NCBI GenBank assembly: GCA_041674225.1 | Contig: JBAYWG010000001.1 | Span: forward strand, 169,401 to 233,400 | DNA: 64,000 nucleotides | DNA from: Minisyncoccota bacterium | Lineage (GTDB): Bacteria; Patescibacteriota; Minisyncoccia; Phycocordibacterales; JAACPR01 | Reading direction: 5' to 3' | Shown: positions 1 to 64,000 of the stretch, one piece after another | Numbering within the stretch: position 1 is the first letter of the stretch | Layout: each line of letters starts with the position of its first letter | Translations under genes and position numbers: made by a program | The notes under the pieces: model-generated | Databases searched by the model: none | Told to the model about the DNA's origin: nothing | Seen by the model: only the letters and a program-made list of their open reading frames with translations

Positions 1-695
1 GTTGAAGGTAGCTTATTTCTGTCGATCTGATATCCGTTCTCATGAACTCGATCAAAGACTTCCTCTCCAAACACTCGAATGAGTGTTTCAGAACTGAGCC
101 GTGAACGACCCGGCGCATCCGTCACCGTAAAGTGATAGGACTTGAGACCAGTTTTCACGATACTTGCAGCCGTAAGGTAAGCAGCAGCGAAAAGACCGTA
201 TTGAGGATCTTCATCAGTGTCTCCACCTTCTGATTCAGGCACCATCATGCGAAGTTCTTCCGCAATTTTGATATCCATCTCAGCCTGACTCCTTTGAAGA
301 ACGTAGTTATCCACCACATCTCCAAAAATAGAACTGATGATCTGCAAATCGTAACGAGCCAAAGGTGCACCAACAGCCTCCATCAAAAGATGGTAAGCTC
401 GAGGCAATGAATCGAACGCAAGTTGAACATTGTGTCCCATGGACCCTGTAGTATCAAACAGAGTTTCAAGCAACATCGCTTGCGCGACATTGAGCCGAAA
501 CCACTTTTCCAACACATGCTCAAAACGATTCCTTGAGAACCTAATTCCGCCAAATCCTTTCGGATCGACTAGTTCATGCAGACCTTTGCCTTCCCGGTGA
601 CGCTGTTTACCGATTAAGGTTGCATCGCCACCACTTCTCTTTACTTCTTCAAAAACTTCAGCAAATGCAGCCTTAGTTGGTTTATTTTCTCCCAT
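1..695 (-). CDS. Partial CDS (5' part; continues beyond the window start). Hypothetical protein, possibly vWA-like (DTTGSM resembles a MIDAS DxSGSM motif)
   Basis: Open frame on the minus strand running from the window start to ATG at 695 (MGENKPTKAAFAEVFEEVKRSGGDATLIGKQRHREGKGLHELVDPKGFGGIRFSRNRFEHVLEKWFRLNVAQAMLLETLFDTTGSMGHN...). GC is ~50%, much higher than the window average. The vWA call rests on one motif and is weak. Confidence 0.35.
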   Translation of the reverse strand, partial: MGENKPTKAAFAEVFEEVKRSGGDATLIGKQRHREGKGLHELVDPKGFGGIRFSRNRFEHVLEKWFRLNVAQAMLLETLFDTTGSMGHNVQLAFDSLPRAYHLLMEAVGAPLARYDLQIISSIFGDVVDNYVLQRSQAEMDIKIAEELRMMVPESEGGDTDEDPQYGLFAAAYLTAASIVKTGLKSYHFTVTDAPGRSRLSSETLIRVFGEEVFDRVHENGYQIDRNKLPS

Positions 696-731
696 AATTT
701 TATTTTTGGTTTTTGGTTTGTTTTTGTATAT

Positions 732-1556
732 TCACGGCAGGATAGAATAAGCCGTAAAATTATGAAATCCAGAAGGCCAGAGTTCAAGTACTGTTGTGTA
801 AAATTGCGTATGCGCTTTTCCAGCATCAGACTCGACACCCTTAGTAAACTTCATGAGAAGTTTTTCATAGACATCACTGCCACCGTATTGATCATCAGCT
901 GGAAGTTTTCCAGTTTTCAAATCTCCACCTAGTGCAGTGATTGTAAGTTGTGCAGCTCGTGCAATCTGTTCAGAAACCCTTTTAGGTTCCAAAACCATGT
1001 TTGAAACAATTGAATTGCTCCAATCAAAAACAACAACACGATGGTTGTCTCGATTGATTAGAACATTGTCTCCACTGAACTGAACACTCACACCAATGTT
1101 GCATGCAAAATCAAGAAGCTTAAGTTGCTTCCCCATAATCCATACACTTGTTTTGGGATCTACACGAATTTTCTCACGAGCAGAAAGATGACCGAGTGGC
1201 ACAAGGTCACTCAGACTTTTCGCTACTCTTGATAAATCCAAGATAAGAACGTTTCTGTCTCCCTGCTCCTTCGAAATAAAACTTTCGAGAAGAAAAGGGA
1301 AAGACTTGTCGTACTGAAACGTATTTTCTGGATCAATTCTTTCGACACCATCCTGCAGAGTTTGCAGAACAAATGCCTCTAGATCAAGTTTTCCATTGTG
1401 CGTCTTTTCACGAGCAATCTTCAGGATTCCGGGTTTACAATCTTCCAGAATACACTCGTAAAGGGTAAAACTTTCTGTTTGACCCAAACGCTCACCAACT
1501 TCGTACTGAGCCGTGGGGCTTTGTATAAACTGAGCCGTAAAAGGTTTAGTTTTCAT
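732..1556 (-). CDS. Hypothetical protein with protein-kinase-like/APH-like fold motifs (SGDNVLINRDNHRVVVFDWSNS resembles HGDxxxxN...DFE catalytic/Mg loops; ILKIAREK may carry the ATP-binding Lys)
   Basis: 274-aa ORF, high GC like the upstream partial gene. Motif-level resemblance only. Confidence 0.4.
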   Translation of the reverse strand: MKTKPFTAQFIQSPTAQYEVGERLGQTESFTLYECILEDCKPGILKIAREKTHNGKLDLEAFVLQTLQDGVERIDPENTFQYDKSFPFLLESFISKEQGDRNVLILDLSRVAKSLSDLVPLGHLSAREKIRVDPKTSVWIMGKQLKLLDFACNIGVSVQFSGDNVLINRDNHRVVVFDWSNSIVSNMVLEPKRVSEQIARAAQLTITALGGDLKTGKLPADDQYGGSDVYEKLLMKFTKGVESDAGKAHTQFYTTVLELWPSGFHNFTAYSILP

Positions 1557-1645
1557 TGAGTTTTTGATTCTTTGGTTGATTATTAAAGATCTATTTTTAG
1601 GTTAAATTTTAGCTCTTTATATATATAAAATGGTGTTTTGTCAAT

Positions 1646-2929
1646 ATGAGCCATATCACAAAAAATAAACAATATGCTACGATACCAGCAATGAGCGCGG
1701 ATGTATGGGATGTAATAGTAATAGGTGGCGGACCAGCCGGAATGATGGCGGCGGGTCGTGCTGCAGAGCGAGGAAAAAAAGTCCTACTAATAGAGAAAAA
1801 TGATTCGCTTGGAAAAAAACTACTTATCACAGGAGGTGGTCGTTGTAATGTGACAAATGCAGAGCTCGACACCAGAAAATTATTATCAAAATTCAAAGAC
1901 GGAGGAAAATTTCTTTTTTCATCTTTTGCAGAATGGAATGTGCAAAATACTTTGGATTTTTTTCATACTAGAAATATGCCAACTAAAATTGAAAAAGAAT
2001 TGCGCGTCTTCCCTGTTTCCGACAAAGCACAATCAGTTTGGAATGTTTTAGTTGATTATATTAAAAAAAATAAAGTCACAATTCTTTCTGATTCCCCTGT
2101 TTCAGATTTTGTTTTAGAAGACGGAAAAATAGTTGGGGTGAAAGTGAAAAAAGATATTATCAAAGGTAAAAGTTTTATCCTGGCCACAGGAGGAACATCT
2201 AGACCGGAAACAGGTTCTACAGGTGACGGTTTCAAATGGCTTAAAAAAATTGGTCACACTGTAATAGAACCGGTTCCTTCTCTTGTGCCAATCGCCGCAA
2301 AAGATATTTGGATAAAAAGATTGTCTGGTGTGAGTCTGAATGACATAAAATTAACAGTCACACAAAACGGCGAGAAACAAAGTGTTCAAAAAGGAAGAAT
2401 TCTTTTTACTCATGTCGGCATTAGTGGACCAACAATTTTAAATATGTCCAAAGATATCGGTGAACTTCTGAAATATGGAGAGGTAAAAATTCTTTTGGAT
2501 CTTTTGCCAAATCATGATCACGCCAAATTAAATTCTACTCTTCAAGAAATTTTTAAAGAGAACGACAAAAAGAATTTCAAAAATTCCCTTTCAGGATTAA
2601 TTCCTTCTGCAATGATTCCAATAATTACTGAACTTTCAAAAATAGATCCGGATATCAAATGCAACAGCATCACTCGAGAATCACGAATGAAATTGATTGA
2701 ACTTCTAAAAAATATTCCACTAAATGTGCATAAATTACTTGGGGTTGATAAAGCAATTATTTCAAGCGGTGGAGTTTTACTCGACGAAGTAGATTTCAAA
2801 ACAATGTCATCGAGAATTTACCCGAATCTATTTTTAATTGGAGACATTCTAAACATCGACAGACCGAGTGGTGGCTATAGTTTGCAGTTGTGTTGGACAA
2901 CGGGTTTTGTCGCTGGGAATTCTATTTAA
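1646..2929 (+). CDS. HI0933-family FAD-dependent flavoprotein (NAD(FAD)-utilizing dehydrogenase / aminoacetone-oxidase family)
   Basis: N-terminal DVIVIGGGPAGMMAAGRAAERGKKVLLIEKN dinucleotide-binding motif followed by LLITGGGRCNVTN, and GDGFKWL later. These are typical HI0933-like features. The true start may be the internal Met at ~1691 (MSADVWDVIVIGGG). Confidence 0.8.
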   Translation: MSHITKNKQYATIPAMSADVWDVIVIGGGPAGMMAAGRAAERGKKVLLIEKNDSLGKKLLITGGGRCNVTNAELDTRKLLSKFKDGGKFLFSSFAEWNVQNTLDFFHTRNMPTKIEKELRVFPVSDKAQSVWNVLVDYIKKNKVTILSDSPVSDFVLEDGKIVGVKVKKDIIKGKSFILATGGTSRPETGSTGDGFKWLKKIGHTVIEPVPSLVPIAAKDIWIKRLSGVSLNDIKLTVTQNGEKQSVQKGRILFTHVGISGPTILNMSKDIGELLKYGEVKILLDLLPNHDHAKLNSTLQEIFKENDKKNFKNSLSGLIPSAMIPIITELSKIDPDIKCNSITRESRMKLIELLKNIPLNVHKLLGVDKAIISSGGVLLDEVDFKTMSSRIYPNLFLIGDILNIDRPSGGYSLQLCWTTGFVAGNSI

Positions 2930-2961
2930 TAAAGAAAACTCACACGAATGTGAGGGTGACT

Positions 2962-3213
2962 TTAGCGCAAAAAATCTTGCACTAAAACCAAAAGATCTGA
3001 TTCGACTTTTTCAGGATTACTTGCGCAACGCAAAATTTCCCCAAGTGAAACGATAGCGACAGCCTGACCTTCCGACCAGACTTTCATAACTGCCTTGCCT
3101 TTCGAATCAAGGATATTGTATCCGCCGCCTTCTCCACCTTTCCACGAATGGTCGGTGGCAGACAGAATGCATTCCACCAACTCTAAATGTTCCAATTGAT
3201 TTTTAGTTCTCAT
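2962..3213 (-). CDS. Hypothetical small protein (83 aa)
   Basis: ORF co-directional with and downstream of the hydrolase gene. It competes with a 62-aa plus-strand ORF (2868..3056). No recognisable motifs. Confidence 0.3.
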   Translation of the reverse strand: MRTKNQLEHLELVECILSATDHSWKGGEGGGYNILDSKGKAVMKVWSEGQAVAIVSLGEILRCASNPEKVESDLLVLVQDFLR

Positions 3214-3253
3214 TTAAAACCAACCTACAACAAAATTTACAGAAAGTGAATAG

Positions 3254-3811
3254 CTATATATTTTTCACAAACATTTTTTCTAACTCCTCCAAAACTTCAG
3301 GAAGTTTTTTCCAACCAGCAGATCCATTCAAGTGAACTCCGTTCGGGATAATAATAGGTTCTTTGTCTAATTTGTCTCCAAGTTTATAAGCATTTTCTAC
3401 AACAACCAAAGTGTCATTATCTCCATGAATTATCGACACGTCTTTTAGATTTGATTTTATAATTTCAAAATCAAAGTCTTTATAAAAATTTTCAGTAAGC
3501 GGGTTATTTGATTTTTCAAATCTACCTGCAACCAGAACTGCTCCCGGAAAACTTTTATCAGAATTTTGCAGATAATTTAAAATAGCAGCAACACCTAAAC
3601 TATGCCCAACAAAATATATTTCATCATTTTTATTTAAACCCACATGTCTAGAAATTTCATTAACCCACTCTGAACATATCGGAGCCTCTGGATTTGGCAT
3701 AGCCAAAGAACAGGCGTATACATCTTTTAATTTTAATTCCCCCATAAGCCAAGGAATCCAACTACTGTTTGGGCAACTATTAAAACCATGAATTATAAAT
3801 ACTTTTTTCAT
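3254..3811 (-). CDS. Alpha/beta-hydrolase, YdeN/RBBP9-like serine hydrolase
   Basis: MKKVFIIHGFNSCPNSSW...YFVGHSLGVAAIL nucleophile elbow (GHSLG). Size ~185 aa, typical of the YdeN/serine-hydrolase family. Confidence 0.7.
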   Translation of the reverse strand: MKKVFIIHGFNSCPNSSWIPWLMGELKLKDVYACSLAMPNPEAPICSEWVNEISRHVGLNKNDEIYFVGHSLGVAAILNYLQNSDKSFPGAVLVAGRFEKSNNPLTENFYKDFDFEIIKSNLKDVSIIHGDNDTLVVVENAYKLGDKLDKEPIIIPNGVHLNGSAGWKKLPEVLEELEKMFVKNI

Positions 3812-3872
3812 AAAAATAGTTTAACACAAACAAAAAAAGCCTTGAAACAAGACCCCTTTTGTTTTTTATAAA

Positions 3873-4013
3873 TTACTTTCCGTTAAGAGCCTTTTTTCGA
3901 GCTGCTGGTTTTAATGCTTTGATTCTTAGCATTTCCTTCTTTTTTGCAATTCGTGTTGGGCCTCTCTTAATAAAGCTTGTCTTTGCTTTGATTGATCCTG
4001 ATCTTTTTGCCAT
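3873..4013 (-). CDS. Small highly basic protein (46 aa, MAKRSGSIKAKTSFIKRGPTRIAKKKEMLRIKALKPAARKKALNGK), ribosomal-protein-like composition
   Basis: Translated by hand from the minus strand. Below the 60-aa cut-off of the ORF track. Sits in an otherwise empty 250-nt gap. Product identity unknown. Confidence 0.3.
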   Translation of the reverse strand: MAKRSGSIKAKTSFIKRGPTRIAKKKEMLRIKALKPAARKKALNGK

Positions 4014-4059
4014 AGGTAAATGAGTATATATTAAATTTAATTAAAATGCCACAGCGGGT

Positions 4060-4605
4060 TTAATTACGAACTTTTTCAGGAGACAAGAAAGTGAGTGCCA
4101 TTTCAATCCCTCTCATTTCACCCTTTAAACCTAGAGCAGTTTTTTGAGTCTCTTCGAATGTGTCTAAAGAACCTCCCGCTGGCACATTTTCTTTACCACC
4201 ATAACTTTCAATTTGAGCTTCTCTGTTGTAACGAACATCCGGTGCAGCAATAAGTCTTTCCTGCATTTTTATAATAGAAGCATACAAATTATTCAAACCA
4301 GCACCGCCTCCTGTTTGCTCAAACAATTCAAAAATTGATTTTACATTCACTTCAAATGCAGATAATTTTTTAAGCAATTCCGCAAACGCTTTTCTATGTA
4401 TCATATCGCTATAGACATTTCCATCAGTATAATTATGCGGACTCGTCATCTCAAACTGATGCAAAGCCGGCGCCACTTCTTTTTCAAATTCTTTTGTTAT
4501 TCCTTCCAAAACTTCAATTCTTTCGTTCAAGCTCTCAAATGACTCAGCCTTTGCTGGCTCTAATTCTTGTGGTAATTGATCTCTGCCAAATTTAAAGTTT
4601 TCCAT
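4060..4605 (-). CDS. Hypothetical protein (181 aa)
   Basis: Clean ORF in a co-directional gene string. No motifs recognised. Confidence 0.5.
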   Translation of the reverse strand: MENFKFGRDQLPQELEPAKAESFESLNERIEVLEGITKEFEKEVAPALHQFEMTSPHNYTDGNVYSDMIHRKAFAELLKKLSAFEVNVKSIFELFEQTGGGAGLNNLYASIIKMQERLIAAPDVRYNREAQIESYGGKENVPAGGSLDTFEETQKTALGLKGEMRGIEMALTFLSPEKVRN

Positions 4606-4624
4606 AATCGAATTATATTATGTT

Positions 4625-5170
4625 TTACTTATTCCACAACGGCTTTTTCTTTAAAGTTTTAGCGTAAATTGGGCAGTCTTTTGTATGTGCTCTAGGCAAA
4701 ATTCCGATACTCATCAAAAATTCATTCACTATTTCCCCGCCGGTAAATTTAAAAGTTTTCTTAAACAATTTCACCCATTCATCTTTTGTTTTGGGGTGAT
4801 TTATTTTTAACCAATTCTCAAAACTTTCAAAATCTTTTTGAATTTGAATAATTGTTTTTGCGTTTTCAATTGCTGCATTTATTTTTAGTCTATTGCGAAT
4901 AATTCCAGCATCATTCATAAGTCGCATTCTATCTTTCTCTGTATATTTCGCAATTTTTTTAATATCAAAATTACTATACGCTTTTCGAAAGGTTTCTTCT
5001 TTTTTCAAAATAGTTTCCCAACTCAAACCAGCTTGATTGATTTCTAAAATTAATCGACAAAATAATTCATTATCATCATGAATTGGAAAACCATACTGAG
5101 TATCGTGATATTTTTTGTGAATATTTTTCTTCGCTTCTGGAGCGGTGAGTATAAATTGACAGTATGACAT
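4625..5170 (-). CDS. tag: DNA-3-methyladenine glycosylase I
   Basis: KYHDTQYGFPIHDDNELFCRLILEINQAGLSWETIL matches the Tag signature (YHDxEWG...E.LxLExxQAGLSW). Start placed at the internal Met (MSYCQF..., ATG at 5170) rather than the 5242 ORF start. Confidence 0.85.
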   Translation of the reverse strand: MSYCQFILTAPEAKKNIHKKYHDTQYGFPIHDDNELFCRLILEINQAGLSWETILKKEETFRKAYSNFDIKKIAKYTEKDRMRLMNDAGIIRNRLKINAAIENAKTIIQIQKDFESFENWLKINHPKTKDEWVKLFKKTFKFTGGEIVNEFLMSIGILPRAHTKDCPIYAKTLKKKPLWNK

Positions 5171-5238
5171 TACTAGATTGTAACAAAAAATAAAAAAGAC
5201 CCCATCCAAAATTGGACGGGTCTTATTATAGAACAATA

Positions 5239-6066
5239 TCACACGGGGAGACCGGACTTTTGATACCCCTTGAGTATCAATTCCCTACATCGATTGAATG
5301 ATTTTTCAAAATCACCACTCAATTCTCCATCTTTCATAATTGAGATAAAGTGAGGTGGAAAATATTGAGTCCTGGTAGAAATTATTTCAGAGAAACTCTT
5401 CGTTTTAGTCTCTTCAGACATTCCCCAAAAAACCTCCGCGGCTTCAAAATTTTGTTTTGATTCAAACCAATAACCAAGATAGGAAAAAATTCTTTTAGGG
5501 TTGACGCGTTGATGAACCAGCATTCCGCCTATTTCAGTAAAAACATAAGCAAAATCGTCTTGAAGGTTTTTGTTTGGTTGAAATTTACCCAACACAGACA
5601 AAACTTCAACCAGATTTCCCATTTCTTCGCCAACGGTCAACGCCAATAATTCATAGGCCGGAACTTTTTCATTAAAAGCAATTGAGAATGAATCTCCTGC
5701 CCTGATTTTGTCATAGACTTCGATTAGAAGGGCTTTATGTTCTTCGAAAGAAACCTTTTCACTAATGAGCTTCAGGTTGGTCAGGATTGGTACATCCGAC
5801 CTAATTCCTTCGGCAATCAGGTTATACATTTTCCTCCGATCTTGATCCAGATCTTTTTCTCTAACCAGTTTTTGAAGATGATAGCTGATAAGAGGTCCTT
5901 GTGAATGATCTTCCAAACCTTCTTGGGAGATCTCGGTAACCGATGTCGGGTAAATAGACTTAGACCTCAAAGCTTCACAGACCTTGTCCATATCCTCCGC
6001 ATCCATTATTCCTTCCACCAAACCACCTCCATCGGATTTAAATCCAGTATATTTGAATCTTTTCAT
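5239..6066 (-). CDS. Hypothetical soluble protein. The N-terminus weakly resembles the cytoplasmic N-domain of PilC/GspF (FKYTGFKSDGGGLVEGIMDAEDMDKVCEALRSKSIYPTSV)
   Basis: 275-aa ORF with higher GC than its neighbours. No TM segments, so it is not a complete PilC. Confidence 0.45.
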   Translation of the reverse strand: MKRFKYTGFKSDGGGLVEGIMDAEDMDKVCEALRSKSIYPTSVTEISQEGLEDHSQGPLISYHLQKLVREKDLDQDRRKMYNLIAEGIRSDVPILTNLKLISEKVSFEEHKALLIEVYDKIRAGDSFSIAFNEKVPAYELLALTVGEEMGNLVEVLSVLGKFQPNKNLQDDFAYVFTEIGGMLVHQRVNPKRIFSYLGYWFESKQNFEAAEVFWGMSEETKTKSFSEIISTRTQYFPPHFISIMKDGELSGDFEKSFNRCRELILKGYQKSGLPV

Positions 6067-6257
6067 CTGTTTTCTCTATATTTGATTATTTCTTTACTTA
6101 AAGGTAGCCACTTGGAAACCTATTTCAATTTTGAGGTTAAACCTTTTGTAAGTGGTCGTCAAGGATTGAAATCAAATCCACTGAACCATTAAAGCAACTG
6201 GTCTTTGGCTTCAAAATATGTAATATAGTGCCAGAACAGAACTTCGCATAATAAAAA

Positions 6258-6938
6258 ATGATAAACCTAGAAGAATTAAACTCCGAATTGGAGGTTTTAC
6301 CACCGACAGACATTGTCCGTCACGCATTCAAAAACTTATTTGGAGACAGGCTTGTAGTAGCGTCTTCTTTTGGTGCTGACTCTGCTGTCATGCTTCACAT
6401 GGCAACACAAATCAATCCTCGGATACGAGTAATAATGATCGATACTGGATATCTTTTTCCGGAGACTCACGAGTATGTAATTACGCTTAAAGAAAGATTA
6501 AAGCTCAATCTGCACGTGTTTTATGGAAAAGAAACTCCCGAGGAGATGGAACGCAACCATGGGCAGCTTTGGGAATATGGTGAGGAAGGATTAAGCCTCT
6601 ACCACTCAATTCGAAAAGTTGAACCACTCAGGAGAGCGATTCAACAATTGAAAGTGAAAGGTATCCTCCATGGAGTCAGAAGAGATCAGACGGAACATCG
6701 TTCAAATTTGAACGTTATTGAAAGAGGATATGATGGAACATTCAAAATTCATCCGATTCTGAAATGGACTTCGCGAGATATTCGCAGCTACAATAAGACT
6801 CACAACCTACCGGAACATCCACTGTTTCTTCAAGGTTACGAATCAATTGGTGACATTCATAGCACAAAACCAGGTGAACGCCGCAGTGATCGAGATCTCG
6901 GAGAGAGTGATGAATGTGGGATAAATTATCAGATTTGA
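6258..6938 (+). CDS. cysH: Phosphoadenosine phosphosulfate (PAPS/APS) reductase family protein
   Basis: VVASSFGADSAVMLHMA (PP-loop-like SxGxDS), HPILKWTSRDIRSY, C-terminal ECGI..., all typical of CysH-type reductases. Confidence 0.75.
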   Translation: MINLEELNSELEVLPPTDIVRHAFKNLFGDRLVVASSFGADSAVMLHMATQINPRIRVIMIDTGYLFPETHEYVITLKERLKLNLHVFYGKETPEEMERNHGQLWEYGEEGLSLYHSIRKVEPLRRAIQQLKVKGILHGVRRDQTEHRSNLNVIERGYDGTFKIHPILKWTSRDIRSYNKTHNLPEHPLFLQGYESIGDIHSTKPGERRSDRDLGESDECGINYQI

Positions 6939-6966
6939 TTTGTGATTCAATTTCACAAATCAAAAA

Positions 6967-6996
6967 GCGCACGACTTCGTCGTGCGCTTTTTTTCT
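6967..6996 (+). terminator. Rho-independent terminator (9-bp perfect stem gcgcacgac/gtcgtgcgc, loop ttc, T-run), bidirectional between cysH-like gene and 7006..7341
   Basis: Read directly from the sequence. Confidence 0.7.
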
Positions 6997-7005
6997 TTTT
7001 AATTT

Positions 7006-7341
7006 TTATTTATCCCCTTTCCCAAACACCATCGAAATCAGAGCAAGCAAAACTCCAAAGAATAAAGCTGACCAAAATCCTGCAACTTCAAATCCAGACA
7101 CAACGTAATCAGTTAGCATCACCATTAATGCAGTGATCACCAATGAGAAAAGTCCCAAGGTCACAATGTTTATCGGCAAAGTTAAAATTGTAATTATAGG
7201 TCTTACAAAAGTGTTAACGATTGCTAAAACTACAGCTACAATAAGTGCGGTAAAGAAACCACCAACAAAAACTCCTGGTAACAAATATGCGGCAATTATC
7301 ACAGCAAGTGCGGACAAAATAAGATTAATTATTATTTTCAT
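7006..7341 (-). CDS. Small 4-TM membrane protein of the YvlD/DUF360 (phage-holin-4-like superfamily) type
   Basis: 111 aa, four hydrophobic helices, LLPGVFVGGFFTALIVAVVLAIVNTFVRP motif characteristic of DUF360. Confidence 0.5.
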   Translation of the reverse strand: MKIIINLILSALAVIIAAYLLPGVFVGGFFTALIVAVVLAIVNTFVRPIITILTLPINIVTLGLFSLVITALMVMLTDYVVSGFEVAGFWSALFFGVLLALISMVFGKGDK

Positions 7342-7433
7342 ATTGTTTATATTATTGATTAATTAGTTATATATCCATTATAGCAAATTTAAACCATATA
7401 ACTTTTATCTCCAAAATATAATAGAATACAACT

Positions 7434-8294
7434 ATGCAAATAAAACGCCTTCTAAAAATAAGCCGACCGAGATTTTGGATTTATGAAATAGGTCCTTATA
7501 TTGTAGGAATTGCAGCAGCAGCGGGTATAACACTGAACGCGTGGCTTTTAATCCCCGCGATCATATTTTTCTTTTTTTTCACATATCCAGCAAATATTTT
7601 TATCTACGGAATTAATGACATTTTTGATTACGAAACAGATAAATTAAATCCAAAAAAAATATCCTACGAATCTCTTGTAATGCCGGAAGAGTGGCCAAAG
7701 CTTTGGAAAAATATTATTTTGTTTTGTGCGCCTTTTTTAGTCTATGGATTTTTTGTTTTAAATATTCAAAGCTTCATCGCGCTTCTGGCTTTCTTTTTCT
7801 TTGCGGGATTTTATTCATCTACACCGATCCGTGCAAAAGCTCGTCCTTTTTTAGACAGTATTTTTAGTGCAGGACATTATGTTGCTACAGCCGTGTTTTC
7901 ATATTTGATGATTAATTATTTTTTAAATCAAGAAATTACTTGGGTTAATCTCGCGATTGGCACACTTGCAGGAATGTTTTGGGCTATAGCTATGCATGCA
8001 TATTCCGCAGTTCCGGATATTCAAGCAGACAGAGATGCAAAACTAGAAACCATTGCTACAAAGTTAGAAAAAAATAAAACAATAATTTTATGCTCAGTTC
8101 TTTATGCACTTTCTGGAATTCTTGCTTTCAAATTTTTAGGGATAGTCAGCATTATCCTTTCACTTGTTTATGTTGTATTTATGATCAAATCAATCAAAAC
8201 AACAGACGAACAACTTTTCAAAATTTATACTTATTTCCCAAAAATAAATTCTCTTTCAGGAATGATTATTTTCTTTTCAGTTTTACTTAATTAG
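7434..8294 (+). CDS. UbiA-family aromatic/polyprenyl prenyltransferase (membrane). Given its neighbours, a candidate lycopene elongase or carotenoid/prenyl-lipid prenyltransferase
   Basis: NDIFDYETDKLNPKK (NDxxDxxxD motif) and multiple TM helices. Convergent with crtI. Confidence 0.7.
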   Translation: MQIKRLLKISRPRFWIYEIGPYIVGIAAAAGITLNAWLLIPAIIFFFFFTYPANIFIYGINDIFDYETDKLNPKKISYESLVMPEEWPKLWKNIILFCAPFLVYGFFVLNIQSFIALLAFFFFAGFYSSTPIRAKARPFLDSIFSAGHYVATAVFSYLMINYFLNQEITWVNLAIGTLAGMFWAIAMHAYSAVPDIQADRDAKLETIATKLEKNKTIILCSVLYALSGILAFKFLGIVSIILSLVYVVFMIKSIKTTDEQLFKIYTYFPKINSLSGMIIFFSVLLN

Positions 8295-9796
8295 ATTTCT
8301 TTTAGTGGTTCTGCGTCTTGTATATTTTCTAATCTTTTATAAACCAACTCTGCAGAAATTAAACAAATAGGCATACCGATTCCTGGATTTGTACCGGCAC
8401 CCACATAATAAAGATTCTTAACCTTCTTGCTAACATTATTCGGTCGAAAAATTGCAGTCTGACTCAATGAGTGTGCAAAACCTAGTGCAGTACCTTTAAA
8501 TGCATTGTAGTCCTTGATGAAGTCTTTTACAGAATAAAGCTTTTTATACACAATTCTATTTTTGAAATCTGGAATATCCATATTTTCTGCCATTTGATTT
8601 ATTACAAACTCAGAATATTCTTCTAGTGATTCATCAGTGTGATCTAAACCAGAAGCAATTGGCACAAGTACAAACAAATTTTCTTTATCAGCTGGCGCTA
8701 CATTTGCATCAGTTTTTGATGGACAACAAACATACAGAGAAGGATCTGTTGGCCATGTAGGTTTTTTAAATATTTGTGAAAAGTTTTCTTCCCAATTTTC
8801 AGCAAACAAAAGATTGTGGTGTTGCAGAGACGGAATTTTTCCTTCTACTCCCATGTACATAATAAATGCAGATGGTGCAAGCAATCGTGATTCCCAATAT
8901 TTTTTACTTTTCTCCCGGTGTGGCTCATCCAAAAGATGCATATCTGTGTGAGCAGTATCTGCATTTGAAATCACAATATCAGCTCGAAATTCTTGTCCGT
9001 TTTCCAATCTCACTCCCACAGCAGTTTTATTTTCAACAATAATTTTATTTACAGGACTGTTTAACAAAATCTCAACTCCGTGTTTTTTGGCAATAGTTTC
9101 CAACGCTTCTATGATTTTATAAATACCTCCTTCTGGATACCAAATTCCCTCCACAAAATCTACATAATTCATCATGCTATAAATCCCCGGCGCATCTCCA
9201 GGAGAAGTTCCAAGCAAAACAGTTTGATATTGCATTACTTTTCTCAGAATTTCGCTTTTGAATTTTTTCTCGATGATAGACTTCACACTTGAGAAGAGCG
9301 GGAGTTTTCTTCCTTCTTTCATTACTCTTTTGTTGAAGAAGTCAAAAATAGTATCGTAGTTTTTAAACATGAATTCATTTTTTGCGATTTCATATTGATA
9401 CTTTGTACTATCCATATATTTTCTCAAAACATCACCAGAACCCGGCTCCAAACTTTCAAAAGTTTCGATTGTTTTTTCTAAATCAGAATAAAAATCATAA
9501 TGTTTCTTTTCGCTTTTTAGAAAAATCCGGTACGAAGGAGAAAGTCTTTTTAATTTTAAATATTGAGTAATATCTTCACCCATCAATTTAAAAAAGTGCT
9601 CAAAAATATCTGGCATCATGTACCAAGACGGCCCCATATCAAAAACAAAACCATCTTCGGAATAGATTCTGGCTCTACCGCCGACTTGATCATTTTTTTC
9701 AATCATCTTCACCTTGTATCCCTTTTTAGCCAACATACAAGCCGTAGAAAGGCCTCCGATACCTGTTCCTATTATGATTACTTCTTTTTGACTCAT
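8291..9796 (-). CDS. crtI: Phytoene desaturase / CrtI-family FAD-dependent carotenoid desaturase
   Basis: VIIIGTGIGGLSTACMLAKKGYKVKMIEKNDQVGGRA FAD-binding N-terminus and length ~500 aa typical of CrtI. 4-nt overlap with crtB. Confidence 0.85.
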   Translation of the reverse strand: MSQKEVIIIGTGIGGLSTACMLAKKGYKVKMIEKNDQVGGRARIYSEDGFVFDMGPSWYMMPDIFEHFFKLMGEDITQYLKLKRLSPSYRIFLKSEKKHYDFYSDLEKTIETFESLEPGSGDVLRKYMDSTKYQYEIAKNEFMFKNYDTIFDFFNKRVMKEGRKLPLFSSVKSIIEKKFKSEILRKVMQYQTVLLGTSPGDAPGIYSMMNYVDFVEGIWYPEGGIYKIIEALETIAKKHGVEILLNSPVNKIIVENKTAVGVRLENGQEFRADIVISNADTAHTDMHLLDEPHREKSKKYWESRLLAPSAFIMYMGVEGKIPSLQHHNLLFAENWEENFSQIFKKPTWPTDPSLYVCCPSKTDANVAPADKENLFVLVPIASGLDHTDESLEEYSEFVINQMAENMDIPDFKNRIVYKKLYSVKDFIKDYNAFKGTALGFAHSLSQTAIFRPNNVSKKVKNLYYVGAGTNPGIGMPICLISAELVYKRLENIQDAEPLKEI

Positions 9797-10701
9797 GATT
9801 TTTTAATTAATGTTAAAAACGCTAACTTAAGTTTTTCTCCAAAACTTAAATGAACTCTGCCAGCGAAAATGTCGTATTTTACAACCTCTATCTTAACAAT
9901 AATTTTTGAATATAAAACTCGTGCTACTTTTATCGCTTTCGCCTCTCTTTTAGGCAACATTTGCAATCCGATATCAGCTTTTTTATAAAGATCTTCAGTT
10001 CTAGCAATTTCAAATTTCATCAAATCAATAAAATTTTGATTTATATTTTTATTAACTAAATCATCTTTTGTCACCCCAAACTTTTGCATTTCATCTTGTG
10101 GAAGATAAACTCTATCTCTTTGTATTACATCTTCATAAATATCGCGCAAAAAATTTGTCATTTGAAATGCTTCGCCAAGCGCTTTTGCATGATCTAGAAT
10201 TTTATTTCTATAATCTAAATCTGTAACAAATCTTTTATCTTTTGAACAAACTATATAAACCATCATATAACCCACTACTACAGCCGAACCATACATATAG
10301 TCTTCCAATTCTTTATAATTTTGATACTCAGTTTTTGAAGTATCTTGAATCATAGCCGAAATAAAATCTTCACTATATTCAAAAGAAATTTTGTATGTGT
10401 CAAAAACATATTTTGTGGCACGTAAAACTTTTAATTCATCTCCTTCGGCAAAATATTCTTCACCGCGATAACACTTACCCCACACCTCCTTCCACTCATT
10501 TAATTTTTCTAAAGCTAAATCTTTTTGATCTTTATATGTAGTATCTATATATTCATCTGGTAAACGAAAAAATGCATACAAAACACAGATCGCATCACGA
10601 TACTCCGCACCCATTAACAAAGTTCCAAAATAAAAACTCTTCCCATATTCTCGATGAACTCCTCTGCAAAACTCTAAATCTAAATTATATTCTGGGTACA
10701 T
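9793..10701 (-). CDS. crtB: Phytoene synthase (squalene/phytoene synthase family)
   Basis: YGKSFYFGTLLMGAEYRDAICVLYAFFRLPDEYID and YMYGSAVVVGYMM (YxYxVAGxVG) motifs. Confidence 0.85.
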   Translation of the reverse strand: MYPEYNLDLEFCRGVHREYGKSFYFGTLLMGAEYRDAICVLYAFFRLPDEYIDTTYKDQKDLALEKLNEWKEVWGKCYRGEEYFAEGDELKVLRATKYVFDTYKISFEYSEDFISAMIQDTSKTEYQNYKELEDYMYGSAVVVGYMMVYIVCSKDKRFVTDLDYRNKILDHAKALGEAFQMTNFLRDIYEDVIQRDRVYLPQDEMQKFGVTKDDLVNKNINQNFIDLMKFEIARTEDLYKKADIGLQMLPKREAKAIKVARVLYSKIIVKIEVVKYDIFAGRVHLSFGEKLKLAFLTLIKKS

Positions 10702-11804
10702 TAAGATTTTCTCTTATCAAGCAATATCACAAAATCAAACCACACGTCTTTGATCATTGGTTTAAGATTTGATTTCAAAATTATTTTGTTGGCTTTATCT
10801 AATTGAGAATGAATTTCCTTTTCAGCATAATCAATTGCGCCTGTTTCTTGAAAAAGTTTTTGCAATACAAGTACTGAATATTCATCAATTTCTTTTCCAA
10901 AAAGTGCTAAGAATATATTTCTATCATTTTCTTTGGCGTTTTCAAAAATATATTGCGTCAAAATTGTGTGTTGACCGTCTTGCACATCCAGCAACCTTTT
11001 CTTTCCTGTTTTTTTAGGATCTCCCACAATATCCAAAAGGTCGTCTTGTATTTGAAAAGCCTGACCCAAGCACAACCCCAATTCCTTATAAAAATCTTTG
11101 TTAATATTTTTTCCAGTCAAATTTGCACCGATCAACATTGGATTAACAAAAGAATAAAAGGCTGTTTTGTATTCATTTTTAAGAAAAATATCTTTCATCT
11201 CTACTTCGTACTGAAGCATAAAAGATACATCTAGTATTTGTCCTGCGACCACTTCCTCAATCATTCTAAAAAATATTTGCTGTACTTTTTTATTATTCAA
11301 ACTAGAAATAACTTCATGCGACCAACTAAAAATTAAATCTCCCGCCAAAATAGCAATGGATTCTGCAATGTGTTTTTTATCGCCTCGAGGATACGATGAA
11401 ATAAATTTTTCTAAATAAACATGCGTCGTGTCTTTGGAATGTCTTTCTACACCTTTATCAATAATATCATCATGAATCAAAGCAAACGCATGAAATAATT
11501 CTAAAGCAATTCCAGCTCGCAAAACTTCTTCTTGGTTCACACCACCTTCTGTAGAGTACGCCAAAAAAGCCATATATGGACGAACTCTTTTTCCACCTTC
11601 ACGTACCAAAGACACAGCATAGTCCACTGCTTCCAAACTTAATTTATTATCAGAAAAGTTTTTATAGTTTAAAACTTTGTCATCCAAATACTCATTTAAA
11701 CGAATATTAAAAATATCTTGAAAAGATTTCAGATCATACGCTTTTACAACAGGAATAAAGTTGATTTTTTCTAAGTGAAGGAAAGAAAGAATGTTTTTAA
11801 TCAT
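10701..11804 (-). CDS. Polyprenyl diphosphate synthase (GGPP/FPP synthase-type trans-prenyltransferase)
   Basis: First DDxxD (LIHDDIIDKG) and second DDxxD (FQIQDDLLDIVGDPKKTGKK) aspartate-rich motifs. Confidence 0.85.
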   Translation of the reverse strand: MIKNILSFLHLEKINFIPVVKAYDLKSFQDIFNIRLNEYLDDKVLNYKNFSDNKLSLEAVDYAVSLVREGGKRVRPYMAFLAYSTEGGVNQEEVLRAGIALELFHAFALIHDDIIDKGVERHSKDTTHVYLEKFISSYPRGDKKHIAESIAILAGDLIFSWSHEVISSLNNKKVQQIFFRMIEEVVAGQILDVSFMLQYEVEMKDIFLKNEYKTAFYSFVNPMLIGANLTGKNINKDFYKELGLCLGQAFQIQDDLLDIVGDPKKTGKKRLLDVQDGQHTILTQYIFENAKENDRNIFLALFGKEIDEYSVLVLQKLFQETGAIDYAEKEIHSQLDKANKIILKSNLKPMIKDVWFDFVILLDKRKS

Positions 11805-11824
11805 GGTAGTGATTATAGCATTTT

Positions 11825-12460
11825 TTATTTATTCCCCGCTAAAGCAACTTTAATTCCAAGCGCGATAAGCACAGCGCCAGTAACTCTTTCTACGTAGTGT
11901 TGTACTTTTCCAATTTTGGTTCGTATAAGTGAGTTTGAGAAAAAGAGAGCAACTAAAACAAACCAAACAAAGGTAATCAGCATCATTTCTATTCCATAAG
12001 CGAACTGAATTATTTTAGGAGTTGAGAGATCAATTATTTGAGTGAACAATGCTAAAAAGAAAAGTGTAGCTTTTGGATTGAGTGCGTTTGTAAGAAATCC
12101 AATTTTAAATGATGACCAAAGACTTATATCTTGCTTTGCGACATTATCTTTTGTTTCAGTGTGCACCGCAGGCTTTGCTCTCAGAGATTTGTACCCGATG
12201 TAAATCAAATATCCCGCACCGATAAATTTAACAATATTAAAAATGATAACTGATTTAGAAATAACAAATCCAATTCCCAAAAGTGAATACGCCACATGCA
12301 CCAAAATTCCCACAGCAATTCCAATCGCTGTGTAAATTCCAGTCTTTCGAGAATAAATAATACTGTTACGAGCAACCATCGCAAAATCTGGACCTGGACT
12401 TACAACAGCCAAAAGATGCACTATTGCTACGGTTATAAACTGCGCAAGAAATATTGTCAT
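11825..12460 (-). CDS. LysE/RhtB-family amino-acid exporter
   Basis: AVVSPGPDFAMVARNS N-terminal signature. ~210 aa, 6 TM. Confidence 0.8.
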   Translation of the reverse strand: MTIFLAQFITVAIVHLLAVVSPGPDFAMVARNSIIYSRKTGIYTAIGIAVGILVHVAYSLLGIGFVISKSVIIFNIVKFIGAGYLIYIGYKSLRAKPAVHTETKDNVAKQDISLWSSFKIGFLTNALNPKATLFFLALFTQIIDLSTPKIIQFAYGIEMMLITFVWFVLVALFFSNSLIRTKIGKVQHYVERVTGAVLIALGIKVALAGNK

Positions 12461-12481
12461 TTTTTGATTATAACAGAAATT

Positions 12482-14371
12482 TTACTCCTCCAAACCAAAA
12501 TATCTTGGAAACAATACCGGTGTACTATCCGCCGTTATACCATCTCTTGTAATAGGAAGTTGTTGAGAAGTCGCGGGCCATGGCAGGGGAAGTTTTCCAA
12601 CAAAAGGTTTATCTCCAAAAAGCACATCCGCCACACCTTGCCCTTCACTACCAGGAAGCCACGCCGCCACAAGCGCATCCCAAGAAGAAATTTCGTTCGC
12701 AATAAGCAAAGGTCGTCCTGAAATTATTACTACCAAAACTTTTTCAGAAACTGCTTGAAGTTTTTTGATCGCCATCAAATCTTCAGAATATAAAATTGGA
12801 TATTCTCTATCGCCCACTCCTTCTGCATAAGGTTGCTCACCTACAAATGCAATTCCTAAATCAGCTTTCGTACCATCATCCACAAAATTACCTAGTGTTC
12901 GATAATCCACTCTGGTATTTTCGCTTACAGCATTTTTTATTCCATCTATTATAGAAGTCGCTCCTGGCAAATCATTTCCATTTATTCCTTGCCAATTTAC
13001 AGTCCAGGCTCCTGATTGATTTCCAATATTATTTGCAGCACTTCCAACAATACGAATATGTTTTATATTTTTATCAATTGGTAAAACTGAATTATCATTT
13101 TTTAACAGAACCAAAGATTGCGACACGGCATCTCTTGCAAGCGCACGATGTTCTACTGAACCAACAACTTCAGTTGAAATTTTATTTTCATTTTTATCAA
13201 AAAGACCTAGCTCAAATTTTGCATATAAAATTCTCCGCACAGCATCATCTATTCTGTCTTCGGAAACTTCTCCAACACGCACAGCTTTGGAAACATTTTT
13301 AACAAAAGGTTTGTAATCAAAAGGCAACATCACCATATCTACTCCAGCATTAATAGCCGTAATCACAGATCTATAATCACTCCCAGGAATTTCATAAACA
13401 CCATACCAATCAGAAACAACAAAACCTTTAAATCCAAGTTCTTTTTTTAGGACATCAGTAATCAAATATTCACTCGCAGACAATTTAGTTTCACCCCAAG
13501 TATTCAATCCAATCATTACACTTTTCACACCAGCATCTACAACGGCTCTAAATGGAACTAGATATTCTTCTCTAAGTAATTCTTCGTCAGCCAAAGTAGC
13601 ACCTTGATCTATTTTGTAATTTTCATTTGAAGAAGTGTCCCAAAGCATTCCACCAAGTCCAACAAAATGTTTTGCTGTACCTATCACAGAATTTCCCTGT
13701 AATCCTTTTATATATGCAACACCTAAATCAGATACGAGAGCAGGATCATCAGAAAAAGTTTCGTAAACTCTTCCCCAACGAATGTCGCGAGGCATATCAA
13801 GTGTTGGTGAAAAACTCCAATGCACATTTGTTGCTAAAAGTTCTTTTGCAGTAGCAGATGCAATATCTTCGACAAGCTTTGGATCCCTAGTCGCGCCAAG
13901 TCCAATAGAGTGCGGAAAAACTGTAGCTCCAGGAATATTTGAATGCCCATGAATGGCATCAACTCCATAAATTATCGGAATACCGAGACGACTATTTTTG
14001 GATTCATTTATAAAATCTGAAACCATTTTGTTCCAACCTTCAGGGGTATTATTTTCTGGATTCGCTCCAGCGCCACTTAGAAGTGCACCGAGTCCGTACA
14101 AAGAAACATCTTTCATTTCTTCAACACTTTTATTTTCAACAAGAGCCATCTGTCCAATTTTTTCTTCAAGTGTCATATAAGACAAAAGATCTTCAACACG
14201 TTCTTCTACAGAATTATTTGGATTTAAATACAAAGATTCTTTTGTTGGATTTCGTACAATCTTTGTTTCTTCATTCCGAAATAAAAATGATAAAAAATAA
14301 AAAATTCCCACCAAAATAATTAAAAATAAAAATAAGTACACAAGTTTAGCGTTCACTTTAAAATCATCCAT
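12482..14371 (-). CDS. Glycoside hydrolase family 3 (beta-glucosidase / beta-N-acetylhexosaminidase-like), N-terminally membrane-anchored
   Basis: GVDAIHGHSNIPGATVFPHSIGLGATRDPKL...FSPTLDMPRDIRWGRVYETFSDDP and KHFVGLGG are GH3 catalytic-domain signatures. N-terminal hydrophobic anchor. Confidence 0.85.
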   Translation of the reverse strand: MDDFKVNAKLVYLFLFLIILVGIFYFLSFLFRNEETKIVRNPTKESLYLNPNNSVEERVEDLLSYMTLEEKIGQMALVENKSVEEMKDVSLYGLGALLSGAGANPENNTPEGWNKMVSDFINESKNSRLGIPIIYGVDAIHGHSNIPGATVFPHSIGLGATRDPKLVEDIASATAKELLATNVHWSFSPTLDMPRDIRWGRVYETFSDDPALVSDLGVAYIKGLQGNSVIGTAKHFVGLGGMLWDTSSNENYKIDQGATLADEELLREEYLVPFRAVVDAGVKSVMIGLNTWGETKLSASEYLITDVLKKELGFKGFVVSDWYGVYEIPGSDYRSVITAINAGVDMVMLPFDYKPFVKNVSKAVRVGEVSEDRIDDAVRRILYAKFELGLFDKNENKISTEVVGSVEHRALARDAVSQSLVLLKNDNSVLPIDKNIKHIRIVGSAANNIGNQSGAWTVNWQGINGNDLPGATSIIDGIKNAVSENTRVDYRTLGNFVDDGTKADLGIAFVGEQPYAEGVGDREYPILYSEDLMAIKKLQAVSEKVLVVIISGRPLLIANEISSWDALVAAWLPGSEGQGVADVLFGDKPFVGKLPLPWPATSQQLPITRDGITADSTPVLFPRYFGLEE

Positions 14372-14601
14372 AACATCTATTATACCTTGTGAATCAATTA
14401 ATGACTGCCGAACTTCAACGATTTAATTATCGATGAATACAAGAAAGATAAAAATATCATCGTGGGATGAGTAAGTTGAAGGTGTTGTATAGGAAGTAAA
14501 GAAATCTTAATCTATTTACAAAAAATTATAGTGTTGTATAATATAAAAAGACATGCCCCAACTAAATTCAAACAAATCAGGCATGAAAACCTAGTACACT
14601 G

Positions 14602-15114
14602 ATGAAAAATATAGTTATCATTCTGTTAACTCTCACCATATTGATTCCAACTTTAACATTGGCCGATCGCGACCCAGTTGCGAGAGAAAAAATTGAAGAA
14701 ATCGAGAGAGTAATTCGAATCAATGGCTCTGAGAAATTTCTGAACGTCAACAATAACAAATCACTCGCAATCCAATTCTACGAGAACACCGAGCTCATGC
14801 TAATTGATCTCGATAAAGACGGCATCGCGGAATTTGTGAGGTTTAGGAATGAACGGGATATGTCTTCAAGAGACTTCTCTCGTAGAATCTGCACCTGGTT
14901 TATAACGGCCTGCACACCAACAGGTAATCCTGTCGGTGAGTGGGAAATCCGATACGACAACCAAGAACAAGGGCAGATTATTGCACTACTCTTCTTTTGC
15001 GAAAATGCCGAGTCTGCAGGTGTGAAGTCACTCCTATCGCCGATGCTTGTAACGAGTACCGGTATAATCAAAAAGGAACCTCTGGCTTTTCAGCTGAGTA
15101 AAGTCGATTGGTAA
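14602..15114 (+). CDS. Secreted hypothetical protein (signal peptide)
   Basis: MKNIVIILLTLTILIPTLTLADRDP signal-like N-terminus. Extended -10 (TGTTGTATAAT) upstream at ~14536-14548. First gene of the higher-GC segment. Confidence 0.5.
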   Translation: MKNIVIILLTLTILIPTLTLADRDPVAREKIEEIERVIRINGSEKFLNVNNNKSLAIQFYENTELMLIDLDKDGIAEFVRFRNERDMSSRDFSRRICTWFITACTPTGNPVGEWEIRYDNQEQGQIIALLFFCENAESAGVKSLLSPMLVTSTGIIKKEPLAFQLSKVDW

Positions 15115-15220
15115 GTCTCAAACAAAAGTTAGTACGGACCTGTCAGGAAGTAAAATTTCTGACAGGTTTTTTGTTTTCATAAAACCAACCAAAGCAAGCT
15201 AAATTTGATATTATTGATTC

Positions 15221-16078
15221 ATGAAAATCGCCATCATCACAGGAGGAGAAACAGGTGAACGAGAGGTCTCAATTAGATCAGCGAACAATGTTCGCAAAAT
15301 TGTAGATTTTGCAGAAACAACTATTTTCACATTTCCTGAAGACACAAAAAATTTTATTGAATCAGCGAAAGAATTTGATTTAGCAATACCAGTCATTCAC
15401 GGTATCGGAGGTGAAGACGGGAGTGTTCAAGGCTTATTCAAAAATTTACATATTCCTTTTATTTTTTCCGACATAAGCACGCATGCAATTGCGATAGATA
15501 AAAAATTTACAAAGGAAATTGCAGCATCACTTGGTATTACCTCTCCGAAAGAAACAAATGACTTCCCTCTCTTTGCAAAACCACGACACGGAGGTTCTTC
15601 TGTCTCTTCAAAATTTTGTGAATCTCAAAAAGATTTAGATGAACTTTTAAATACAAGTCCGGAAACAGATTTTCTTAAAGAAGAACCTATACGAGGAAGA
15701 GAATTTACAGTGGGTATCATCGATAATGGAGATGAGACAATTCCCTTGCCTGTTGTTGAAATAATAACCAACGGAGAATTTTTTGATTTTGAAAATAAAT
15801 ATAATCCCGAAAAACTAGCAACGGAAGTTTGTCCTGCAGAAATTGATATTTCACTTTCACAAGAATTACAAAGACAAGCGTTGTTAATTCACACTCATTT
15901 AAATACAAAATATTTATCTCGCTCTGACTTCATCGTAACTCCAGATAACAAAATATACTTTCTAGAAATAAATACTATTCCAGGAATGACCAACACCTCA
16001 CTGATTCCTAAAATGACGTCTGCCGCAAATCTTGATTTAAAAGAGATTTTTAAGTCTTGGTGTAGCAAACTGATCTAA
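15221..16078 (+). CDS. ddl: D-alanine--D-alanine ligase (short, 285 aa)
   Basis: MKIAIITGGETGEREVSIRSANNV N-domain and ATP-grasp C-terminus EINTIPGMTNTSLIPKMTSAANL. Confidence 0.8.
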   Translation: MKIAIITGGETGEREVSIRSANNVRKIVDFAETTIFTFPEDTKNFIESAKEFDLAIPVIHGIGGEDGSVQGLFKNLHIPFIFSDISTHAIAIDKKFTKEIAASLGITSPKETNDFPLFAKPRHGGSSVSSKFCESQKDLDELLNTSPETDFLKEEPIRGREFTVGIIDNGDETIPLPVVEIITNGEFFDFENKYNPEKLATEVCPAEIDISLSQELQRQALLIHTHLNTKYLSRSDFIVTPDNKIYFLEINTIPGMTNTSLIPKMTSAANLDLKEIFKSWCSKLI

Positions 16079-16080
16079 AC

Positions 16081-16120
16081 TAATAAAAGAAAAAGCCGGT
16101 TCGAGATGAGTCGAACCGGC
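16081..16120 (-). terminator. Rho-independent terminator for the minus-strand Ubl/E1/JAB unit (10-bp perfect stem gccggttcga/tcgaaccggc followed by a T-run on the minus strand)
   Basis: Read directly from the sequence. The T-tract is present only in the minus orientation. Confidence 0.65.
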
Positions 16121-16151
16121 TAAGTAAGTTAAGCCTGTTTGTTGGTAAGGC

Positions 16152-16520
16152 TTAGTTACCGCGAATCTTTGAAAAGATCAACACCTGTGCTCCTTCTTCG
16201 AGCACCTCCTCAAAATTGGAGATTGTCTGTCCGTTCAAACGAACCTCTCCTTCAATTTTGTCTCGATAACCGGCAATTACCAGCGCCTGTCTGATTGTGG
16301 TTCCAGAGTCCACCTCGAAAGGTTTGATCTGTCCACCGGGGAAAGCACCGACTTTCACGTTGATTTTCTCAACTTGTGCCGGAGTCTCCTTTTTGGAAGT
16401 TGCTTTCTTTGCAGCGGGTTTCTTGGTGGTTGCTTTCTTTGTGGTTCCTTTTTTCATGGTTCTTTTCTTTTGGTTTGTTTGTTGTTTACAGATTTTTTTA
16501 ACTGAACGACGAACCCACAA
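16152..16520 (-). CDS. Ubiquitin-like beta-grasp (ThiS/MoaD-like) protein with a Lys/Thr/Ala-rich histone-H1-like N-terminal tail. The C-terminus ...IFSKIRGN is not Gly-Gly
   Basis: The C-terminal ~75 aa (INVKVGAFPGG...EVRLNGQTISNFEEVLEEGAQVLIFSKIRGN) follow the ThiS/MoaD pattern. The N-terminal tail is MKKGTTKKATTKKPAAKKATSKKETPAQ. The gene overlaps the 3' end of the E1 gene by 23 nt; an alternative start is at 16457 (MKKGTTKK). Confidence 0.6.
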   Translation of the reverse strand: MWVRRSVKKICKQQTNQKKRTMKKGTTKKATTKKPAAKKATSKKETPAQVEKINVKVGAFPGGQIKPFEVDSGTTIRQALVIAGYRDKIEGEVRLNGQTISNFEEVLEEGAQVLIFSKIRGN

Positions 16521-17205
16521 TCATCATGGGTTGAAGTGAGAATATCAATTCATGCTCGAACTCATCGGTCGGTTCTTTACCTTCCTTAAGTTTCTGCATT
16601 TTCTGATACCATCGGATGAATTGCCACACAGCAAATCCCGAGACCATTTCTGCCGTCGGACCTACTGTGATAGTTGCTCCGCAAGCGGAGACTTCAGCAA
16701 CGTCATCACCATACAGAGTTTTTTCCCATCCCGAAACTTCTACGGGACTTGATGGATTCACTGTATAGATACGACCACTATTGGAACCCATACGAGTCTC
16801 AATAATAACCTCAACGTGAGGTCTGTAACGAAGTGATCCTTTCCAGATTTCTTGTCGTGAAGACATTGTATCTGTCAGCAGGAAAACAATCTGACCGAGA
16901 CGTTGTGTTCCATCAACTCGTTCATTGTGCACCGAAACTTCGGTACCTGTCTGCACGAGAATAATATCTTTCAACGCCTCAACCTTGAGTTGTCCATTGT
17001 GATTGTTACCGAATATTTGGTTTGGGACGTTGTGGGGTTCCACTACATCCGGATCCCAAATGTGAATGTTACGGATACCGAGCTTCGCCAACGAAAGGGC
17101 GATTCTAGATCCTGTAGCACCCACACCTATGATATCGATACGTCTATCACCAAATTCTTGCGGTGAAAACACATCAAGGTGTCTTATTACGTCTAGTTCT
17201 GGCAT
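16498..17205 (-). CDS. Minimal E1-like ubiquitin-activating/ThiF-MoeB family adenylyltransferase (235 aa, no rhodanese or zinc-ribbon domain)
   Basis: IDIIGVGATGSRIALSLAKLGIRNIHIWDPDVVEPHNVPNQIFG combines the GxGxxG P-loop and the DxDxVExxN...Q motif of the ThiF/MoeB/E1 superfamily. Confidence 0.8.
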   Translation of the reverse strand: MPELDVIRHLDVFSPQEFGDRRIDIIGVGATGSRIALSLAKLGIRNIHIWDPDVVEPHNVPNQIFGNNHNGQLKVEALKDIILVQTGTEVSVHNERVDGTQRLGQIVFLLTDTMSSRQEIWKGSLRYRPHVEVIIETRMGSNSGRIYTVNPSSPVEVSGWEKTLYGDDVAEVSACGATITVGPTAEMVSGFAVWQFIRWYQKMQKLKEGKEPTDEFEHELIFSLQPMMIVGSSFS

Positions 17206-17237
17206 TCTCTCTCCTTCTAGTTTTTATTGGTTATATC

Positions 17238-18023
17238 TTAACGAAACCTTTTCCGGAAAAACCGGGGTTTATATTTTCCTCCAAAACCCTTGAAAAAGGG
17301 TGGTGAATACGGAGCGAACCGCAAAGCAGTAACTTTCCGTTTCATTTCCTCCCGAAGATCATTACGAATTTCATCCAGTTTGTCCCAGTCATCTATGTCT
17401 TCTTCTGTCCATTTCCATGGAACAGAATGAAAAGCGAAACCCTTCTCCCAGTCATAAATTCCGAAATTGATATCTCCTTGACGATTTAAGATACCGCGCA
17501 AGAAAAAATCAGTACCGAAACTTTGAAAGATTTTCATCTGATCATTATCTTGACCAGATGGGTAAGTTCCACCATTTCCATGTGAATGTCCCCAGAAGCG
17601 TATGTTGTTGAAGATTTCGTCACCACCTTCTTTCGAAAGGATTTCCATGACAAATTCTTGAAGAGCTTCTGGAAGAATTTCAGTATGGCCACCGCTCACA
17701 GTCTGAGGAAAGAGGAACACGTCATCGATGATGAAGTCTTCTCCTAGTCGCCGAGCAGTTCCAAGCCACCCCACTTCAATATTGATTGCACCTACAATAA
17801 CGTACATCTTGAAGAGGGCCAATGGACTGACAAATACAGTCGGAATATGGTGTTTCAACGTCAGAACTTCCAGAGTTGTATGGAAAACATCCGACGGAGC
17901 AAAAAATTGTCCGTCTGTCTCTGCGAATTCCCATTGGTAAGGCTGCGGAGGGGTTGGAGTATATGGGCGAGGAGCACCAACAATTTTTGCTGGCAGAGGG
18001 AGTTTAGTATTGTTTTTTTTCAT
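17238..18023 (-). CDS. JAB/JAMM (MPN+) metalloprotease-domain protein with a ~120-aa N-terminal extension
   Basis: Exact JAMM signature WGHSHGNGGTYPSGQD (HxHx7Sx2D) with an upstream acidic residue. 32 nt upstream of the E1 gene. Confidence 0.8.
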   Translation of the reverse strand: MKKNNTKLPLPAKIVGAPRPYTPTPPQPYQWEFAETDGQFFAPSDVFHTTLEVLTLKHHIPTVFVSPLALFKMYVIVGAINIEVGWLGTARRLGEDFIIDDVFLFPQTVSGGHTEILPEALQEFVMEILSKEGGDEIFNNIRFWGHSHGNGGTYPSGQDNDQMKIFQSFGTDFFLRGILNRQGDINFGIYDWEKGFAFHSVPWKWTEEDIDDWDKLDEIRNDLREEMKRKVTALRFAPYSPPFFKGFGGKYKPRFFRKRFR

Positions 18024-18112
18024 TTAGATTCGATTGTGAAGGTTCTTTTTATACTACTTCTGTAATTCTTTTATTATATTTTAAGGGTTTTGTCAATACC
18101 CCACCCCTTTTT

Positions 18113-18152
18113 ATCTAATATAAAAAACCGCTCTCAGAAACTCTGAGAGCGG
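18113..18152 (-). terminator. Rho-independent terminator downstream of the 543-aa gene (stem accgctctcag/ctgagagcggt, T-run on minus strand)
   Basis: Read directly from the sequence. Confidence 0.6.
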
Positions 18153-18167
18153 TTTGACTTAAAGCCA

Positions 18168-19799
18168 TTATTTGATAGCAAGACTGCCATCAAATTCCTT
18201 CAAGAATTCCAGGACCAGCTCGATTACTGTTTCCAGATCGAGTTCTCCAAGAAGTTCCGGCAATGTCGCATGAAGAGGACCTATGGGTAGCCCTCCATCC
18301 CACATTGGGTGCAAATGAGGAATATTAATATCCGGCTCCATTTCGTTACCGATCGGAGAAATACTAACTAATCCTTTCAACACGTTGCACAAAATACGAA
18401 ACGATCCGATGTTGTGAATTTTTTCGGTTGAAATGTCCCTGCTTTTGATAGATCTAGTATCAACAACGAAGACATCATCTCCCTTGAAAAAGACACCCGA
18501 GACTTCCGGCCAGGCACTCACCCTTTGGATACGTTCATTGAACAAATCAGTGGTCACAGCAGCAGGAACCTTTACAAGGTTTTGGATAAAAACGTTTTGC
18601 GCTATCATCATCTGATTGCGACGAATATTATTCATCAACTTTTTCAGTTCATTTTCCTTATCCTGCTTCTGTGCTGCTCGTTCATCTACGAACAGATTAC
18701 GGAAAGCCGAGATCACGACAGGATCTTTAAGCGGTGGCTTTTTTGGATAATCGATACTTTTATCAACAACAGGAAACTTCCTCAAAACAGTGAGGTAATC
18801 TCCGTAATGAATTTCGTTTATCGTTCCAATTGCTTTAATGGCAACAAGGATGGACGCTTCGAACTCATAATCCTTGAGTAAAGGAAGAATAACCTTTCCT
18901 TCCCCCATACAAAATTGATTCGTGTACCGATCCACATGAGGATGACCAAAAGTGTGTCTTTCATACTCAACTCGACGAGTGAGGTTTTTAAACACAGCAG
19001 GTGTTTCTTCACCACCTCCAAAGAGAAGCTTGATCTCAAATTGTCCAAATTCATGAAGAATTTTAGTTCCGGGATCAACAGCATACATGGTCTGTGTGGT
19101 GAAAATGATTCTTCTACCATCCACTCTAATGTTCTGAATCTCAGGAATATTCCAAAGAGTTTGAAGCACCTTATCAGCTTCTTCGTAAGCTTGCTGGTTG
19201 TCATCATTCTTTGATACCAAAGAAGAAGTCAAAACAATATCGTTTTGAATCAGCCGACGATTTTCTGTAAGCTGTTTTTGAAGATCAACATCTTTCTTGG
19301 ACTTAGGAATTTTGAATTTCCCATTCTTGATTTGAACAAGACTAGGCAAATCTCCCCTGATGAGATTCATTGCTTCTGTAAGAATGTGTTTATACACATC
19401 CACGTTCGGCTTATTACAGCAATTGTTAGAAGCATCGTAAAGCAAATACAGATTATTTTTTCCAACGAGTTCTGCAACAGCATAATTGCTTTCAGGATCC
19501 ACAATAACAATCCCTCTACCAGAAGGTTGATATAGAGTACGATTACATGTACGAACTCTTTGTTTCCACAACTCGTCTGGAAGCGTCAATTCGACCTTAT
19601 CACCATCAGCAGTACCGAAGACGTTAAGAAAAAATGTAGTTGAAAAACGACGTACATCTCTTTGTCTTCCTTGACAGTTGTACAGTTGAATTTCATTGAA
19701 CCCCAATATTTCCAATGCATCACCCAAAACATCTCGGGTAGCTGATTCAAAAGAATCCGCAACACGAAAATCCCAATTTGTTTTTTCTATTCTTATCAT
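18168..19799 (-). CDS. Large hypothetical protein (543 aa) with a central UBC-like E2 active-site signature (ERHTFGHPHVDRYTNQFCMGEG; compare canonical HPN[IV]x3-4GxIC) flanked by uncharacterised N- and C-terminal regions
   Basis: Same strand and GC regime as the Ubl/E1/JAB genes. The E2-like call is motif-level only. Confidence 0.45.
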   Translation of the reverse strand: MIRIEKTNWDFRVADSFESATRDVLGDALEILGFNEIQLYNCQGRQRDVRRFSTTFFLNVFGTADGDKVELTLPDELWKQRVRTCNRTLYQPSGRGIVIVDPESNYAVAELVGKNNLYLLYDASNNCCNKPNVDVYKHILTEAMNLIRGDLPSLVQIKNGKFKIPKSKKDVDLQKQLTENRRLIQNDIVLTSSLVSKNDDNQQAYEEADKVLQTLWNIPEIQNIRVDGRRIIFTTQTMYAVDPGTKILHEFGQFEIKLLFGGGEETPAVFKNLTRRVEYERHTFGHPHVDRYTNQFCMGEGKVILPLLKDYEFEASILVAIKAIGTINEIHYGDYLTVLRKFPVVDKSIDYPKKPPLKDPVVISAFRNLFVDERAAQKQDKENELKKLMNNIRRNQMMIAQNVFIQNLVKVPAAVTTDLFNERIQRVSAWPEVSGVFFKGDDVFVVDTRSIKSRDISTEKIHNIGSFRILCNVLKGLVSISPIGNEMEPDINIPHLHPMWDGGLPIGPLHATLPELLGELDLETVIELVLEFLKEFDGSLAIK

Positions 19800-19865
19800 T
19801 TTGTACTAGGTATAATTTTAAAACAACTTCTGGCAGAAGAATATAACACAAATCAAGACATGTCA

Positions 19866-19906
19866 ATTATTAAAATAAAAAGCCGCCACCCAACCAGGGT
19901 GGCGGC
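19866..19906 (-). terminator. Rho-independent terminator downstream of the FAD-oxidoreductase gene (10-bp stem gccgccaccc/gggtggcggc, T-run on minus strand)
   Basis: Read directly from the sequence. Confidence 0.65.
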
Positions 19907-19913
19907 ATACACA

Positions 19914-21467
19914 TCAGCGAGCGAGCTGATATTCCGCGCTTCTCATAACAACACCAAACAAAACATCTCCAATCCGATGAAGCATGCCAGGAATGACGAT
20001 GGCATTCGGGTTGTGAGGAGTTTCCAACACAGACCCAAAGCCGTAATAACCAGACAAAATCCGCTTCTTAGGATCAGGACTGTGTTTGACGATAAACTCT
20101 CCATCGTAATCAAACAAAGGACACTTATCTACAGGATCGTAGGTGCAGCCCATGCTTTTCATAACTTCCGGCGAATTACCATACCCAATGAGTGTCATGA
20201 TCTTCCCAAAGGGAATTTTTTCAACCTCAGAGTGCTCTTTACGAAAGACGTAGACTTCCTTTCCAGCAACTTCCCAACGATTGACTCCATAAAGAATTTT
20301 TCCATTGTGAAGCGCACGGTAGTAATCACTACGACTTCTCGCAAGATCTCCCTGAAAATCAACCAGATTAGGAAGGGATACATCCCGAAATAATCTGCGT
20401 GCAACTCCATCAACGACAACAGTCGTGTTTGGATTATAAACACATTCTTCAGGGTAGTGAGTAAGAACACGATAGTCCACAGCCGCACCTCGATCAATCA
20501 GATTATGAATCTGAAAAAGCATCTCTGCCGTTGAATTACCGAGTCCGACGAGGATAATTCTCTTACCCTCAACTTCATCGCGATCAATAACCTTCTGCCA
20601 ACGTGAACCGGCTTGGGCAGTGGTCGCTTCAGTAGTCATGCGACTTGGATCAGAAAGCGGTTTTGGTTTACCGAGACCAATCGTATTAATAACGATTGGA
20701 AAAGTTTCTTTTTTTCCATTAGCGAAATGAAGCACGTGCTTCAACTTACCAGGAACAATCTTGACCACCGTCTCCTTTTTAGAACGGTAAGCTAGATTAT
20801 CTAGGAACCGGCGAACTTCTTCACCATCTCCAGGTGCAGGCCGCAAGATTCTATCAAAGAATTGTAGCTGACGTGGATTATTCCTAGACAGTCCAAAGAC
20901 ATTGTTCTGACTCCAGATACCCAGCGGCTTAGACTTCTCATATATGGTAATGTTATTAAAACCAAGTTGTCTGAGCGCGTAAGTGATAAGAATCCCCGCA
21001 GCCCCATAACCGACAACGGCAATTGGAACTCGAGACAAGGAATTTGGAATAGTAGATTGGCTGACAAAAAAAGTTGCCGCACCCTCTCCTAAAAACTGTT
21101 CCGGACTCCGAAGACCGCTATTGGCAAGAGCCAAATCGATACGACGATTCTGCAAATGTTCACCTCGATATTCAGGAAGATTATCTTCACTGTCGATAAA
21201 AGGAAGTGCTTGGGCATAACCATTAAGAACTCCTCCAACATCACCGACTCGAAGAACCAATTCAGAAAAAAGGTTACCCCAACGTCCTGTGTTTGACATT
21301 TCTTGGACAGCATCAAGACTGAATCCTTTCTCGTCAATCCATCTTCTCAGAACACCCAGCGAAACCTTTTTCATAAAAGAATCTCCTAGGGTCTTGAGCT
21401 TTTCACAAGCAGTCACTAAGTCACGAGGAGTTCTTTTTGAACTCATTCTTTTTGAAGCGGTATTCAT
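19914..21467 (-). CDS. FAD/NAD(P)-binding oxidoreductase with two dinucleotide-binding motifs (flavin monooxygenase / pyridine-nucleotide-disulfide-oxidoreductase-like) and a ~150-aa N-terminal extension
   Basis: VPIAVVGYGAAGILITYALRQLGFNNITIYEKSKPLG (GxGxxG) and RIILVGLGNSTAEMLFQIHNL (GxGxxA) Rossmann motifs. Confidence 0.7.
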   Translation of the reverse strand: MNTASKRMSSKRTPRDLVTACEKLKTLGDSFMKKVSLGVLRRWIDEKGFSLDAVQEMSNTGRWGNLFSELVLRVGDVGGVLNGYAQALPFIDSEDNLPEYRGEHLQNRRIDLALANSGLRSPEQFLGEGAATFFVSQSTIPNSLSRVPIAVVGYGAAGILITYALRQLGFNNITIYEKSKPLGIWSQNNVFGLSRNNPRQLQFFDRILRPAPGDGEEVRRFLDNLAYRSKKETVVKIVPGKLKHVLHFANGKKETFPIVINTIGLGKPKPLSDPSRMTTEATTAQAGSRWQKVIDRDEVEGKRIILVGLGNSTAEMLFQIHNLIDRGAAVDYRVLTHYPEECVYNPNTTVVVDGVARRLFRDVSLPNLVDFQGDLARSRSDYYRALHNGKILYGVNRWEVAGKEVYVFRKEHSEVEKIPFGKIMTLIGYGNSPEVMKSMGCTYDPVDKCPLFDYDGEFIVKHSPDPKKRILSGYYGFGSVLETPHNPNAIVIPGMLHRIGDVLFGVVMRSAEYQLAR

Positions 21468-21535
21468 TTGTATGTAATATGGGTTTAAAATTGAACAGTA
21501 TTCGTTTTCGAAATTAACATTATTTTATGCTATTG

Positions 21536-22462
21536 TCAATTTTTTTGGAATTTAATAGTTTGTTCTGTCCAATCAAAATATGGCCAGCTCACAATATTAT
21601 TTCTAGCAAGAATTCTAGGACCCCAATATGATAAGAAGAAAGTTCCAGAGACAATAAGAAGTACAGCAGTAAGGATTACCACACGATTAGTTTTAGCATT
21701 AAGCCATTTTTCAAATCTACCTCCAGTTCCATAGAAAAGAATCAAAAACAATACTGCCATTACAATAATATTTCCAATCCCCTGAAGAACAAAAGCGAGG
21801 CTACCATAAAATGGATTATGAGTTGAGGCCGCGTATTCAAACATTTTTCTAAAAAGTGGAAAGGGACGACCAATTAAAAATGCACCTATAGTTGCACCCA
21901 TGATAAAAGGAGCGGCCCACACATGTTTTGCAAAAAACTTCGAGAATGGATTAGGAATTACTTTAATAGTTCCCAATCCCCAAATAATATAAGTGATTCC
22001 AATCAAGCAGAATACAACAACCGACTGCAAGAGTCGCACTGGCATTCCATTTGAAAGTTGCTCGGTTGAAAGCTGAGGAAGGTTCGAGCCAATCAAAGCA
22101 CCTATCCCGCCATAAAGCGCAGCTACAACAATTAGACCAAGTGACAAAAATCCTAAAGGCTTCAAGACACTTCCAGTTGATCTCTTTCCACTTGAAAGTG
22201 GAGCGATCGCACTAAAAGCACAAATGTTGCAAGCAGTGAAAGTTCCTGCCAAACCTGAAACAAAGGCAAATAATGCACCCATAATTATTCCAGTAATTGG
22301 AGTAGTCTTAGCATCATATCCAAGAAGATTATTAGCTATAGGATCTCCAAGATCACTATCCACAAATGAAGCTGACCAAAATACACTTATAAGAAAACCC
22401 AACAAAACGCTACCTACCACTATTAAAGTTTTTTGTTTTCGGCTTATATTAATTTGTTCCAT
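21536..22462 (-). CDS. Polytopic integral membrane protein (~8 TM) with a Cys pair inside a TM helix (AGTFTACNICAFSAIAPL), possibly DsbD/CcdA-like
   Basis: Hydrophobicity pattern. Last gene before tRNA-Gln. GC like the island. Confidence 0.45.
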   Translation of the reverse strand: MEQINISRKQKTLIVVGSVLLGFLISVFWSASFVDSDLGDPIANNLLGYDAKTTPITGIIMGALFAFVSGLAGTFTACNICAFSAIAPLSSGKRSTGSVLKPLGFLSLGLIVVAALYGGIGALIGSNLPQLSTEQLSNGMPVRLLQSVVVFCLIGITYIIWGLGTIKVIPNPFSKFFAKHVWAAPFIMGATIGAFLIGRPFPLFRKMFEYAASTHNPFYGSLAFVLQGIGNIIVMAVLFLILFYGTGGRFEKWLNAKTNRVVILTAVLLIVSGTFFLSYWGPRILARNNIVSWPYFDWTEQTIKFQKN

Positions 22463-22502
22463 ATTTCTAAACTACAATTTTAATATGAACATGTCAATTT
22501 TA

Positions 22503-22575
22503 GGTTGCCCGACAGGGATTCGAACCCCGATTAATGGCTCCAGAAACCACTGTCCTACCATTAGACGATCAGGCA
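22503..22575 (-). tRNA. tRNA-Gln (anticodon CUG)
   Basis: Hand-folded cloverleaf: acceptor UGCCUGA/UCGGGCA with the U1:A72 pair typical of bacterial tRNA-Gln, D-arm GUCU-AAUGGUA-GGAC, anticodon arm GUGGU-UUCUGGA-GCCAU, T-arm CGGGG-UUCGAAU-CCCUG. CCA not encoded. Confidence 0.8.
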
Positions 22576-22613
22576 ATGTGTGAATATTATCAGTAAACTA
22601 GTTCGTTTCCAAC

Positions 22614-23522
22614 CTATTGAGTTTCCAACGGCTCATTCGTAAAAGGATCTCTAGGACCAGTGTATTCTGGTGGAGCTGGTTCTGCAGGCGCTTCATCTTC
22701 TACTTTTATTAGTTGATCTAAAATTTCAGATGATTGTTCATCTGTTTTATTTAAAAAGAAAAACCAAAAGAAAAATAATCCAATCAAACCTAACAAAACT
22801 ATTAGAACAAAAATCATAGGCCATGGACTTTTTTCAATTTTCTTTTGCTGTTCTTCCGCTAAAACTTTTTCCATTTCTGGCATTCCTGCAAAACCAACAT
22901 TTATATATTGTTGTGCCTGCACTTTTGTTGGCATGAATGGAACACTTGAAACTGGAGCTTCACCTTCTACTGATCCAGTTTCATTTAGAACTTTTGGAGT
23001 CGAGTTCTCTTTTTGATTTGCAATTTCATTTGGCAGAAGTGTCGTTCCGGGAGCTGGCAATCTTTGCCCACCACTTGCCATCAAATGTGCAGCGGTCTGC
23101 GTATTCGTTCCAACATTCATAAAAGTCTGTGCTGAATCTTTTACAGCAGATTGTGCAGAACCTTCTTTTTCAAAACCTACAGGGACGAAACCTTTTTTAA
23201 TTTCCGGATGAACAAAATCATGTTTAAACAATTTTTCTTTTGCTTTTAAATTTTCTTCTGCAGGAGCAACGACAGACGGTGCAACATTTGTCTGACTTTT
23301 TATTAATCCTAAATCTGTATCGACTTCAGGTGATGTTGTTGTTCCAATTGTGGGTACAGGGTTTTTCACTGCCGGTTCACTCCCACGATACTGAGAAAAC
23401 AATTCACTAATGTCTGCATCTTGAAAACCTTGTTTCATCAAAACATCACGAATATCTTCATAATCGCGCCCCTCGGCCAAACTACTCTCAATCAATACTT
23501 GTAATTGTTTTGTTAAAATCAT
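22614..23522 (-). CDS. Hypothetical protein with one C-proximal TM helix and a low-complexity middle region
   Basis: 302-aa ORF. PWPMIFVLIVLLGLIGLFFFWFFFL hydrophobic segment. Confidence 0.5.
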   Translation of the reverse strand: MILTKQLQVLIESSLAEGRDYEDIRDVLMKQGFQDADISELFSQYRGSEPAVKNPVPTIGTTTSPEVDTDLGLIKSQTNVAPSVVAPAEENLKAKEKLFKHDFVHPEIKKGFVPVGFEKEGSAQSAVKDSAQTFMNVGTNTQTAAHLMASGGQRLPAPGTTLLPNEIANQKENSTPKVLNETGSVEGEAPVSSVPFMPTKVQAQQYINVGFAGMPEMEKVLAEEQQKKIEKSPWPMIFVLIVLLGLIGLFFFWFFFLNKTDEQSSEILDQLIKVEDEAPAEPAPPEYTGPRDPFTNEPLETQ

Positions 23523-23540
23523 TATTTATTATTCTACTAT

Positions 23541-25172
23541 CTATTTCTTTTTTGCCACTCTCACAAACTCTGTAAAAAGTGGATGAGGAGAAAGAGGTCG
23601 TGCCTTAAACTCTGGATGAAATTGTGTTCCTAGCATAAACGGATGAGATTTTTTTGAAAGTTCTGCAATTTCCATCAATCTTTTATCTTTTGAAGTTCCA
23701 GAAAAAATCAATCCAGAATCTTCGAGTTGAGCAATATATTCTGGATTCACTTCATATCGATGACGATGTCTTTCTGAAATTAACGATTTCCCATACGCTT
23801 TTTCTGCAATTGTTCCCTTTCTCAAAAAACACGGATATTCACCAAGTCTCATTGTGCCACCAAATTCCCCTCTCGCAATTTTTTCTTTTTGATCTGGCAT
23901 CATATCTATCACACAATTTTTTCCATCAGGATTTATTTCTGCAGTCTGAGCATCTTTGATTCCCAAGACATTTCGCGCGTATTCAATTGTCATCAATTGC
24001 ATTCCATAACAAAGTCCTAGATACGGAATTTTATTTTCTCGCACAAATTTTATCGCAGCCATTTTCCCTTCGATACCAGTTTCTCCAAAACCTCCAGGCA
24101 CAATCACTCCATCAAAATCAGCCAGTTCTTTTACAAGCTTCGGATTGTCATCGTATTTTTTAGAATTTATCCAAGTCAATTCCGCTTTTACACCTTCATA
24201 ATATGAAGAATATTTTATCGCTTCAATCACTGACAAATACGAATCCGACAAAACAAAATCCCCAGTATCAAAATATTTTCCAACCACAGCAATCTTCAAA
24301 GCTTTCTTTGTATTTTTTGTTTTTGAAACAAACTTTTTCCAATCAGTTAAATTCGCTTTCGGATTTTTCAAATTCAACTCTTCCGCAATCATTTCTCCAA
24401 TTTTGTCTTTTTCAAAATTAATTGGAACATCATAAATACTTTCAATATCGGGCGCTGAGATTACATTTTCTTTTTGCACATTACACTGAATTGCTAGCTT
24501 TTCTTTTCTTCTTGCATCAAGCGGAACAGAGCTTCTGGCGATAATAAAATCTGCTTGAATCCCGTAAGAGTTCAATTGTCGAATCGCATTTTGAGTTGGC
24601 TTTGTTTTCATTTCTCCCAAAGTTTGTGGAATCGGCAGATAACTCACCATAATAAATAAAACATCTTTCGGATTTTTTAATTTCAAAACACGCGCCGCTT
24701 CCATGAACATAATGTTTTGATAATCCCCAATCGTCCCTCCAATTTCTACAATAGTTACATCTGATTTATTTAATACTCCAGACTTTTCATATCGCCGTAG
24801 TATTTCATCTCTAATATGCGGAATCGCCTCTACACAATTTCCTCCATACTTTCCTTGTCGTTCACGATCGATAACATGTTTATAAACCATTCCAGAAGTT
24901 AGATAATCCGCTGTCGACAAATCGCGATTTAAAAATCTTTCATAATTCCCCATGTCCTGATCTGTTTCTAAACCAGAGTTCATCACAAAAGTTTCTCCGT
25001 GCTCTTTTGGATTCATCGTACCTGCGTCCACATTCAAATAAGGATCAACTTTCATCAAGTTGACCTTATTTCCCATAGATTGAAGTATAGTACCAATAGA
25101 GGCGGTGCTTATACCTTTGCCGACTCCTGACATCACTCCTCCTACGACAAAAATATATTTGTGGCCTTTCAT
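23541..25172 (-). CDS. pyrG: CTP synthase
   Basis: MKGHKYIFVVGGVMSGVGKGISTASIG N-terminus and GLCYGMQ glutamine-amidotransferase triad region. 543 aa. Confidence 0.9.
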   Translation of the reverse strand: MKGHKYIFVVGGVMSGVGKGISTASIGTILQSMGNKVNLMKVDPYLNVDAGTMNPKEHGETFVMNSGLETDQDMGNYERFLNRDLSTADYLTSGMVYKHVIDRERQGKYGGNCVEAIPHIRDEILRRYEKSGVLNKSDVTIVEIGGTIGDYQNIMFMEAARVLKLKNPKDVLFIMVSYLPIPQTLGEMKTKPTQNAIRQLNSYGIQADFIIARSSVPLDARRKEKLAIQCNVQKENVISAPDIESIYDVPINFEKDKIGEMIAEELNLKNPKANLTDWKKFVSKTKNTKKALKIAVVGKYFDTGDFVLSDSYLSVIEAIKYSSYYEGVKAELTWINSKKYDDNPKLVKELADFDGVIVPGGFGETGIEGKMAAIKFVRENKIPYLGLCYGMQLMTIEYARNVLGIKDAQTAEINPDGKNCVIDMMPDQKEKIARGEFGGTMRLGEYPCFLRKGTIAEKAYGKSLISERHRHRYEVNPEYIAQLEDSGLIFSGTSKDKRLMEIAELSKKSHPFMLGTQFHPEFKARPLSPHPLFTEFVRVAKKK

Positions 25173-25174
25173 AA

Positions 25175-26101
25175 TTATCTGATGCGCAAGTATCTTTTAA
25201 TTGCTAAGAAGCTTGAAACTGAACCAATGAATATTCCTGAACCAACTATTATCAAGAACATTTCCCCAAAAGAGCTAATGTAGTATTCAAAAATATTTGT
25301 CTCTACAAAAAATCTTTCTGTGATTGGACCAAGCCAAAATGTTACCGGCCAGAATATTATCAGTGTAATAACAGAAGAAACGATTCCGTACATTGCACCT
25401 GTTACCAAGAATGGCCCTGTGATAAAGTTGCTCGAAGCTCCAACTAGTTTCATTACATTAATTTCATCTTTTGAAATAAACATCGCAAGACGAATTGTGT
25501 TTAGCGTAATCAAAATTGAAATGATTATGAATATTATTGTAACAATCGCACCAAGTTTTTCTCCTGCATCAATAATCTGACCAAGCTGATCAATAGCTTG
25601 CTTGTTTTGGAAATAATTTACTTTCTCCACAATACTCACTCCATCTCCAATTGGATAATTTTGTTCCAAGAAATTTGCTACACCCTCGTACTGAGAAGGT
25701 TCTTTAGCTTTAATATTTAGCACTGCCCCAAGAGGGTTTGCGTCAAGCTCGTCTAGAGCTTCTAGAGTTTTTTGATCATTCTTGTGTCTTTCTCGGAAAT
25801 TTTCTAGCGCAACATCTTTTGAAACATAAGAAACAAAATCAACTTCTGGCAATTCTTCGATAGAAGATTTAACACTCAAAATATCCATCTCTACAGCATC
25901 TGGTACAAAATAAACATTGATATCAACTTTGTCTTCAATAGAAACTAAAGATTTTTTCAAAAGAGCTGAAGAAAAAATCACACTTCCGATAACAAACAAA
26001 GTAATAATCATCACCAACACCGCAGAAAGTGAAACCACACCGTTACGCCAAAACTGCACAAAACCTGTTCTAAATATTCTTCTTAAATTAAGCATTAACA
26101 T
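25175..26101 (-). CDS. ftsX: Cell-division ABC transporter permease FtsX-like
   Basis: 4-TM topology with a large periplasmic loop. Immediately downstream of ftsE. Confidence 0.8.
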   Translation of the reverse strand: MLMLNLRRIFRTGFVQFWRNGVVSLSAVLVMIITLFVIGSVIFSSALLKKSLVSIEDKVDINVYFVPDAVEMDILSVKSSIEELPEVDFVSYVSKDVALENFRERHKNDQKTLEALDELDANPLGAVLNIKAKEPSQYEGVANFLEQNYPIGDGVSIVEKVNYFQNKQAIDQLGQIIDAGEKLGAIVTIIFIIISILITLNTIRLAMFISKDEINVMKLVGASSNFITGPFLVTGAMYGIVSSVITLIIFWPVTFWLGPITERFFVETNIFEYYISSFGEMFLIIVGSGIFIGSVSSFLAIKRYLRIR

Positions 26102-26104
26102 AAA

Positions 26105-26785
26105 TTACAAAATATATTTTCCTGAAAATTCGTCACGAATAATTTTACCATTATCGACAGTGATAACGCGACGCTGTAGTTGATCGATAATATGTTTATT
26201 GTGAGTTGTCAAAATCACAGTTGTACCAAGGTCGTTAATTTTCTTTAGAATTTGAATAATATCGTGAGTGTTTAGAGGATCTAGATTTCCTGTTGGCTCA
26301 TCAGCCACTAAAATATCTGGTTGATTCACAATAGCTCGTGCGATAGCAACACGCTGTTGTTCTCCTCCTGAAAGTTCATGAGGAAAATTCCATGCCTTTT
26401 TTGTAAGACCAACAAGTTCAAGCGCATGCGGAACATCTTCTCGAATCTCTTCTTCTGTTCGTCCTGCGACTTCCATAGCAAAAGCAATATTTTCGAAAAT
26501 AGTTTTATTAGAAATCAATCTGAAATCTTGAAAAATTGTTCCGATGTTTCTTCTCAATCGACAAACTTCATTTCCTTTCAAACAATGAATATCTACAGAT
26601 TCAAAAAACACACGACCATCAGTCGGAGTTTCTTCTGCCAAAAGCAATTTAATTAATGTTGTTTTCCCAGCACCAGAGTGACCAACTATAGAGACAAATT
26701 CACCTGGTTCGATTTTTAAATCAACATTTTCTAATGCAATCGTGTCGTCAGAATATATTTTTGTAACATTATCAAAGTAAATCAT
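26105..26785 (-). CDS. ftsE: Cell-division ABC transporter ATP-binding protein FtsE
   Basis: GHSGAGKTTLIKLL Walker A, LSGGEQQRVAIARAI ABC signature, ILVADEPTGNLD Walker B. Confidence 0.9.
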   Translation of the reverse strand: MIYFDNVTKIYSDDTIALENVDLKIEPGEFVSIVGHSGAGKTTLIKLLLAEETPTDGRVFFESVDIHCLKGNEVCRLRRNIGTIFQDFRLISNKTIFENIAFAMEVAGRTEEEIREDVPHALELVGLTKKAWNFPHELSGGEQQRVAIARAIVNQPDILVADEPTGNLDPLNTHDIIQILKKINDLGTTVILTTHNKHIIDQLQRRVITVDNGKIIRDEFSGKYIL

Positions 26786-27656
26786 TTTGTTTTGCTGATT
26801 CTATAAATCCATCAATATCTCCTCCTAAAACTTTTTCAATATCTCGTACTTCGTAATCTGTTCTGTGATCTTTTACCATTTGATATGGATGTAATACATA
26901 AGAACGAATTTGATTACCCCACTTGGCATCAGTTGTTTTTGAAATCTGCATACCGCGTTCTTTTTCTAATCGTTCTTGTTCTCTAAGATTATACACTTTT
27001 CCTCGGATGAGTTCCAATGCTTTTTCCTTGTTTTGTAATTGGCTTCTCTCTGTATCGATAAAAGCCGATAATTTACTAGGTTTATGCACCACTCGCACTG
27101 CTGTTTCTCTTTTATTTACGTTTTGTCCTCCTGGACCACTAGATTTTGTGAAATCAATTTCAAGTTCGTCTTCTGGAATTTCATAGTCTGTAACTTTTTC
27201 TAATTTAGGAATTACCTCCACCATTATAAAAGAAGTGTGTCTTTGCGATGCTGAATTAAAAGGTGAAATTCGTACGAGCCGATGAACACCGGATTCAAAT
27301 TTCAAATTGCCGTAAACATTTTTTCCATCTATTTCATAAGTGATATTTCTGTATCCGCCGACTGTGTTTTTATTTTCATGGAGCACGTGTATCAACCAAT
27401 TTTTTGATTGAGAGTAAGACACATACATTTCTGCAATCATTCTCGCAAAATCTTCTGCATCATCTCCGCCCGCTCCCGCGAAAATTGTTAAGTGAGCTCC
27501 ACCTCTGTCGTATTTTCCAAAACCTTGCAACTCGTCTTTTAATTCTTGAAGTTCACGAATCATTTGTTGTGCTTTGTCTTTATCAGACCAAAAATCTCCT
27601 TGCGTCATCGCAGTCTCAATTTCTTTTATTCGTACTTCGACGTCGGCTTTTTGCAT
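26772..27656 (-). CDS. prfB: Peptide chain release factor 2 (short form, no programmed frameshift seen)
   Basis: SPF tripeptide (RISPFNSASQRHTSF) and GGQ (SSGPGGQNVNK). No CUU-UGA frameshift site upstream: the upstream gene ends 9 nt before this ATG. Confidence 0.85.
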   Translation of the reverse strand: MQKADVEVRIKEIETAMTQGDFWSDKDKAQQMIRELQELKDELQGFGKYDRGGAHLTIFAGAGGDDAEDFARMIAEMYVSYSQSKNWLIHVLHENKNTVGGYRNITYEIDGKNVYGNLKFESGVHRLVRISPFNSASQRHTSFIMVEVIPKLEKVTDYEIPEDELEIDFTKSSGPGGQNVNKRETAVRVVHKPSKLSAFIDTERSQLQNKEKALELIRGKVYNLREQERLEKERGMQISKTTDAKWGNQIRSYVLHPYQMVKDHRTDYEVRDIEKVLGGDIDGFIESAKQNDLL

Positions 27657-27665
27657 TGTAAAAAA

Positions 27666-28340
27666 CTACTGATTAGAATTTAATCTAGACCTTATTTCAG
27701 ATAATTCTTTTTCTTTATCAAGATCTGATTGATTTAATTCTTCTAAATCTTTTTTATATTCCTCAATATTAGCTTCGTCAGAATCTGAAAGTTTGTCTCC
27801 ATACTTTTCAGGAGCACTTGCAACTTCAAGTTGTTTTTCAAGTGATTCTCTCGGACCCCAATCTATTTGTGGTTTTGAAAAATGCAGGGGTTGAATAAAA
27901 GCAAGATTTTCATTTTCATCTTTAATAAAAACAGTTGCATAACCTACCTTTTCATACCCCAAAGTTTCAGCTACATTTGTATGAGCATTTTCATGAGCTA
28001 AATATTTTCCAACCCAATCTCGATACTTGCCAAATCTGTCTCCTAATTGATCTAGCATTTCTTTAAATTCTACAATTGTGTCAGCAATGGCACTGGAAGC
28101 AAATATCTCTTTCTCTATACTATCTTCATCATCAATTTCAGGACTTTCCCTATAACCTTTTTTCAAAAAATTTTCTTTTAAATTCTGTAATTGTAATTCC
28201 AACTCAGAGAATCTTTCTTCAGAAATAGGATTATTAATAGCTCTATCCAATCTTCCAGAAATCTCCTCCTTCATCTCCTGAATAATTCTCTCGTTTGAAT
28301 TAATAGGTGGTGGTGATTCCTGCGACTTAGAAAAATTCAT
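27666..28340 (-). CDS. Hypothetical acidic, coiled-coil-rich protein
   Basis: Start moved to the internal Met (MNFSKSQ, ATG at 28340) because the longer ORF runs into tRNA-Thr. Confidence 0.5.
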   Translation of the reverse strand: MNFSKSQESPPPINSNERIIQEMKEEISGRLDRAINNPISEERFSELELQLQNLKENFLKKGYRESPEIDDEDSIEKEIFASSAIADTIVEFKEMLDQLGDRFGKYRDWVGKYLAHENAHTNVAETLGYEKVGYATVFIKDENENLAFIQPLHFSKPQIDWGPRESLEKQLEVASAPEKYGDKLSDSDEANIEEYKKDLEELNQSDLDKEKELSEIRSRLNSNQ

Positions 28341-28363
28341 GTGTGCATTATAACAAAATATTG

Positions 28364-28435
28364 AGCCGTTATCGAGGATTGAACTCGAGGCCTCCCCATT
28401 ACCAATGGAGTGCTCTACCACTGAGCTATAACGGC
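28364..28435 (-). tRNA. tRNA-Thr (anticodon GGU)
   Basis: Hand-folded: acceptor GCCGUUA/UAACGGC, D-arm GCUC-AGUGGUA-GAGC, anticodon arm CUCCA-UUGGUAA-UGGGG, T-arm UCGAG-UUCAAUC-CUCGA. Confidence 0.8.
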
Positions 28436-28519
28436 ATAGTACAGAGCATATAGTATATAAAATTTTGATAAAAGAAAATTAAAATAATAGTGTTATTTAT
28501 ATTTAAGCCTTTGTTTAGG

Positions 28520-29404
28520 CTATATGATGTCTTTCAGAGCTTCTTCGATATTTTTATACTTAAAATCAAACCCATCAATTTCAGTCTTTATTTTCTGACT
28601 CACAGCGATCTCGTTGGCGAACCCTCCATACAACACCTTCAAAGCGAATATTGGTATAAATAAAAAGTGCGGTCTGTGTAAAATCTTTGCAAAAGTTTTT
28701 GAAAATAATTTATTCTGAATTTTTTCTGGCGCAACTGCATTAATAACACCTTGATTCAATTCTCCGACAGACGCTTTAATATAAAGTTCTGCACAATCTT
28801 CTACATGAATCCAAGGCATCCATTGTTTTCCGTTTCCAATCGGTCCACCAATTCCCCATTCATAATACGGTCTCAAAACTTTTATTAATCCGGATTTTCC
28901 TAAAATTAATCCATTTCGAATAATTGTAGTTTTTATATTGAAATTTTTCGCTTGCAAAACTTCCTTCTCCCAATCCAAACAAACGTCCGACAAAAATCCG
29001 CTACCTTTTTCTGTGTTGATTGTAATTTCTTTTTCACCTTGTTCTCCATAAAAACCAACAGCCGAAGCGGATACAAAAACTTCAGGACGAAATTCTGTAT
29101 CCTCAAACAAAGAAACTAAATTTCTTGTTCCCAAAATTCTCGAATCATAAATTAATTTCTTTTTTTCTTTATTCCATTTTCCAAAAATTGGAGTGCCAGC
29201 CAGATTGATAACTGATTTTGGATTTTTTAGCAATTCATCTTTTGGAATTGATTCCGATAAATTTGCTTTTACAAAATTTAAAGTTGAATCTCGAGGCGGG
29301 ATGATGTCTAGGATTACGACGAAATAGCCGCGCGCCTTTAGGCGCGCGGCTATTTCACTCCCTAAAAAACCAGATCCTCCTGTGATAATAATTTTTTTAG
29401 ACAT
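28520..29404 (-). CDS. NAD-dependent epimerase/dehydratase family protein of the YfcH (SDR39U1, DUF1731 C-terminus) type
   Basis: MSKKIIITGGSGFLGSEIAARLKARGYFVVILD Rossmann N-terminus. Length and C-terminal region typical of YfcH. Confidence 0.75.
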   Translation of the reverse strand: MSKKIIITGGSGFLGSEIAARLKARGYFVVILDIIPPRDSTLNFVKANLSESIPKDELLKNPKSVINLAGTPIFGKWNKEKKKLIYDSRILGTRNLVSLFEDTEFRPEVFVSASAVGFYGEQGEKEITINTEKGSGFLSDVCLDWEKEVLQAKNFNIKTTIIRNGLILGKSGLIKVLRPYYEWGIGGPIGNGKQWMPWIHVEDCAELYIKASVGELNQGVINAVAPEKIQNKLFSKTFAKILHRPHFLFIPIFALKVLYGGFANEIAVSQKIKTEIDGFDFKYKNIEEALKDII

Positions 29405-29425
29405 AAAATATTATCAGCTAAAAAA

Positions 29426-30382
29426 TTATTGTTCTCGGATGTCAGGGTTCACTAGACATCGAACAGGTCCTCCTGTCACAGAAAATTCTGTTTCTGGATT
29501 TTCACAACGAATTGTATAAGTACCTGGCTCCACGTCCATATCTACAGATGTAGTATTTTCTAATTCCAAACTTTCCAAATCCATAGGTACACTGTTTCTG
29601 TAAAGAATACATGAATCGGCACTATCAACTACCCAACTCAATCCACAAGTTCCACCTTCATTTGCAACACCAGTAGTCAAAGTTAGAGGAGAAGTAAATA
29701 CCGGTGGTGGCAATTCACAAGTGAAACTACTCTGACTACAGAATAATCCTTCAGCGCATTCATCATCCACCATACATTCTCTTATAAAAATCGAACAATA
29801 ACCTGTAGAAACATTGCTAGTGTCTGGATCGGTTATTCTCACACTTGCTGTTTTTGATTCGCCTTTTACAGCATAGTCAACAGGTCCAACATTTTGGTTA
29901 TTTTCTACACCAGTAATCGCAGTTCCTCCCCACAAATAATCAAATGGACCTTCTCCATTTGCTGCACTTGATTTCCAGTAGACATCTTCACCAACATTAA
30001 AAAATGTTTTTGGGACAGTAGCACTTAAAGAAGAATAAGCTGCACATGAAGCTTTGAACTCATCGACTTCTTGTATATGTGAACAAGACGCCATATTTGA
30101 AACCACTTCGCCAGTTCCAACAATCCTTGCTTCTACATTAACCAAATATTCTGTTGTTTCTTCAGGGTCATCATAAACAATATCGTATGCCCCACCATCA
30201 ACAGATCCGGAAGTAACTACTTCATTATCATTATTTTGAGCAAGTACGGTTGAGAAAACATTATTGGCAATTACATAAATTATTATTACAGCAACCACAA
30301 AAAATAATTGTTTAAATTCTTTACTTTCGATTTGCCATTTTTTTAATTTATTTTTTGTCATTTTTTTAAATTGTCTCATCAA
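29426..30382 (-). CDS. Membrane-anchored or secreted Cys-rich hypothetical protein
   Basis: N-terminal basic region followed by the LFFVVAVIIIYVIANNVF anchor and a Cys-rich C-terminal domain. 4-nt overlap with the upstream giant gene. Confidence 0.5.
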   Translation of the reverse strand: MMRQFKKMTKNKLKKWQIESKEFKQLFFVVAVIIIYVIANNVFSTVLAQNNDNEVVTSGSVDGGAYDIVYDDPEETTEYLVNVEARIVGTGEVVSNMASCSHIQEVDEFKASCAAYSSLSATVPKTFFNVGEDVYWKSSAANGEGPFDYLWGGTAITGVENNQNVGPVDYAVKGESKTASVRITDPDTSNVSTGYCSIFIRECMVDDECAEGLFCSQSSFTCELPPPVFTSPLTLTTGVANEGGTCGLSWVVDSADSCILYRNSVPMDLESLELENTTSVDMDVEPGTYTIRCENPETEFSVTGGPVRCLVNPDIREQ

Positions 30383-33300
30383 TTATTAGATGGGTAATAA
30401 TGCTCAGGACCATAACAAGGGTACTCCTCACCGTCGTAACTCTCACCAGGAGCGTCATAGGTACAAACACAACTTCCATCATCATAATTATATTTGGGAC
30501 CTGCAATTGAATCAAAATTGTCAGCCCAAGACACACGACATCCTCCACCATAATCACATCCATCGTATGCGCCTGTGTAAGGATTAACATAAGTAGGGTG
30601 TGTAGCCTGGGAGTTATAACTAGGATGAAGTGGGTCTCTACATCCAAAAATAACAGTTGTAGTAGGAGGATAAAATTGACACGCTTCATTCTTTCCATAA
30701 TTAGAAGATGGCCAACCTTGAGCGTTAAACTCTTCTTCACAAGCCGTACAAGGACACATCTCCAAAGAAACCGATTCTGAATCGTAAACAGTTCTAGTTA
30801 CTCCTTGATTAATACGGCTGCTACGTGTCCAACCATCAACAGTAACCGTATCTGAATCTTCAGCATCACTCAAATAACCAGATCTATTAATTGGAGCATC
30901 CCAACTATCACCATGTTTTCTTGTATCAGTTCTGATTCGACTCCCATTAAAATTTGTATTTATAAACCAAAGTTCTCCAGTGTTACAAGGATCCCTTAAA
31001 GATAAGGTTGCACCGATAACTGTGTAGCTTTTTCCATAATATAATCCTCCACACATATCTTTTTCATGTTCATAACAAGCTTGCAAGGTGGTAGCAACAT
31101 TCGTGATAGTAACTGAGGCTGGGGTTGTACATTTTGGTGTTTCAGCTGGCGGTTCAGTTGGAGGAGTATAAATTACACCACCAGAACTAGGACTTCCAGA
31201 TTCAGGCTCAACATCACCAGTCCAAACATATTCTAGTTCTTCTTGTGTATGGTCATCTGAATAGAAATTATCAATATACCAACCCACTCCTGGATTAGCC
31301 GCACAAGAAAGAGTCACAGGATACAAATTTTTTATTCCCACTCTAGATTTTAGAATTTCTCCAGCAGCAACAGGGAAATAACTGTTCCCCGGACTATATT
31401 CTGTATACCAAGCATCATTAAAGAAGTACTCTACACCAGTCTGAATCCAACCAAAACTGTTTGATGGATCTAACTTTGCAATATAATTCCCAAAATCAAC
31501 TGTTTTGAAAAAATAAGGAATATCATCAGGAGAATTACAATCCTGTGGAATCAGACCACCTAAAATACTTTCAGAAAATTGTTTTTGCACAGCACCCAAT
31601 GGAAGTCCTTCAACTCCTATACAATAAGAAGTCGCGTTGTTTGATTTTATATACGGCTCATCACTGTCTTTAAGACCGTCCTCACTGTAATCCAAATAAA
31701 AGCTCGATTGTATTTCAGAATCCAAAGCACACATCATTTGTCTATCGCTTCGACTTACATCTGTAAATTCTAAATTTTGTCTTGAATCTCCTTGTTCAAA
31801 ATCAACTCGACAATAGTCTCCCCCAAAGTCTGCTCTAGCCTCCAAACGATATGTTTGACTCAAGACTCCATTAGTTTCTACTCTTTGTGGATGATCAACA
31901 TCAAAACAAAATTCCTCCACAAATGGGCCAAAGATCCACTCGTTAACGCTAGTACTAGAGGTTGTATTCATATTCCAAGTTTTTGTTTTTGCAGGATCAA
32001 CAGTATCATTATAAAAATCAACAGTTACATCTACAGGTAAATTACCGCACGCTTTACAACTAACCTTCACATAAAATTCAACATCAGAACAACTGTTTTC
32101 ACCAGAACAAAGACCTTGATATCCTTCAGGTTCACCATCTGGAACAGACCAAATATCTATAAGATCTCCATATAGTATTGGTTTTGTTTGATTGCTATTA
32201 CCATCATTACTATCACCAGCGTCTTGGTAATATAGACATGTTCCATCGTTCACATTAGCTTGGTAGTTATAATTAGAAGCACTAGGATCAGTACAACCCC
32301 AATAAGTAATATATTCCTGGGCAGAAGCTAAATTATTTTTTGAATCAATTATAGTTCCTCCAACAAAAAGGAGTGCAATCGCAATACTTACAAGTGTAAA
32401 ATTAGTTTTCTTTTTTAAGAAAGCAAGCAATCCCACAACTACAACCAAGGCAAGCAGACTCCATAAAAGATTTCTAAGTAGATTAGATTTTGGGTATTCA
32501 AATATTTTATTTGGATCCATTGTTACAACTTGAGTATCTAAAATATTTCCATTCTCATCAGATAAAATCAATTCTATTTCATCAATCAAAGTTTTAGATT
32601 TTATTTTTTTGTCACTAAAGTCGACGTCAACGTCTGTTCCTTGAAAAGTCCCATTTAAATCAATCTCTTTTTCAACTTCTTGTATTACTTCACTTTTACT
32701 TTTAAATATTGCTTTTAGTGTAGCTTTTTTTGCCATCGGATCACCTGCCACAATTGTATTCACAATCAAACTAATAGGTTCACCTTTTCTGTACGAATTT
32801 ATATTTGTTTGAGTTTCATAAATTCTTCCAATCAATCCTCTATATAAAAGGCGAACTGATATATTTTCTGAAATTTGTTCCCCTCTAGCATTTTTAAAAG
32901 AAATAAAAGCAGTGTGTGAACCAGATAAAATATTTTCCCAAGGATCTATTTTGAACTCCAAAGCTTCACCGTCTTCTCTTATTAAATCTTCTAAGAGAAT
33001 ATTATTTTCTTCATAAACTATTTTAGCGTTATCCGATATGTGGGAAATTTTTATATCAGAATAAATATCTTCTCTAGCGATAGCATCAAACAATTCTTGA
33101 TTGGTGCTCTCTGGAAACGAAACAATATAGGATTTATCTTTTTCCAAAGTTGGACCCTCCATCAATTGATAAGAATTCTTAGTTTCCACATCCACGAGGG
33201 ACGCTTGTTTGTTAGAAATAAAAGTTCCTCTACCTGTCAGACGTAGAGGTTCTTTTGTATATGTAATTCCGTAATAAGAAAGTTCTTCATTAAAAACAGT

Positions 33301-33711
33301 TCCTCTTATAAAATAACTCCCCCCAGGGATGGTAGGCGGTAATTCATATTGAATAGTTTGTCTTCCGGATTCTCCAGGAGCCAATCTTGGAAAAGTATCA
33401 GACGTAGAAACTATATAGTCCAAATTTCTGAATAATAAACCTGTGGTTTCTAATTTTTCTCCATTATAAAATTCAAAACTATATTTCAAATTGTCGACAA
33501 AAGTTGTGGAGTTGTTTTGTACACTAAAATCTATACTTACCAATCTCTTATCAGATGAATACGCCGTGTTGTGTATTTCTACGACCAAAGGAATAGTCTC
33601 TTGTCTTACAACTTCTGAGGTTTGTGCAAAAATTTCTGCAGGAAATACAGAAGATAGAATTAAAGATAAAGATAGAATAGTAAAAAATTTACTACAAACT
33701 TTTTTAAACAT
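30379..33711 (-). CDS. Giant cell-surface protein (1110 aa) with signal peptide, a central hydrophobic segment and a Cys-rich C-terminal half containing a repeated GC[TR]DPxxxxYN...DDGSC-like motif
   Basis: MFKKVCSKFFTILSLSLILSSVFPAEIFAQT signal peptide. Motif copies: WGCTDPSASNYNYQANVNDGTC, FGCRDPLHPSYNSQ...YDGC, YNYDDGSCVC. Confidence 0.6.
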   Translation of the reverse strand: MFKKVCSKFFTILSLSLILSSVFPAEIFAQTSEVVRQETIPLVVEIHNTAYSSDKRLVSIDFSVQNNSTTFVDNLKYSFEFYNGEKLETTGLLFRNLDYIVSTSDTFPRLAPGESGRQTIQYELPPTIPGGSYFIRGTVFNEELSYYGITYTKEPLRLTGRGTFISNKQASLVDVETKNSYQLMEGPTLEKDKSYIVSFPESTNQELFDAIAREDIYSDIKISHISDNAKIVYEENNILLEDLIREDGEALEFKIDPWENILSGSHTAFISFKNARGEQISENISVRLLYRGLIGRIYETQTNINSYRKGEPISLIVNTIVAGDPMAKKATLKAIFKSKSEVIQEVEKEIDLNGTFQGTDVDVDFSDKKIKSKTLIDEIELILSDENGNILDTQVVTMDPNKIFEYPKSNLLRNLLWSLLALVVVVGLLAFLKKKTNFTLVSIAIALLFVGGTIIDSKNNLASAQEYITYWGCTDPSASNYNYQANVNDGTCLYYQDAGDSNDGNSNQTKPILYGDLIDIWSVPDGEPEGYQGLCSGENSCSDVEFYVKVSCKACGNLPVDVTVDFYNDTVDPAKTKTWNMNTTSSTSVNEWIFGPFVEEFCFDVDHPQRVETNGVLSQTYRLEARADFGGDYCRVDFEQGDSRQNLEFTDVSRSDRQMMCALDSEIQSSFYLDYSEDGLKDSDEPYIKSNNATSYCIGVEGLPLGAVQKQFSESILGGLIPQDCNSPDDIPYFFKTVDFGNYIAKLDPSNSFGWIQTGVEYFFNDAWYTEYSPGNSYFPVAAGEILKSRVGIKNLYPVTLSCAANPGVGWYIDNFYSDDHTQEELEYVWTGDVEPESGSPSSGGVIYTPPTEPPAETPKCTTPASVTITNVATTLQACYEHEKDMCGGLYYGKSYTVIGATLSLRDPCNTGELWFINTNFNGSRIRTDTRKHGDSWDAPINRSGYLSDAEDSDTVTVDGWTRSSRINQGVTRTVYDSESVSLEMCPCTACEEEFNAQGWPSSNYGKNEACQFYPPTTTVIFGCRDPLHPSYNSQATHPTYVNPYTGAYDGCDYGGGCRVSWADNFDSIAGPKYNYDDGSCVCTYDAPGESYDGEEYPCYGPEHYYPSNN

Positions 33712-33746
33712 ACAAAAATTGTATCATACAAAAAGTTCAGTTTTTT

Positions 33747-35525
33747 TTATTCGCTTTGGATATCCACAAGTGTCTTGTATGGCAAGCATTCTTTATATAG
33801 AGTCTCGTGATCTCCAATACCTGCAATCTTTCCTCCATCAAGGCAGATTATTTTATCTGCATGACGAACAGTTGAAAGTCTGTGAGCAATCACAATCACA
33901 GTTCTATTCTTAAACGCTTCTTTCATAGCATCGTGAATTGCTTTTTCATTTTCACCATCCAGAGAGCTTGTAGCTTCATCGAAAATTAAAATCTCAGGAT
34001 TTACAGAAAGAGCACGGGCGATACCCACTCTTTGTCTTTGACCTCCTGAAAGTTTTATACCTCTTTCACCCACCACTGCTTCAAAAGGTTTTTCACCAAG
34101 CCTTTCAAAAAATTGATCAATTCGTGTGATTTTTGCTAGTTCAACTAATTTCTCATCTGTCCATTTTTCTTTTTCTTCATCAGAAAGTCCAAACAAAATA
34201 TTTTCGCGCAGAGTTGTGTTTTGCAGGATTACTTCTTGTTCAACAATTCCGATATTTTTTCGGTGAGCTTCTAGTGAAAGTTTTTTCAACTCAACATCCT
34301 CAATTTTTATTTTTCCATTATCTGGATCAAATGCTCGCAGAAGGAGATTTATAATTGTAGTTTTCCCAGCACCAGAGCGACCAACAATTGCACACACTTC
34401 TCCAGAATTAATTTCAAAAGAAACATCATCGAGTGCTTTCAAAATTTTCTTTTCCTCACCTTCATCGTTGGCATGTGAGAAATTTACATTTTCAAATTTG
34501 ATTGAATACCCACCTTCTTTTGATTCTAAAATTTTTGGATTTTTTACTTCTTTAATATCATTTTCAATTTCTAGAATTTCAAAGAATTTTTCAACTCTAG
34601 GCCATAAAAATGCTAACCTTCTAAATCTTCCAAAAACATGATCAACCATTACAATTTGCCTCATTCCATAAGTAAGTAAAGTAACGAAAGCTCCCACAGT
34701 CAATGTATTCCAGTTTGTAATAGATAAAACAGAGAGAAAAATCAAAACAATTAAGTTCACGTCTCCCATTAAATTTATTGCAGCGGTTTTTACTTCATAA
34801 GGAGTCCAAGTCTTTTGATAGTGTTTTTTCAAATCTTCTAATTTGTCATTTTGTTCTCCAACAACATTTTTAGTTGCACCTCTAAAAATAATAGTTGTTA
34901 TGATTCTAATTATTTCACCATTCCATCTATCAACTTCCACTCGATGATCTCTGAATTCTCTGAATCTTTTCATGAACACCTTATTGCAGTATTGATAAAG
35001 TGAAAAATGAATCAAACTTATTCCAAAAGTTACTAACCCTATCAACGGAGAAACAAAAATCATCGCAACAAGAATAAAAAGATACCTCAAAACATTTGGA
35101 AAAATATCATAATTCATCATGAAGAAAATCTCTGAAACGGAATTCTTTCCTTGATCAAGAACACTTTGCTTAAAACCACTATCAGATCTAATATGTTGAC
35201 CAACCGACAAGTCAGACATCTTTTTTAAAGAGACTTGATTTAAAAGATTTTCGGATTGAAGCTGAATATTTTGAGTTTCATTATATCCACGAATAAAATT
35301 AATCAGAGAATTCAATAATAGTGAACCTGCTAATATAAAAATATAATTTTGTATTTCAAAAAAAGATTGACCCTGTGTGATACCATCAATAATCTTTCCG
35401 AAATAATAAGGCCAAATCAACGAAGAAATCGAGAATAAAACTATAAGTAGCAACTGTACAACAATAACCACTCTAAGTGGTTTAAAGAATTTAAATATTT
35501 TAATTAGGTTTGATGTTAGATTCAT
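33747..35525 (-). CDS. ABC transporter, fused permease/ATP-binding exporter (MsbA/MdlB-like)
   Basis: 6-TM N-domain. GRSGAGKTTIINLL Walker A, LSGGQRQRVGIARAL signature, ILIFDEATSSLD Walker B. Confidence 0.85.
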   Translation of the reverse strand: MNLTSNLIKIFKFFKPLRVVIVVQLLLIVLFSISSLIWPYYFGKIIDGITQGQSFFEIQNYIFILAGSLLLNSLINFIRGYNETQNIQLQSENLLNQVSLKKMSDLSVGQHIRSDSGFKQSVLDQGKNSVSEIFFMMNYDIFPNVLRYLFILVAMIFVSPLIGLVTFGISLIHFSLYQYCNKVFMKRFREFRDHRVEVDRWNGEIIRIITTIIFRGATKNVVGEQNDKLEDLKKHYQKTWTPYEVKTAAINLMGDVNLIVLIFLSVLSITNWNTLTVGAFVTLLTYGMRQIVMVDHVFGRFRRLAFLWPRVEKFFEILEIENDIKEVKNPKILESKEGGYSIKFENVNFSHANDEGEEKKILKALDDVSFEINSGEVCAIVGRSGAGKTTIINLLLRAFDPDNGKIKIEDVELKKLSLEAHRKNIGIVEQEVILQNTTLRENILFGLSDEEKEKWTDEKLVELAKITRIDQFFERLGEKPFEAVVGERGIKLSGGQRQRVGIARALSVNPEILIFDEATSSLDGENEKAIHDAMKEAFKNRTVIVIAHRLSTVRHADKIICLDGGKIAGIGDHETLYKECLPYKTLVDIQSE

Positions 35526-35604
35526 ATCATTGATATTAATACTAAAAAATAAAAAACACCAATTAAAGTCTTCAGGGCCTAATCTAGCTCGACCCTATTG
35601 GTCG

Positions 35605-36858
35605 CTAGGAATATATTTTAGGTATATCTTCCCAAGAAGTTGTAAACTCGCCGGAAATAAATTTAGTGTTTGGTGCCCATTTTTTATCAACACCTTCAGA
35701 CGCTAGCCTCACTGTACCCTTTCCATAAATCAAATTCAGCGAATCAATTGATTTCATCAGTTTCTCAGTATCAAAAGTTTTTTGTCCAAATAAATCTTCG
35801 CTCTGACATGAATCTATTGGAACAAAATCTCCAAGCATGACGCCCGTCTTTTTATATTCAAAACCATCTTGATACATTGATTTCAAAATTTTATTTGCAA
35901 TTTTTGTTAGTTCAATCGTGTCCGACACAGGTTTGTCTAAAACAATTGATTCCGTTTGATAATACTGGGCAGTGTTAGTAAAACGATTTGTCGAAATTGT
36001 GATACTCAAAAATTTTGTTGCACTTCCTTCTTCTCTCATTTGTTGAGCACAGTTTGAGACATGATGTGACACCGACTGAAATAAAGTTTTAAAGTCTGAT
36101 ACATTTTTCCCGAAAGAACGCGAACTAATAATCGATTTTCGAGATTCTTTTTGAGCATCCATTAAAAGGCACGACTCACCTTTTAATTCTCTAGAAATCC
36201 GCAATAAACCAATTCCAAAGTTTTTTTGAATCCACTGATCATTTTGTTTAGTTAAATCAAGTGCCGAGTTGATCCCAAATTTTGATAGCGACAAAGAAAT
36301 CCTCGAACCAATTCCCCAAATCTTTCCAACAGAAACATCTTCCAAAATTTTATTGAGATTATTATCTTTTTCGATTTGATATACGACAGTTTTGTTATCC
36401 TTTGAAATTCTATTTGCGAGTTTAGCTAAAGTTTTTGTTGGAGCTATTCCAATTGAAACTGGTATTCCTGTGTATTGTCTTATTTTTGCGTGCAACTCCT
36501 CACAAAATTTTTTAGGATCACTCACGTCAGTCAAATCAATAAAAGCCTCATCGATAGAATATACTTCCATTTCATTTGAAAATTCTTGAATAATATTCAT
36601 TACCCGGTCTGACATATCTCTATATAATTTAAAATTGGTTGAGAAGATAGCGATTTTTGACATGTCATAATTATTTTTCATTTTAAAATGAGGAATACCC
36701 ATCGGGATCCCCATGTCTTTTACTTCTTGTGAACGAGAAATCACACAACCATCATTACTCGAAAGAATTAGTGTGGGCTTATTTTGTATTGAAGGATTAA
36801 AAACCCTCTCACACGATACAAAGAAATTATTACAATCAACAAGCGCGTAGGTTTTCAT
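35605..36858 (-). CDS. umuC: Y-family translesion DNA polymerase, UmuC-type
   Basis: LVDCNNFFVSCERVFNPSIQNKPTLILSSNDGCVISRSQEVKDMGIPMGIP aligns closely with the UmuC N-terminus ([41 protein letters not shown]). Confidence 0.85.
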   Translation of the reverse strand: MKTYALVDCNNFFVSCERVFNPSIQNKPTLILSSNDGCVISRSQEVKDMGIPMGIPHFKMKNNYDMSKIAIFSTNFKLYRDMSDRVMNIIQEFSNEMEVYSIDEAFIDLTDVSDPKKFCEELHAKIRQYTGIPVSIGIAPTKTLAKLANRISKDNKTVVYQIEKDNNLNKILEDVSVGKIWGIGSRISLSLSKFGINSALDLTKQNDQWIQKNFGIGLLRISRELKGESCLLMDAQKESRKSIISSRSFGKNVSDFKTLFQSVSHHVSNCAQQMREEGSATKFLSITISTNRFTNTAQYYQTESIVLDKPVSDTIELTKIANKILKSMYQDGFEYKKTGVMLGDFVPIDSCQSEDLFGQKTFDTEKLMKSIDSLNLIYGKGTVRLASEGVDKKWAPNTKFISGEFTTSWEDIPKIYS

Positions 36859-36859
36859 T

Positions 36860-37153
36860 TTAAATTAGTTTATGCACGACATGACAAACAACACCCCAAA
36901 CTTCTTGATCTTCTTGCTGTGAAAATTTTTGAATTACAAATTCTCCGTCTAGATTTACTAAAACAATACTTCCAATTTTTGGCGACACCGAACGATCTAT
37001 CACCAGTACATCATTTTTTGCAATAAGAAGTTCTGGCAAATCAAAACCTTCATATCTAAAATAAAAAGTTGCGTGTGGATGAAGTGTAACAAGATTATAT
37101 AAATCCAACCTATCGTGACTAACATTTTCTGCAGATTGAAATAACGGTGTCAT
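36860..37153 (-). CDS. UmuD'-like / LexA C-terminal (S24 peptidase fold) protein, 97 aa, apparently lacking the catalytic Ser-Lys dyad and the N-terminal cleavable arm
   Basis: YEGFDLPELLIAKNDVLVIDRSVSPKIGSIVLVNLDGEFVIQKF aligns with UmuD [20 protein letters not shown]...GDIVIAAVDGEFTVKKL, with GDSM replaced by GFDL. Stop is 1 nt before the umuC start. Confidence 0.6.
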   Translation of the reverse strand: MTPLFQSAENVSHDRLDLYNLVTLHPHATFYFRYEGFDLPELLIAKNDVLVIDRSVSPKIGSIVLVNLDGEFVIQKFSQQEDQEVWGVVCHVVHKLI

Positions 37154-37207
37154 CCGTATATTGTATCTTTTATTTTTCTAGTCTGTCAACTTTTCTAGTT
37201 TTAAGTT

Positions 37208-37618
37208 TTAAACGACCTTACTCAAATCTCCCTCTATTAAAGTCGGATTAAAGCCAATAATCTCATCTTTTAGAATTCCTTCTGGAATATTAGCAAACAA
37301 AAATATTTTTTTATTTAATTTAAACGCATCATACATTTCCAAAAAAGTTGCGCCTCCAATGTAGTTTTGAATTCCATGTTTTTCAAAATTCAAAACAAGC
37401 ACTGCATCCTGATTATTTATCACACTCTCACTGTGTTTAATCATCGAAGATTTCCATTTTGAGTGTTCATCAAATCCAAGATCTCTGTATCTAGCCTCTG
37501 TCCCTGGATCATCAAAGCAATTCGGAAGTGTTACAACATGACCAGCGTCTTCTAGTTCATTTTTTATTTCAGGTATTTTATCGTAAAAGACCTTGCTGCA
37601 AATTAAAAATAATTTCAT
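37208..37618 (-). CDS. Hypothetical protein, weakly nucleoside 2-deoxyribosyltransferase-like (Rossmann-like, MKLFLICSKVF...DAVLVLNFEK...GGATFLEMYDAFKLNKKIFLF)
   Basis: Start set at the internal ATG (37618), 8 nt after the stop of the upstream gene. The longer 186-aa ORF overlaps that gene. Confidence 0.4.
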   Translation of the reverse strand: MKLFLICSKVFYDKIPEIKNELEDAGHVVTLPNCFDDPGTEARYRDLGFDEHSKWKSSMIKHSESVINNQDAVLVLNFEKHGIQNYIGGATFLEMYDAFKLNKKIFLFANIPEGILKDEIIGFNPTLIEGDLSKVV

Positions 37619-37625
37619 ACTAGAA

Positions 37626-38132
37626 TTATAACCCCCTACTATCATATGCCCAATGTAACACAGCTTGCCTTTGCCTAGCACGACAACTCTCGTCACCTTT
37701 CCTGCAATTTTTAACGATTTGCGCAATGTGTCGACTAATCGCCTTCCATCTCTTGATTTGTCTTGCATCCTCTTTTGGAATCCGACGTCCTAAATAATAT
37801 CTACAATACCATTGAAACCAACCTCGCGGATCTTCGTTATAAATCCAACCTTTCTTTTGCCATTCTTCCAAAGACTGCGATGCTTTTATACCAAAATAAT
37901 TTTTATCTTTCTCGTATTTTCCAGATACAGACAGGCTCGCTCCCTTAAACCAATCTTTCGGAAATTCATCATGCTCTCCATCAAAATATTTTCCTCCAAA
38001 TATTCCCAGTTTCAACATTTGCTTCGGTGTCAGATCCGGTTTGAATTCAGGATCAAAATTCTTCCCCTCTTTTTCAGTGAGTGTGTATTTGTAGTTTTTT
38101 TGATATCTATCGTTTACTTTTACTTCTTTCAC
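37626..38132 (-). CDS. Hypothetical protein (168 aa, Trp/Tyr/Arg-rich: GWFQWYCRYYLGRRIPKEDARQIKRW)
   Basis: GTG start preceded by GGGAGGTGG, which is part of the repeated intergenic module. Confidence 0.5.
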   Translation of the reverse strand: MKEVKVNDRYQKNYKYTLTEKEGKNFDPEFKPDLTPKQMLKLGIFGGKYFDGEHDEFPKDWFKGASLSVSGKYEKDKNYFGIKASQSLEEWQKKGWIYNEDPRGWFQWYCRYYLGRRIPKEDARQIKRWKAISRHIAQIVKNCRKGDESCRARQRQAVLHWAYDSRGL

Positions 38133-38140
38133 ACTAAAAA

Positions 38141-38186
38141 TATACCACCTCCCAAAACAAAAAACACCTCAATATTGAGGTGTTTT
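38141..38186 (-). repeat. Intergenic terminator/RBS module, copy 1 (hairpin acacctcaa-tat-ttgaggtgt + T-run + GGGAGGTG on the minus strand)
   Basis: About 40 of 45 nt identical to copies 2 and 3. Confidence 0.7.
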
Positions 38187-38198
38187 GGGAACTAATCC

Positions 38199-39095
38199 TT
38201 ATAAAGATTCAATCATTTTCCCATAAGCATCAAAAGACTTTTCCGCATTAACACGATCTTTACCTCCCTTTTTATAGTCCTCAACATTATCAATCAATCC
38301 TGATAAAAATGAATTTGTGATCAATCTAGCCAATGAAAGTTTGTTATTACTCTCCTCTTCATAAGAGTCAATAATATGTTGGAAGTGATTTGGAAAATCT
38401 CTAATATATCTAGAAAACTCTCTTGCAGTTTCACCATATTCGGAATTACCAAAATCGATAAAACCAGATATTTTTTTATCTTTTATTAAAACATTTTCGT
38501 GATGAGCATCGTTGTGAATAAATTGAAAAACAGACTGATCCAAAGTTGTGTCAAAAATACTTTTTGCTTTCTGAGCTAAATCTATCATATTTTTTGGCAA
38601 AGACTCATCAGAAATAATTAAATGATAATCTGCTAACACTTCTAAATGAAGTCCTGTAGAGTCGTCAACCAAGACACCCATTTCATTTGCGTTTTGTTTA
38701 CTAATTATTTTACCGATTTGGGCATGAAAATATCCAAGATTTCGCAAAATATCAATTCTTTCTTCTTCTGATAAATCTTTCCAAACATTACGCAGAGTAT
38801 CACCCTCAATAAATGAATATCCATACATGTCTGGATCTTGGGAAACAAAAATAACTTCAGGAACAGGAATTGTTAAATTTGATTCATATAATTTCTGTGC
38901 AACTTTTGCTTCAATAACTAAACTGTTTTGAGGAGTAAATTCTTGAATTTCTTTTTCCACTTTTACAATACATTTTTTACCAGTCTTAGTTTCCAAATAA
39001 TATGCGTTGTTAACAAACCCTGACGCTTTTAATTCAAATTTAGTAATTTTCTCTTTTATTATTTTTTCAATATCACCCCTTAAGTCTTCTGACAT
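38199..39095 (-). CDS. Aminoglycoside phosphotransferase (APH)/choline-kinase-like small-molecule kinase
   Basis: HNDAHHENVLIKDKKISGFIDFGNSEYGE (HxDxxxxN...DFG) catalytic and Mg-binding loops of the APH family. Confidence 0.75.
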   Translation of the reverse strand: MSEDLRGDIEKIIKEKITKFELKASGFVNNAYYLETKTGKKCIVKVEKEIQEFTPQNSLVIEAKVAQKLYESNLTIPVPEVIFVSQDPDMYGYSFIEGDTLRNVWKDLSEEERIDILRNLGYFHAQIGKIISKQNANEMGVLVDDSTGLHLEVLADYHLIISDESLPKNMIDLAQKAKSIFDTTLDQSVFQFIHNDAHHENVLIKDKKISGFIDFGNSEYGETAREFSRYIRDFPNHFQHIIDSYEEESNNKLSLARLITNSFLSGLIDNVEDYKKGGKDRVNAEKSFDAYGKMIESL

Positions 39096-39104
39096 ACAAA
39101 AAAT

Positions 39105-39146
39105 ATAGCACTTCCCAAAACAAAAAACACCTCAATCTTGAGGTGT
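39105..39146 (-). repeat. Intergenic terminator/RBS module, copy 2
   Basis: cacttcccaaaacaaaaaacacctcaatcttgaggtgt. Confidence 0.7.
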
Positions 39147-39170
39147 CGATAAGTTAAGTTGTTGTATATA

Positions 39171-39968
39171 TTAAATTTTCTTTTTCCAAAACACTCTACT
39201 ATTCACAGGCTCACCTTCTTCTCTTGATAATGAAATTTCATTTGTTTCAACTCTTTCAAAATCAATACTTTCTGGAACCGTCTCATACAAAAGCTTGGCT
39301 TTTGTATCCTTCATTAAACCCGCATATTGTTCTAAAATTGTTTCAGAAGTCGGCATAAGAAACACATCAACGCCAATTTCTTTTGCAGCTGACTTAACAT
39401 CTTCCAACAATTCCTTTTGATAATTTGGAATACTACCGGCACCAAAGCACTTATTACATTTTACATATTCTGTTTTAGTAACATTCACACCCCCTTTTCC
39501 ATTGCACATCTCACACTTATCACGACTTACTTCTTTAAGTTTCTTATTCTTGGTTTTTTGTAATAGATCAGATTGAATCTCCTCGATAAGCCAAGCCTTT
39601 TCAAATACACCTAAATCGCTTACAACATTTCTTTGACTTATTTTCATCCAAGAGTAAACCTCCAGAGGTTTATCTGTTCTGAAATGTGAACTCGTATGCA
39701 TATAATCTAACTCGGCGTCACCTAATTCATAAACATTAATCATTTCTTCTAACGAAGCTTCTTTGATTATTATTATTCTATCTCCTTCACCTCTTTTAAC
39801 ATAAGGCAAAATATCCGAAGAAAATGCTTTTAATCCATCTTTCAAAATACCATTATTTAATCTTTTTACAGTCTCATTAATATCTTCTATACTTTCAATA
39901 TCATTCTCTATTTCATCATCAAAAATAGTTTGAGGAAATTTTTCTTTCATATACAAAAATTCTACCAC
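39171..39968 (-). CDS. Hypothetical protein with C-terminal CxxC...CxxC zinc-ribbon (CEMCNGKGG...CNKCFGAGS)
   Basis: 265-aa ORF. The true start may be the second Met (MKEKFPQ). Confidence 0.5.
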   Translation of the reverse strand: MVEFLYMKEKFPQTIFDDEIENDIESIEDINETVKRLNNGILKDGLKAFSSDILPYVKRGEGDRIIIIKEASLEEMINVYELGDAELDYMHTSSHFRTDKPLEVYSWMKISQRNVVSDLGVFEKAWLIEEIQSDLLQKTKNKKLKEVSRDKCEMCNGKGGVNVTKTEYVKCNKCFGAGSIPNYQKELLEDVKSAAKEIGVDVFLMPTSETILEQYAGLMKDTKAKLLYETVPESIDFERVETNEISLSREEGEPVNSRVFWKKKI

Positions 39969-40009
39969 TCTCCTAAAACAAAAAACACCTCAATCTTGAG
40001 GTGTTTTTT
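39961..40009 (-). repeat. Intergenic terminator/RBS module, copy 3 (directly abutting tRNA-Asp)
   Basis: ctaccactctcctaaaacaaaaaacacctcaatcttgaggtgtttttt. Confidence 0.7.
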
Positions 40010-40015
40010 GAACTG

Positions 40016-40089
40016 CGCGAGTGATGGGACTCGAACCCACGACCTTCCGCGTGACAGGCGGACGCTCTAACCAGCTGAGCTACACCCGC
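40016..40089 (-). tRNA. tRNA-Asp (anticodon GUC)
   Basis: Hand-folded: acceptor GCGGGUG/CACUCGC, D-arm GCUC-AGCUGGUUA-GAGC, anticodon arm UCCGC-CUGUCAC-GCGGA, T-arm GUGGG-UUCGAGU-CCCAU, discriminator G. Confidence 0.85.
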
Positions 40090-40170
40090 AAATGTGTAAG
40101 CAAATTACATAACAAATGCGTTTCGCTACTTTACCAAATAAAGCTCTGTTTATCAAATACCCCTAACGTG

Positions 40171-40244
40171 TCCCGAGGGACGGAATTGAACCGTCGACCT
40201 TAGCTTTATGAGTGCTACGCTCTAACCAACTGAGCTACCCCGGG
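40171..40244 (-). tRNA. tRNA with CAU anticodon (elongator Met or Ile2/lysidine type; C1-G72 paired, so not an initiator)
   Basis: Hand-folded: acceptor CCCGGGG/CCUCGGG, D-arm GCUC-AGUUGGUUA-GAGC, anticodon arm UAGCA-CUCAUAA-AGCUA (A31:A39 mismatch), T-arm GACGG-UUCAAUU-CCGUC. Confidence 0.7.
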
Positions 40245-40292
40245 ATTCTACAAAACCTTTGCAGAACACACTATAATAGTATCAGTCAATTT

Positions 40293-41264
40293 TTACAAGT
40301 CGGAGTCCAATTCCACACTTTCATTAACCAAAAACTCAACCTCTTGCTCTAGTCTTATTCTCACAGAACTATCTAAAGTTGTTGAAGCATTAGTGAAATC
40401 AGATCCCAATATCTCCTCTTTTGCTTCCAGCACGATATCGTCTACAAGAGACTCGACCTCTTCAACTCGAGTATTTGAAATATCTTCCACATGTTTAGAT
40501 AGAGCATCTAGCGCAACATTTCTTAATGAACGAAATTTTTCTCGCATTTCTTTTTTATCGTTTTCTTTTTCTGTTTCTTCTTTTAGCTCAACTAATTCAA
40601 CTTGTTCATCTTCGGCTTTTTTTTCATCAATATCTTTATCATCAACTTCTTCTTTTGTTTCAATTTCAGATATGATAGAGAAAGATACAGAAGCATCTAG
40701 TTCTCCGGTTTCTTCAGACAACCCCAAGACATCTTCACTAATATCTAGAGCAGCGACAACCACTTGATGATCTTCCAATGTATCTTCTTCCGAATCTTCA
40801 GAAACTTCCAAAGCCAAAATTACATCAGAAACATTTTCTTCCAAAGCCTCTTCAAAATCTACAAGTGCATCCTTTTTTATTTCACCCTCCCTAGCAAGAA
40901 TTTTTATTTCACTCACTCTTTTTGTTAAAAGAGATTGATAGTATTCGTTCTTCTCTTCTTTAGGAACAAATGCAGCTTTTACTTCTTCATTTATATTTGT
41001 TTTTACTTTATACAAAACATCCCCGGGCAAACTTCTTTCAGCAGCAAAAGAAACAGGCGCTCCAATAATTGCAAACATTATCAAAGCCGCTGGTACTGCG
41101 CGTAAATAAAAAGACCAAGCAAAGAAAGGTGACGGTTGTGCAACTGGTGTAATTCTCCCAAAAATATTTGATTTTAGATTTTCTTTTTCAGAAACACTCA
41201 AAGACACTTGCTTGTACGCATTTTCAAAATTTTCAATATCTTTTTGTAATTTTGGGTTATTCAT
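40293..41264 (-). CDS. Putative membrane-anchored anti-sigma factor / acidic hypothetical protein
   Basis: 8-nt overlap with the upstream ECF sigma gene. Single TM (AVPAALIMFAIIGAPVSFAA) after a short cytoplasmic N-terminus, and a highly acidic extracytoplasmic C-terminal half. Function inferred from position only. Confidence 0.4.
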   Translation of the reverse strand: MNNPKLQKDIENFENAYKQVSLSVSEKENLKSNIFGRITPVAQPSPFFAWSFYLRAVPAALIMFAIIGAPVSFAAERSLPGDVLYKVKTNINEEVKAAFVPKEEKNEYYQSLLTKRVSEIKILAREGEIKKDALVDFEEALEENVSDVILALEVSEDSEEDTLEDHQVVVAALDISEDVLGLSEETGELDASVSFSIISEIETKEEVDDKDIDEKKAEDEQVELVELKEETEKENDKKEMREKFRSLRNVALDALSKHVEDISNTRVEEVESLVDDIVLEAKEEILGSDFTNASTTLDSSVRIRLEQEVEFLVNESVELDSDL

Positions 41265-41808
41265 TTTTTTCTTTTTTATTATATAAATCTTCTAACTGTG
41301 CGAGTGCTCTATGCAATCTCACAGAAATAACATTTTCACTTACACCATGTATATCAGCAATTTCTTTTACAGAAAAGCCTTCAATGTGTCTCAATAAAAT
41401 CAGATCGGAATCTTTCTTTTCTATAAGACCGAGCATCTGATTTAGATCTGAAGCAATTATTGTTTTTGAAATATCTTGGCTATTATCCGCGATATCAAAA
41501 CCTGCTTCAGACAGCGTATCCAATGAAGAATGATGCACATCTCTCTCGTAGCTATTCACCAAAAGATTATGAGCGATTCTATATAAAAGAGCTTTTGGGA
41601 ATTCCACATCTTTCCCTTTTCCAAGATACGATTGCCACATCCGAACAAACACCTCTTGAGTCAAATCAAGTGCTTTTTCTTTGTCTCGAATACGAAACAT
41701 CAAATATCTGAAAATGTCATCAACATAAGCGTCGTACAACATTTCCATATTTTTTCGGCTTTTATTATTCATTGAATATGTACGTATTCGCAACTGGTAA
41801 CCCTGCAA
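41257..41808 (-). CDS. ECF-type RNA polymerase sigma-70 factor
   Basis: Region 2 (ALDLTQEVFVRMWQSYL...ALLYRIAHNLLVNSYER) and region 4 HTH (ILLRHIEGFSVKEIADIHGVSENVISVRLHRALAQL). Confidence 0.85.
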   Translation of the reverse strand: MQGYQLRIRTYSMNNKSRKNMEMLYDAYVDDIFRYLMFRIRDKEKALDLTQEVFVRMWQSYLGKGKDVEFPKALLYRIAHNLLVNSYERDVHHSSLDTLSEAGFDIADNSQDISKTIIASDLNQMLGLIEKKDSDLILLRHIEGFSVKEIADIHGVSENVISVRLHRALAQLEDLYNKKEKNE

Positions 41809-41956
41809 ATACTGATTTCTTACATTCTATGTAAGATTTTAGCTCCTGCGGTGTCATTAATAGTGGAACCCCATGTACTCTGACAATTAAATATTACTCA
41901 GAAAAGCATGGAGTTATTATAGTTAACAACACACTTATAAGTATAACAATATTACT

Positions 41957-43981
41957 ATGAATCAATCTAATCAAAAATTTGATGTGGTTTGGCACTCAAG
42001 AATCAGCCGCACATTAAAGAAACTAAAGAAAAGTACTGCCCAAATGACAGTAGCTTTAGTGATGGCAGCAATTATTGCTGTTCCATCAGTAAGCGCACTA
42101 ACATCAAGCGATGTAGAATTATTAATCGCACTTGGAATCATTCCAGCTGATAAAGCCGCTGTAGCACGAGCTGCTGTTTCAGGAAATTCAAACACAGTAT
42201 CATGTGGTGTTTTCATGAGAGATTTAACTCTTGGATCAACAGGATCTGATGTAGTCTCTCTACAAACATTTCTTGAATCAAAAGGAAAACTAACAATGCC
42301 AGTTGGAGTTTCAAAAGGATATTTTGGACAACTAACAAGACAAGCTCTTGCGAGTTACCAAGCTTCAGTTGGAATTGCTCCAGCTGTAGGATATTTTGGA
42401 CCAATCACTAGATCAAATGTTGCTCTAGCATGTGCTCCAGGAAATCCAAATCCAGGTACACCTAACAATCCAAACCCAGAACTTTCAAATAAGGAAGCAA
42501 GACTTTCTGATTACGACCGAGAGAACTCATATTCAAATGAAACTCTTGAGGAAGGAGAAACAGCAAAAGTTTTTGCTGCTGAATTTTCTGTGGAAGATGG
42601 AGATGTAAAAATAGACCGTGTAGATATTGCTCTTGAAGCAGTGTCAGAAACTAACGAGGATGAACCTTGGAAACAAATTGAATCTATTACTTTGTTCATC
42701 AACGGTGACGAAGTTGATTCAATGGATGTAGATAGCGAAGATGATTGGTCACGAGAATCAAGTACAGAAACTCCTACAACTAGCCGAGCCTACGAAGTAA
42801 GATTCGCTGGATTGGATACTGTAGTTGAAGAAGGTGATGACGCTCTAATCGAAATTGAAATCAAAACATCAGACCGAATTGATGACAACGATCTAACACA
42901 ATCATGGAAAATTTGGATCCCAACAGATGGAATCCGAGCCGTGGATGGAAAAGGAATTGATCATTATGAAGGTTCAAACTCAGAATCAACAGAATTCGAA
43001 ATCGAAACTGCTGATGATGGTGATGTATCAATTCGTTCAAGTGATGATGATCTAGATGCATCTATCTTGGTTGTAGATACTGACACTAAATCTTCATCAT
43101 ACGAAGTGTTTAGATTTGAAGTTGAAGCAGATGATGCTGATATTTTCCTAAACACTCTTACAATCGTAGCTTCAACTTCTGATAACAACATTAATGATGT
43201 TGTATCAGAACTTACAGTTGAAATTGACGGAGACGAATTTGATTTCGACTCAGTATCAACTACAGCTAACGTAGGAGAATACCTATTCGACTTTGAAGAT
43301 AACAACGATGACGTTGGTGTGGACAAAGACGATACTGTTGAAGTAGTTGTATTTGTAAGATTCCACAAAAATACAGGAAACTATGCAGATGGTACTACTG
43401 TACAATTTGGAATCGGAAAAATTGATGGTTCTGACTACGGTGATATTGGAATCACAGCAGAAGGACAATCAACTGGAGACAATGCTGATGTAACAGGACG
43501 ACAAGAAGGTTCTCTACACACATTGAGAACAGAAGGAATTTCAACTACCTCAACTGGTAATACATTCACTTACCGAGACAACCTAACAGGTACATTGTCA
43601 GACGATGAAGGAATTTACAAATTCCAAATAAGAGTTACAGCTCTAGAAGAGGATGCTTGGATCGACAACAGTGTTGCGACAACATCATCAACAACAGCTG
43701 GATTTGTAGCGACTGTCACAGGAGATACATTCAATGGTGAATCATCAGCGAGAATTGCTGACACAACAGCAGATGTATTAACTAATAATCGATACAAAAT
43801 TTCAGAAGGAACTTCAGAGACATTCGAGATTGTAGTAGAACTTGATCCAGCTACTGCAGGAGCATATGGTTTGACACTTTCAAACATCAACTTCGCAATC
43901 AGCTCAAATGGAACACAAGTAGAATACGTTGTACCGAATGAAACTCAATACAGAATTTCAAGTAAAACAATCAAAAATTAA
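41957..43981 (+). CDS. Secreted protein with N-terminal peptidoglycan-binding (PG_binding_1-like) repeats and a long acidic Asp/Thr/Ser-rich region
   Basis: Signal/anchor MTVALVMAAIIAVPSVSA. Two repeats of the DLTLGSTGSDVVSLQTFLESKG...GYFGQLTRQALASYQ / GYFGPITRSNVALAC type. Confidence 0.6.
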   Translation: MNQSNQKFDVVWHSRISRTLKKLKKSTAQMTVALVMAAIIAVPSVSALTSSDVELLIALGIIPADKAAVARAAVSGNSNTVSCGVFMRDLTLGSTGSDVVSLQTFLESKGKLTMPVGVSKGYFGQLTRQALASYQASVGIAPAVGYFGPITRSNVALACAPGNPNPGTPNNPNPELSNKEARLSDYDRENSYSNETLEEGETAKVFAAEFSVEDGDVKIDRVDIALEAVSETNEDEPWKQIESITLFINGDEVDSMDVDSEDDWSRESSTETPTTSRAYEVRFAGLDTVVEEGDDALIEIEIKTSDRIDDNDLTQSWKIWIPTDGIRAVDGKGIDHYEGSNSESTEFEIETADDGDVSIRSSDDDLDASILVVDTDTKSSSYEVFRFEVEADDADIFLNTLTIVASTSDNNINDVVSELTVEIDGDEFDFDSVSTTANVGEYLFDFEDNNDDVGVDKDDTVEVVVFVRFHKNTGNYADGTTVQFGIGKIDGSDYGDIGITAEGQSTGDNADVTGRQEGSLHTLRTEGISTTSTGNTFTYRDNLTGTLSDDEGIYKFQIRVTALEEDAWIDNSVATTSSTTAGFVATVTGDTFNGESSARIADTTADVLTNNRYKISEGTSETFEIVVELDPATAGAYGLTLSNINFAISSNGTQVEYVVPNETQYRISSKTIKN

Positions 43982-44006
43982 TAATTTCTGATTAGTTGAA
44001 AGAAAG

Positions 44007-44040
44007 CAAAAGGCCGCCCGTAAGGGCGGCCTTTTGCTTT
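44007..44040 (+). terminator. Rho-independent terminator (stem ggccgccc/gggcggcc, loop gtaa, T-run), A-run upstream so potentially bidirectional
   Basis: Read directly from the sequence. Confidence 0.7.
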
Positions 44041-44069
44041 GTCTGTTTTATTAGCTTCAATCTAACTTG

Positions 44070-44140
44070 TTGCGGGGCCCGGAATTGCACCGGGGTCTAG
44101 AGGTTATGAGCCTCTCGAGGTACTACTCCTCTACCCCGCG
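44070..44140 (-). tRNA. Initiator tRNA-fMet (anticodon CAU, C1:A72 mismatch)
   Basis: Hand-folded: acceptor CGCGGGG/CCCCGCA leaves C1 opposite A72, the bacterial initiator hallmark. D-arm GAGG-AGUAGUA-CCUC, anticodon arm AGAGG-CUCAUAA-CCUCU, T-arm CCCGG-UGCAAUU-CCGGG. 71 nt. Confidence 0.7.
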
Positions 44141-44207
44141 ATATATTTACCAACTTTTTGGATGCCCAAAATACTACACGAAAAAACCTGTTTAGTCAAT
44201 TTCAATC

Positions 44208-45215
44208 CTAAATATAATAAAACTCTTCAAAAACTTGTCGATACAAATTAATCACTCTTTCAGCTTCAGATTTTGAGAAAGTAAAATCACCTCCTCTGTG
44301 AGCAATATGATTTCTAATCTTATGAGCCTCCCATGCTTTATTCAAAGTAATAAAATCTGACTCCTCAATTTGTTTTAATTTGTCACCAATAGAATCTCCG
44401 TCGTAATTCATTCGAGAAAGCATTTCATCTAAAATAATATCCGCCTCAATAATAGCTTGTCTCCAATCACTTGAACTATGAGATTGAATTAAATTTTCAA
44501 CTCTAATCCATCTTTCATTTTTGGGACCAGTTGGAGTTTGTTCTTCTACTTCAAAAGAAAATCCCAACGCGCTAGCATCTCCGGTCGGCAAGTTTGAAGG
44601 CAATCCGAAACTTGCCAAACTAACTGGTTCAGAAAATTCTTCATTCTGTTTAATTTTTCTTTGCAAAGATTGGAATTCTAAACTTTTTTTATTCTGAGAA
44701 AGAATAGTGGCTTTCTTTTGTTTTTTAGAAATATTAAAAATCAAAAATAAAAACACAATCGCTAAAATTAATCCAATTGGTCTAAATATATCTAGAAAAA
44801 TTGGTACAATATTTAAAGCTCTGAAGAAACCTATTTCACTTGTTAGATCTTTTGCAGAAACCCAACCGTCAGGAGTTTCTTGATAATCAACTCTAAACCA
44901 TTTCTGTCCGTACAAATCTACAGGGCCCTCTAAAATTTTTCCAATAGCACCTTTTATTTGTTCACCAATAATCGCACCAGCTGGGGTTTGTCTTACCTTT
45001 GTATCCCAAATATTTGCAACTTTTTTTCCTACAGATAAATCTCCTACAGGAACAATTCTCAAATCCCCTTCAGTGATTCCCACTTCCAAATTTTGTTCTT
45101 CTACTTTGTTTGTAAATTTATTTACAAAACTTCCAAAAATAAAAACTATCGCAATCATTGCGACAACTGTCCAAAGTAATCCTGAGTCAGTGCTTTCAAC
45201 TGGTTTATCTGCCAT
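44208..45215 (-). CDS. Membrane-associated protein with an SH3b-like segment (GQKWFRVDYQETPDGWVSAKDL) and a C-terminal HEPN-like Rx4H motif (KIRNHIAHRGGD)
   Basis: Starts 1 nt after the gatA stop. Two hydrophobic helices. Domain calls are motif-level. Confidence 0.45.
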   Translation of the reverse strand: MADKPVESTDSGLLWTVVAMIAIVFIFGSFVNKFTNKVEEQNLEVGITEGDLRIVPVGDLSVGKKVANIWDTKVRQTPAGAIIGEQIKGAIGKILEGPVDLYGQKWFRVDYQETPDGWVSAKDLTSEIGFFRALNIVPIFLDIFRPIGLILAIVFLFLIFNISKKQKKATILSQNKKSLEFQSLQRKIKQNEEFSEPVSLASFGLPSNLPTGDASALGFSFEVEEQTPTGPKNERWIRVENLIQSHSSSDWRQAIIEADIILDEMLSRMNYDGDSIGDKLKQIEESDFITLNKAWEAHKIRNHIAHRGGDFTFSKSEAERVINLYRQVFEEFYYI

Positions 45216-46631
45216 CTATTTTATTTTCTCAAATTTTTTACCAATCTCAAAGAGTTTTTTTTCATTATACTGCGCAGAAATAAATTGCATTCCAACTGGA
45301 AGATTTTTTCCATCACGATTTACTTCATTTCCAGGTACAGAAATAGCGGGAACGCCAGCAACATTAGCAAGAACCGTAAAAATATCATTCAAATACATCT
45401 TCAAAGGATCACTAGATTTTTCACCAATTTTAAAAGCAGGAGTTGGAGCAACAGGCATTGCAATCACATCAACTTCTTTAAAAACGTTTTCGACTTTTTT
45501 TCTAATCATATTTCGCACTTGCCAAGCTTTTCTATAAAATTGATCAGCATAACCAGCAGACAAAACATAAGTCCCTAGCATGATTCTTCTTTTCACCTCA
45601 GAACCCAAGAGTTGTCCCCGAGTTTTCATATAAGTATCCAACAAGTCTTTTCCTTCAATTCTTTCACCAAACTTTACTCCGTCATATCTAGACATATTTG
45701 AAGAAACTTCAGCTGGCACCAAAACATAATAAACAGCTAGAGAATGTTCAATCCCAGGAATTTTAATATCTTTTATTTCATACCCTTCAGATTTCAATTT
45801 TTCAATTCCATCATTAAAAGATTTCAATACATCTTCATCAATTCCTTCTTTCAAAAAATCATAAGGGACTCCGATTGTTTTCACACTTGAATCTTCGTTT
45901 AAAATTGAGTGACTTGTTGAGTCCATTTCATCTTTTCCTCGCACAGCATCAAAAAGGATTTCTACATCATCGACATTTTTTGCAGTTGGACTAATCACGT
46001 CAAATGAACTCGCCATCGCAATCAATCCATATCTAGAAACACTTCCGTATGTTGGTTTCAATCCAACCACTCCACAAAAACTCGCAGGCTCTCGAATCGA
46101 ACCACCTGTATCAGAACCGAATCCTCCAGCCGCCATTTCCGCAGCTACAGAAGCAGTCGCACCTCCAGAAGAACCTCCTGCAACTCTTTCAGTATCATGA
46201 GGATTTTTTGTCACACCATATGCACTGTTTTCAGTTGAAGCACCTTGAGCAAATTCGTCAGTGTTTGTTTTTCCTAAATACACAGGACAATGTTCATCCA
46301 ATTTTAAAATAGCTGTAGCAGAATATGGAGCAACATAATTTTCTAAAATTTTTGAACCAGCAGTAGTGCGTCGATCTTTCATACACATATTGTCTTTCAT
46401 TGAAATCGGAATACCTGTCAGAAGTGTTGCAGTACCAGCATCAATTTTTTCTTGAGCTTTTTTTGCTTGCTCCATCACATCATCAAAAATAGTTAAATAC
46501 ACATTCAATTCAGGATTTTTTTCTTGAATATTTTTTAAATATGCATTCGCCAAATCTACAGCCGTAATTTCTTTTGCGACTAATTTTTTGTGAGCTTCTT
46601 TAATTGTTAGTTTAGTTAGATCCATTGTCAT
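45216..46631 (-). CDS. gatA: Glutamyl/aspartyl-tRNA amidotransferase subunit A
   Basis: Amidase signature GGSSGGATASVAAEMAAGGFGSDTGGSIREPASFCGVVGLKPTYG. Confidence 0.9.
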   Translation of the reverse strand: MTMDLTKLTIKEAHKKLVAKEITAVDLANAYLKNIQEKNPELNVYLTIFDDVMEQAKKAQEKIDAGTATLLTGIPISMKDNMCMKDRRTTAGSKILENYVAPYSATAILKLDEHCPVYLGKTNTDEFAQGASTENSAYGVTKNPHDTERVAGGSSGGATASVAAEMAAGGFGSDTGGSIREPASFCGVVGLKPTYGSVSRYGLIAMASSFDVISPTAKNVDDVEILFDAVRGKDEMDSTSHSILNEDSSVKTIGVPYDFLKEGIDEDVLKSFNDGIEKLKSEGYEIKDIKIPGIEHSLAVYYVLVPAEVSSNMSRYDGVKFGERIEGKDLLDTYMKTRGQLLGSEVKRRIMLGTYVLSAGYADQFYRKAWQVRNMIRKKVENVFKEVDVIAMPVAPTPAFKIGEKSSDPLKMYLNDIFTVLANVAGVPAISVPGNEVNRDGKNLPVGMQFISAQYNEKKLFEIGKKFEKIK

Positions 46632-46929
46632 TGTTTAAAATTTTCTGCACTTGGATAAAATCATCTTTCGTTTTTGGAGCGCATTTCAAAAGTGAATCTT
46701 TATAAGTTTCTGGTTCATCGGCATTTGTGTCTTCTCGAAAAACGTTTCTATCTCCAGAATTTTCAATCAAATTGAAGTCTCCTTCTGATTCTCCGATAGC
46801 AGAGTTAATTTGTTCAATATAGCCCAAAATAGAGCCTATTTCTTGGCTATATTTATCCACTTCATTTTCAGTTAGTTCTAGGCGAGCTAGTTTCGCCAAG
46901 TTGATTATGTCTTCTTTATTCATAGGCAT
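46612..46929 (-). CDS. gatC: Glutamyl/aspartyl-tRNA amidotransferase subunit C
   Basis: MPMNKEDIINLAKLARLELTENEVDKYSQEIGSILGYIEQI typical of GatC. 20-nt overlap with gatA. Confidence 0.8.
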   Translation of the reverse strand: MPMNKEDIINLAKLARLELTENEVDKYSQEIGSILGYIEQINSAIGESEGDFNLIENSGDRNVFREDTNADEPETYKDSLLKCAPKTKDDFIQVQKILNNDNGSN

Positions 46930-46937
46930 ATCCTAGC

Positions 46938-48953
<2,016 letters not shown>

Positions 48954-49559
48954 TTATGAACGATACTGTAACACAAGTCCTCTTTGTACTGCACGTTCGT
49001 CTCCTTCAGGGTCACAGGTGTTTAAACCTTGAGAAGTGATAATTGTATACGACTCATTTTCTTCACCCTCTGTAGCAACAGTTTTCTCTACTGTAACTTC
49101 TGCACAAGACAAAATATTTCTTGTATTATCTCCATTATTTGAGATAGCAATTCTGAAAACAGTTGAGCTTTCTGCAGTATCCCATCCACCTTGTGTGTAT
49201 GATTGCTCATAAACCGAGACCCCTGTCGCTATATTTGTTCCAGAACATTCAAAAGCATTTGTGTCAGTTCTTCTCAAACCTTCTTCACCTCCGGGAGGAA
49301 ATACATACTGAGCTACACCAGTGTTAGGATCTACAATAGTTCCATTTAAATCCCAATACAATGCACATTCCATTCCTGTGTTTGCAGCATAAAAAGCAAA
49401 CTGCGACTCTCTTCCTGCACCAGAAAGAATAACTTGTTTCAAAGCAATATTAATAATTGAAGCGCCCACAGCAAGCACCATCACCGAAACCAAAACTGCG
49501 AAAAGCAAAGCAAATCCTTTTTCTTTATTATCTATTTTTTTAAACGTAAATTTTTTCAT
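48954..49559 (-). CDS. Pilus minor pilin / PilX-like protein (N-terminal hydrophobic helix GFALLFAVLVSVMVLAVGASI)
   Basis: Pilin-type N-terminal TM. Co-directional with the pilin cluster. Confidence 0.5.
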   Translation of the reverse strand: MKKFTFKKIDNKEKGFALLFAVLVSVMVLAVGASIINIALKQVILSGAGRESQFAFYAANTGMECALYWDLNGTIVDPNTGVAQYVFPPGGEEGLRRTDTNAFECSGTNIATGVSVYEQSYTQGGWDTAESSTVFRIAISNNGDNTRNILSCAEVTVEKTVATEGEENESYTIITSQGLNTCDPEGDERAVQRGLVLQYRS

Positions 49560-49562
49560 ATC

Positions 49563-50156
49563 TTATGGTGTTGTTGGTGCTATGTTTGGAATCCAATTAA
49601 AAATATTTTCTTGCACCACAATTCTTGAATCTCCGACACGAACATTTGAAGTCCAAGTCATCTCAACAACTATTTGCAACTCTGCTCCCGGGACCACTTC
49701 AGTAAGATAAATATTTCTTGTAAATCTAGAATCAGAAGAATCGTTTATAGAAAAGTTATAACCAAACCTTCCGCTTGCATCAGTTTTTAAAGGAGGACAG
49801 GTTCCTGAAGTACAAATATCAATTTCAGGAGTGGTCGTACTCATTGTGGTATCAATAGAAATCAAACAAGTTGGATTCAAGTTTTGATCACAAGCAAAAA
49901 TACCGTCTAGCCAATTGTTTGCACCATTTAAAGCATTATTGTCTCTCATGTTTTTAATTGTCTCAACTGCATCTTGAGCTAAAAAGAAAGATGTGATTTG
50001 ATCTCTAGCCAAAAAAGCTGTTCTCAACCCTGATTGAGCAAAAACCATCGGACCTGTAATAGAAAGAACTAAAATAAAAATTGCGACAAGAGTTTCTAAA
50101 ATTGTAAAACCTCTATCTCTTTTTTCGTTTATTATTTTTTTAATAAAATTTTTCAT
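49563..50156 (-). CDS. Type IV pilin-like / pseudopilin (prepilin leader KRDRGFTILETLVAIFILVL)
   Basis: Class III signal peptide G|FT(L/I)(L/V)E motif. Confidence 0.65.
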   Translation of the reverse strand: MKNFIKKIINEKRDRGFTILETLVAIFILVLSITGPMVFAQSGLRTAFLARDQITSFFLAQDAVETIKNMRDNNALNGANNWLDGIFACDQNLNPTCLISIDTTMSTTTPEIDICTSGTCPPLKTDASGRFGYNFSINDSSDSRFTRNIYLTEVVPGAELQIVVEMTWTSNVRVGDSRIVVQENIFNWIPNIAPTTP

Positions 50157-50159
50157 ATT

Positions 50160-50777
50160 TTATGGTGCTATATCAAGCTCACTACCAGTAATGTTCAATC
50201 TTCTTTGAGAAACAGATGTCTGCAAAGAAAACGAAGATGATATTTTTTCGTTAACCTGAACTGTTCCAGAAATAACAATTTGGGTTCTGGGTTGAGTTAA
50301 GTCATTATTTACACCACCACCCACAACTAAAACTTCAAAACTTTCAATATCAACTAAATCTGATGTGATAGGAACCCACTGATTAGCATCACACAATTCA
50401 TCATCGTAATCAGTATCTACACATTGTACAATGTATCCTCTTTGTCGACCCGCAACAGTGTCGTCTGTCACTAGTCGATATCTAGTTTTTTCTCTTTGAA
50501 AACCTGCCTCATCTAAAACAATTGCACTCACATGCAAAATTCTATTTGAAGATTCGTAGTTTGGCTCAACTCCTGTTTTCAAAGATCTTGTAATCATTTC
50601 AACAGAAAAGTTTAGATTGTTCATCACTTCTGTCAGAGTACGAGCTTTTCTATTTGCATCTAAAATTGTAAGAATTGCACCCAACGCAATCATCACCACA
50701 ATAGAAAAAATTGCAACGGACACCATCATCTCCACCAGAGTAAAACCTTTATTATTCTGTAATTTGTTTTTATTCAT
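50160..50777 (-). CDS. Type IV pilin-like / pseudopilin (NKGFTLVEMMVSVAIF)
   Basis: Start placed at the internal ATG (MNKNKLQNNKGFTLVEMM) giving an 8-nt overlap with the upstream gene. The longer ORF overlaps that gene by 100 nt. Confidence 0.6.
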   Translation of the reverse strand: MNKNKLQNNKGFTLVEMMVSVAIFSIVVMIALGAILTILDANRKARTLTEVMNNLNFSVEMITRSLKTGVEPNYESSNRILHVSAIVLDEAGFQREKTRYRLVTDDTVAGRQRGYIVQCVDTDYDDELCDANQWVPITSDLVDIESFEVLVVGGGVNNDLTQPRTQIVISGTVQVNEKISSSFSLQTSVSQRRLNITGSELDIAP

Positions 50778-51510
50778 TTGAATTACCAGAGTCACCACCT
50801 GAGCTTGGGCTTGGACTAGAACTTGAACTTGAACCACAAATATCATTTCCAGAAACTGAAATCTGACCATTTTTTCTTATTAAGACATAACTAGGATTTG
50901 TCTCTGTGGCTGGGGCTTCAACCTTTAATTGCAAAAATCCAAAACCATCAACAAAATTATCTTGTCTTCTAATTCGAGCTTCCGGACTAGGTCTTTTAAA
51001 TGTCACAGCAGCAGCAGTTACATGAGTTACACTTCCAACCACCTCATTTACACAACTATCGTTTCCGACTTCGATTTCAGTAATTCTAATATTTCTTTGT
51101 AATGTAAGTCGATTGATACACTCATCTCCAGCCGCACAAACACAACTTGAAAAACCTGAGCTCTCGGTACCAGTACCACAACGCTTATCATCGTTTCTAT
51201 CTACAAAAAATACAAAGTCTCTAGATGGTCCATCATTTAAATAAAAATAAACTCCATAAGGATAACCAAAACCCCTGTCACCATCTAATTCAAAACCACG
51301 AACTCCAACTCCAAAAGCTTGTGCCTGTCTTGTTGTAAGAGCTATCTCATAAGCCATGTTTGTTACCAGAAGGTTTGAAGTAAAGTCTCCATATTTTACC
51401 ACCACAATCACAGTTAGAATCGCAAAGATTGCTGCAACAATTGTCATTTCAACCAAAGTAAAACCTCGAGAGGTATTTTCTTTTATTTTTTTATTAAAAA
51501 GTTTAAACAT
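50770..51510 (-). CDS. Type IV pilin-like / pseudopilin (SRGFTLVEMTIVAAIFAIL) with a Ser/Pro/Gly-rich C-terminus
   Basis: Prepilin leader motif. 8-nt overlap with the pilD start. Confidence 0.65.
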   Translation of the reverse strand: MFKLFNKKIKENTSRGFTLVEMTIVAAIFAILTVIVVVKYGDFTSNLLVTNMAYEIALTTRQAQAFGVGVRGFELDGDRGFGYPYGVYFYLNDGPSRDFVFFVDRNDDKRCGTGTESSGFSSCVCAAGDECINRLTLQRNIRITEIEVGNDSCVNEVVGSVTHVTAAAVTFKRPSPEARIRRQDNFVDGFGFLQLKVEAPATETNPSYVLIRKNGQISVSGNDICGSSSSSSPSPSSGGDSGNSNE

Positions 51511-52330
51511 TTAAGTTGAAAAACAATGTTAGCCCTAAAATATCTATTGGAACAAAAAACAAAATCAGGGTTCCAATAATTAAAAACGGAGCAAAAGGAA
51601 TTTCAGACTTAATTGTAATATTTTGGCCGCGTATATTCAATCGAGAAAGCAACATAATTAAGATTCCAAAAATTGCACCAATCCAAAAAGATAAAATAAT
51701 AGCCGATATTCCCGAAATAAATCCTAGCAAAAATCCAATTCCCAAAGCCAGCTTCCCATCACCAAGTCCAATCCACCTTCCAGAAGAAAAAAACCACAGA
51801 CAAAAGAAAGGTACGAAGAAAATGAATCCGGAAACAATATCTAAAGCAAATGGAAACTGAAACCATAAATCATAAGGTGTACTTATCACAGCGTATAAAA
51901 AAGAAATTCCAGCAAAAGTATATACAAGCGAGTTTGGAATAATAGTATGTTTGATGTCATAAACAAAAATTACAATCAGAAGACTCCAAATAATAAAATA
52001 TGCAATCATCCCAATAATTGCGAGAAGTGGTGCGTAAGTAAAAACGGAAAGTTGTTTCAGAAAAATTCCAAGAAACATTAGCCCAGTAGAAATTTCTACC
52101 AAGCAGTACTGCCAAGAAATTTTCGAAAGACAACCTGAACATCTTTTCTTTAAAAGAAAAAAAGAGACTACGGGAATTAATTCATGCCAGTGCAATTTTT
52201 TATTACAACTCAAGCATCCAGATCTACCATTTAAACCTTTTCCTGTATTAAATCTTAAAATTACAACATTCAAAAAACTTCCAATGATAATTCCTAGTAT
52301 TAAAAATATAATTGAGAAAAATAAAGTCAT
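51503..52330 (-). CDS. pilD: Prepilin peptidase (A24 family, PilD/TadV-like)
   Basis: N-terminal tetracysteine (CLSCNKKLHWHELIPV...CSGCLSK), catalytic-Asp region GLGDGKLALGIGFLLG, ~8 TM. Confidence 0.85.
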   Translation of the reverse strand: MTLFFSIIFLILGIIIGSFLNVVILRFNTGKGLNGRSGCLSCNKKLHWHELIPVVSFFLLKKRCSGCLSKISWQYCLVEISTGLMFLGIFLKQLSVFTYAPLLAIIGMIAYFIIWSLLIVIFVYDIKHTIIPNSLVYTFAGISFLYAVISTPYDLWFQFPFALDIVSGFIFFVPFFCLWFFSSGRWIGLGDGKLALGIGFLLGFISGISAIILSFWIGAIFGILIMLLSRLNIRGQNITIKSEIPFAPFLIIGTLILFFVPIDILGLTLFFNLNV

Positions 52331-52741
52331 TTAATTACAAGATGTGTCATCTTCTCCGAGTGTATCACCAATACTGTCGTACTCTTTTGCGACACCGTCG
52401 GCATCTACACAAAAAGCTCCGTCTGGTATAACAGAAGAAATAGCCCAACTAGATCTACCGTCATAACACAGGGGAGCAGTTCCGCCATTTAGTCTTTGAG
52501 CTTCTGACATTGCCCGAACAATTATAGAATCCGAACAAACCCCCTCAAAACTATACCCGCTCGCAAAAACTAATTCCGCCTGAGTACGCACATTAACGAG
52601 TGTCGACTTGATCGCTGCAGTGTTTCCCTTTCCTTTTGCATCAGACAAAGAGGCTAACACAATAGAGCCAAGTAAACCTATTATAGAAATCACAACAAGC
52701 AACTCAATCAATGTAAAACCTCTTTTTCCGACTAATTTCAT
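52331..52741 (-). CDS. Type IV (major) pilin-like protein
   Basis: KRGFTLIELLVVISIIGLLGSIVLASL prepilin leader plus a C-terminal Cys pair. Confidence 0.75.
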   Translation of the reverse strand: MKLVGKRGFTLIELLVVISIIGLLGSIVLASLSDAKGKGNTAAIKSTLVNVRTQAELVFASGYSFEGVCSDSIIVRAMSEAQRLNGGTAPLCYDGRSSWAISSVIPDGAFCVDADGVAKEYDSIGDTLGEDDTSCN

Positions 52742-52842
52742 TAATAAAATTGTACCATATTAAATATTATTGAATAAGATTGGTAAAACAAAAAACCGAC
52801 TTGCGCCGGTTTTTTGTTGATTATAACTTAGGAAGTTAAACC

Positions 52843-53247
52843 TTATGAACAAGCATCTGCTAGTTCCCAATCTGTACCATTAGCAACAGGTGTTGTAGTT
52901 GTTGCAGAAGCACCAGTACTATCTACACAGAAGTAAGTTCCTGCTGTATCTAATTCTGCAGTAGCTGTCCATCCATCTTCTGAATCAAGACAAGTTGCTC
53001 CTGCTGCTTCAACAGCAGACGCGATACCTGCAGCTGAAACACAAACTCCAGCATATGATGTTGGGGCATTATCATAAAATAGTTCCGCTTGAGCTCTTGC
53101 GTTTGCAAGGTTTGCTTTGATAGCTGCATCTTGTCCCTTTCCTCGAGCTGTGTTTAGCGAAGCCAAAACAACTGAAGATAGAATTCCGATGATTGCAATC
53201 ACAACCAACAACTCAATCAATGTAAAACCTCTATTTGTATTCTTCAT
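52843..53247 (-). CDS. Type IV (major) pilin-like protein
   Basis: NRGFTLIELLVVIAIIGILSSVVLASLNTAR and C-terminal Cys...Cys (CVDSTGA...DACS). Confidence 0.75.
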   Translation of the reverse strand: MKNTNRGFTLIELLVVIAIIGILSSVVLASLNTARGKGQDAAIKANLANARAQAELFYDNAPTSYAGVCVSAAGIASAVEAAGATCLDSEDGWTATAELDTAGTYFCVDSTGASATTTTPVANGTDWELADACS

Positions 53248-53356
53248 AAATTTTATTTATTTATAATTAGTTAACTAATAATAGATTTGAGTAAATCAAA
53301 ATCTACTGGTTTTAATTATAGACCTGTTATATATTACAATCTATTCTTTTCCACAC

Positions 53357-54262
53357 TTAATTTTCTAAAGATTTTCTAGCCAGACTTATAGCGCCCTCCA
53401 AACTTTTTGCAATTGCTAAAAATATTCCTCTGTGGCAAAAAACAGCATCACCCACTCCTGAAACTTTTTGTAATTCTAAATCAGACAATCCCGCCCATTC
53501 TTTTGGAAAAGGTTTTCTTGAAGGGAAATCATCTGGTTTTATTCTCATCGCTTTTACACTCCATTGATCATGCTCTTCACGATATTTCAAAAAATATAAA
53601 ACTTCCGGCTTTGAAAATAAAGCTCTCGAAATATCTTCGTCAGAAAAACTGTATCTTTTATCTAGAACAACAATTCTTTTATCTTCTGATTTTTCATAAT
53701 CTCTTAAAATAATTTCTTCAGATTCAAAAGAGTGTTCTGCTCGAACGATTTCTCTTTGTAATATTTTTTTAACCATTTCCACTGCTTCAAAAAAACCTTC
53801 ATCAAAAGTAAATTTTTCTTTCCAACTAGGCATCAAAGAATAAAGCATGTTTGGAACAATATAAGGAAAAACTCCAAAATCTTGATTAACAGAAAATGTA
53901 GTCAGACCATTATCTCCAGCATCGATTGGTTGCACGATTTTCTCTTCAATATGTTTACAGACCTTTTCGTTACAAATTCTTGAACCAAAATGCTTCCAAA
54001 TTAATCCAAAACTGGCATAAGGAATGCCATTTTCCCTTATTCCTGCACCTTCTTTTTGATGATGATCAAATCTGTTTTTTTCAGCATCATAAACGCCTCC
54101 AATATCCAAGACGATGTCTGCCTCATTAATCAACTTTTCATCTCTAGTTCTAGTAACCTTTATTTTTCCTTTAAAAACTATATCCAAGACAGCTACAGAA
54201 AAAATATCATCAGCATGAAATCTAGAATCATGAGTTACAATTTTTATTTTTTTACCAAACAT
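53357..54262 (-). CDS. MYG1/UPF0160-family metal-dependent hydrolase
   Basis: KIVTHDSRFHADDIFSVAVL matches the Myg1 N-terminal THxGxFHADE signature. ~300 aa. Confidence 0.75.
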   Translation of the reverse strand: MFGKKIKIVTHDSRFHADDIFSVAVLDIVFKGKIKVTRTRDEKLINEADIVLDIGGVYDAEKNRFDHHQKEGAGIRENGIPYASFGLIWKHFGSRICNEKVCKHIEEKIVQPIDAGDNGLTTFSVNQDFGVFPYIVPNMLYSLMPSWKEKFTFDEGFFEAVEMVKKILQREIVRAEHSFESEEIILRDYEKSEDKRIVVLDKRYSFSDEDISRALFSKPEVLYFLKYREEHDQWSVKAMRIKPDDFPSRKPFPKEWAGLSDLELQKVSGVGDAVFCHRGIFLAIAKSLEGAISLARKSLEN

Positions 54263-54275
54263 TTTTATTTATTAG

Positions 54276-55442
54276 TTATTTATTTACAACACTCCCCCAA
54301 CGTACTTTTTCATACAAATAAAACCAAACCGAACCAAAGGCAGCTAAAATAAATACAAATCTTGTAATATCTCCAAGTACTGGAACAAATTGCAGAAGAG
54401 TTAGTACAATCACACCAAGAGTAGCTGTCTGGAATGAAACTTCAAGATTTTTATTTTTAGAGAAAGTTTTTTTCATGATCGCACCCAAGGTTATTCCCGC
54501 GATTGAAGTAGAAATTATAAATACACCCACATAAACCATTCCTAATAAAATTGCGATTGGGAACAAAATCAAACTAGCTAAAAATATCACCACCGCAACA
54601 GGAATAAATATAAATGAAACTAAACCAATCAATAAACTTTTCCAAAAAGATTGAAGGCTTCTTAATGCAGTTTTTTGAGAGAAGATTTTAAATACATAAA
54701 CGAGAACAAAAGTTAAAATAAGAGTAGTAACAAATCTAAATAACATCCAGAAATTCAAGAAGCTCACAATTGTGTGCTGAACCAAACCATTTTCTCGAAG
54801 AGAATCTACTTTATTAAAACTCACCGAACCAGAAATTTTAGAACCCTCTTCCAAAATAGCTTGCCTAGGAGAAAAATAACTTATATCACCAGACACTTCT
54901 GCATCTTTTAAGATATCTATTTTTTCAGAAGTTATATTTGCTGTGCCTGCAAGTTTACCTGAAATCAATGTCATACCTGAAATTATTCGAACGTGGGTAT
55001 TCGTTTCATTTTCTAAACTCACACTCGCACCAATCAAAATCAAATCCCCACCCACCACAGCACCTGGTAGAATTTTTATTTCAGAACCAATCACAACAAG
55101 ATCTCCTGAAATACTTTTCTCAACCACAACAATACCACCCACAACTCTCACATCTCCGTTCACATCTCCTTTAATATTTAAATTTCCACCAGCAGAAAAA
55201 ACATCTCCGTTCACATCTCCGGCGATTTCGATATTATTCCCCACAACCACCACATCTCCTTCAATGTTTCCTAAAAACTTTGGTTCGGCACCAGCTAAAT
55301 AAATATTTCCTAAAATAGACTCACCTTGAGCCACACTAGCCGCTTTATCAGTTCGTATTGTAGCGGCCGACAAATCAAAAGGTGCAGTAAATATGGTAAA
55401 AACAAAAAGGATTAAAGCTATTTTTATATAAGCTTTTTTCAT
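54276..55442 (-). CDS. Membrane protein with signal peptide, bactofilin-like beta-helix repeats (GDVNGDV... repeated) and C-terminal multi-TM region
   Basis: IAGDVNGDVFSAGGNLNIKGDVNGDVRVVGG repeats. 5-6 C-terminal hydrophobic helices. Confidence 0.5.
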   Translation of the reverse strand: MKKAYIKIALILFVFTIFTAPFDLSAATIRTDKAASVAQGESILGNIYLAGAEPKFLGNIEGDVVVVGNNIEIAGDVNGDVFSAGGNLNIKGDVNGDVRVVGGIVVVEKSISGDLVVIGSEIKILPGAVVGGDLILIGASVSLENETNTHVRIISGMTLISGKLAGTANITSEKIDILKDAEVSGDISYFSPRQAILEEGSKISGSVSFNKVDSLRENGLVQHTIVSFLNFWMLFRFVTTLILTFVLVYVFKIFSQKTALRSLQSFWKSLLIGLVSFIFIPVAVVIFLASLILFPIAILLGMVYVGVFIISTSIAGITLGAIMKKTFSKNKNLEVSFQTATLGVIVLTLLQFVPVLGDITRFVFILAAFGSVWFYLYEKVRWGSVVNK

Positions 55443-55474
55443 AGCCTAATGCTAACATTATTCGACTTAGATTT

Positions 55475-57982
55475 CTAGCTTTTTAGAGTCCACCCATCAT
55501 TCAACATTTCTTCTGCTTTTTTCCATTTTACCTCTTTTTCTTCACCGTCTTTTTCAATTTTTACAATATCATTCCTACCAAATTTTGGAGATGTGCTTTG
55601 ATTATTTTCAGAAGTTTGATCTTGGTTAGAAATCATTTGAGCTTTTTTCATTGTCTCTTTCAATTTTTCTTCTTCTTTTTGAAAAGCTCCAGCTCCAATG
55701 TGAGGTAAAAGATTAATTATATTCTCATCAATACCAGCAAGCATTTCATTAAACACTCGCAAACCTTCTTTTTTATACTCAATTAAAGGGTCTCTTTGAC
55801 CATAGGCTCTCAGACCTACACTTGAACGCAAATAACTCATCAGTTCCAAATGATCTATCCAAAAATTATCAATAGATTGCAACATCAATCTTCTCAATGC
55901 AGCGATTAATTCTTCCTCATTTAAAATTGCCTTTTTTTCTTCAACAATTTTTGAAACTTTTTCATCCAAACTAGCAAGTCTTTTCAATTCTGACTCTATA
56001 TAAGGAACATCTCCCAGAAGTAGTTTTCTTCTTCTTTCATAAATAGACTTTCTTTGTGTATTTAAAACGTTATCGAATTCTAAAATATGTTTTCGTGAAT
56101 CAAAGTTAAAACCTTCAATTTTTGTTTGAGCAGATTCTAGAGATTTTGTGATAATTTTATTTTCAATAGGTTGATCTTCTGGCAGGCCTAGTTTACTCAT
56201 CAAAGTTTTTACACCTGAAGAAGCAAAAATTCTCATTAAGGAATCATCCAAAGAAACAAAGAATTGTGTCTCTCCTGGATCTCCCTGACGTCCAGAACGA
56301 CCTCGTAACTGATTATCGATTCTGCGAGCGTCGTGTCTTTCTGTACCAACTACAAATAATCCCCCCAAAGATTTTATCTCTTTATAAGCATCTTCTTCAT
56401 ATGGTGCACCTCCCAAAATAATATCTACTCCACGACCAGCCATGTTTGTGGCAATAGTCACAGAACCCTTTCGTCCAGCTTGTGCGATTATTTGACCTTC
56501 TTGTTCGTGATTTTTTGCATTCAAAACTTGATGAGGAATTCCTTCTGAAGCAAGAAAAGTTGAGAGTAGTTCGTTTGTTTCAATAGAAACAGTACCAATC
56601 AAAACCGGTTGACCTGTTGAGTGGATTTCTTTTACTTTTTTTGCAATCGCTTTAAACTTTCCTATTTGAGTTTGAAAAATTAAATCATCTCTATCCAAAC
56701 GAATAGTTGGCGAGTTTGGAGGAACTGTTACAACATCCAGATTGTAAACTTTCAAAAACTCCTCTCCGTTAGTTTTTGCTGTACCAGACATACCAGAAAG
56801 TTTTTCATACATTCTAAAATAATTTTGATATGTGATAGAAGCGTAAGTTCTAGACTCTTGTTGAATCTTTACACCCTCCTTCGCCTCGATAGCTTGATGA
56901 AGTCCTTCAGACCATCTTCGTCCTGGTTGCATTCTTCCAGTAAATTCATCCACAATAACAATTTCATTATCTTTCACCACATATTGTTTATCTTTTTTGA
57001 AAAGAGATTTAGCTCGAACAGCAGTTTCCAAATGATGCACATATTTAACACCTTTTTCTGTATAGATATTTTCAACTCCAAGTGCTTTCTCTGCTTTATC
57101 AATTCCAGAATCATTTATCGAAACGGCTTTTAATTTTTCATCAACTGTAAAATCCTCATCTTCTTTTAACTGTTCTGCAATCTGTGAAAAAATACCATAA
57201 AGGTCTTGTGAATCCGCCGCCGGAGCAGAAATAATAAGCGGAGTTCTGGCTTCATCAATAAGAATTGAATCTATTTCATCAATAATTGCGAAGTTATGGC
57301 CTCTTTGTCTTAAAGAATTTTCATTATATTCGATGTTGTCTCTCAAATAATCAAAACCAAATTCACTGTTTGTTCCATATGTAATGTCCGCGGCATAAGC
57401 TTCTTTTCTTGTAACTGGTCGCAAAAATTCGTGAACTATTTTAAATGAACCTTCCTCATCTCTTTCTTCATCCAAATTTTGATGTGCTGAGTCATAAATA
57501 AAAGAACCAGCTTGAGCAATCACACCCACACTCAATCCAAGGAAGTCATGAATTTGTCCCATCCAAACAGCATCTCTTTGTGAAAGATAATCGTTTACCG
57601 TCACAACATGAACTCCTTTTCCACTAAGTGCATTTAAATAAGAAGGCAGAGTCGCCATCAAAGTTTTTCCTTCACCAGTACGCATTTCTGCTAAGTTACC
57701 ATCATTCAAAATCATTCCTCCAATAAGTTGAACATCGAAGTGTCTTTTTTCTGAAACTCTTTTCGAAGCTTCGCGCACAACAGCAAAAGCTTCTGGCAAA
57801 ATATCATCTAAAGTTGAACCTGATTGCAATCTGTTTTTAAATTCTTCAGTTTTAGATCTTAATTCTGCGTCGCTTAGTTTTTGAAGGTTTTCTTCAAAAG
57901 AATTAATAAGAGGAACACGCGCTTCGTAGCGTTTTAGCATCTTTTCGTTTTCGTCTTTAAACAGACCCGATAAAAATCCCAT
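55475..57982 (-). CDS. secA: Preprotein translocase ATPase SecA
   Basis: LRTGEGKTLMATLPSYLNAL Walker A region, DEAD-like motor, 835 aa. Confidence 0.95.
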   Translation of the reverse strand: MGFLSGLFKDENEKMLKRYEARVPLINSFEENLQKLSDAELRSKTEEFKNRLQSGSTLDDILPEAFAVVREASKRVSEKRHFDVQLIGGMILNDGNLAEMRTGEGKTLMATLPSYLNALSGKGVHVVTVNDYLSQRDAVWMGQIHDFLGLSVGVIAQAGSFIYDSAHQNLDEERDEEGSFKIVHEFLRPVTRKEAYAADITYGTNSEFGFDYLRDNIEYNENSLRQRGHNFAIIDEIDSILIDEARTPLIISAPAADSQDLYGIFSQIAEQLKEDEDFTVDEKLKAVSINDSGIDKAEKALGVENIYTEKGVKYVHHLETAVRAKSLFKKDKQYVVKDNEIVIVDEFTGRMQPGRRWSEGLHQAIEAKEGVKIQQESRTYASITYQNYFRMYEKLSGMSGTAKTNGEEFLKVYNLDVVTVPPNSPTIRLDRDDLIFQTQIGKFKAIAKKVKEIHSTGQPVLIGTVSIETNELLSTFLASEGIPHQVLNAKNHEQEGQIIAQAGRKGSVTIATNMAGRGVDIILGGAPYEEDAYKEIKSLGGLFVVGTERHDARRIDNQLRGRSGRQGDPGETQFFVSLDDSLMRIFASSGVKTLMSKLGLPEDQPIENKIITKSLESAQTKIEGFNFDSRKHILEFDNVLNTQRKSIYERRRKLLLGDVPYIESELKRLASLDEKVSKIVEEKKAILNEEELIAALRRLMLQSIDNFWIDHLELMSYLRSSVGLRAYGQRDPLIEYKKEGLRVFNEMLAGIDENIINLLPHIGAGAFQKEEEKLKETMKKAQMISNQDQTSENNQSTSPKFGRNDIVKIEKDGEEKEVKWKKAEEMLNDGWTLKS

Positions 57983-58059
57983 AGGAGAGCATCATAACAT
58001 AAAACACCTGCCACGGCGACATGTCAGGTGTTTTATGTATTTGAGATTGAAAGAATCGA

Positions 58060-58215
58060 TTATCGTTTCTTTGTTGTCTTCTTTTTAGCAGCTGGTCGTT
58101 TTGTTGCTTTTTTAGCTGTCTTTTTTACTGTCTTCTTAACAGCTTTTTTTACAACTTTTTTAACAGCCTTTTTCTTTGGAGCTGCTTTTTTTGTTGCTTT
58201 TTTCTTTGTTGCCAT
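58060..58215 (-). CDS. Small lysine/alanine-rich histone-H1/Hc1-like protein (51 aa: MATKKKATKKAAPKKKAVKKVVKKAVKKTVKKTAKKATKRPAAKKKTTKKR)
   Basis: Hand-translated minus-strand ORF not in the ORF track (<60 aa). Composition mirrors the N-terminal tail of the Ubl protein at 16152..16520. Confidence 0.5.
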   Translation of the reverse strand: MATKKKATKKAAPKKKAVKKVVKKAVKKTVKKTAKKATKRPAAKKKTTKKR

Positions 58216-58475
58216 TTGTCTTGATTAATTATTGTATTTAAATAATACTCGACCTCTATGTATTAATTATCGGACACATGAAAACTACTTACAATATTTT
58301 TTTTACAAAATGTGTGGATAAACTTTTTTAAAAAAATAAAAAAATATTTTTTTATTTTTGTTTTTTAAATTAAAAAACTTTTTTATTTTTGTTTTTGTGA
58401 AAATTTTATTTTTATTTCGAAGAAAATTTAATTTTATTTTTTTAAAAAAACTACGGTAAAATTAAGTAGATAAAA

Positions 58476-58510
58476 TAAAAAACTCTCAGCAAGCTGAGAG
58501 TTTTTTATTT
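58476..58510. terminator. Bidirectional rho-independent terminator (ctctcagc-aa-gctgagag flanked by A-run and T-run)
   Basis: Read directly from the sequence. Confidence 0.7.
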
Positions 58511-58672
58511 CACAATCCGAAACGGCCGGCAGGTACGAGCTCCAAAATGAATATCTAATGTGAGTGTAGCTGTCGGCCATTTCGAATAACGAATCTAGGA
58601 CAAATTATAGCGGATAGAAATAAATCCACAACAGCCAATTTAGTGTTTATTTAAAAAATATTTATTCAAATT
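58511..58672 (-). ncRNA. Candidate small structured RNA between two intrinsic terminators; unassigned family
   Basis: Minus-strand reading gives TTGTGG-16nt-TATAAT followed ~7 nt later by a GC-richer (~45%) segment. This segment has a 9-bp stem (GGCCGACAG...CUGCCGGCC) and ends in the 58476..58510 terminator. No ORF. The strand assignment is tentative. Confidence 0.3.
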
Positions 58673-58703
58673 TTAAAATGAAAAGACCCACTTTCGTGGG
58701 TCT
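58673..58703 (-). terminator. Rho-independent terminator downstream of the 58787..60922 gene (stem agacccac/gtgggtct, loop tttc)
   Basis: Read directly from the sequence. Confidence 0.65.
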
Positions 58704-58786
58704 TTTCACAGATATTCATTTTTGGCGCTGCGTACTGCAACACTCACAATTACTAATATAGCATATAAATCAGATAATGCAATAGC

Positions 58787-60922
58787 TTAAAATACTTCTT
58801 CGCCTGCTTTTATTTTTTCGATGATTAATTCAGATTGAGTTTTTGATTGTGGAAATTTCAAAATAATATCATTTAAAATTTCAATGGCTCTTTCAGGATT
58901 ACCCGCTCGATAATGCGCTACTGCCAAAGATGCGTGTGCTTGTGCGCTCTCCGGGTTTCTTTCCAAATTATATTCTGATAGATAAATCACACGATCCCCT
59001 CTTCCTGTTGCAAAAGCTTCTTCAATCAAAGAATTGTATAAAGCTTCATCACCACTTCTAATAGCAGATCTAACATAAGTTCCCCATACCAAAGTATTGT
59101 CTGTATTGATCTCGTAAACTCTTTTTATCAATTCAAGTGCTTCGGTATTTTTACCTTGTTGAAATAATATTTCTACAACAGGTTGATACATAAATTGTTT
59201 CTGTGGAGATATGTTTATAGCAGAATCAAAAAACTTTAAGGAAGTTTCTAGATTACCTGTCTGTGCTAAAAATTGTCCGGCAATCAACATTGTCCTAGAA
59301 TCTGTAGGATTTTCATTAATATATTTTTGTATTTCTACCGCAGACAAGTCCACAAAAGACTGCTTCACCTCCATACTTACGTTATCTGTTCTAATTATCC
59401 GACTTGTGAAATCAATCAACTGCATCAAAACTTCTTGATTACCATAAGTATTACGAGCTAAAGATTTTTCAAATAAATCTCTGCTGACACTAACTTCTTC
59501 CACAGTAGCAGGACGAATAGCTTTCATCATTTCTGTATTTTGGAAATATCCATTTGAATTTATTGCCCAAGCTACAAATGGTGTTGATATTAAAACCAAA
59601 CTCGCAATCGCAATCGTAACATTTCGAGGAAAACTAATTTTTTCTAGAGACGGAATTGGTTTTGCAACTTGTGAATGTATGAAAGCAAATATAAAGAATA
59701 AAATTAAATAACTTGTAAGACTGTCGAATACAAACATCACATGCACAAAATATGCAGCAAACAATGCAGTGAAAGAAGCTTTCGTTGCATTAGAAAAATT
59801 ACTTGAAGACTTCCATAAATAATAAAGAGTTGAACCAATTATAGACAAGTAAGAAAGTAGTCCTAAAAATCCAGCAGCAATTAACCAATCAAAGAATAAA
59901 TTGTGAACACGATCAAACCATTGTTCTTGATTCCACATTCGAGAATCGTAATTATTATCAAAAATAATTCCGTAATTTCCCTGACCATATCCCAAAAGAG
60001 GTTTTTCTTTTATTGCACTCCAAGATATTCCCCAGTTGATAACTCTAGCAAGAACTGTACCACTATCTAAAGAAATTTCTGAAAGTCTTTGTAAAGGAAC
60101 AGTTTGTTGAACGAGATTAGATTCTTTAAAACCAAAAACTAAACTTACAAAAAGAACAATCGCAATCAACGCCCCGCCAACACTCCATCTAAGAAACTTT
60201 TTCTTTGGTTCTAAAATAGCTAGAATTAAAATGGCTAGAAACAATCCCCCAATCACCGCAATAAAAGTACCTCTAGTAGCTGTAAAAAAAACTGTAACTA
60301 CTTGCAATACAATCGCTGATATATAGAAGTATTTTGCCTTTGCATAAGAGCTTCCCTTTGTTAATAGATAGAAGGCCACAAATACACCAAACATCATGTA
60401 TGCCGCAAGATAAGTTGCGTTTCCAAAAGTTCCATCGATACGATCAGCAGAAAGACCGACTTTTAAAACTCCAGTAATTTGCAAGATAGAGTAAAAAGAT
60501 TGAACAACAGTTATTCCAACAAAAGAATTCAAGAAAATATCCCAAATCTTTTTTGTGTTAAACACAGAAGATATTACCAAGAAGTATCCAAACAAGTGTG
60601 CAAGTGTCACATAACCTTCCATTCTTTCGTAATTACTCCAAAAACTGTAATCCGGATTTGTTCCCTGCAGATTAGCAATTAAAACAATCACCATGAAAGA
60701 AATCGAGCTCCATAGTATGCAAGATTTCTTAGGACGAGCAGATGGATCAAAAAGAGTCAGAGCAATCCAAACGATAAACATTACTTCTGTTAAGATTCTA
60801 AATGTAAAAGCTTTACCTGTAATAAATGGGAAATATAAACTAGAATCTACGATAAAAGGGATTAGTAATGTTGCAAAAATACCGACTATTAAAATTCTTC
60901 TCAAAATTGTTTGAATTGTCAT
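58787..60922 (-). CDS. O-antigen ligase/polymerase (Wzy_C)-family polytopic membrane protein with C-terminal TPR repeats
   Basis: ~12 TM with a DGTFGNATYLAAYMMFGVFVAFYLL-type Wzy_C loop region. The C-terminal ~250 aa are TPR-like (AHASLAVAHYRAGNPERAIEIL...). Confidence 0.7.
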   Translation of the reverse strand: MTIQTILRRILIVGIFATLLIPFIVDSSLYFPFITGKAFTFRILTEVMFIVWIALTLFDPSARPKKSCILWSSISFMVIVLIANLQGTNPDYSFWSNYERMEGYVTLAHLFGYFLVISSVFNTKKIWDIFLNSFVGITVVQSFYSILQITGVLKVGLSADRIDGTFGNATYLAAYMMFGVFVAFYLLTKGSSYAKAKYFYISAIVLQVVTVFFTATRGTFIAVIGGLFLAILILAILEPKKKFLRWSVGGALIAIVLFVSLVFGFKESNLVQQTVPLQRLSEISLDSGTVLARVINWGISWSAIKEKPLLGYGQGNYGIIFDNNYDSRMWNQEQWFDRVHNLFFDWLIAAGFLGLLSYLSIIGSTLYYLWKSSSNFSNATKASFTALFAAYFVHVMFVFDSLTSYLILFFIFAFIHSQVAKPIPSLEKISFPRNVTIAIASLVLISTPFVAWAINSNGYFQNTEMMKAIRPATVEEVSVSRDLFEKSLARNTYGNQEVLMQLIDFTSRIIRTDNVSMEVKQSFVDLSAVEIQKYINENPTDSRTMLIAGQFLAQTGNLETSLKFFDSAINISPQKQFMYQPVVEILFQQGKNTEALELIKRVYEINTDNTLVWGTYVRSAIRSGDEALYNSLIEEAFATGRGDRVIYLSEYNLERNPESAQAHASLAVAHYRAGNPERAIEILNDIILKFPQSKTQSELIIEKIKAGEEVF

Positions 60923-60968
60923 ATGGAAAAGACTATATCAAAAAACTAGGCATAAAAATAGCAAAGAC

Positions 60969-62018
60969 CTAACGTGAGTTAATATACTCCATCTTTTTTT
61001 TGAAAAAATCTGCTTCAATCAAATCAAAATCAACCATCATCTTTACAAGCTCATCGATTCCTACTTTTGGTTTCCACCCCAACACTTTTTGAGCCTTAGA
61101 TGAATCCCCACACAAGTCACTTGTCTCTACCGGTCTATATAGATTTTTATCTACCTTAATTATTATGTTTCCCTCTGAATCTTTTCCGATTTCATCTACA
61201 CCTTCGCCTTCCCATGTGATAGGCATATCTAAATAATCAGCTACCTTATTTACAAACTCTCTCACAGAATACATTTCTCCAGTAGCAATAACATAATCAT
61301 CAGGAACTTCCTGTTGAAGCATAGTCCACATAAGATTCACATAATCTCCAGCAAATCCCCAATCTCTTTTTGCATCAAGATTTCCAAGTTCTAAATGTTT
61401 TTGTAGTCCTAATTTTATTTTTGATAAACCAAAAGTAATTTTTCTAGTCACAAAAAGCTTACCTCTTTTCGGCGACTCATGATTGAACAAAATTCCAGAA
61501 CAAATGAAAACATTGTTTTCTTTTCTATATTTCAAAACTACAGACTGATGAGCCTTCAACTTAGCCTCCGCATAAGGACTAACGGGATCAAATTTTGTAT
61601 TCTCATTTTGAGGAGGTTGAGACGCACCAAACATTTCACTTGTTGAAGCTTGATAAATTTTTACATTAGGATTTTTTAAAACAGCATGTCTCACTAATCT
61701 TTCCAAACCATTGTAATTTACATCCCAAGTCTCTTCTGGACACACAAAGGAAGTGTCGACATGTGACTGCGCAGCTAGATTATAAATTTCATCAGGAACG
61801 AAATTTTGAAATAATCTCTCTATTGTTCCTTCGTCTCTCAAATTACCGTACACTAGCTTAATTTTGCTCGATATATTTGGATCATCAAAATTACTAAAAG
61901 GATCAGAGCTTTTTCTTCTTAAGAAACCACATATCTCGTAACCTTTATCTAATAAAAATTCAACCAAATAAGATCCATCTTGTCCGGTGAAACCTGTTAC
62001 TAAAGCTTTTTTTGACAT
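60969..62018 (-). CDS. gmd: GDP-mannose 4,6-dehydratase
   Basis: KKALVTGFTGQDGSYLVEFLLDKGYEI...(GxxGxxG), YAEAKLKAH catalytic YxxxK. ~350 aa. Confidence 0.9.
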   Translation of the reverse strand: MSKKALVTGFTGQDGSYLVEFLLDKGYEICGFLRRKSSDPFSNFDDPNISSKIKLVYGNLRDEGTIERLFQNFVPDEIYNLAAQSHVDTSFVCPEETWDVNYNGLERLVRHAVLKNPNVKIYQASTSEMFGASQPPQNENTKFDPVSPYAEAKLKAHQSVVLKYRKENNVFICSGILFNHESPKRGKLFVTRKITFGLSKIKLGLQKHLELGNLDAKRDWGFAGDYVNLMWTMLQQEVPDDYVIATGEMYSVREFVNKVADYLDMPITWEGEGVDEIGKDSEGNIIIKVDKNLYRPVETSDLCGDSSKAQKVLGWKPKVGIDELVKMMVDFDLIEADFFKKKMEYINSR

Positions 62019-62090
62019 AATTAATTAATGTAATACTTAAAATATAATCTCACCATTCATGATAATTAGAGGCAATCTTAGCACAATCAT

Positions 62091-63932
62091 TTAAGACTTT
62101 ACATCCAGTATTTCTTTCAGTTCATCTGATGAAATTTCGTTTGATTTTGCTTGAGGAGTTGAGGCTAGAGCTTGGGCTTGAGTTTCATTTTTAGCCTTAT
62201 TTTCAGGCATATTTGCGAGCACAGCAGCCAAAGCATTTTTTAAGCTATTTTTGTTTTCACTACTAATCTGTTTTGGATCTTGAAATACTCTTTTTTTACT
62301 TTCCAAAGACTTCAAAGATAGAGATTCTTCCTCCAAAGAAATTTCCGGCTCTGGTGGCAATTCTTCCATTTGTTTTTTCATCATTTGTCTGTGTGCAGAT
62401 TCTTCCAGTTCTCGACGAGTTTTTTCATCAATCATTGGGCGAGGTGAAGTAGGTTGAGGACGAGGTTGTGATTGTTGCTGTGGTTGTGAAGAATTATTAT
62501 TTTGAGGATAATTTTTCGGAGCAGATTGATTTTGAGGTTTGTTTTCGCGAGGCTTGTTGTCGTAATTACTTTTTGGTTTATCAAAACTGTTCTTTTTATT
62601 GAAATCAGGTTTTTTATCTTCAGTTTTCTTAGGTGCATCACGACCTTCTTCCAAAAGTTCTTTTACTCTAGCTTCCACAGAGTCTCGAGGTTGAGCATAT
62701 TGTTTTCTAGACGCCTCAATAATCTCTTTTACATAATTAGTGTCTTCTTTTGCAATTGGAGGAAGAGTTCTAGCAGAAAAAGGTTGAGAACCAATTCCAT
62801 CAATCATCAATCTCAAATATGTTTGAGTAAAACCAAGGTTCACAATATCCTGTGCCAAGAAAACTGGAGCGAATTCTTTTTCCAAATATTCGGCGTCAGT
62901 CGCACCTACACGGAAAGTAATAAAAGTACCAACGTTTCCGAAAACGGCAGCACGAACCTCTTCTGGCATCTGTTCAATGTATTGGTGAGCAATCGTTAAG
63001 TTCAATTTATATTTTCGAGCTTCAGACAAAATGTCCGCAAAGGATTCATTGGCAAAAGATTGAAACTCATCCACAAATAAATAAAAGTTCGGAAGCTTTT
63101 TTAAATCTTCTTCGTTTGTATCAGCGCGACTCATCGCAGCAAGATAAATTTTTGTCACAATCATACTTCCCAAAAGCTGTGCGTTAATTTCACCTATTCG
63201 CCCTTTAGATAAGTTGATGATTACGATTTTTCTTTGATCCATCAATTCACGAATATCGAAACTCGAATTTGGTTGACCAACAATATTTCTAATCAAAGGA
63301 TTCGATGTAAACTGACCAATTTTGTTTTGAATCGCAGGAGTAGCTTCGGCAGCAAATCTTTCTGTATATTTTGCAAACTCATCCACCCAAAAAGATTTAA
63401 CAGACGCATCGGTAATATTGTCCACCACTTTCTGACGGAAATTTTTATCTGACAACATTTTGTTTACAGAAAGCAAAGTAGAATCTGGATATTCCAAAAG
63501 CGCCAAAAGCGTATTCGAAAGAATGTATTCCATTCTCGCAGACCAAGCATCTTGCCAAATCTTTTTGAAAGTAGACATCAAACCAGAAACAACAAGGTGC
63601 CGCTTATCGTATCCCACATCTTCCATTACGTTAAAAGAAATTGGGAAATCAGTATCAAAAGGAGCGAAATAAACCACATCATTGATTCTTTCTTTTGGAA
63701 TATATTCTAAAAGTAGGTCTGCAGTCTTTCCGTGAGGGTCCATAAAACAAACCCCATTTCCGTTTCTCAAATCCTGCACGGCAAGATTTTCTAGCAGAGT
63801 AGATTTACCCATACCAGTTTTCCCAATCACATACATGTGACGTGAACGATCTTTTGCTTTTATACCAAACGGAATGCGTTTATTTCTCGCATCTGTTTCT
63901 GCAAAATATGTAATTTGCTCAGGGTTCTCCAT
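62091..63932 (-). CDS. VirD4/TraG/TraD-like P-loop ATPase (type IV coupling-protein-like, no N-terminal TM) with a Gln/Pro/Asn-rich C-terminal tail
   Basis: Walker A VIGKTGMGKSTLLENL, Walker B FYLFVDEFQSFA, TIAHQYIEQM (HQ motif of TrwB/TraG AAD-binding domains). The C-terminus is low complexity (PQNNNSSQPQQQSQPRPQP). Confidence 0.5.
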   Translation of the reverse strand: MENPEQITYFAETDARNKRIPFGIKAKDRSRHMYVIGKTGMGKSTLLENLAVQDLRNGNGVCFMDPHGKTADLLLEYIPKERINDVVYFAPFDTDFPISFNVMEDVGYDKRHLVVSGLMSTFKKIWQDAWSARMEYILSNTLLALLEYPDSTLLSVNKMLSDKNFRQKVVDNITDASVKSFWVDEFAKYTERFAAEATPAIQNKIGQFTSNPLIRNIVGQPNSSFDIRELMDQRKIVIINLSKGRIGEINAQLLGSMIVTKIYLAAMSRADTNEEDLKKLPNFYLFVDEFQSFANESFADILSEARKYKLNLTIAHQYIEQMPEEVRAAVFGNVGTFITFRVGATDAEYLEKEFAPVFLAQDIVNLGFTQTYLRLMIDGIGSQPFSARTLPPIAKEDTNYVKEIIEASRKQYAQPRDSVEARVKELLEEGRDAPKKTEDKKPDFNKKNSFDKPKSNYDNKPRENKPQNQSAPKNYPQNNNSSQPQQQSQPRPQPTSPRPMIDEKTRRELEESAHRQMMKKQMEELPPEPEISLEEESLSLKSLESKKRVFQDPKQISSENKNSLKNALAAVLANMPENKAKNETQAQALASTPQAKSNEISSDELKEILDVKS

Positions 63933-64000
63933 TACTCTTTATTGTATCAAACAACTTTAAAATATTGGAGTTGAAAACTTTTACAAAATAAAAAACCGAT

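Follow-up and report, generated by a model that had tools for sequence, protein, structure and literature searches.

Gene order and base composition of the locus

The window analysed here is a 64,000-nt stretch of contig JBAYWG010000001.1 from a Minisyncoccota bacterium. On its minus strand are found, in this order, genes for a membrane protein (Mem308, 308 aa, 22462..21536), a flavoprotein (Flav517, 517 aa, 21467..19914), a 543-aa protein (Unk543), a JAB metallopeptidase, a ThiF-type E1 and a beta-grasp ubiquitin-like protein (Ubl). Coordinates and neighbouring signals are collected in Table 1. The true start of the Ubl is probably the ATG at 16457.

Table 1. Features of the locus on the window (coordinates in nucleotides)
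Feature	Coordinates	Strand	Remarks
tRNA-Gln (CTG)	22503..22575	-	immediately upstream of Mem308
Second TTGACA box, upstream of Mem308	22464..22501	-	71% identical to the box at 21506..21543
Mem308, polytopic membrane protein, weakly DsbD_2-like	21536..22462	-	one invariant Cys; judged outside the cassette
TTGACA-containing promoter-like box upstream of Flav517	21506..21543	-	overlaps the Mem308 stop codon
Flav517, two-Rossmann FAD/NAD(P)H flavoprotein with ~145-aa helical N-terminal domain	19914..21467	-	recurrent, facultative neighbour of the Ubl cassette
Intrinsic-terminator-like hairpin	19882..19906	-	10 bp stem, 9 GC, T-run; 8 nt past the Flav517 stop codon
Promoter-like site upstream of Unk543	19838..19866	-	TTGACA-17-TATTCT, 10/12 matches
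Unk543, probable E2-like protein (from sequence profiles)	18168..19799	-	
Terminator-like hairpin 3' of Unk543	18125..18155	-	14 bp stem
JAB/JAMM metallopeptidase	17238..18023	-	intact HSHx7SxxD motif
Minimal ThiF-type E1, 235 aa	16498..17205	-	single adenylation domain; conserved SACG cysteine
Ubl (beta-grasp)	16152..16520	-	Lys/Ala-rich N-terminal tail; C-terminus IRGN
Terminator-like hairpin 3' of the Ubl gene	16094..16121	-	end of the cassette

The initial annotation placed the flavoprotein at the head of the Ubl cassette. This is correct physically, but a strong terminator and a promoter-like site divide Flav517 from the next gene. Flav517 thus appears to be monocistronic, with a terminator and promoter-like sites of its own, and co-regulation with the cassette is unsupported. 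The TTGACA-containing sequence is a 38-nt repeat present in two copies, one before Flav517 and the other before Mem308, which therefore has a box of its own.

Base composition at third codon positions (GC3) is 0.36 for Flav517, 0.35 for Unk543, 0.37 for JAB, 0.40 for E1 and 0.45 for Ubl, compared to 0.245±0.048 for backbone genes (n=41). Flav517 shares the atypical value of the cassette, not that of the backbone, which suggests that the five genes were acquired or have evolved jointly. Mem308, with a GC3 of 0.25, is backbone-like. We also considered the tRNA-Gln as an island integration site with att repeats. This was not supported: no tRNA-derived direct repeat was found and Mem308, with its backbone composition, intervenes before the high-GC3 block.

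The flavoprotein and the membrane protein

Flav517 had been described as a two-Rossmann flavoprotein akin to monooxygenases and preceded by an extra N-terminal domain. Both points were borne out: class-B flavin monooxygenases (FMOs) and N-hydroxylases are among its nearest relatives, and an all-helical N-terminal domain of ~145 residues is confidently modelled (pLDDT 91.8 for the AF2 model of Flav517). The two expected motifs are present, VVGYGAAG at residues 151-158 and LVGLGNSTA at residues 306-314. However, they are separated by 155 residues (G153 to G308) instead of the ~170 given previously, and the second, announced as GxGxxA, reads GxGxxT followed by Ala. With two Rossmann units, GxGxxG in the first and a GxGxx[GA]-type motif in the second, the protein has the features of two-dinucleotide-binding-domain (TrxR/FMO-like) enzymes.

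Family assignment is less direct. NAD_binding_8 and Pyr_redox_2, two of the domains proposed for Flav517, were matched below Pfam gathering scores and no FMO-like match was obtained. Pyr_redox_3 reached 14.3 bits for a cut-off of 30, and matches to PF13738 or PF00743 occurred only in scattered Flav homologues. In a profile search against PDB sequences, FMOs were top-ranked (E 1e-6) via the GxGxxG...GxW segment. The FMO-identifying motif FxGxxxHxxx[YF], searched as a regular expression, is absent from Flav517 and occurs in just one of the 40 family members. The highest fold similarity found was to a YpdA-type reductase. YpdA/Bdr flavin disulfide reductases have a conserved Cys within the first Gly-rich loop (GGGPCG); this signature Cys is absent from Flav517, where the loop is GYGAAG. 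Nor is any Cys invariant among the 40 Flav sequences, as would be required for a TrxR-type redox-active CxxC or Cys pair. C441 and C449 are found in 16/40 and 15/40 members, respectively, with no correlation with cassette linkage, and were discarded as a cassette-specific pair since the second Cys is variable even in cassette-linked members. Flav517 is 12-15% identical to YpdA/Bdr and small class-B FMOs (SMFMO 4a9w, 3d1c; Pyr_redox_3/COG2072 group), from which it differs by its helical N-terminal domain, its sub-threshold Pfam scores and the lack of both the YpdA Cys and the FMO motif. A search of plasmids retrieved nothing beyond distant generic oxidoreductases. Taken together, sequence and model predict for Flav517 an oxidoreductase with two Rossmann domains that binds FAD and NAD(P)H and belongs to the YpdA/small-FMO/TrxR-like group. 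We lean towards a class-B monooxygenase on the basis of its motifs, whereas the nearest fold is that of a YpdA-type reductase. Monooxygenases of class B use NADPH and O2 and oxygenate via a stabilised C4a-hydroperoxyflavin.

The membrane protein had been compared to DsbD/CcdA-type thiol-disulfide transporters because of a Cys pair in the sequence TACNICAF (residues 76-83). This pair is not conserved across the family: C78 is invariant (30/30 homologues), but C81 is Cys in 13/30 and mostly Ala otherwise. C152 is Cys in 3/30, and no conserved Cys occurs in the second half of the protein among these 30 homologues. CcdA and DsbD possess two essential cysteines, one per inverted 3-TM repeat (TM1 and TM4). 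Mem308 resembles them (Pfam DsbD, DsbD_2; LysE-type superfamily) in being polytopic and in having a conserved Cys midway along a TM helix, and CcdA (5vkv) aligns with it over 175 residues. It differs by its single invariant Cys, with none in the second repeat, and by its model, which shows about 7 TM helices and additional elements. The window protein had no match in a Pfam scan, and PF13386 was weakly matched in a minority of homologues. The DsbD/CcdA-type assignment is not supported: similarity is weak and the two-cysteine signature is missing. Judged by sequence, Mem308 belongs to a transporter-like family, widespread and uncharacterised, that is distantly related to the DsbD_2 type.

Mem308 was not found in any of the 20+ Flav or cassette loci. 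Conversely, five neighbourhoods of Mem308 homologues presented unrelated contexts, devoid of Ubl, E1, JAB or Flav genes, so that the proposed association of this protein with the cassette does not hold. Mem308 is a resident backbone gene, merely located between the tRNA-Gln and the block, and not part of the cassette.

Cassette proteins and recurrence of the flavoprotein

Unk543 matched no family or E2 model when scanned against Pfam, NCBIfam and PADLOC, and tblastn against phages gave no match. Its residues 208-350 form a core with the invariant motif GHPHVDR..C297.GEG; a further, degenerate core that lacks the Cys (residues 422-537) is separated from the first by a coiled coil. With the full-length profile, only coiled-coil noise was obtained against PDB. 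In contrast, all 10 matches of the core profile against all PDB sequences were E2 enzymes, although with marginal E values (0.12-1.8), and the HPN..Cys catalytic region of E2s was in register with the Unk543 core in the profile alignment. Direct comparison to three human E2s by hhalign gave P = 0.0015 and a probability of 17%. Thus, Unk543 is probably E2-like as far as sequence profiles can tell, and this speaks for protein conjugation rather than sulfur transfer.

The E1 matches Pfam ThiF (2.9e-17). Its best NCBIfam matches are ThiF sulfur-carrier adenylyltransferases, all far below cut-off. A PRTRC (ParB-related/ThiF-related) cassette was considered and set aside, the E1 scoring 27 bits against TIGR03736 for a cut-off of 145, and no ParB being found. 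In all eight Ubls compared, the C-terminus is RGN, not GG. No rhodanese, cysteine desulfurase or sulfur-acceptor enzyme, as would be expected with a ThiS/MoaD-type sulfur carrier, was found in or beside the window block or related loci.

Flav orthologues adjoin Unk543-JAB-E1-Ubl in six further loci (L001, L002, L004, L011, L024 and L029; L003 is cut by a contig end). The flavoprotein half of the initially proposed association is thus confirmed, and the idea that these genes are unrelated island cargo which never co-occur elsewhere fails for Flav517. The linked loci differ in gene order and orientation: in L002 and L024 the Flav gene is divergent, and others contain an inserted DUF6008 gene or 194-aa ORF. 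They have no flanking gene family in common, a serine recombinase adjoins the L001 cassette, and their proteins are 24-56% identical to the window's counterparts. A scan of metagenomes with the Unk543 GHPHVDR core retrieved one locus, L023. There, the cassette likewise lies downstream of pyrG, at the same site in the chromosome, and carries an AAA ATPase in place of Flav. Conversely, the cassette is absent within 7-10 kb of ~11 Flav homologues with adequate flanks, one of which (L030) is 50% identical to the window protein. The Flav517-Ubl cassette link is therefore real yet facultative.

A custom E1 HMM cross-matched every Flav at 1e-5 to 1e-11. Similarly, a ThiF-Pyr_redox fusion (P0106), considered as a Rosetta-stone candidate, was dismissed: its ThiF match was only 'weak' on a 482-aa protein and corresponds to a Rossmann cross-match.

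Since the cassette-linked loci are phylogenetically related, part of this co-occurrence may be inherited synteny and not selection. In the strict form of this explanation, Flav517 would be an independent CPR/DPANN housekeeping or redox enzyme lying beside the cassette by descent in one lineage, with no functional coupling. We consider this rather unlikely, though it has real points in its favour: the Flav family is wider than the cassette with most homologues standing alone, L023 lacks Flav, Flav517 has its own transcription signals, and in the tree the cassette-linked Flavs form one clade, apart from L011 on a separate branch. Against it, adjacency has outlasted inversions, insertions and wholly different flanks at the protein divergence given above, L011 is linked despite lying outside the main clade, and the GC3 of Flav517 is that of the cassette. 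In addition, separate E1-Flav links exist, in the archaeal operon ThiF-X-Y-Flav of L007 and in L006, where an E2-like+E1 pair lies 8 kb from Flav.

Possible functions and relation to known systems

We favour, with a probability of roughly 60%, an interpretation in which the two neighbouring genes are unrelated: Flav517 would be accessory to a five-gene CPR Ubl block, a Bil-like cascade with an added flavin step, and Mem308 a gene of the resident backbone. The block would consist of Flav517, the E2-like Unk543, the JAMM peptidase, the minimal ThiF-type E1 and the RGN-ending Ubl, Flav517 being a facultative member transcribed on its own. The four core genes most likely encode a Bil-like protein-conjugation cascade. 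JAB would remove the terminal Asn of the Ubl, the exposed Gly would be adenylated by E1, and the Ubl would then be handed via cysteine thioesters to Cys297 of the E2-like protein and finally to a target. Flav517 would most likely use NAD(P)H to carry out an oxygenation or reduction that modulates or executes the output of the cascade.

Alternatively, Flav517 could have a YpdA-like role, as an NADPH-dependent, Cys-independent reductase of disulfides, persulfides or acyl-disulfides that keeps E1/E2 cysteines or Ubl thiocarboxylate-derived species reduced and so services the thioester cascade. The conserved cysteines in both the E1 and the E2-like protein are consistent with this, but the signature Cys is missing from the Gly-rich loop, FMOs outrank reductases in sequence profiles, identity to YpdA is only 12% and many Flav homologues have no E1 or E2 nearby. 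We regard this role as improbable.

It is quite improbable that the five genes represent a new CPR-borne Ubl system with flavin chemistry inside its mechanism. For instance, the flavoenzyme could N- or S-oxygenate the nucleophile of a target or acceptor, or the Ubl C-terminus, resulting in a non-isopeptide linkage such as a hydroxamate-type one. It could also act as an effector that consumes NAD(P)H, produces ROS and is switched by conjugation of the Ubl. Under such a scheme, the His-rich DUF6008 membrane protein might serve sister loci as an alternative redox partner. Our literature search found no papers on DUF6008.

The model proposed initially, in which Flav517, Mem308 as a DsbD/CcdA-type thiol-disulfide transporter and E1/Ubl take part in thiocarboxylate/sulfur chemistry, can hardly be maintained: the CxxC of the window Mem308 and 13/30 homologues and the sub-cut-off sulfur-carrier matches of the E1 speak for it, but Mem308 has backbone GC3, a single invariant Cys with none conserved in its second half, and no cassette or Flav beside it in the other loci examined, no rhodanese, cysteine desulfurase or sulfur-acceptor enzyme accompanies any cassette, Flav517 has no conserved redox Cys, an E2-like protein is present and the Ubl terminus is RGN rather than GG.

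Returning to the Bil-like cascade with a flavin step, bacterial ubiquitin-like conjugation is a young field. To our knowledge, the described systems (CBASS Cap2/3, Bil, Bub) were all found in cultivable phyla and include no flavoenzyme partner; a literature search combining Patescibacteria with Ubl, JAB or ThiF found no paper mentioning Patescibacteria. If the linkage is functional, such Ubl systems would extend to ultra-small CPR bacteria, a large E2-like family, as yet unannotated and with about 700 representatives at 50% identity, would be added, and a tractable five-gene set would be available to probe the coupling of redox chemistry to Ubl conjugation. The negative result with Mem308 removes the misleading lead of a 'thiol transporter'.

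Bil (bacterial ISG15-like) operons, BilABCD, encode a Ubl, an E2, a JAB/JAMM peptidase and an E1, and no E3 (PMC11601596). The same four-part complement without E3 is predicted here, the E2 assignment being marginal, and the patchy, island-like distribution of the cassette is also similar (atypical GC3 in the window, serine recombinase at L001). There are clear differences: the BilD E1 is an IAD-AAD-CYS multidomain protein (PMC11601596) and the E1 here a 235-aa single ThiF-type adenylation domain; the E2-like protein, 543 aa long, contains two copies of the core together with coiled coils; further points of difference are the RGN terminus of the Ubl, the recurrence of a flavoprotein beside the cassette and its occurrence in CPR bacteria. 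Bub (6E/DUF6527) operons include a DUF6527 serine protease (BubE) and Ubl-E2 or E2-E1 fusions (PMC11601596), whereas the present cassette has no DUF6527 match and all its genes are separate.

The occurrence of Ubl, E1 and JAB beside an oxidoreductase has precedents in the Qbs/Pdt siderophore clusters and in MoaD-MoeB-AOR clusters with a pyridine-disulfide oxidoreductase (Iyer et al. 2006, PMC1779556). The E1s of these sulfur-carrier clusters bear rhodanese domains or adjoin cofactor or siderophore enzymes, none of which is present here. In contrast, the present cassette includes a putative E2-like protein, and its flavoprotein belongs to a different family.

Linkage of Flav517 to the Ubl cassette

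The ORFs of Flav517, a two-Rossmann flavoprotein of 517 aa, and of Mem308, a polytopic membrane protein of 308 aa, are present in the window with the peptide motifs quoted for them. Both proteins have identical entries at NCBI, WC087_01010 and WC087_01015, on a 476-kb contig of a Candidatus Paceibacterota (CPR) MAG. The initial annotation placed both at the head of a Ubl cassette, treated here as Unk543, JAB, E1 and Ubl, and proposed thiocarboxylate/sulfur chemistry or an oxidative effector. This reading was half right: the flavoprotein link stood, but neither Mem308 as a cassette component nor the sulfur chemistry did.

Features in the window and in sister loci (sister-locus positions are those within each locus)
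Feature	Position	Strand	Remark
prfB, ftsE, ftsX, pyrG, then 302-aa protein		-	in reading order
302-aa membrane-anchored protein	22614-23522	-	between pyrG and tRNA-Gln
tRNA-Gln (CTG)	22575..22503	-	immediately upstream of Mem308
Promoter-like box (TTGACA) before Mem308	22464-22501		
Mem308	22462..21536	-	ORF
Promoter-like box (TTGACA) before Flav517	21506-21543		
Flav517	21467..19914	-	ORF
Terminator hairpin after Flav517	19906-19882	-	strong; 10-bp, GC-rich
Promoter-like box before Unk543	19866-19838	-	TTGACA-17-TATTCT
Unk543	19799..18168	-	ORF, 543 aa
Promoter-like box (TTGACA) before JAB	~18085-18100		
JAB	18023..17238	-	ORF
E1	17205..16498	-	ORF
Ubl	16520..16152	-	ORF
Terminator hairpins after Unk543 and after Ubl			strong
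DUF6008 (PF19471), L002	7438-8001		
DUF6008, L003	6744-7232		
DUF6008, L004	11555-12217		
DUF6008, L024	5933-6529		
DUF6008, L029	8267-8833		

Every ORF of the compared loci (18 genome loci with homologues, contigs from exact-protein look-ups and one metagenome locus) was searched with iterated HMMs, one per window protein. Besides the window, a Flav orthologue adjoins Unk543-JAB-E1-Ubl in six loci (L001, L002, L004, L011, L024 and L029), confirming the association; this five-gene adjacency therefore recurs. In L003, Flav and DUF6008 are followed by the contig end, and in L006 an Unk543-like gene with E1 directly after it lies 8 kb from Flav. In agreement with linkage, GC3 in the window is 0.36 for Flav517, 0.35 for Unk543, 0.37 for JAB, 0.40 for E1 and 0.45 for Ubl, against 0.245±0.048 for the backbone (41 ORFs). 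The flanks of the Flav-cassette loci had no other gene family in common.

In L002 and L024, Flav has a divergent orientation, and L002, L004, L024 and L029 have a DUF6008 gene or a 194-aa ORF as an insertion, so that the arrangement is not frozen. Proteins of the linked loci share only 24-56% identity with those of the window, and in a neighbour-joining tree the cassette-linked Flavs form one clade, with L011 on another branch. Pure inherited synteny of Flav517 and the cassette is an unlikely but serious alternative to a functional connection between them. An independent association of the Flav family with an E1-like gene is found in an archaeon: on the Woesearchaeota contig L007, ThiF (293 aa) shares one strand with a 243-aa ORF, a 966-aa ORF and Flav, in this order (12-6141), the last two overlapping by 4 bp.

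The link is facultative. About eleven Flav homologues, all with sufficient flanking sequence, lack a cassette nearby, including one 50% identical to that of the window (L030). Conversely, locus L023 (3232-14642), from a related genome, carries prfB-ftsE-ftsX-pyrG as in the window; next come an AAA ATPase, two Unk543 paralogues in tandem, JAB, E1 and Ubl, with neither Flav nor Mem308. The cassette 'head' is thus a variable slot at a conserved location on the chromosome. In L001, the genes directly upstream of the block encode an HNH-like protein and a serine recombinase of large size, 556 aa (6863-9100); their presence suggests that the block is mobile. No direct repeat derived from tRNA-Gln and bounding an island was found in the window.

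In the window, the boxes before Mem308 and Flav517 belong to a 38-nt repeat with copies 71% identical. Both Flav517 and Unk543 have a promoter-like box in front and a terminator behind, and the block appears to be split into several predicted transcription units. With its own predicted signals, Flav517 would therefore be a separate transcription unit, a conserved neighbour and not an operon member. The 302-aa protein, for which no family assignment was obtained, begins with a short helical domain and ends with a single TM helix, the two being joined by a long linker of low complexity.

Fold and predicted class of Flav517

Flav517 gave only sub-threshold Pfam matches (NAD_binding_8, 20.6 bits for a cut-off of 21.9; Pyr_redox_2 also below). 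Its AlphaFold2 model, built with 40 homologues as input (mean pLDDT 91.8, pTM 0.92), contains two beta-alpha-beta units and an N-terminal helical domain (residues ~20-115), and the 707 PDB chains that Foldseek matched to it at E ≤ 1e-3 are without exception two-dinucleotide-binding flavoproteins. Despite the Pfam scores, the modelled two-Rossmann fold is thus secure. The glycine motifs, initially placed ~170 aa apart, are separated by 155 residues, and the second, taken for GxGxxA, reads GLGNST-A, a GxGxxT with Ala after it.

Against PDB sequences, the Flav family profile placed FMOs on top (2gv8, 1vqw, 5nmw, 8odw; E ~1e-6), the matches running through the GxGxxG...GxW segment. The FMO-identifying motif FxGxxxHxxx[YF] is absent from Flav517, and the family alignment contains no conserved Cys, which excludes a CxxC-type disulfide reductase. 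Flav517 therefore belongs, as a divergent member, to the YpdA / small-FMO / TrxR-like group. From its sequence, we tend to favour an oxygenase or oxidase of FMO-like type as the predicted activity, the main mechanistic rival being a YpdA-like, Cys-independent reductase.

Named family members are mostly from CPR/Patescibacteria and DPANN archaea (Woesearchaeota, Micrarchaeota), with a few in Ktedonobacteria and in MAGs labelled Gammaproteobacteria. Since these ultra-small episymbiont lineages are unrelated, such a spread suggests that they share genes.

Mem308 and DUF6008

Mem308 was absent from all Flav or cassette loci searched, and five neighbourhoods of its homologues (Herpetosiphonaceae, Amycolatopsis and three metagenomic contigs) hold unrelated genes; its proposed co-occurrence with the cassette was thus not borne out. 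Its GC3, 0.25, is typical of the backbone. The family is large (at least 1379 matches among 8000 candidates scored), with relatives at 50-60% identity in Chloroflexi (Herpetosiphonaceae, Roseiflexaceae) and many Actinobacteria.

Mem308 had also been likened to DsbD/CcdA-type thiol-disulfide transporters, which are defined by two cysteines. Of TACNICAF, C78 and N79 alone are the same in all 30 aligned sequences; 17 of the 30 have Ala or Thr in place of the second Cys, and the second half of the protein contains no conserved Cys, so that Mem308 falls short of this definition. Mem308 itself gave no meaningful score against Pfam and NCBIfam models; three of the 30 homologues matched PF13386 (DsbD_2; best E 7e-6).

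In five cassette loci, the window not being among them, Flav adjoins the membrane protein DUF6008, rich in conserved His motifs (HFAEH, HLxGN, FHLxEH). It is thus conceivable that Flav has a partner in the membrane, and DUF6008 could be a membrane redox partner; nothing linking Mem308 to such a role was found.

Cassette components and proposed mechanism

The JAB motif HxHx7SxxD is intact in all eight orthologues, and the E1, a minimal single-domain ThiF protein, conserves the SACG cysteine. Instead of GG, all eight Ubls (all orthologues with an intact C-terminus) end in (V/I)RGN, among them those of the window, L001, L002, L004, L023, L024 and L029. As read from sequence, this implies either that JAB would remove one residue or that chemistry would occur on the C-terminal Asn; MccB-type E1 homologues act chemically on such a residue.

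Unk543 belongs to a family of 696 representatives at 50% identity (exhaustive HMMER), without a Pfam or NCBIfam match in the 49 members sampled. Within Unk543, a ~140-aa core occurs twice, and its second copy lacks the Cys of the invariant motif GH(P/S)HVDRx5-6CxGEG (GHPHVDR..C297.GEG in the window). All ten matches of the core profile against PDB sequences were E2 enzymes (UBE2L3, UBE2A; E 0.12-1.8), and the family's GxFRIEI...PHV..G..CL aligns with UbcH7 GAFRIEINFP...YHPNIDEKGQVCL, catalytic Cys included. Hhalign against three approximate human E2 sequences gave the same register (P 0.0015, probability 17%). Individually marginal, these matches combined make an E2-like assignment probable.

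The set thus resembles Bil operons, which comprise Ubl, E2, JAB and E1 (PMC11601596), but differs from them by its minimal E1, its large and duplicated E2-like protein and the recurrence of a flavoprotein nearby. The block belongs, as a variant, among bacterial Ubl conjugation cassettes. Incomplete literature coverage returned no publication on this Flav/Ubl block or on DUF6008, and none on Ubl/JAB/ThiF mentioning Patescibacteria. We infer that JAB would remove the terminal Asn of Ubl, which E1 would adenylate and then thioesterify and Cys297 of Unk543 would pass to a target; Flav517, with FAD and NAD(P)H, may carry out an oxygenation or a reduction tied to this pathway. The thiocarboxylate/sulfur reading was not supported; no sign of sulfur-carrier accessories was found for this cassette. 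A Bub system was ruled out because the cassette has neither DUF6527 nor fusions.

A 30-nt tandem repeat (16390-16449) encodes the Lys/Ala-rich N-terminal tail of the window Ubl; this tail is histone-H1-like.

Follow-up and report, generated by a model that had tools for sequence, protein, structure and literature searches.

A predicted terminator and promoter module repeated at three neighbouring gene junctions beside tRNA-Asp in a Minisyncoccota bacterium

Background

The closest known analogue of the intergenic module described here is the promoter-early stem-loop (PeSL) cassette of T4-type phages (Arbiol et al. 2010, PMC2839356; Comeau et al. 2014, PMC4122927). PeSLs are carried on phage genomes at about 50 per genome, are about 100 bp in length, and have -35 and -10 boxes and a Shine-Dalgarno (SD) sequence at the 3' end. 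Their topology is such that an ORF can be found between two copies in one genome while a relative has a single copy (PMC2839356). The part of the module nearest to the start codon has its own parallel among cellular genomes. The accepted way to recognise leaderless transcription computationally is by a Pribnow box 6–8 nt before gene starts, and the genomes in which GeneMarkS-2 recognises this pattern ("group C") are mainly those of high-GC Actinobacteria and Deinococcus-Thermus (PMC6028130). Reports exist both of genes passing between Patescibacteria and of natural competence (PMC12455944).

In the current study, a 64-kb stretch of the chromosome of an uncultured, ultra-small CPR bacterium of the Minisyncoccota (the window, to which all coordinates refer) was found to carry three copies of a short composite module at consecutive gene junctions. 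On the strength of the sequence, we favour with moderate confidence the reading that each copy is a compact transcription-unit boundary, comprising a terminator and a promoter, which is native to one junction and has spread by recombination.

The module and its neighbourhood

The copies occur within a variable zone, and alternate with its genes as follows.

35526–44068: variable zone, between a conserved 335-aa gene (with an adjacent tRNA-Met) and an ABC transporter
40170–40244, minus strand: tRNA-Met (CAT), upstream member of the tRNA pair (ARAGORN, Rfam)
40015–40089, minus strand: tRNA-Asp (GTC) (ARAGORN; Rfam 71.4 bits), with the copy 3 hairpin as its predicted terminator
39951–40010, minus strand: module copy 3, tRNA-Asp/Zn-ribbon gene junction (covariance model R1, 82.1 bits)
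39171–39950, minus strand: Zn-ribbon protein, 259 aa, near-orphan, between copies 3 and 2
39096–39147, minus strand: module copy 2, Zn-ribbon gene/kinase junction (R1, 74.3 bits)
38199–39095, minus strand: APH-family kinase, 298 aa, between copies 2 and 1 (Pfam PF01636, E = 1e-17)
38133–38186, minus strand: module copy 1, kinase/Trp-rich gene junction (R1, 82.5 bits)
37626–38132, minus strand: Trp-rich protein, 168 aa, conserved CPR family, with copy 1 as its predicted promoter
37208–37618, minus strand: 136-aa gene
36860–37153, minus strand: S24 umuD-like gene (Pfam)
35605–36858, minus strand: Y-family polymerase gene, umuC-like (Pfam)

The three copies are direct repeats, and the Zn-ribbon, kinase and Trp-rich genes each have one copy directly upstream. 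An earlier, sequence-only reading of this DNA had placed the three copies correctly but took the unit to be 45 nt; the conserved unit is about 55–63 nt and reaches the start codon on the minus strand. A repeat search returned it as a 61-nt family (38123–38183, 39086–39146 and 39944–40004), with ungapped identities to the reference of 89% and 67%. The hairpin pattern AAAACACCTCAATNTTGAGGTGT had no match in 100 dinucleotide shuffles, i.e. no copies are expected by chance.

Copy 3 begins 5 nt past the 3' end of tRNA-Asp, and from copy 1 onwards the gene order is Trp-rich, 136-aa, umuD-like and umuC-like. The Zn-ribbon protein has just 8 homologues, all at no more than 42% identity, and gives only weak CxxC zinc-ribbon matches; its gene is missing from L013, a syntenic relative. 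Scans of the cassette proteins with PADLOC, PHROG and NCBIfam gave nothing informative beyond the APH and zinc-ribbon similarities. The Trp-rich protein, previously regarded as an accessory hypothetical, belongs instead to a very widespread and highly conserved CPR family (more than 8000 homologues at 65–90% identity), and its homologues in relatives have no module upstream. In L011 the Trp-rich, umuD and umuC genes are present at 82–84% nucleotide identity, without the 136-aa gene.

Comparison with related genomes

The position of the variable zone beside a tRNA cluster, noted before as a typical island junction, is borne out by L013, which has different genes between the same conserved flanks; only the tRNAs and the kinase are shared in the variable zone. 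The order in L013 is tRNA-Asp, a single module, kinase, and that in the window is tRNA-Asp, copy 3, Zn-ribbon gene, copy 2, kinase. Judging from this gene order, the module is native to the tRNA-Asp/kinase junction of this lineage, and the difference may reflect either an insertion in the window strain or a deletion in L013. The left part of the L013 module is nearer to copy 3 (31/36) than to copy 2 (28/36), and its right part is nearer to copy 2 (20/24) than to copy 3 (17/24).

Core genes flanking the zone share 50–69% protein identity and about 67% DNA identity between the window and L013. The block that runs from the 5' base of the copy 2 hairpin (nt 39146) to the kinase stop codon (nt 38199) has a DNA identity of 88.8% to L013 and 88.2% to L014. 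In L014 an intact module lies on one side of the kinase gene and a decayed copy on the other; the decayed copy scores 36.7 bits (E = 3.5e-6) against a model from which it had been left out. We infer that the module and kinase gene were probably exchanged as a unit between fairly distant Paceibacterota. The cassette-like shuffling suggested by the sequence-only reading gains support here, both from the one module of L013 against two modules and the Zn-ribbon gene in the window, and from the block of about 88% identity between hairpin and kinase stop.

It is unlikely that one intergenic region was simply duplicated or converted locally and has no part in moving genes, with the genes coming from unrelated events and their spacers being homogenised later. 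A single locus is involved, and the window copies are slightly more alike among themselves (82–84%) than to those of L013 and L014 (76–80%), but these ranges are barely apart, so that duplication within the genome, arrival of a copy with each gene, and gene conversion all fit. Left unexplained are the block of about 88% identity in two other genomes, which starts exactly at the hairpin, and the kinase flanked by modules in a second, independent genome (L014). A local duplication of a terminator had been expected to show only three copies among conserved genes; there are indeed three in the 80.4 kb searched (see below), but of the three genes only the Trp-rich one is broadly conserved, and its surroundings differ from one relative to another.

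It is distinctly unlikely that the module is primarily an att-like site of a small integrative cassette targeting the 3' end of tRNA-Asp, with a recombinase acting in trans and the terminator and promoter being secondary. The array does adjoin tRNA-Asp. In L013, the stretch that follows the kinase stop codon is similar to the 3' end of tRNA-Asp with its trailer (13/15 nt, a score reached by 23 of 2000 shuffles), and a second, unrelated terminator after this remnant could be the displaced original. In addition, CTCACGCAGTT stands before the L014 module, and the flanks of L013 and L014 have an 18/20-nt motif in common (1 of 2000 shuffles). For the upstream module of L014 (L014-up), the likeness to the tRNA-Asp 3' end is 10/11 nt (75 of 2000 shuffles as good). 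These remnant similarities are, however, short, uncorrected for multiple tests and absent from the window, where tRNA-Asp 3'-end remnants in the variable zone are at chance level. Genes within ±10 kb encode no recombinase or integrase domain, the hairpin, a perfect short palindrome, has none of the known att or attC features, and BLAST searches against phages and plasmids matched only the tRNAs.

The predicted terminator half

Under the favoured reading, the first half of each module is a terminator, and the elements concerned are the following.

39985–40004, minus strand: hairpin core of copy 3 (A/T-extended 39980–40009), with the T-tract at 39975–39985
39127–39146, minus strand: hairpin core of copy 2, with the T-tract at 39117–39127
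38164–38183, minus strand: hairpin core of copy 1, with the T-tract at 38154–38164

Each window copy has a stem of 8–9 bp and a 4-nt loop, followed by TTTTTTGTTTT. The folding energy is -10.8 kcal/mol for the core and up to -17.9 kcal/mol when the flanking A/U runs are included; an A-run 5' of the stem makes the hairpins of copies 1 and 3 symmetric. The U-tract lies directly 3' of the stem and is invariant in the three window copies, L013 and L014-up. The hairpins are found 5 nt past tRNA-Asp, 24 nt past the Zn-ribbon stop codon and 12 nt past the kinase stop codon, and a terminator scan flagged copies 1 and 2. The hairpin and T-run, for which a terminator role had been claimed from the start, are on these grounds a credible intrinsic terminator at each junction. 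An Rfam scan of the whole window at the gathering threshold returned five tRNAs only, and the module is covered by no RNA family. A switch in which the 5' arm of the hairpin (CACCUC) pairs with the purine-rich box downstream was considered and rejected: the pairing can form in copy 1 (-7.6 kcal/mol, with the 3' arm blocked) but is not conserved in copies 2 and 3.

The predicted promoter half and the Shine-Dalgarno question

The remainder of each copy, between the T-tract and the start codon, is made up of a purine-rich box (G-box), an extended -10 sequence and a short gap.

39968–39974, minus strand: G-box of copy 3, AGGAGAG; extended -10 TGGTAGAAT at 39959–39967; 8-nt gap at 39951–39958
39111–39116, minus strand: G-box of copy 2, GGGAAG; extended -10 TGCTATATT at 39102–39110; 6-nt gap at 39096–39101
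38148–38153, minus strand: G-box of copy 1, GGGAGG; extended -10 TGGTATATT at 38139–38147; 6-nt gap at 38133–38138

The sequence TG(G/C)TA(T/G)A(T/A)T that stands between the G-box and the start codon was absent from the earlier description. Its TG-extended -10 core, GTGnTAnAnTTT, is invariant in all six known copies from three genomes (three in the window, one in L013, and L014-up and L014-down); the full element reads TGGTATATT in L013 and L014-up, and TGATATATT in L014-down. The gap to the start codon is 6, 6 and 8 nt in window copies 1, 2 and 3, and 6 nt in the three external copies. There is no -35 element in the module.

This arrangement is common at gene starts in this genome. Among 55 independently called starts, 27 have a -10-like hexamer 5–9 nt upstream (TG-extended in 16 of the 27), compared with 27 of 1017 internal control codons (odds ratio 35, p = 8e-24). 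L013 gives similar figures, with a -10-like hexamer at 8 of 21 starts and an SD core at 1 of 21. Unrelated sequence shows the same layout at the starts 3811, 5170 and 33711 of the window and, in L031 and L008, ahead of homologues of the kinase or the Trp-rich protein. These data point to the TG-extended -10 being a promoter placed for leaderless mRNA, with transcription predicted to begin at the start codon.

The start codons are GTG (38132) for copy 1, and ATG for copies 2 (39095) and 3 (39950). A leaderless reading makes the copy 1 mRNA GUG-initiated, which is a point against it; GUG-initiated leaderless mRNA is inefficient in E. coli but common in mycobacteria. A possible fourth copy at 35546–35560 (family D4) was discarded, as it has only GGTGTTTTTTATTTT in common with the module, no hairpin to match (z-score -0.7) and no model match. 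The site nonetheless has the module's general layout.

The G-box had been taken for an SD sequence immediately before the next start codon, in a model that gives the hairpin an insulating role and has the GGGAGGTG box bring the ribosome to the next gene on a transcript that is either leadered or a product of read-through. Such a model is highly unlikely. In its favour, GGGAGGTG (copy 1) is complementary to the canonical anti-SD CACCUCC (the canonical form is assumed, the organism's 16S 3' end being outside the window), GGAG occurs in copy 3 and L014-up, and five of the six boxes are rich in purines. Its distance from the start codon is, however, 13–15 nt in copy 1, 15 nt in copy 2 and 17–19 nt in copy 3, which falls outside the usual 5–10 nt. 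Nor is the box conserved, in contrast to the invariant -10 next to it: the homologous copies vary among GTAGA (L013), GGAGA, AGGAGA, GGGAA, GGGAG and TCAGTG (L014-down). A GGAGG or GGAG core occurs in 3 of 6 copies, the rest having none or a degenerate one. Moreover, SD cores 4–10 nt before the start are found at none of the 55 called starts, against 72 of 1017 internal controls (7.1%), so there is no enrichment at functional spacing over internal codons. Neither the purine richness of the box nor the GGAGG or GGAG in three of its copies is accounted for by the leaderless-promoter explanation.

Copy number and distribution

A covariance model search of 80.4 kb of the genome (the 64-kb window plus 16.4 kb added; the genome is at least 476 kb) found three full copies only, all within 1.9 kb, and the next matches scored 19 bits or less. 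Outside this locus, the full module was found in the genome, metagenome and viral collections only in the two kinase-linked relatives. A hairpin scan of the genome collection gave five unrelated single matches (in Macrococcus, Polaribacter, Clostridium and Oscillospiraceae), which are judged to be convergent. A first metagenome pattern gave no matches and a broader one gave 16 loci, which fell into about three unrelated contexts and all lacked the promoter half; viral contigs had no matches to the module.

The idea that the module is a REP/MITE-like dispersed repeat, lying by chance in three adjacent spacers, draws on the palindromic core between A and T runs and on the occurrence of the bare hairpin and T-run in unrelated metagenome contigs and a few Firmicutes and Bacteroidota genomes, but it is most improbable given just three full copies in 80.4 kb, external matches that have in common only a 7–8 nt stem and homopolymer runs, lack the G-box/-10 half and stand in unrelated contexts as convergent terminators would, and a hairpin that is the sole inverted repeat, with no other terminal inverted repeats and no target-site duplications.

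Proposed mechanism and its implications

In the boundary reading favoured here, the hairpin and U-tract would end the upstream transcript, which is that of tRNA-Met/tRNA-Asp at copy 3, of the Zn-ribbon gene at copy 2 and of the kinase gene at copy 1. The TGnTAnAnT promoter, lacking a -35 element, would come right after the U-tract. Because the -10 lies 6 nt (8 nt in copy 3) before the start codon, transcription would begin at the AUG/GUG or 1–2 nt earlier, and the mRNA would be leaderless. The G-box would then fall within the promoter spacer (about -14 to -22), untranscribed from the leaderless promoter. The three copies would have arisen as single genes were inserted, or became exchangeable, at the junction by recombination between module copies, and every gene moved in this way would receive its own terminator and promoter, like the PeSL cassettes of T4-type phages. 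A length of 55–60 nt is short for efficient homologous recombination, and the case for a cassette system comes from one locus in three genomes, with only three copies in the 80 kb covered, out of a genome of at least 476 kb.

A bolder extension, possible but doubtful, is that Paceibacterota chromosomes harbour an integrase-free, PeSL-like gene-cassette system in which the module beside tRNA-Asp provides portable homology. Single genes would leave with one module copy each and then re-insert, travelling as mini-circles or as DNA taken up by natural transformation, and would reach distant lineages already carrying their expression signals. If correct, it would extend to cellular genomes that use leaderless, SD-free initiation a mechanism that is, to our knowledge, known only from T4-type phages.

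If the boundary reading itself is correct, about half of the genes in this Paceibacterota lineage start from promoters that abut the start codon, without an SD signal, and this would bear on how gene starts are called and expression is designed in CPR bacteria, a group that is only now opening up to genetic work. A terminator and promoter fused in a unit of about 60 nt and copied whole would be economical for a streamlined genome. The units would also lie at the breakpoints of a gene that has passed between lineages with only about 67% DNA identity in their core genes, and would represent a concrete route of gene flow, parallel to PeSL, in organisms with few recognisable mobile elements. If it is wrong, the module is merely a locally duplicated spacer.

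Comparison with known systems

The module is not a REP/MITE element, judging from the 80.4 kb searched, nor is it an integron attC site. Like integron cassettes, the locus has single-gene units in an array, separated by a repeat with an imperfect palindrome; unlike them, it has no integrase nearby (±10 kb) and each unit has its own predicted promoter. The R''-L''/L'-R' architecture, GTTRRRY core and bulges of attC are absent, the module hairpin being a perfect short palindrome. With intrinsic (Rho-independent, including bidirectional) terminators it shares a GC-containing stem-loop followed by a U-tract, but here the U-tract runs into the next promoter and both are copied as one conserved unit. 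The start signals resemble those of the group C leaderless genomes of GeneMarkS-2, i.e. a Pribnow box 6–8 nt before the start and no SD (PMC6028130), although group C usually keeps an SD at operon-internal genes, of which 0 of 21 have one here. A full-text literature search found no report of the group C leaderless pattern for Patescibacteria.

The resemblance to PeSL is one of organisation, as there is no sequence similarity between the two. Both are short composite terminator/promoter repeats in intergenic spacers (the module by its sequence features), both cluster in a hyperplastic region, where they immediately precede orphan or variable ORFs, and in both a pair of copies enclosing an ORF corresponds to one copy in a relative. 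The PeSL stem-loop is usually within or overlapping the promoter, whereas here it lies upstream of an extended -10 that appears placed for a leaderless start. The present module also sits on a bacterial CPR chromosome, with three copies in 80 kb, no -35 element and no functional SD. It is for these reasons better regarded as an analogue of PeSL than as a member of that group, the common principle being that the repeat would supply a promoter and a terminator to every shuffled gene.

Structure of the repeated module

A repeat search of the window recovered a family of 61-nt direct repeats at 38123-38183, 39086-39146 and 39944-40004. The hairpin pattern matched five times, at three sites of which two are palindromic on both strands, versus zero matches in 100 dinucleotide-preserving shuffles, bearing out the three direct copies described in the sequence-only reading. 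The two tRNA genes which that reading placed at the edge of the block were likewise found.

40170-40244, coding (minus) strand: tRNA-Met, just upstream of the module array
40015-40089, coding (minus) strand: tRNA-Asp, just upstream of the module array
39950, minus strand: ATG start codon after module copy 3 (Zn-ribbon gene)
39095, minus strand: ATG start codon after copy 2 (APH-family kinase)
38132, minus strand: GTG start codon after copy 1 (Trp-rich gene)

The anatomy of the module was read from a minus-strand alignment of the copies. Each carries the hairpin ACACCTCAA-nn-TTGAGGTGT, with -10.8 kcal/mol for its core and as much as -17.9 once the A and U runs beside it are counted in. The hairpin is directly followed by TTTTTTGTTTT, then by a G-rich box (GGGAGG, GGGAAG or AGGAGAG) and finally by TG(G/C)TA(T/G)A(T/A)T, which ends 6 nt (8 nt in copy 3) before the start codon. 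The repeated unit had been given as 45 nt, but it extends to the start codon and measures about 55-63 nt. Interpretation of the hairpin and T-tract as a predicted terminator is sound, being supported by stem-loop energy and the T-tract.

A proposed promoter in place of a Shine-Dalgarno sequence

The G-rich box had been taken for a Shine-Dalgarno (SD) sequence immediately before the start codon. This could not be upheld, as the box lies 13-19 nt away, varies across copies, and no SD was seen at 55 starts. By its sequence, the motif between box and start codon is a putative TG-extended -10 box. With its last base 6 nt from the start codon, transcription start would coincide with the start codon, and a predicted extended -10 promoter, giving a leaderless start, is the reading to put in place of the SD. 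GeneMarkS-2 recognises leaderless transcription by a Pribnow box lying 6-8 nt from gene starts (PMC6028130). Termination, promoter and leaderless start are functions we infer from sequence and comparison.

Gene starts taken from the independent calls of the source pipelines across 80 kb of the window's genome (L001, L034, L035) were compared with 1017 internal in-frame start-like codons. A -10-like hexamer stands 5-9 nt upstream of 27 of the 55 starts (16 TG-extended) versus 27 of the 1017 controls (odds ratio 35, p = 8e-24). An SD core (GGAG, GAGG or AGGA, 4-10 nt upstream) was found at 0/55 called starts versus 7.1% of control codons, and at none of the 21 operon-internal genes in the window, L034 and L035. 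A cruder longest-ORF analysis agrees on both the -10 signal and the lack of SD, and in the syntenic relative L013 the counts are 8/21 for the hexamer and 1/21 for the SD core. This Paceibacterota genome thus appears, from its sequence, to be without SD-led initiation. Full-text searches of a literature library turned up no paper on leaderless or SD-free initiation in Patescibacteria. The layout of hairpin, T-tract, TGnTAnAAT, ~6 nt and ATG recurs with unrelated sequence at window starts 3811, 5170 and 33711, and the same layout, again of unrelated sequence, precedes a kinase homologue (contig L031) and a Trp-rich homologue (L008).

The full module was also found in two further genomes, adjoining the kinase each time, and a decayed copy brings the total to six copies in three genomes:

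L013 9941-10003: full module, adjoining kinase
L014 (a second relative) 840-902: full module, adjoining kinase
L014 1830-1894: decayed copy (36.7 bits, E = 3.5e-6 when that copy was kept out of the model)

The hairpin 3' arm, T-tract and GTGnTAnAnTTT are unchanged in 6/6 copies and the -10-to-start distance is kept, while the G-box varies (GTAGA, GGAGA, AGGAGA, GGGAA, GGGAG, TCAGTG). In the decayed copy the hairpin is gone (-1.4 kcal/mol), yet TGATATATT-6 nt-ATG is preserved. This pattern argues that selection would act on the -10 and its spacing rather than on an SD.

Locus comparison and probable exchange of the kinase

The window's organism is a Candidatus Paceibacterota MAG, and the window lies within ENA contig k141_1090819. 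The locus is flanked alike in the window and in L013: one side carries a ligase, GatC, GatA and a 335-aa gene, the other an ABC transporter, a giant protein and an epimerase. In L013 the interval contains the tRNAs, a single module and the kinase, followed by unrelated genes, which makes the module the native junction between tRNA-Asp and kinase. Relative to L013, the window has an extra Zn-ribbon gene (a near-orphan, with 8 homologues, all ≤42% identical) with a second module copy, and a Trp-rich/136-aa/umuD/umuC block behind a third. The L013 module is closer to copy 3 in its left part and to copy 2 in its right, as expected if an insertion split one module or a deletion merged two.

Core genes of the window and L013 share 50-69% protein identity (~67% DNA), whereas the kinases share 88.6% (88.8% DNA). 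The 88.8% block opens with the copy-2 hairpin, at its first base (39146), and ends at the kinase stop codon (38199), and L014 is 88.2% identical to the window in DNA over 39146-38195. Remaining kinase homologues are ≤60% identical, in other contexts and without the module. Module copies bracket the kinase on both sides in two of the three genomes. Such a block, set against ~67% core DNA, argues for transfer of a unit of hairpin, T-tract, promoter and ORF, which would have moved between lineages that are fairly distant, the breakpoints falling at the module.

The Trp-rich gene was thought to be accessory, but its protein has >8000 homologues at 65-90% identity across the CPR. In no relative examined does the module stand upstream of it, and its neighbourhood differs between them. 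In the close relative L011 the protein is 90% identical and is followed by umuD and umuC, and the gene overlaps a different upstream gene. The 136-aa gene region (37208-37630, minus), between Trp-rich gene and umuD, is missing in L011; the gene's own TATAAT-6 nt-ATG sits inside the final codons of the Trp-rich ORF (AGGGGGTTATAATTCTAGTATG).

Other differences lie nearby. In the window about 3.9 kb (40245-44068) separates the two tRNA-Met genes that lie ~90 nt apart in L013. This extra stretch encodes a 674-aa protein on the opposite strand and an ECF-type sigma factor (41257-41808), along with a 323-aa protein whose gene overlaps that of the sigma factor. A 17-bp GC-rich, perfectly symmetric hairpin (44003-44040, AAAGCAAAAGGCCGCCCGTAAGGGCGGCCTTTTGCTTT), probably a terminator acting in both directions, lies between tRNA-Met and the convergent 674-aa gene. 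The giant 1110-aa protein beside the ABC transporter (30379-33711, minus) has no Pfam match on record; its positional counterpart in L013 (1250 aa, 15737-19489) is only 31% identical, far more diverged than the adjoining genes.

Relationship to known elements

Cassette-like shuffling had been proposed, and is partly supported, in a form resembling the PeSLs of T4-type phages, by the one-copy L013 locus and the ~88% kinase block. The alternative, a REP/MITE-like element, is unsupported. In answer to the copy count that had also been proposed, covariance models detected three copies and no more across 80.4 kb of the window's genome (next matches ≤19 bits), and public collections gave, apart from L013 and L014, only the bare hairpin and T-run. 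These matches lie in groundwater contigs, beside a tmRNA gene, in TARA marine contigs and in a few genomes of Firmicutes and Bacteroidota, and the promoter half is absent from every unrelated one. They are regarded as presumably convergent terminators, because a stem of 7-8 nt flanked by homopolymers should arise repeatedly across the very large number of terminators. Viral contigs gave no module match, phage and plasmid records matched only in tRNAs, and no recombinase was found within ±10 kb of the locus. An integron attC site was rejected, the hairpin having none of the attC features.

CACCTC/GAGGTG terminator hairpins (anti-SD-like, SD-like) recur, presumably by convergence, in unrelated metagenome contigs (L016, L020-L024, L026-L029), several with a tmRNA gene (L021-L024, L028) and some with long perfect bidirectional palindromes, AAAACAAAAAACACCTCA....TGAGGTGTTTTTTGTTTT (L023, L024, L028, L029). 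L013 has a similar CCACCTC....GAGGTGG terminator (841-870).

A candidate, weakly supported tRNA-Asp 3'-end remnant lies by the kinase in L013 and L014; nothing similar was found in the window. The motif TTCCAACAAC-GTCCAC(G/A)AG occurs 3' of the kinase stop in L013 (10898-10965) and L014, and 3' of the preceding gene in L014 (L014 sites 756-776, 1803-1823). It is shared at 18/20 nt (1 of 2000 shuffles), and may mark the 3' end of a cassette or derive from a tRNA as a remnant; the window retains just AGTTCCCAAAAC after the kinase stop.

The closest analogue of the module, an analogue and not a fellow member, is the PeSL cassette. PeSLs are composite promoter/terminator repeats of hyperplastic regions, directly upstream of ORFans, which recombine mutually, so that an ORF lies between two PeSLs in one genome and a single PeSL stands in a relative, and which give rise to mini-circles (PMC2839356, PMC4122927). 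The two share no sequence similarity. Unlike the PeSL, which resides in phage genomes in about 50 copies, the module lies on a bacterial chromosome in three, has its stem-loop upstream of the promoter, and is without a -35 element or an SD, a predicted leaderless start taking the latter's place. The topology is equal in both: an ORF between two copies versus a single copy in a relative.
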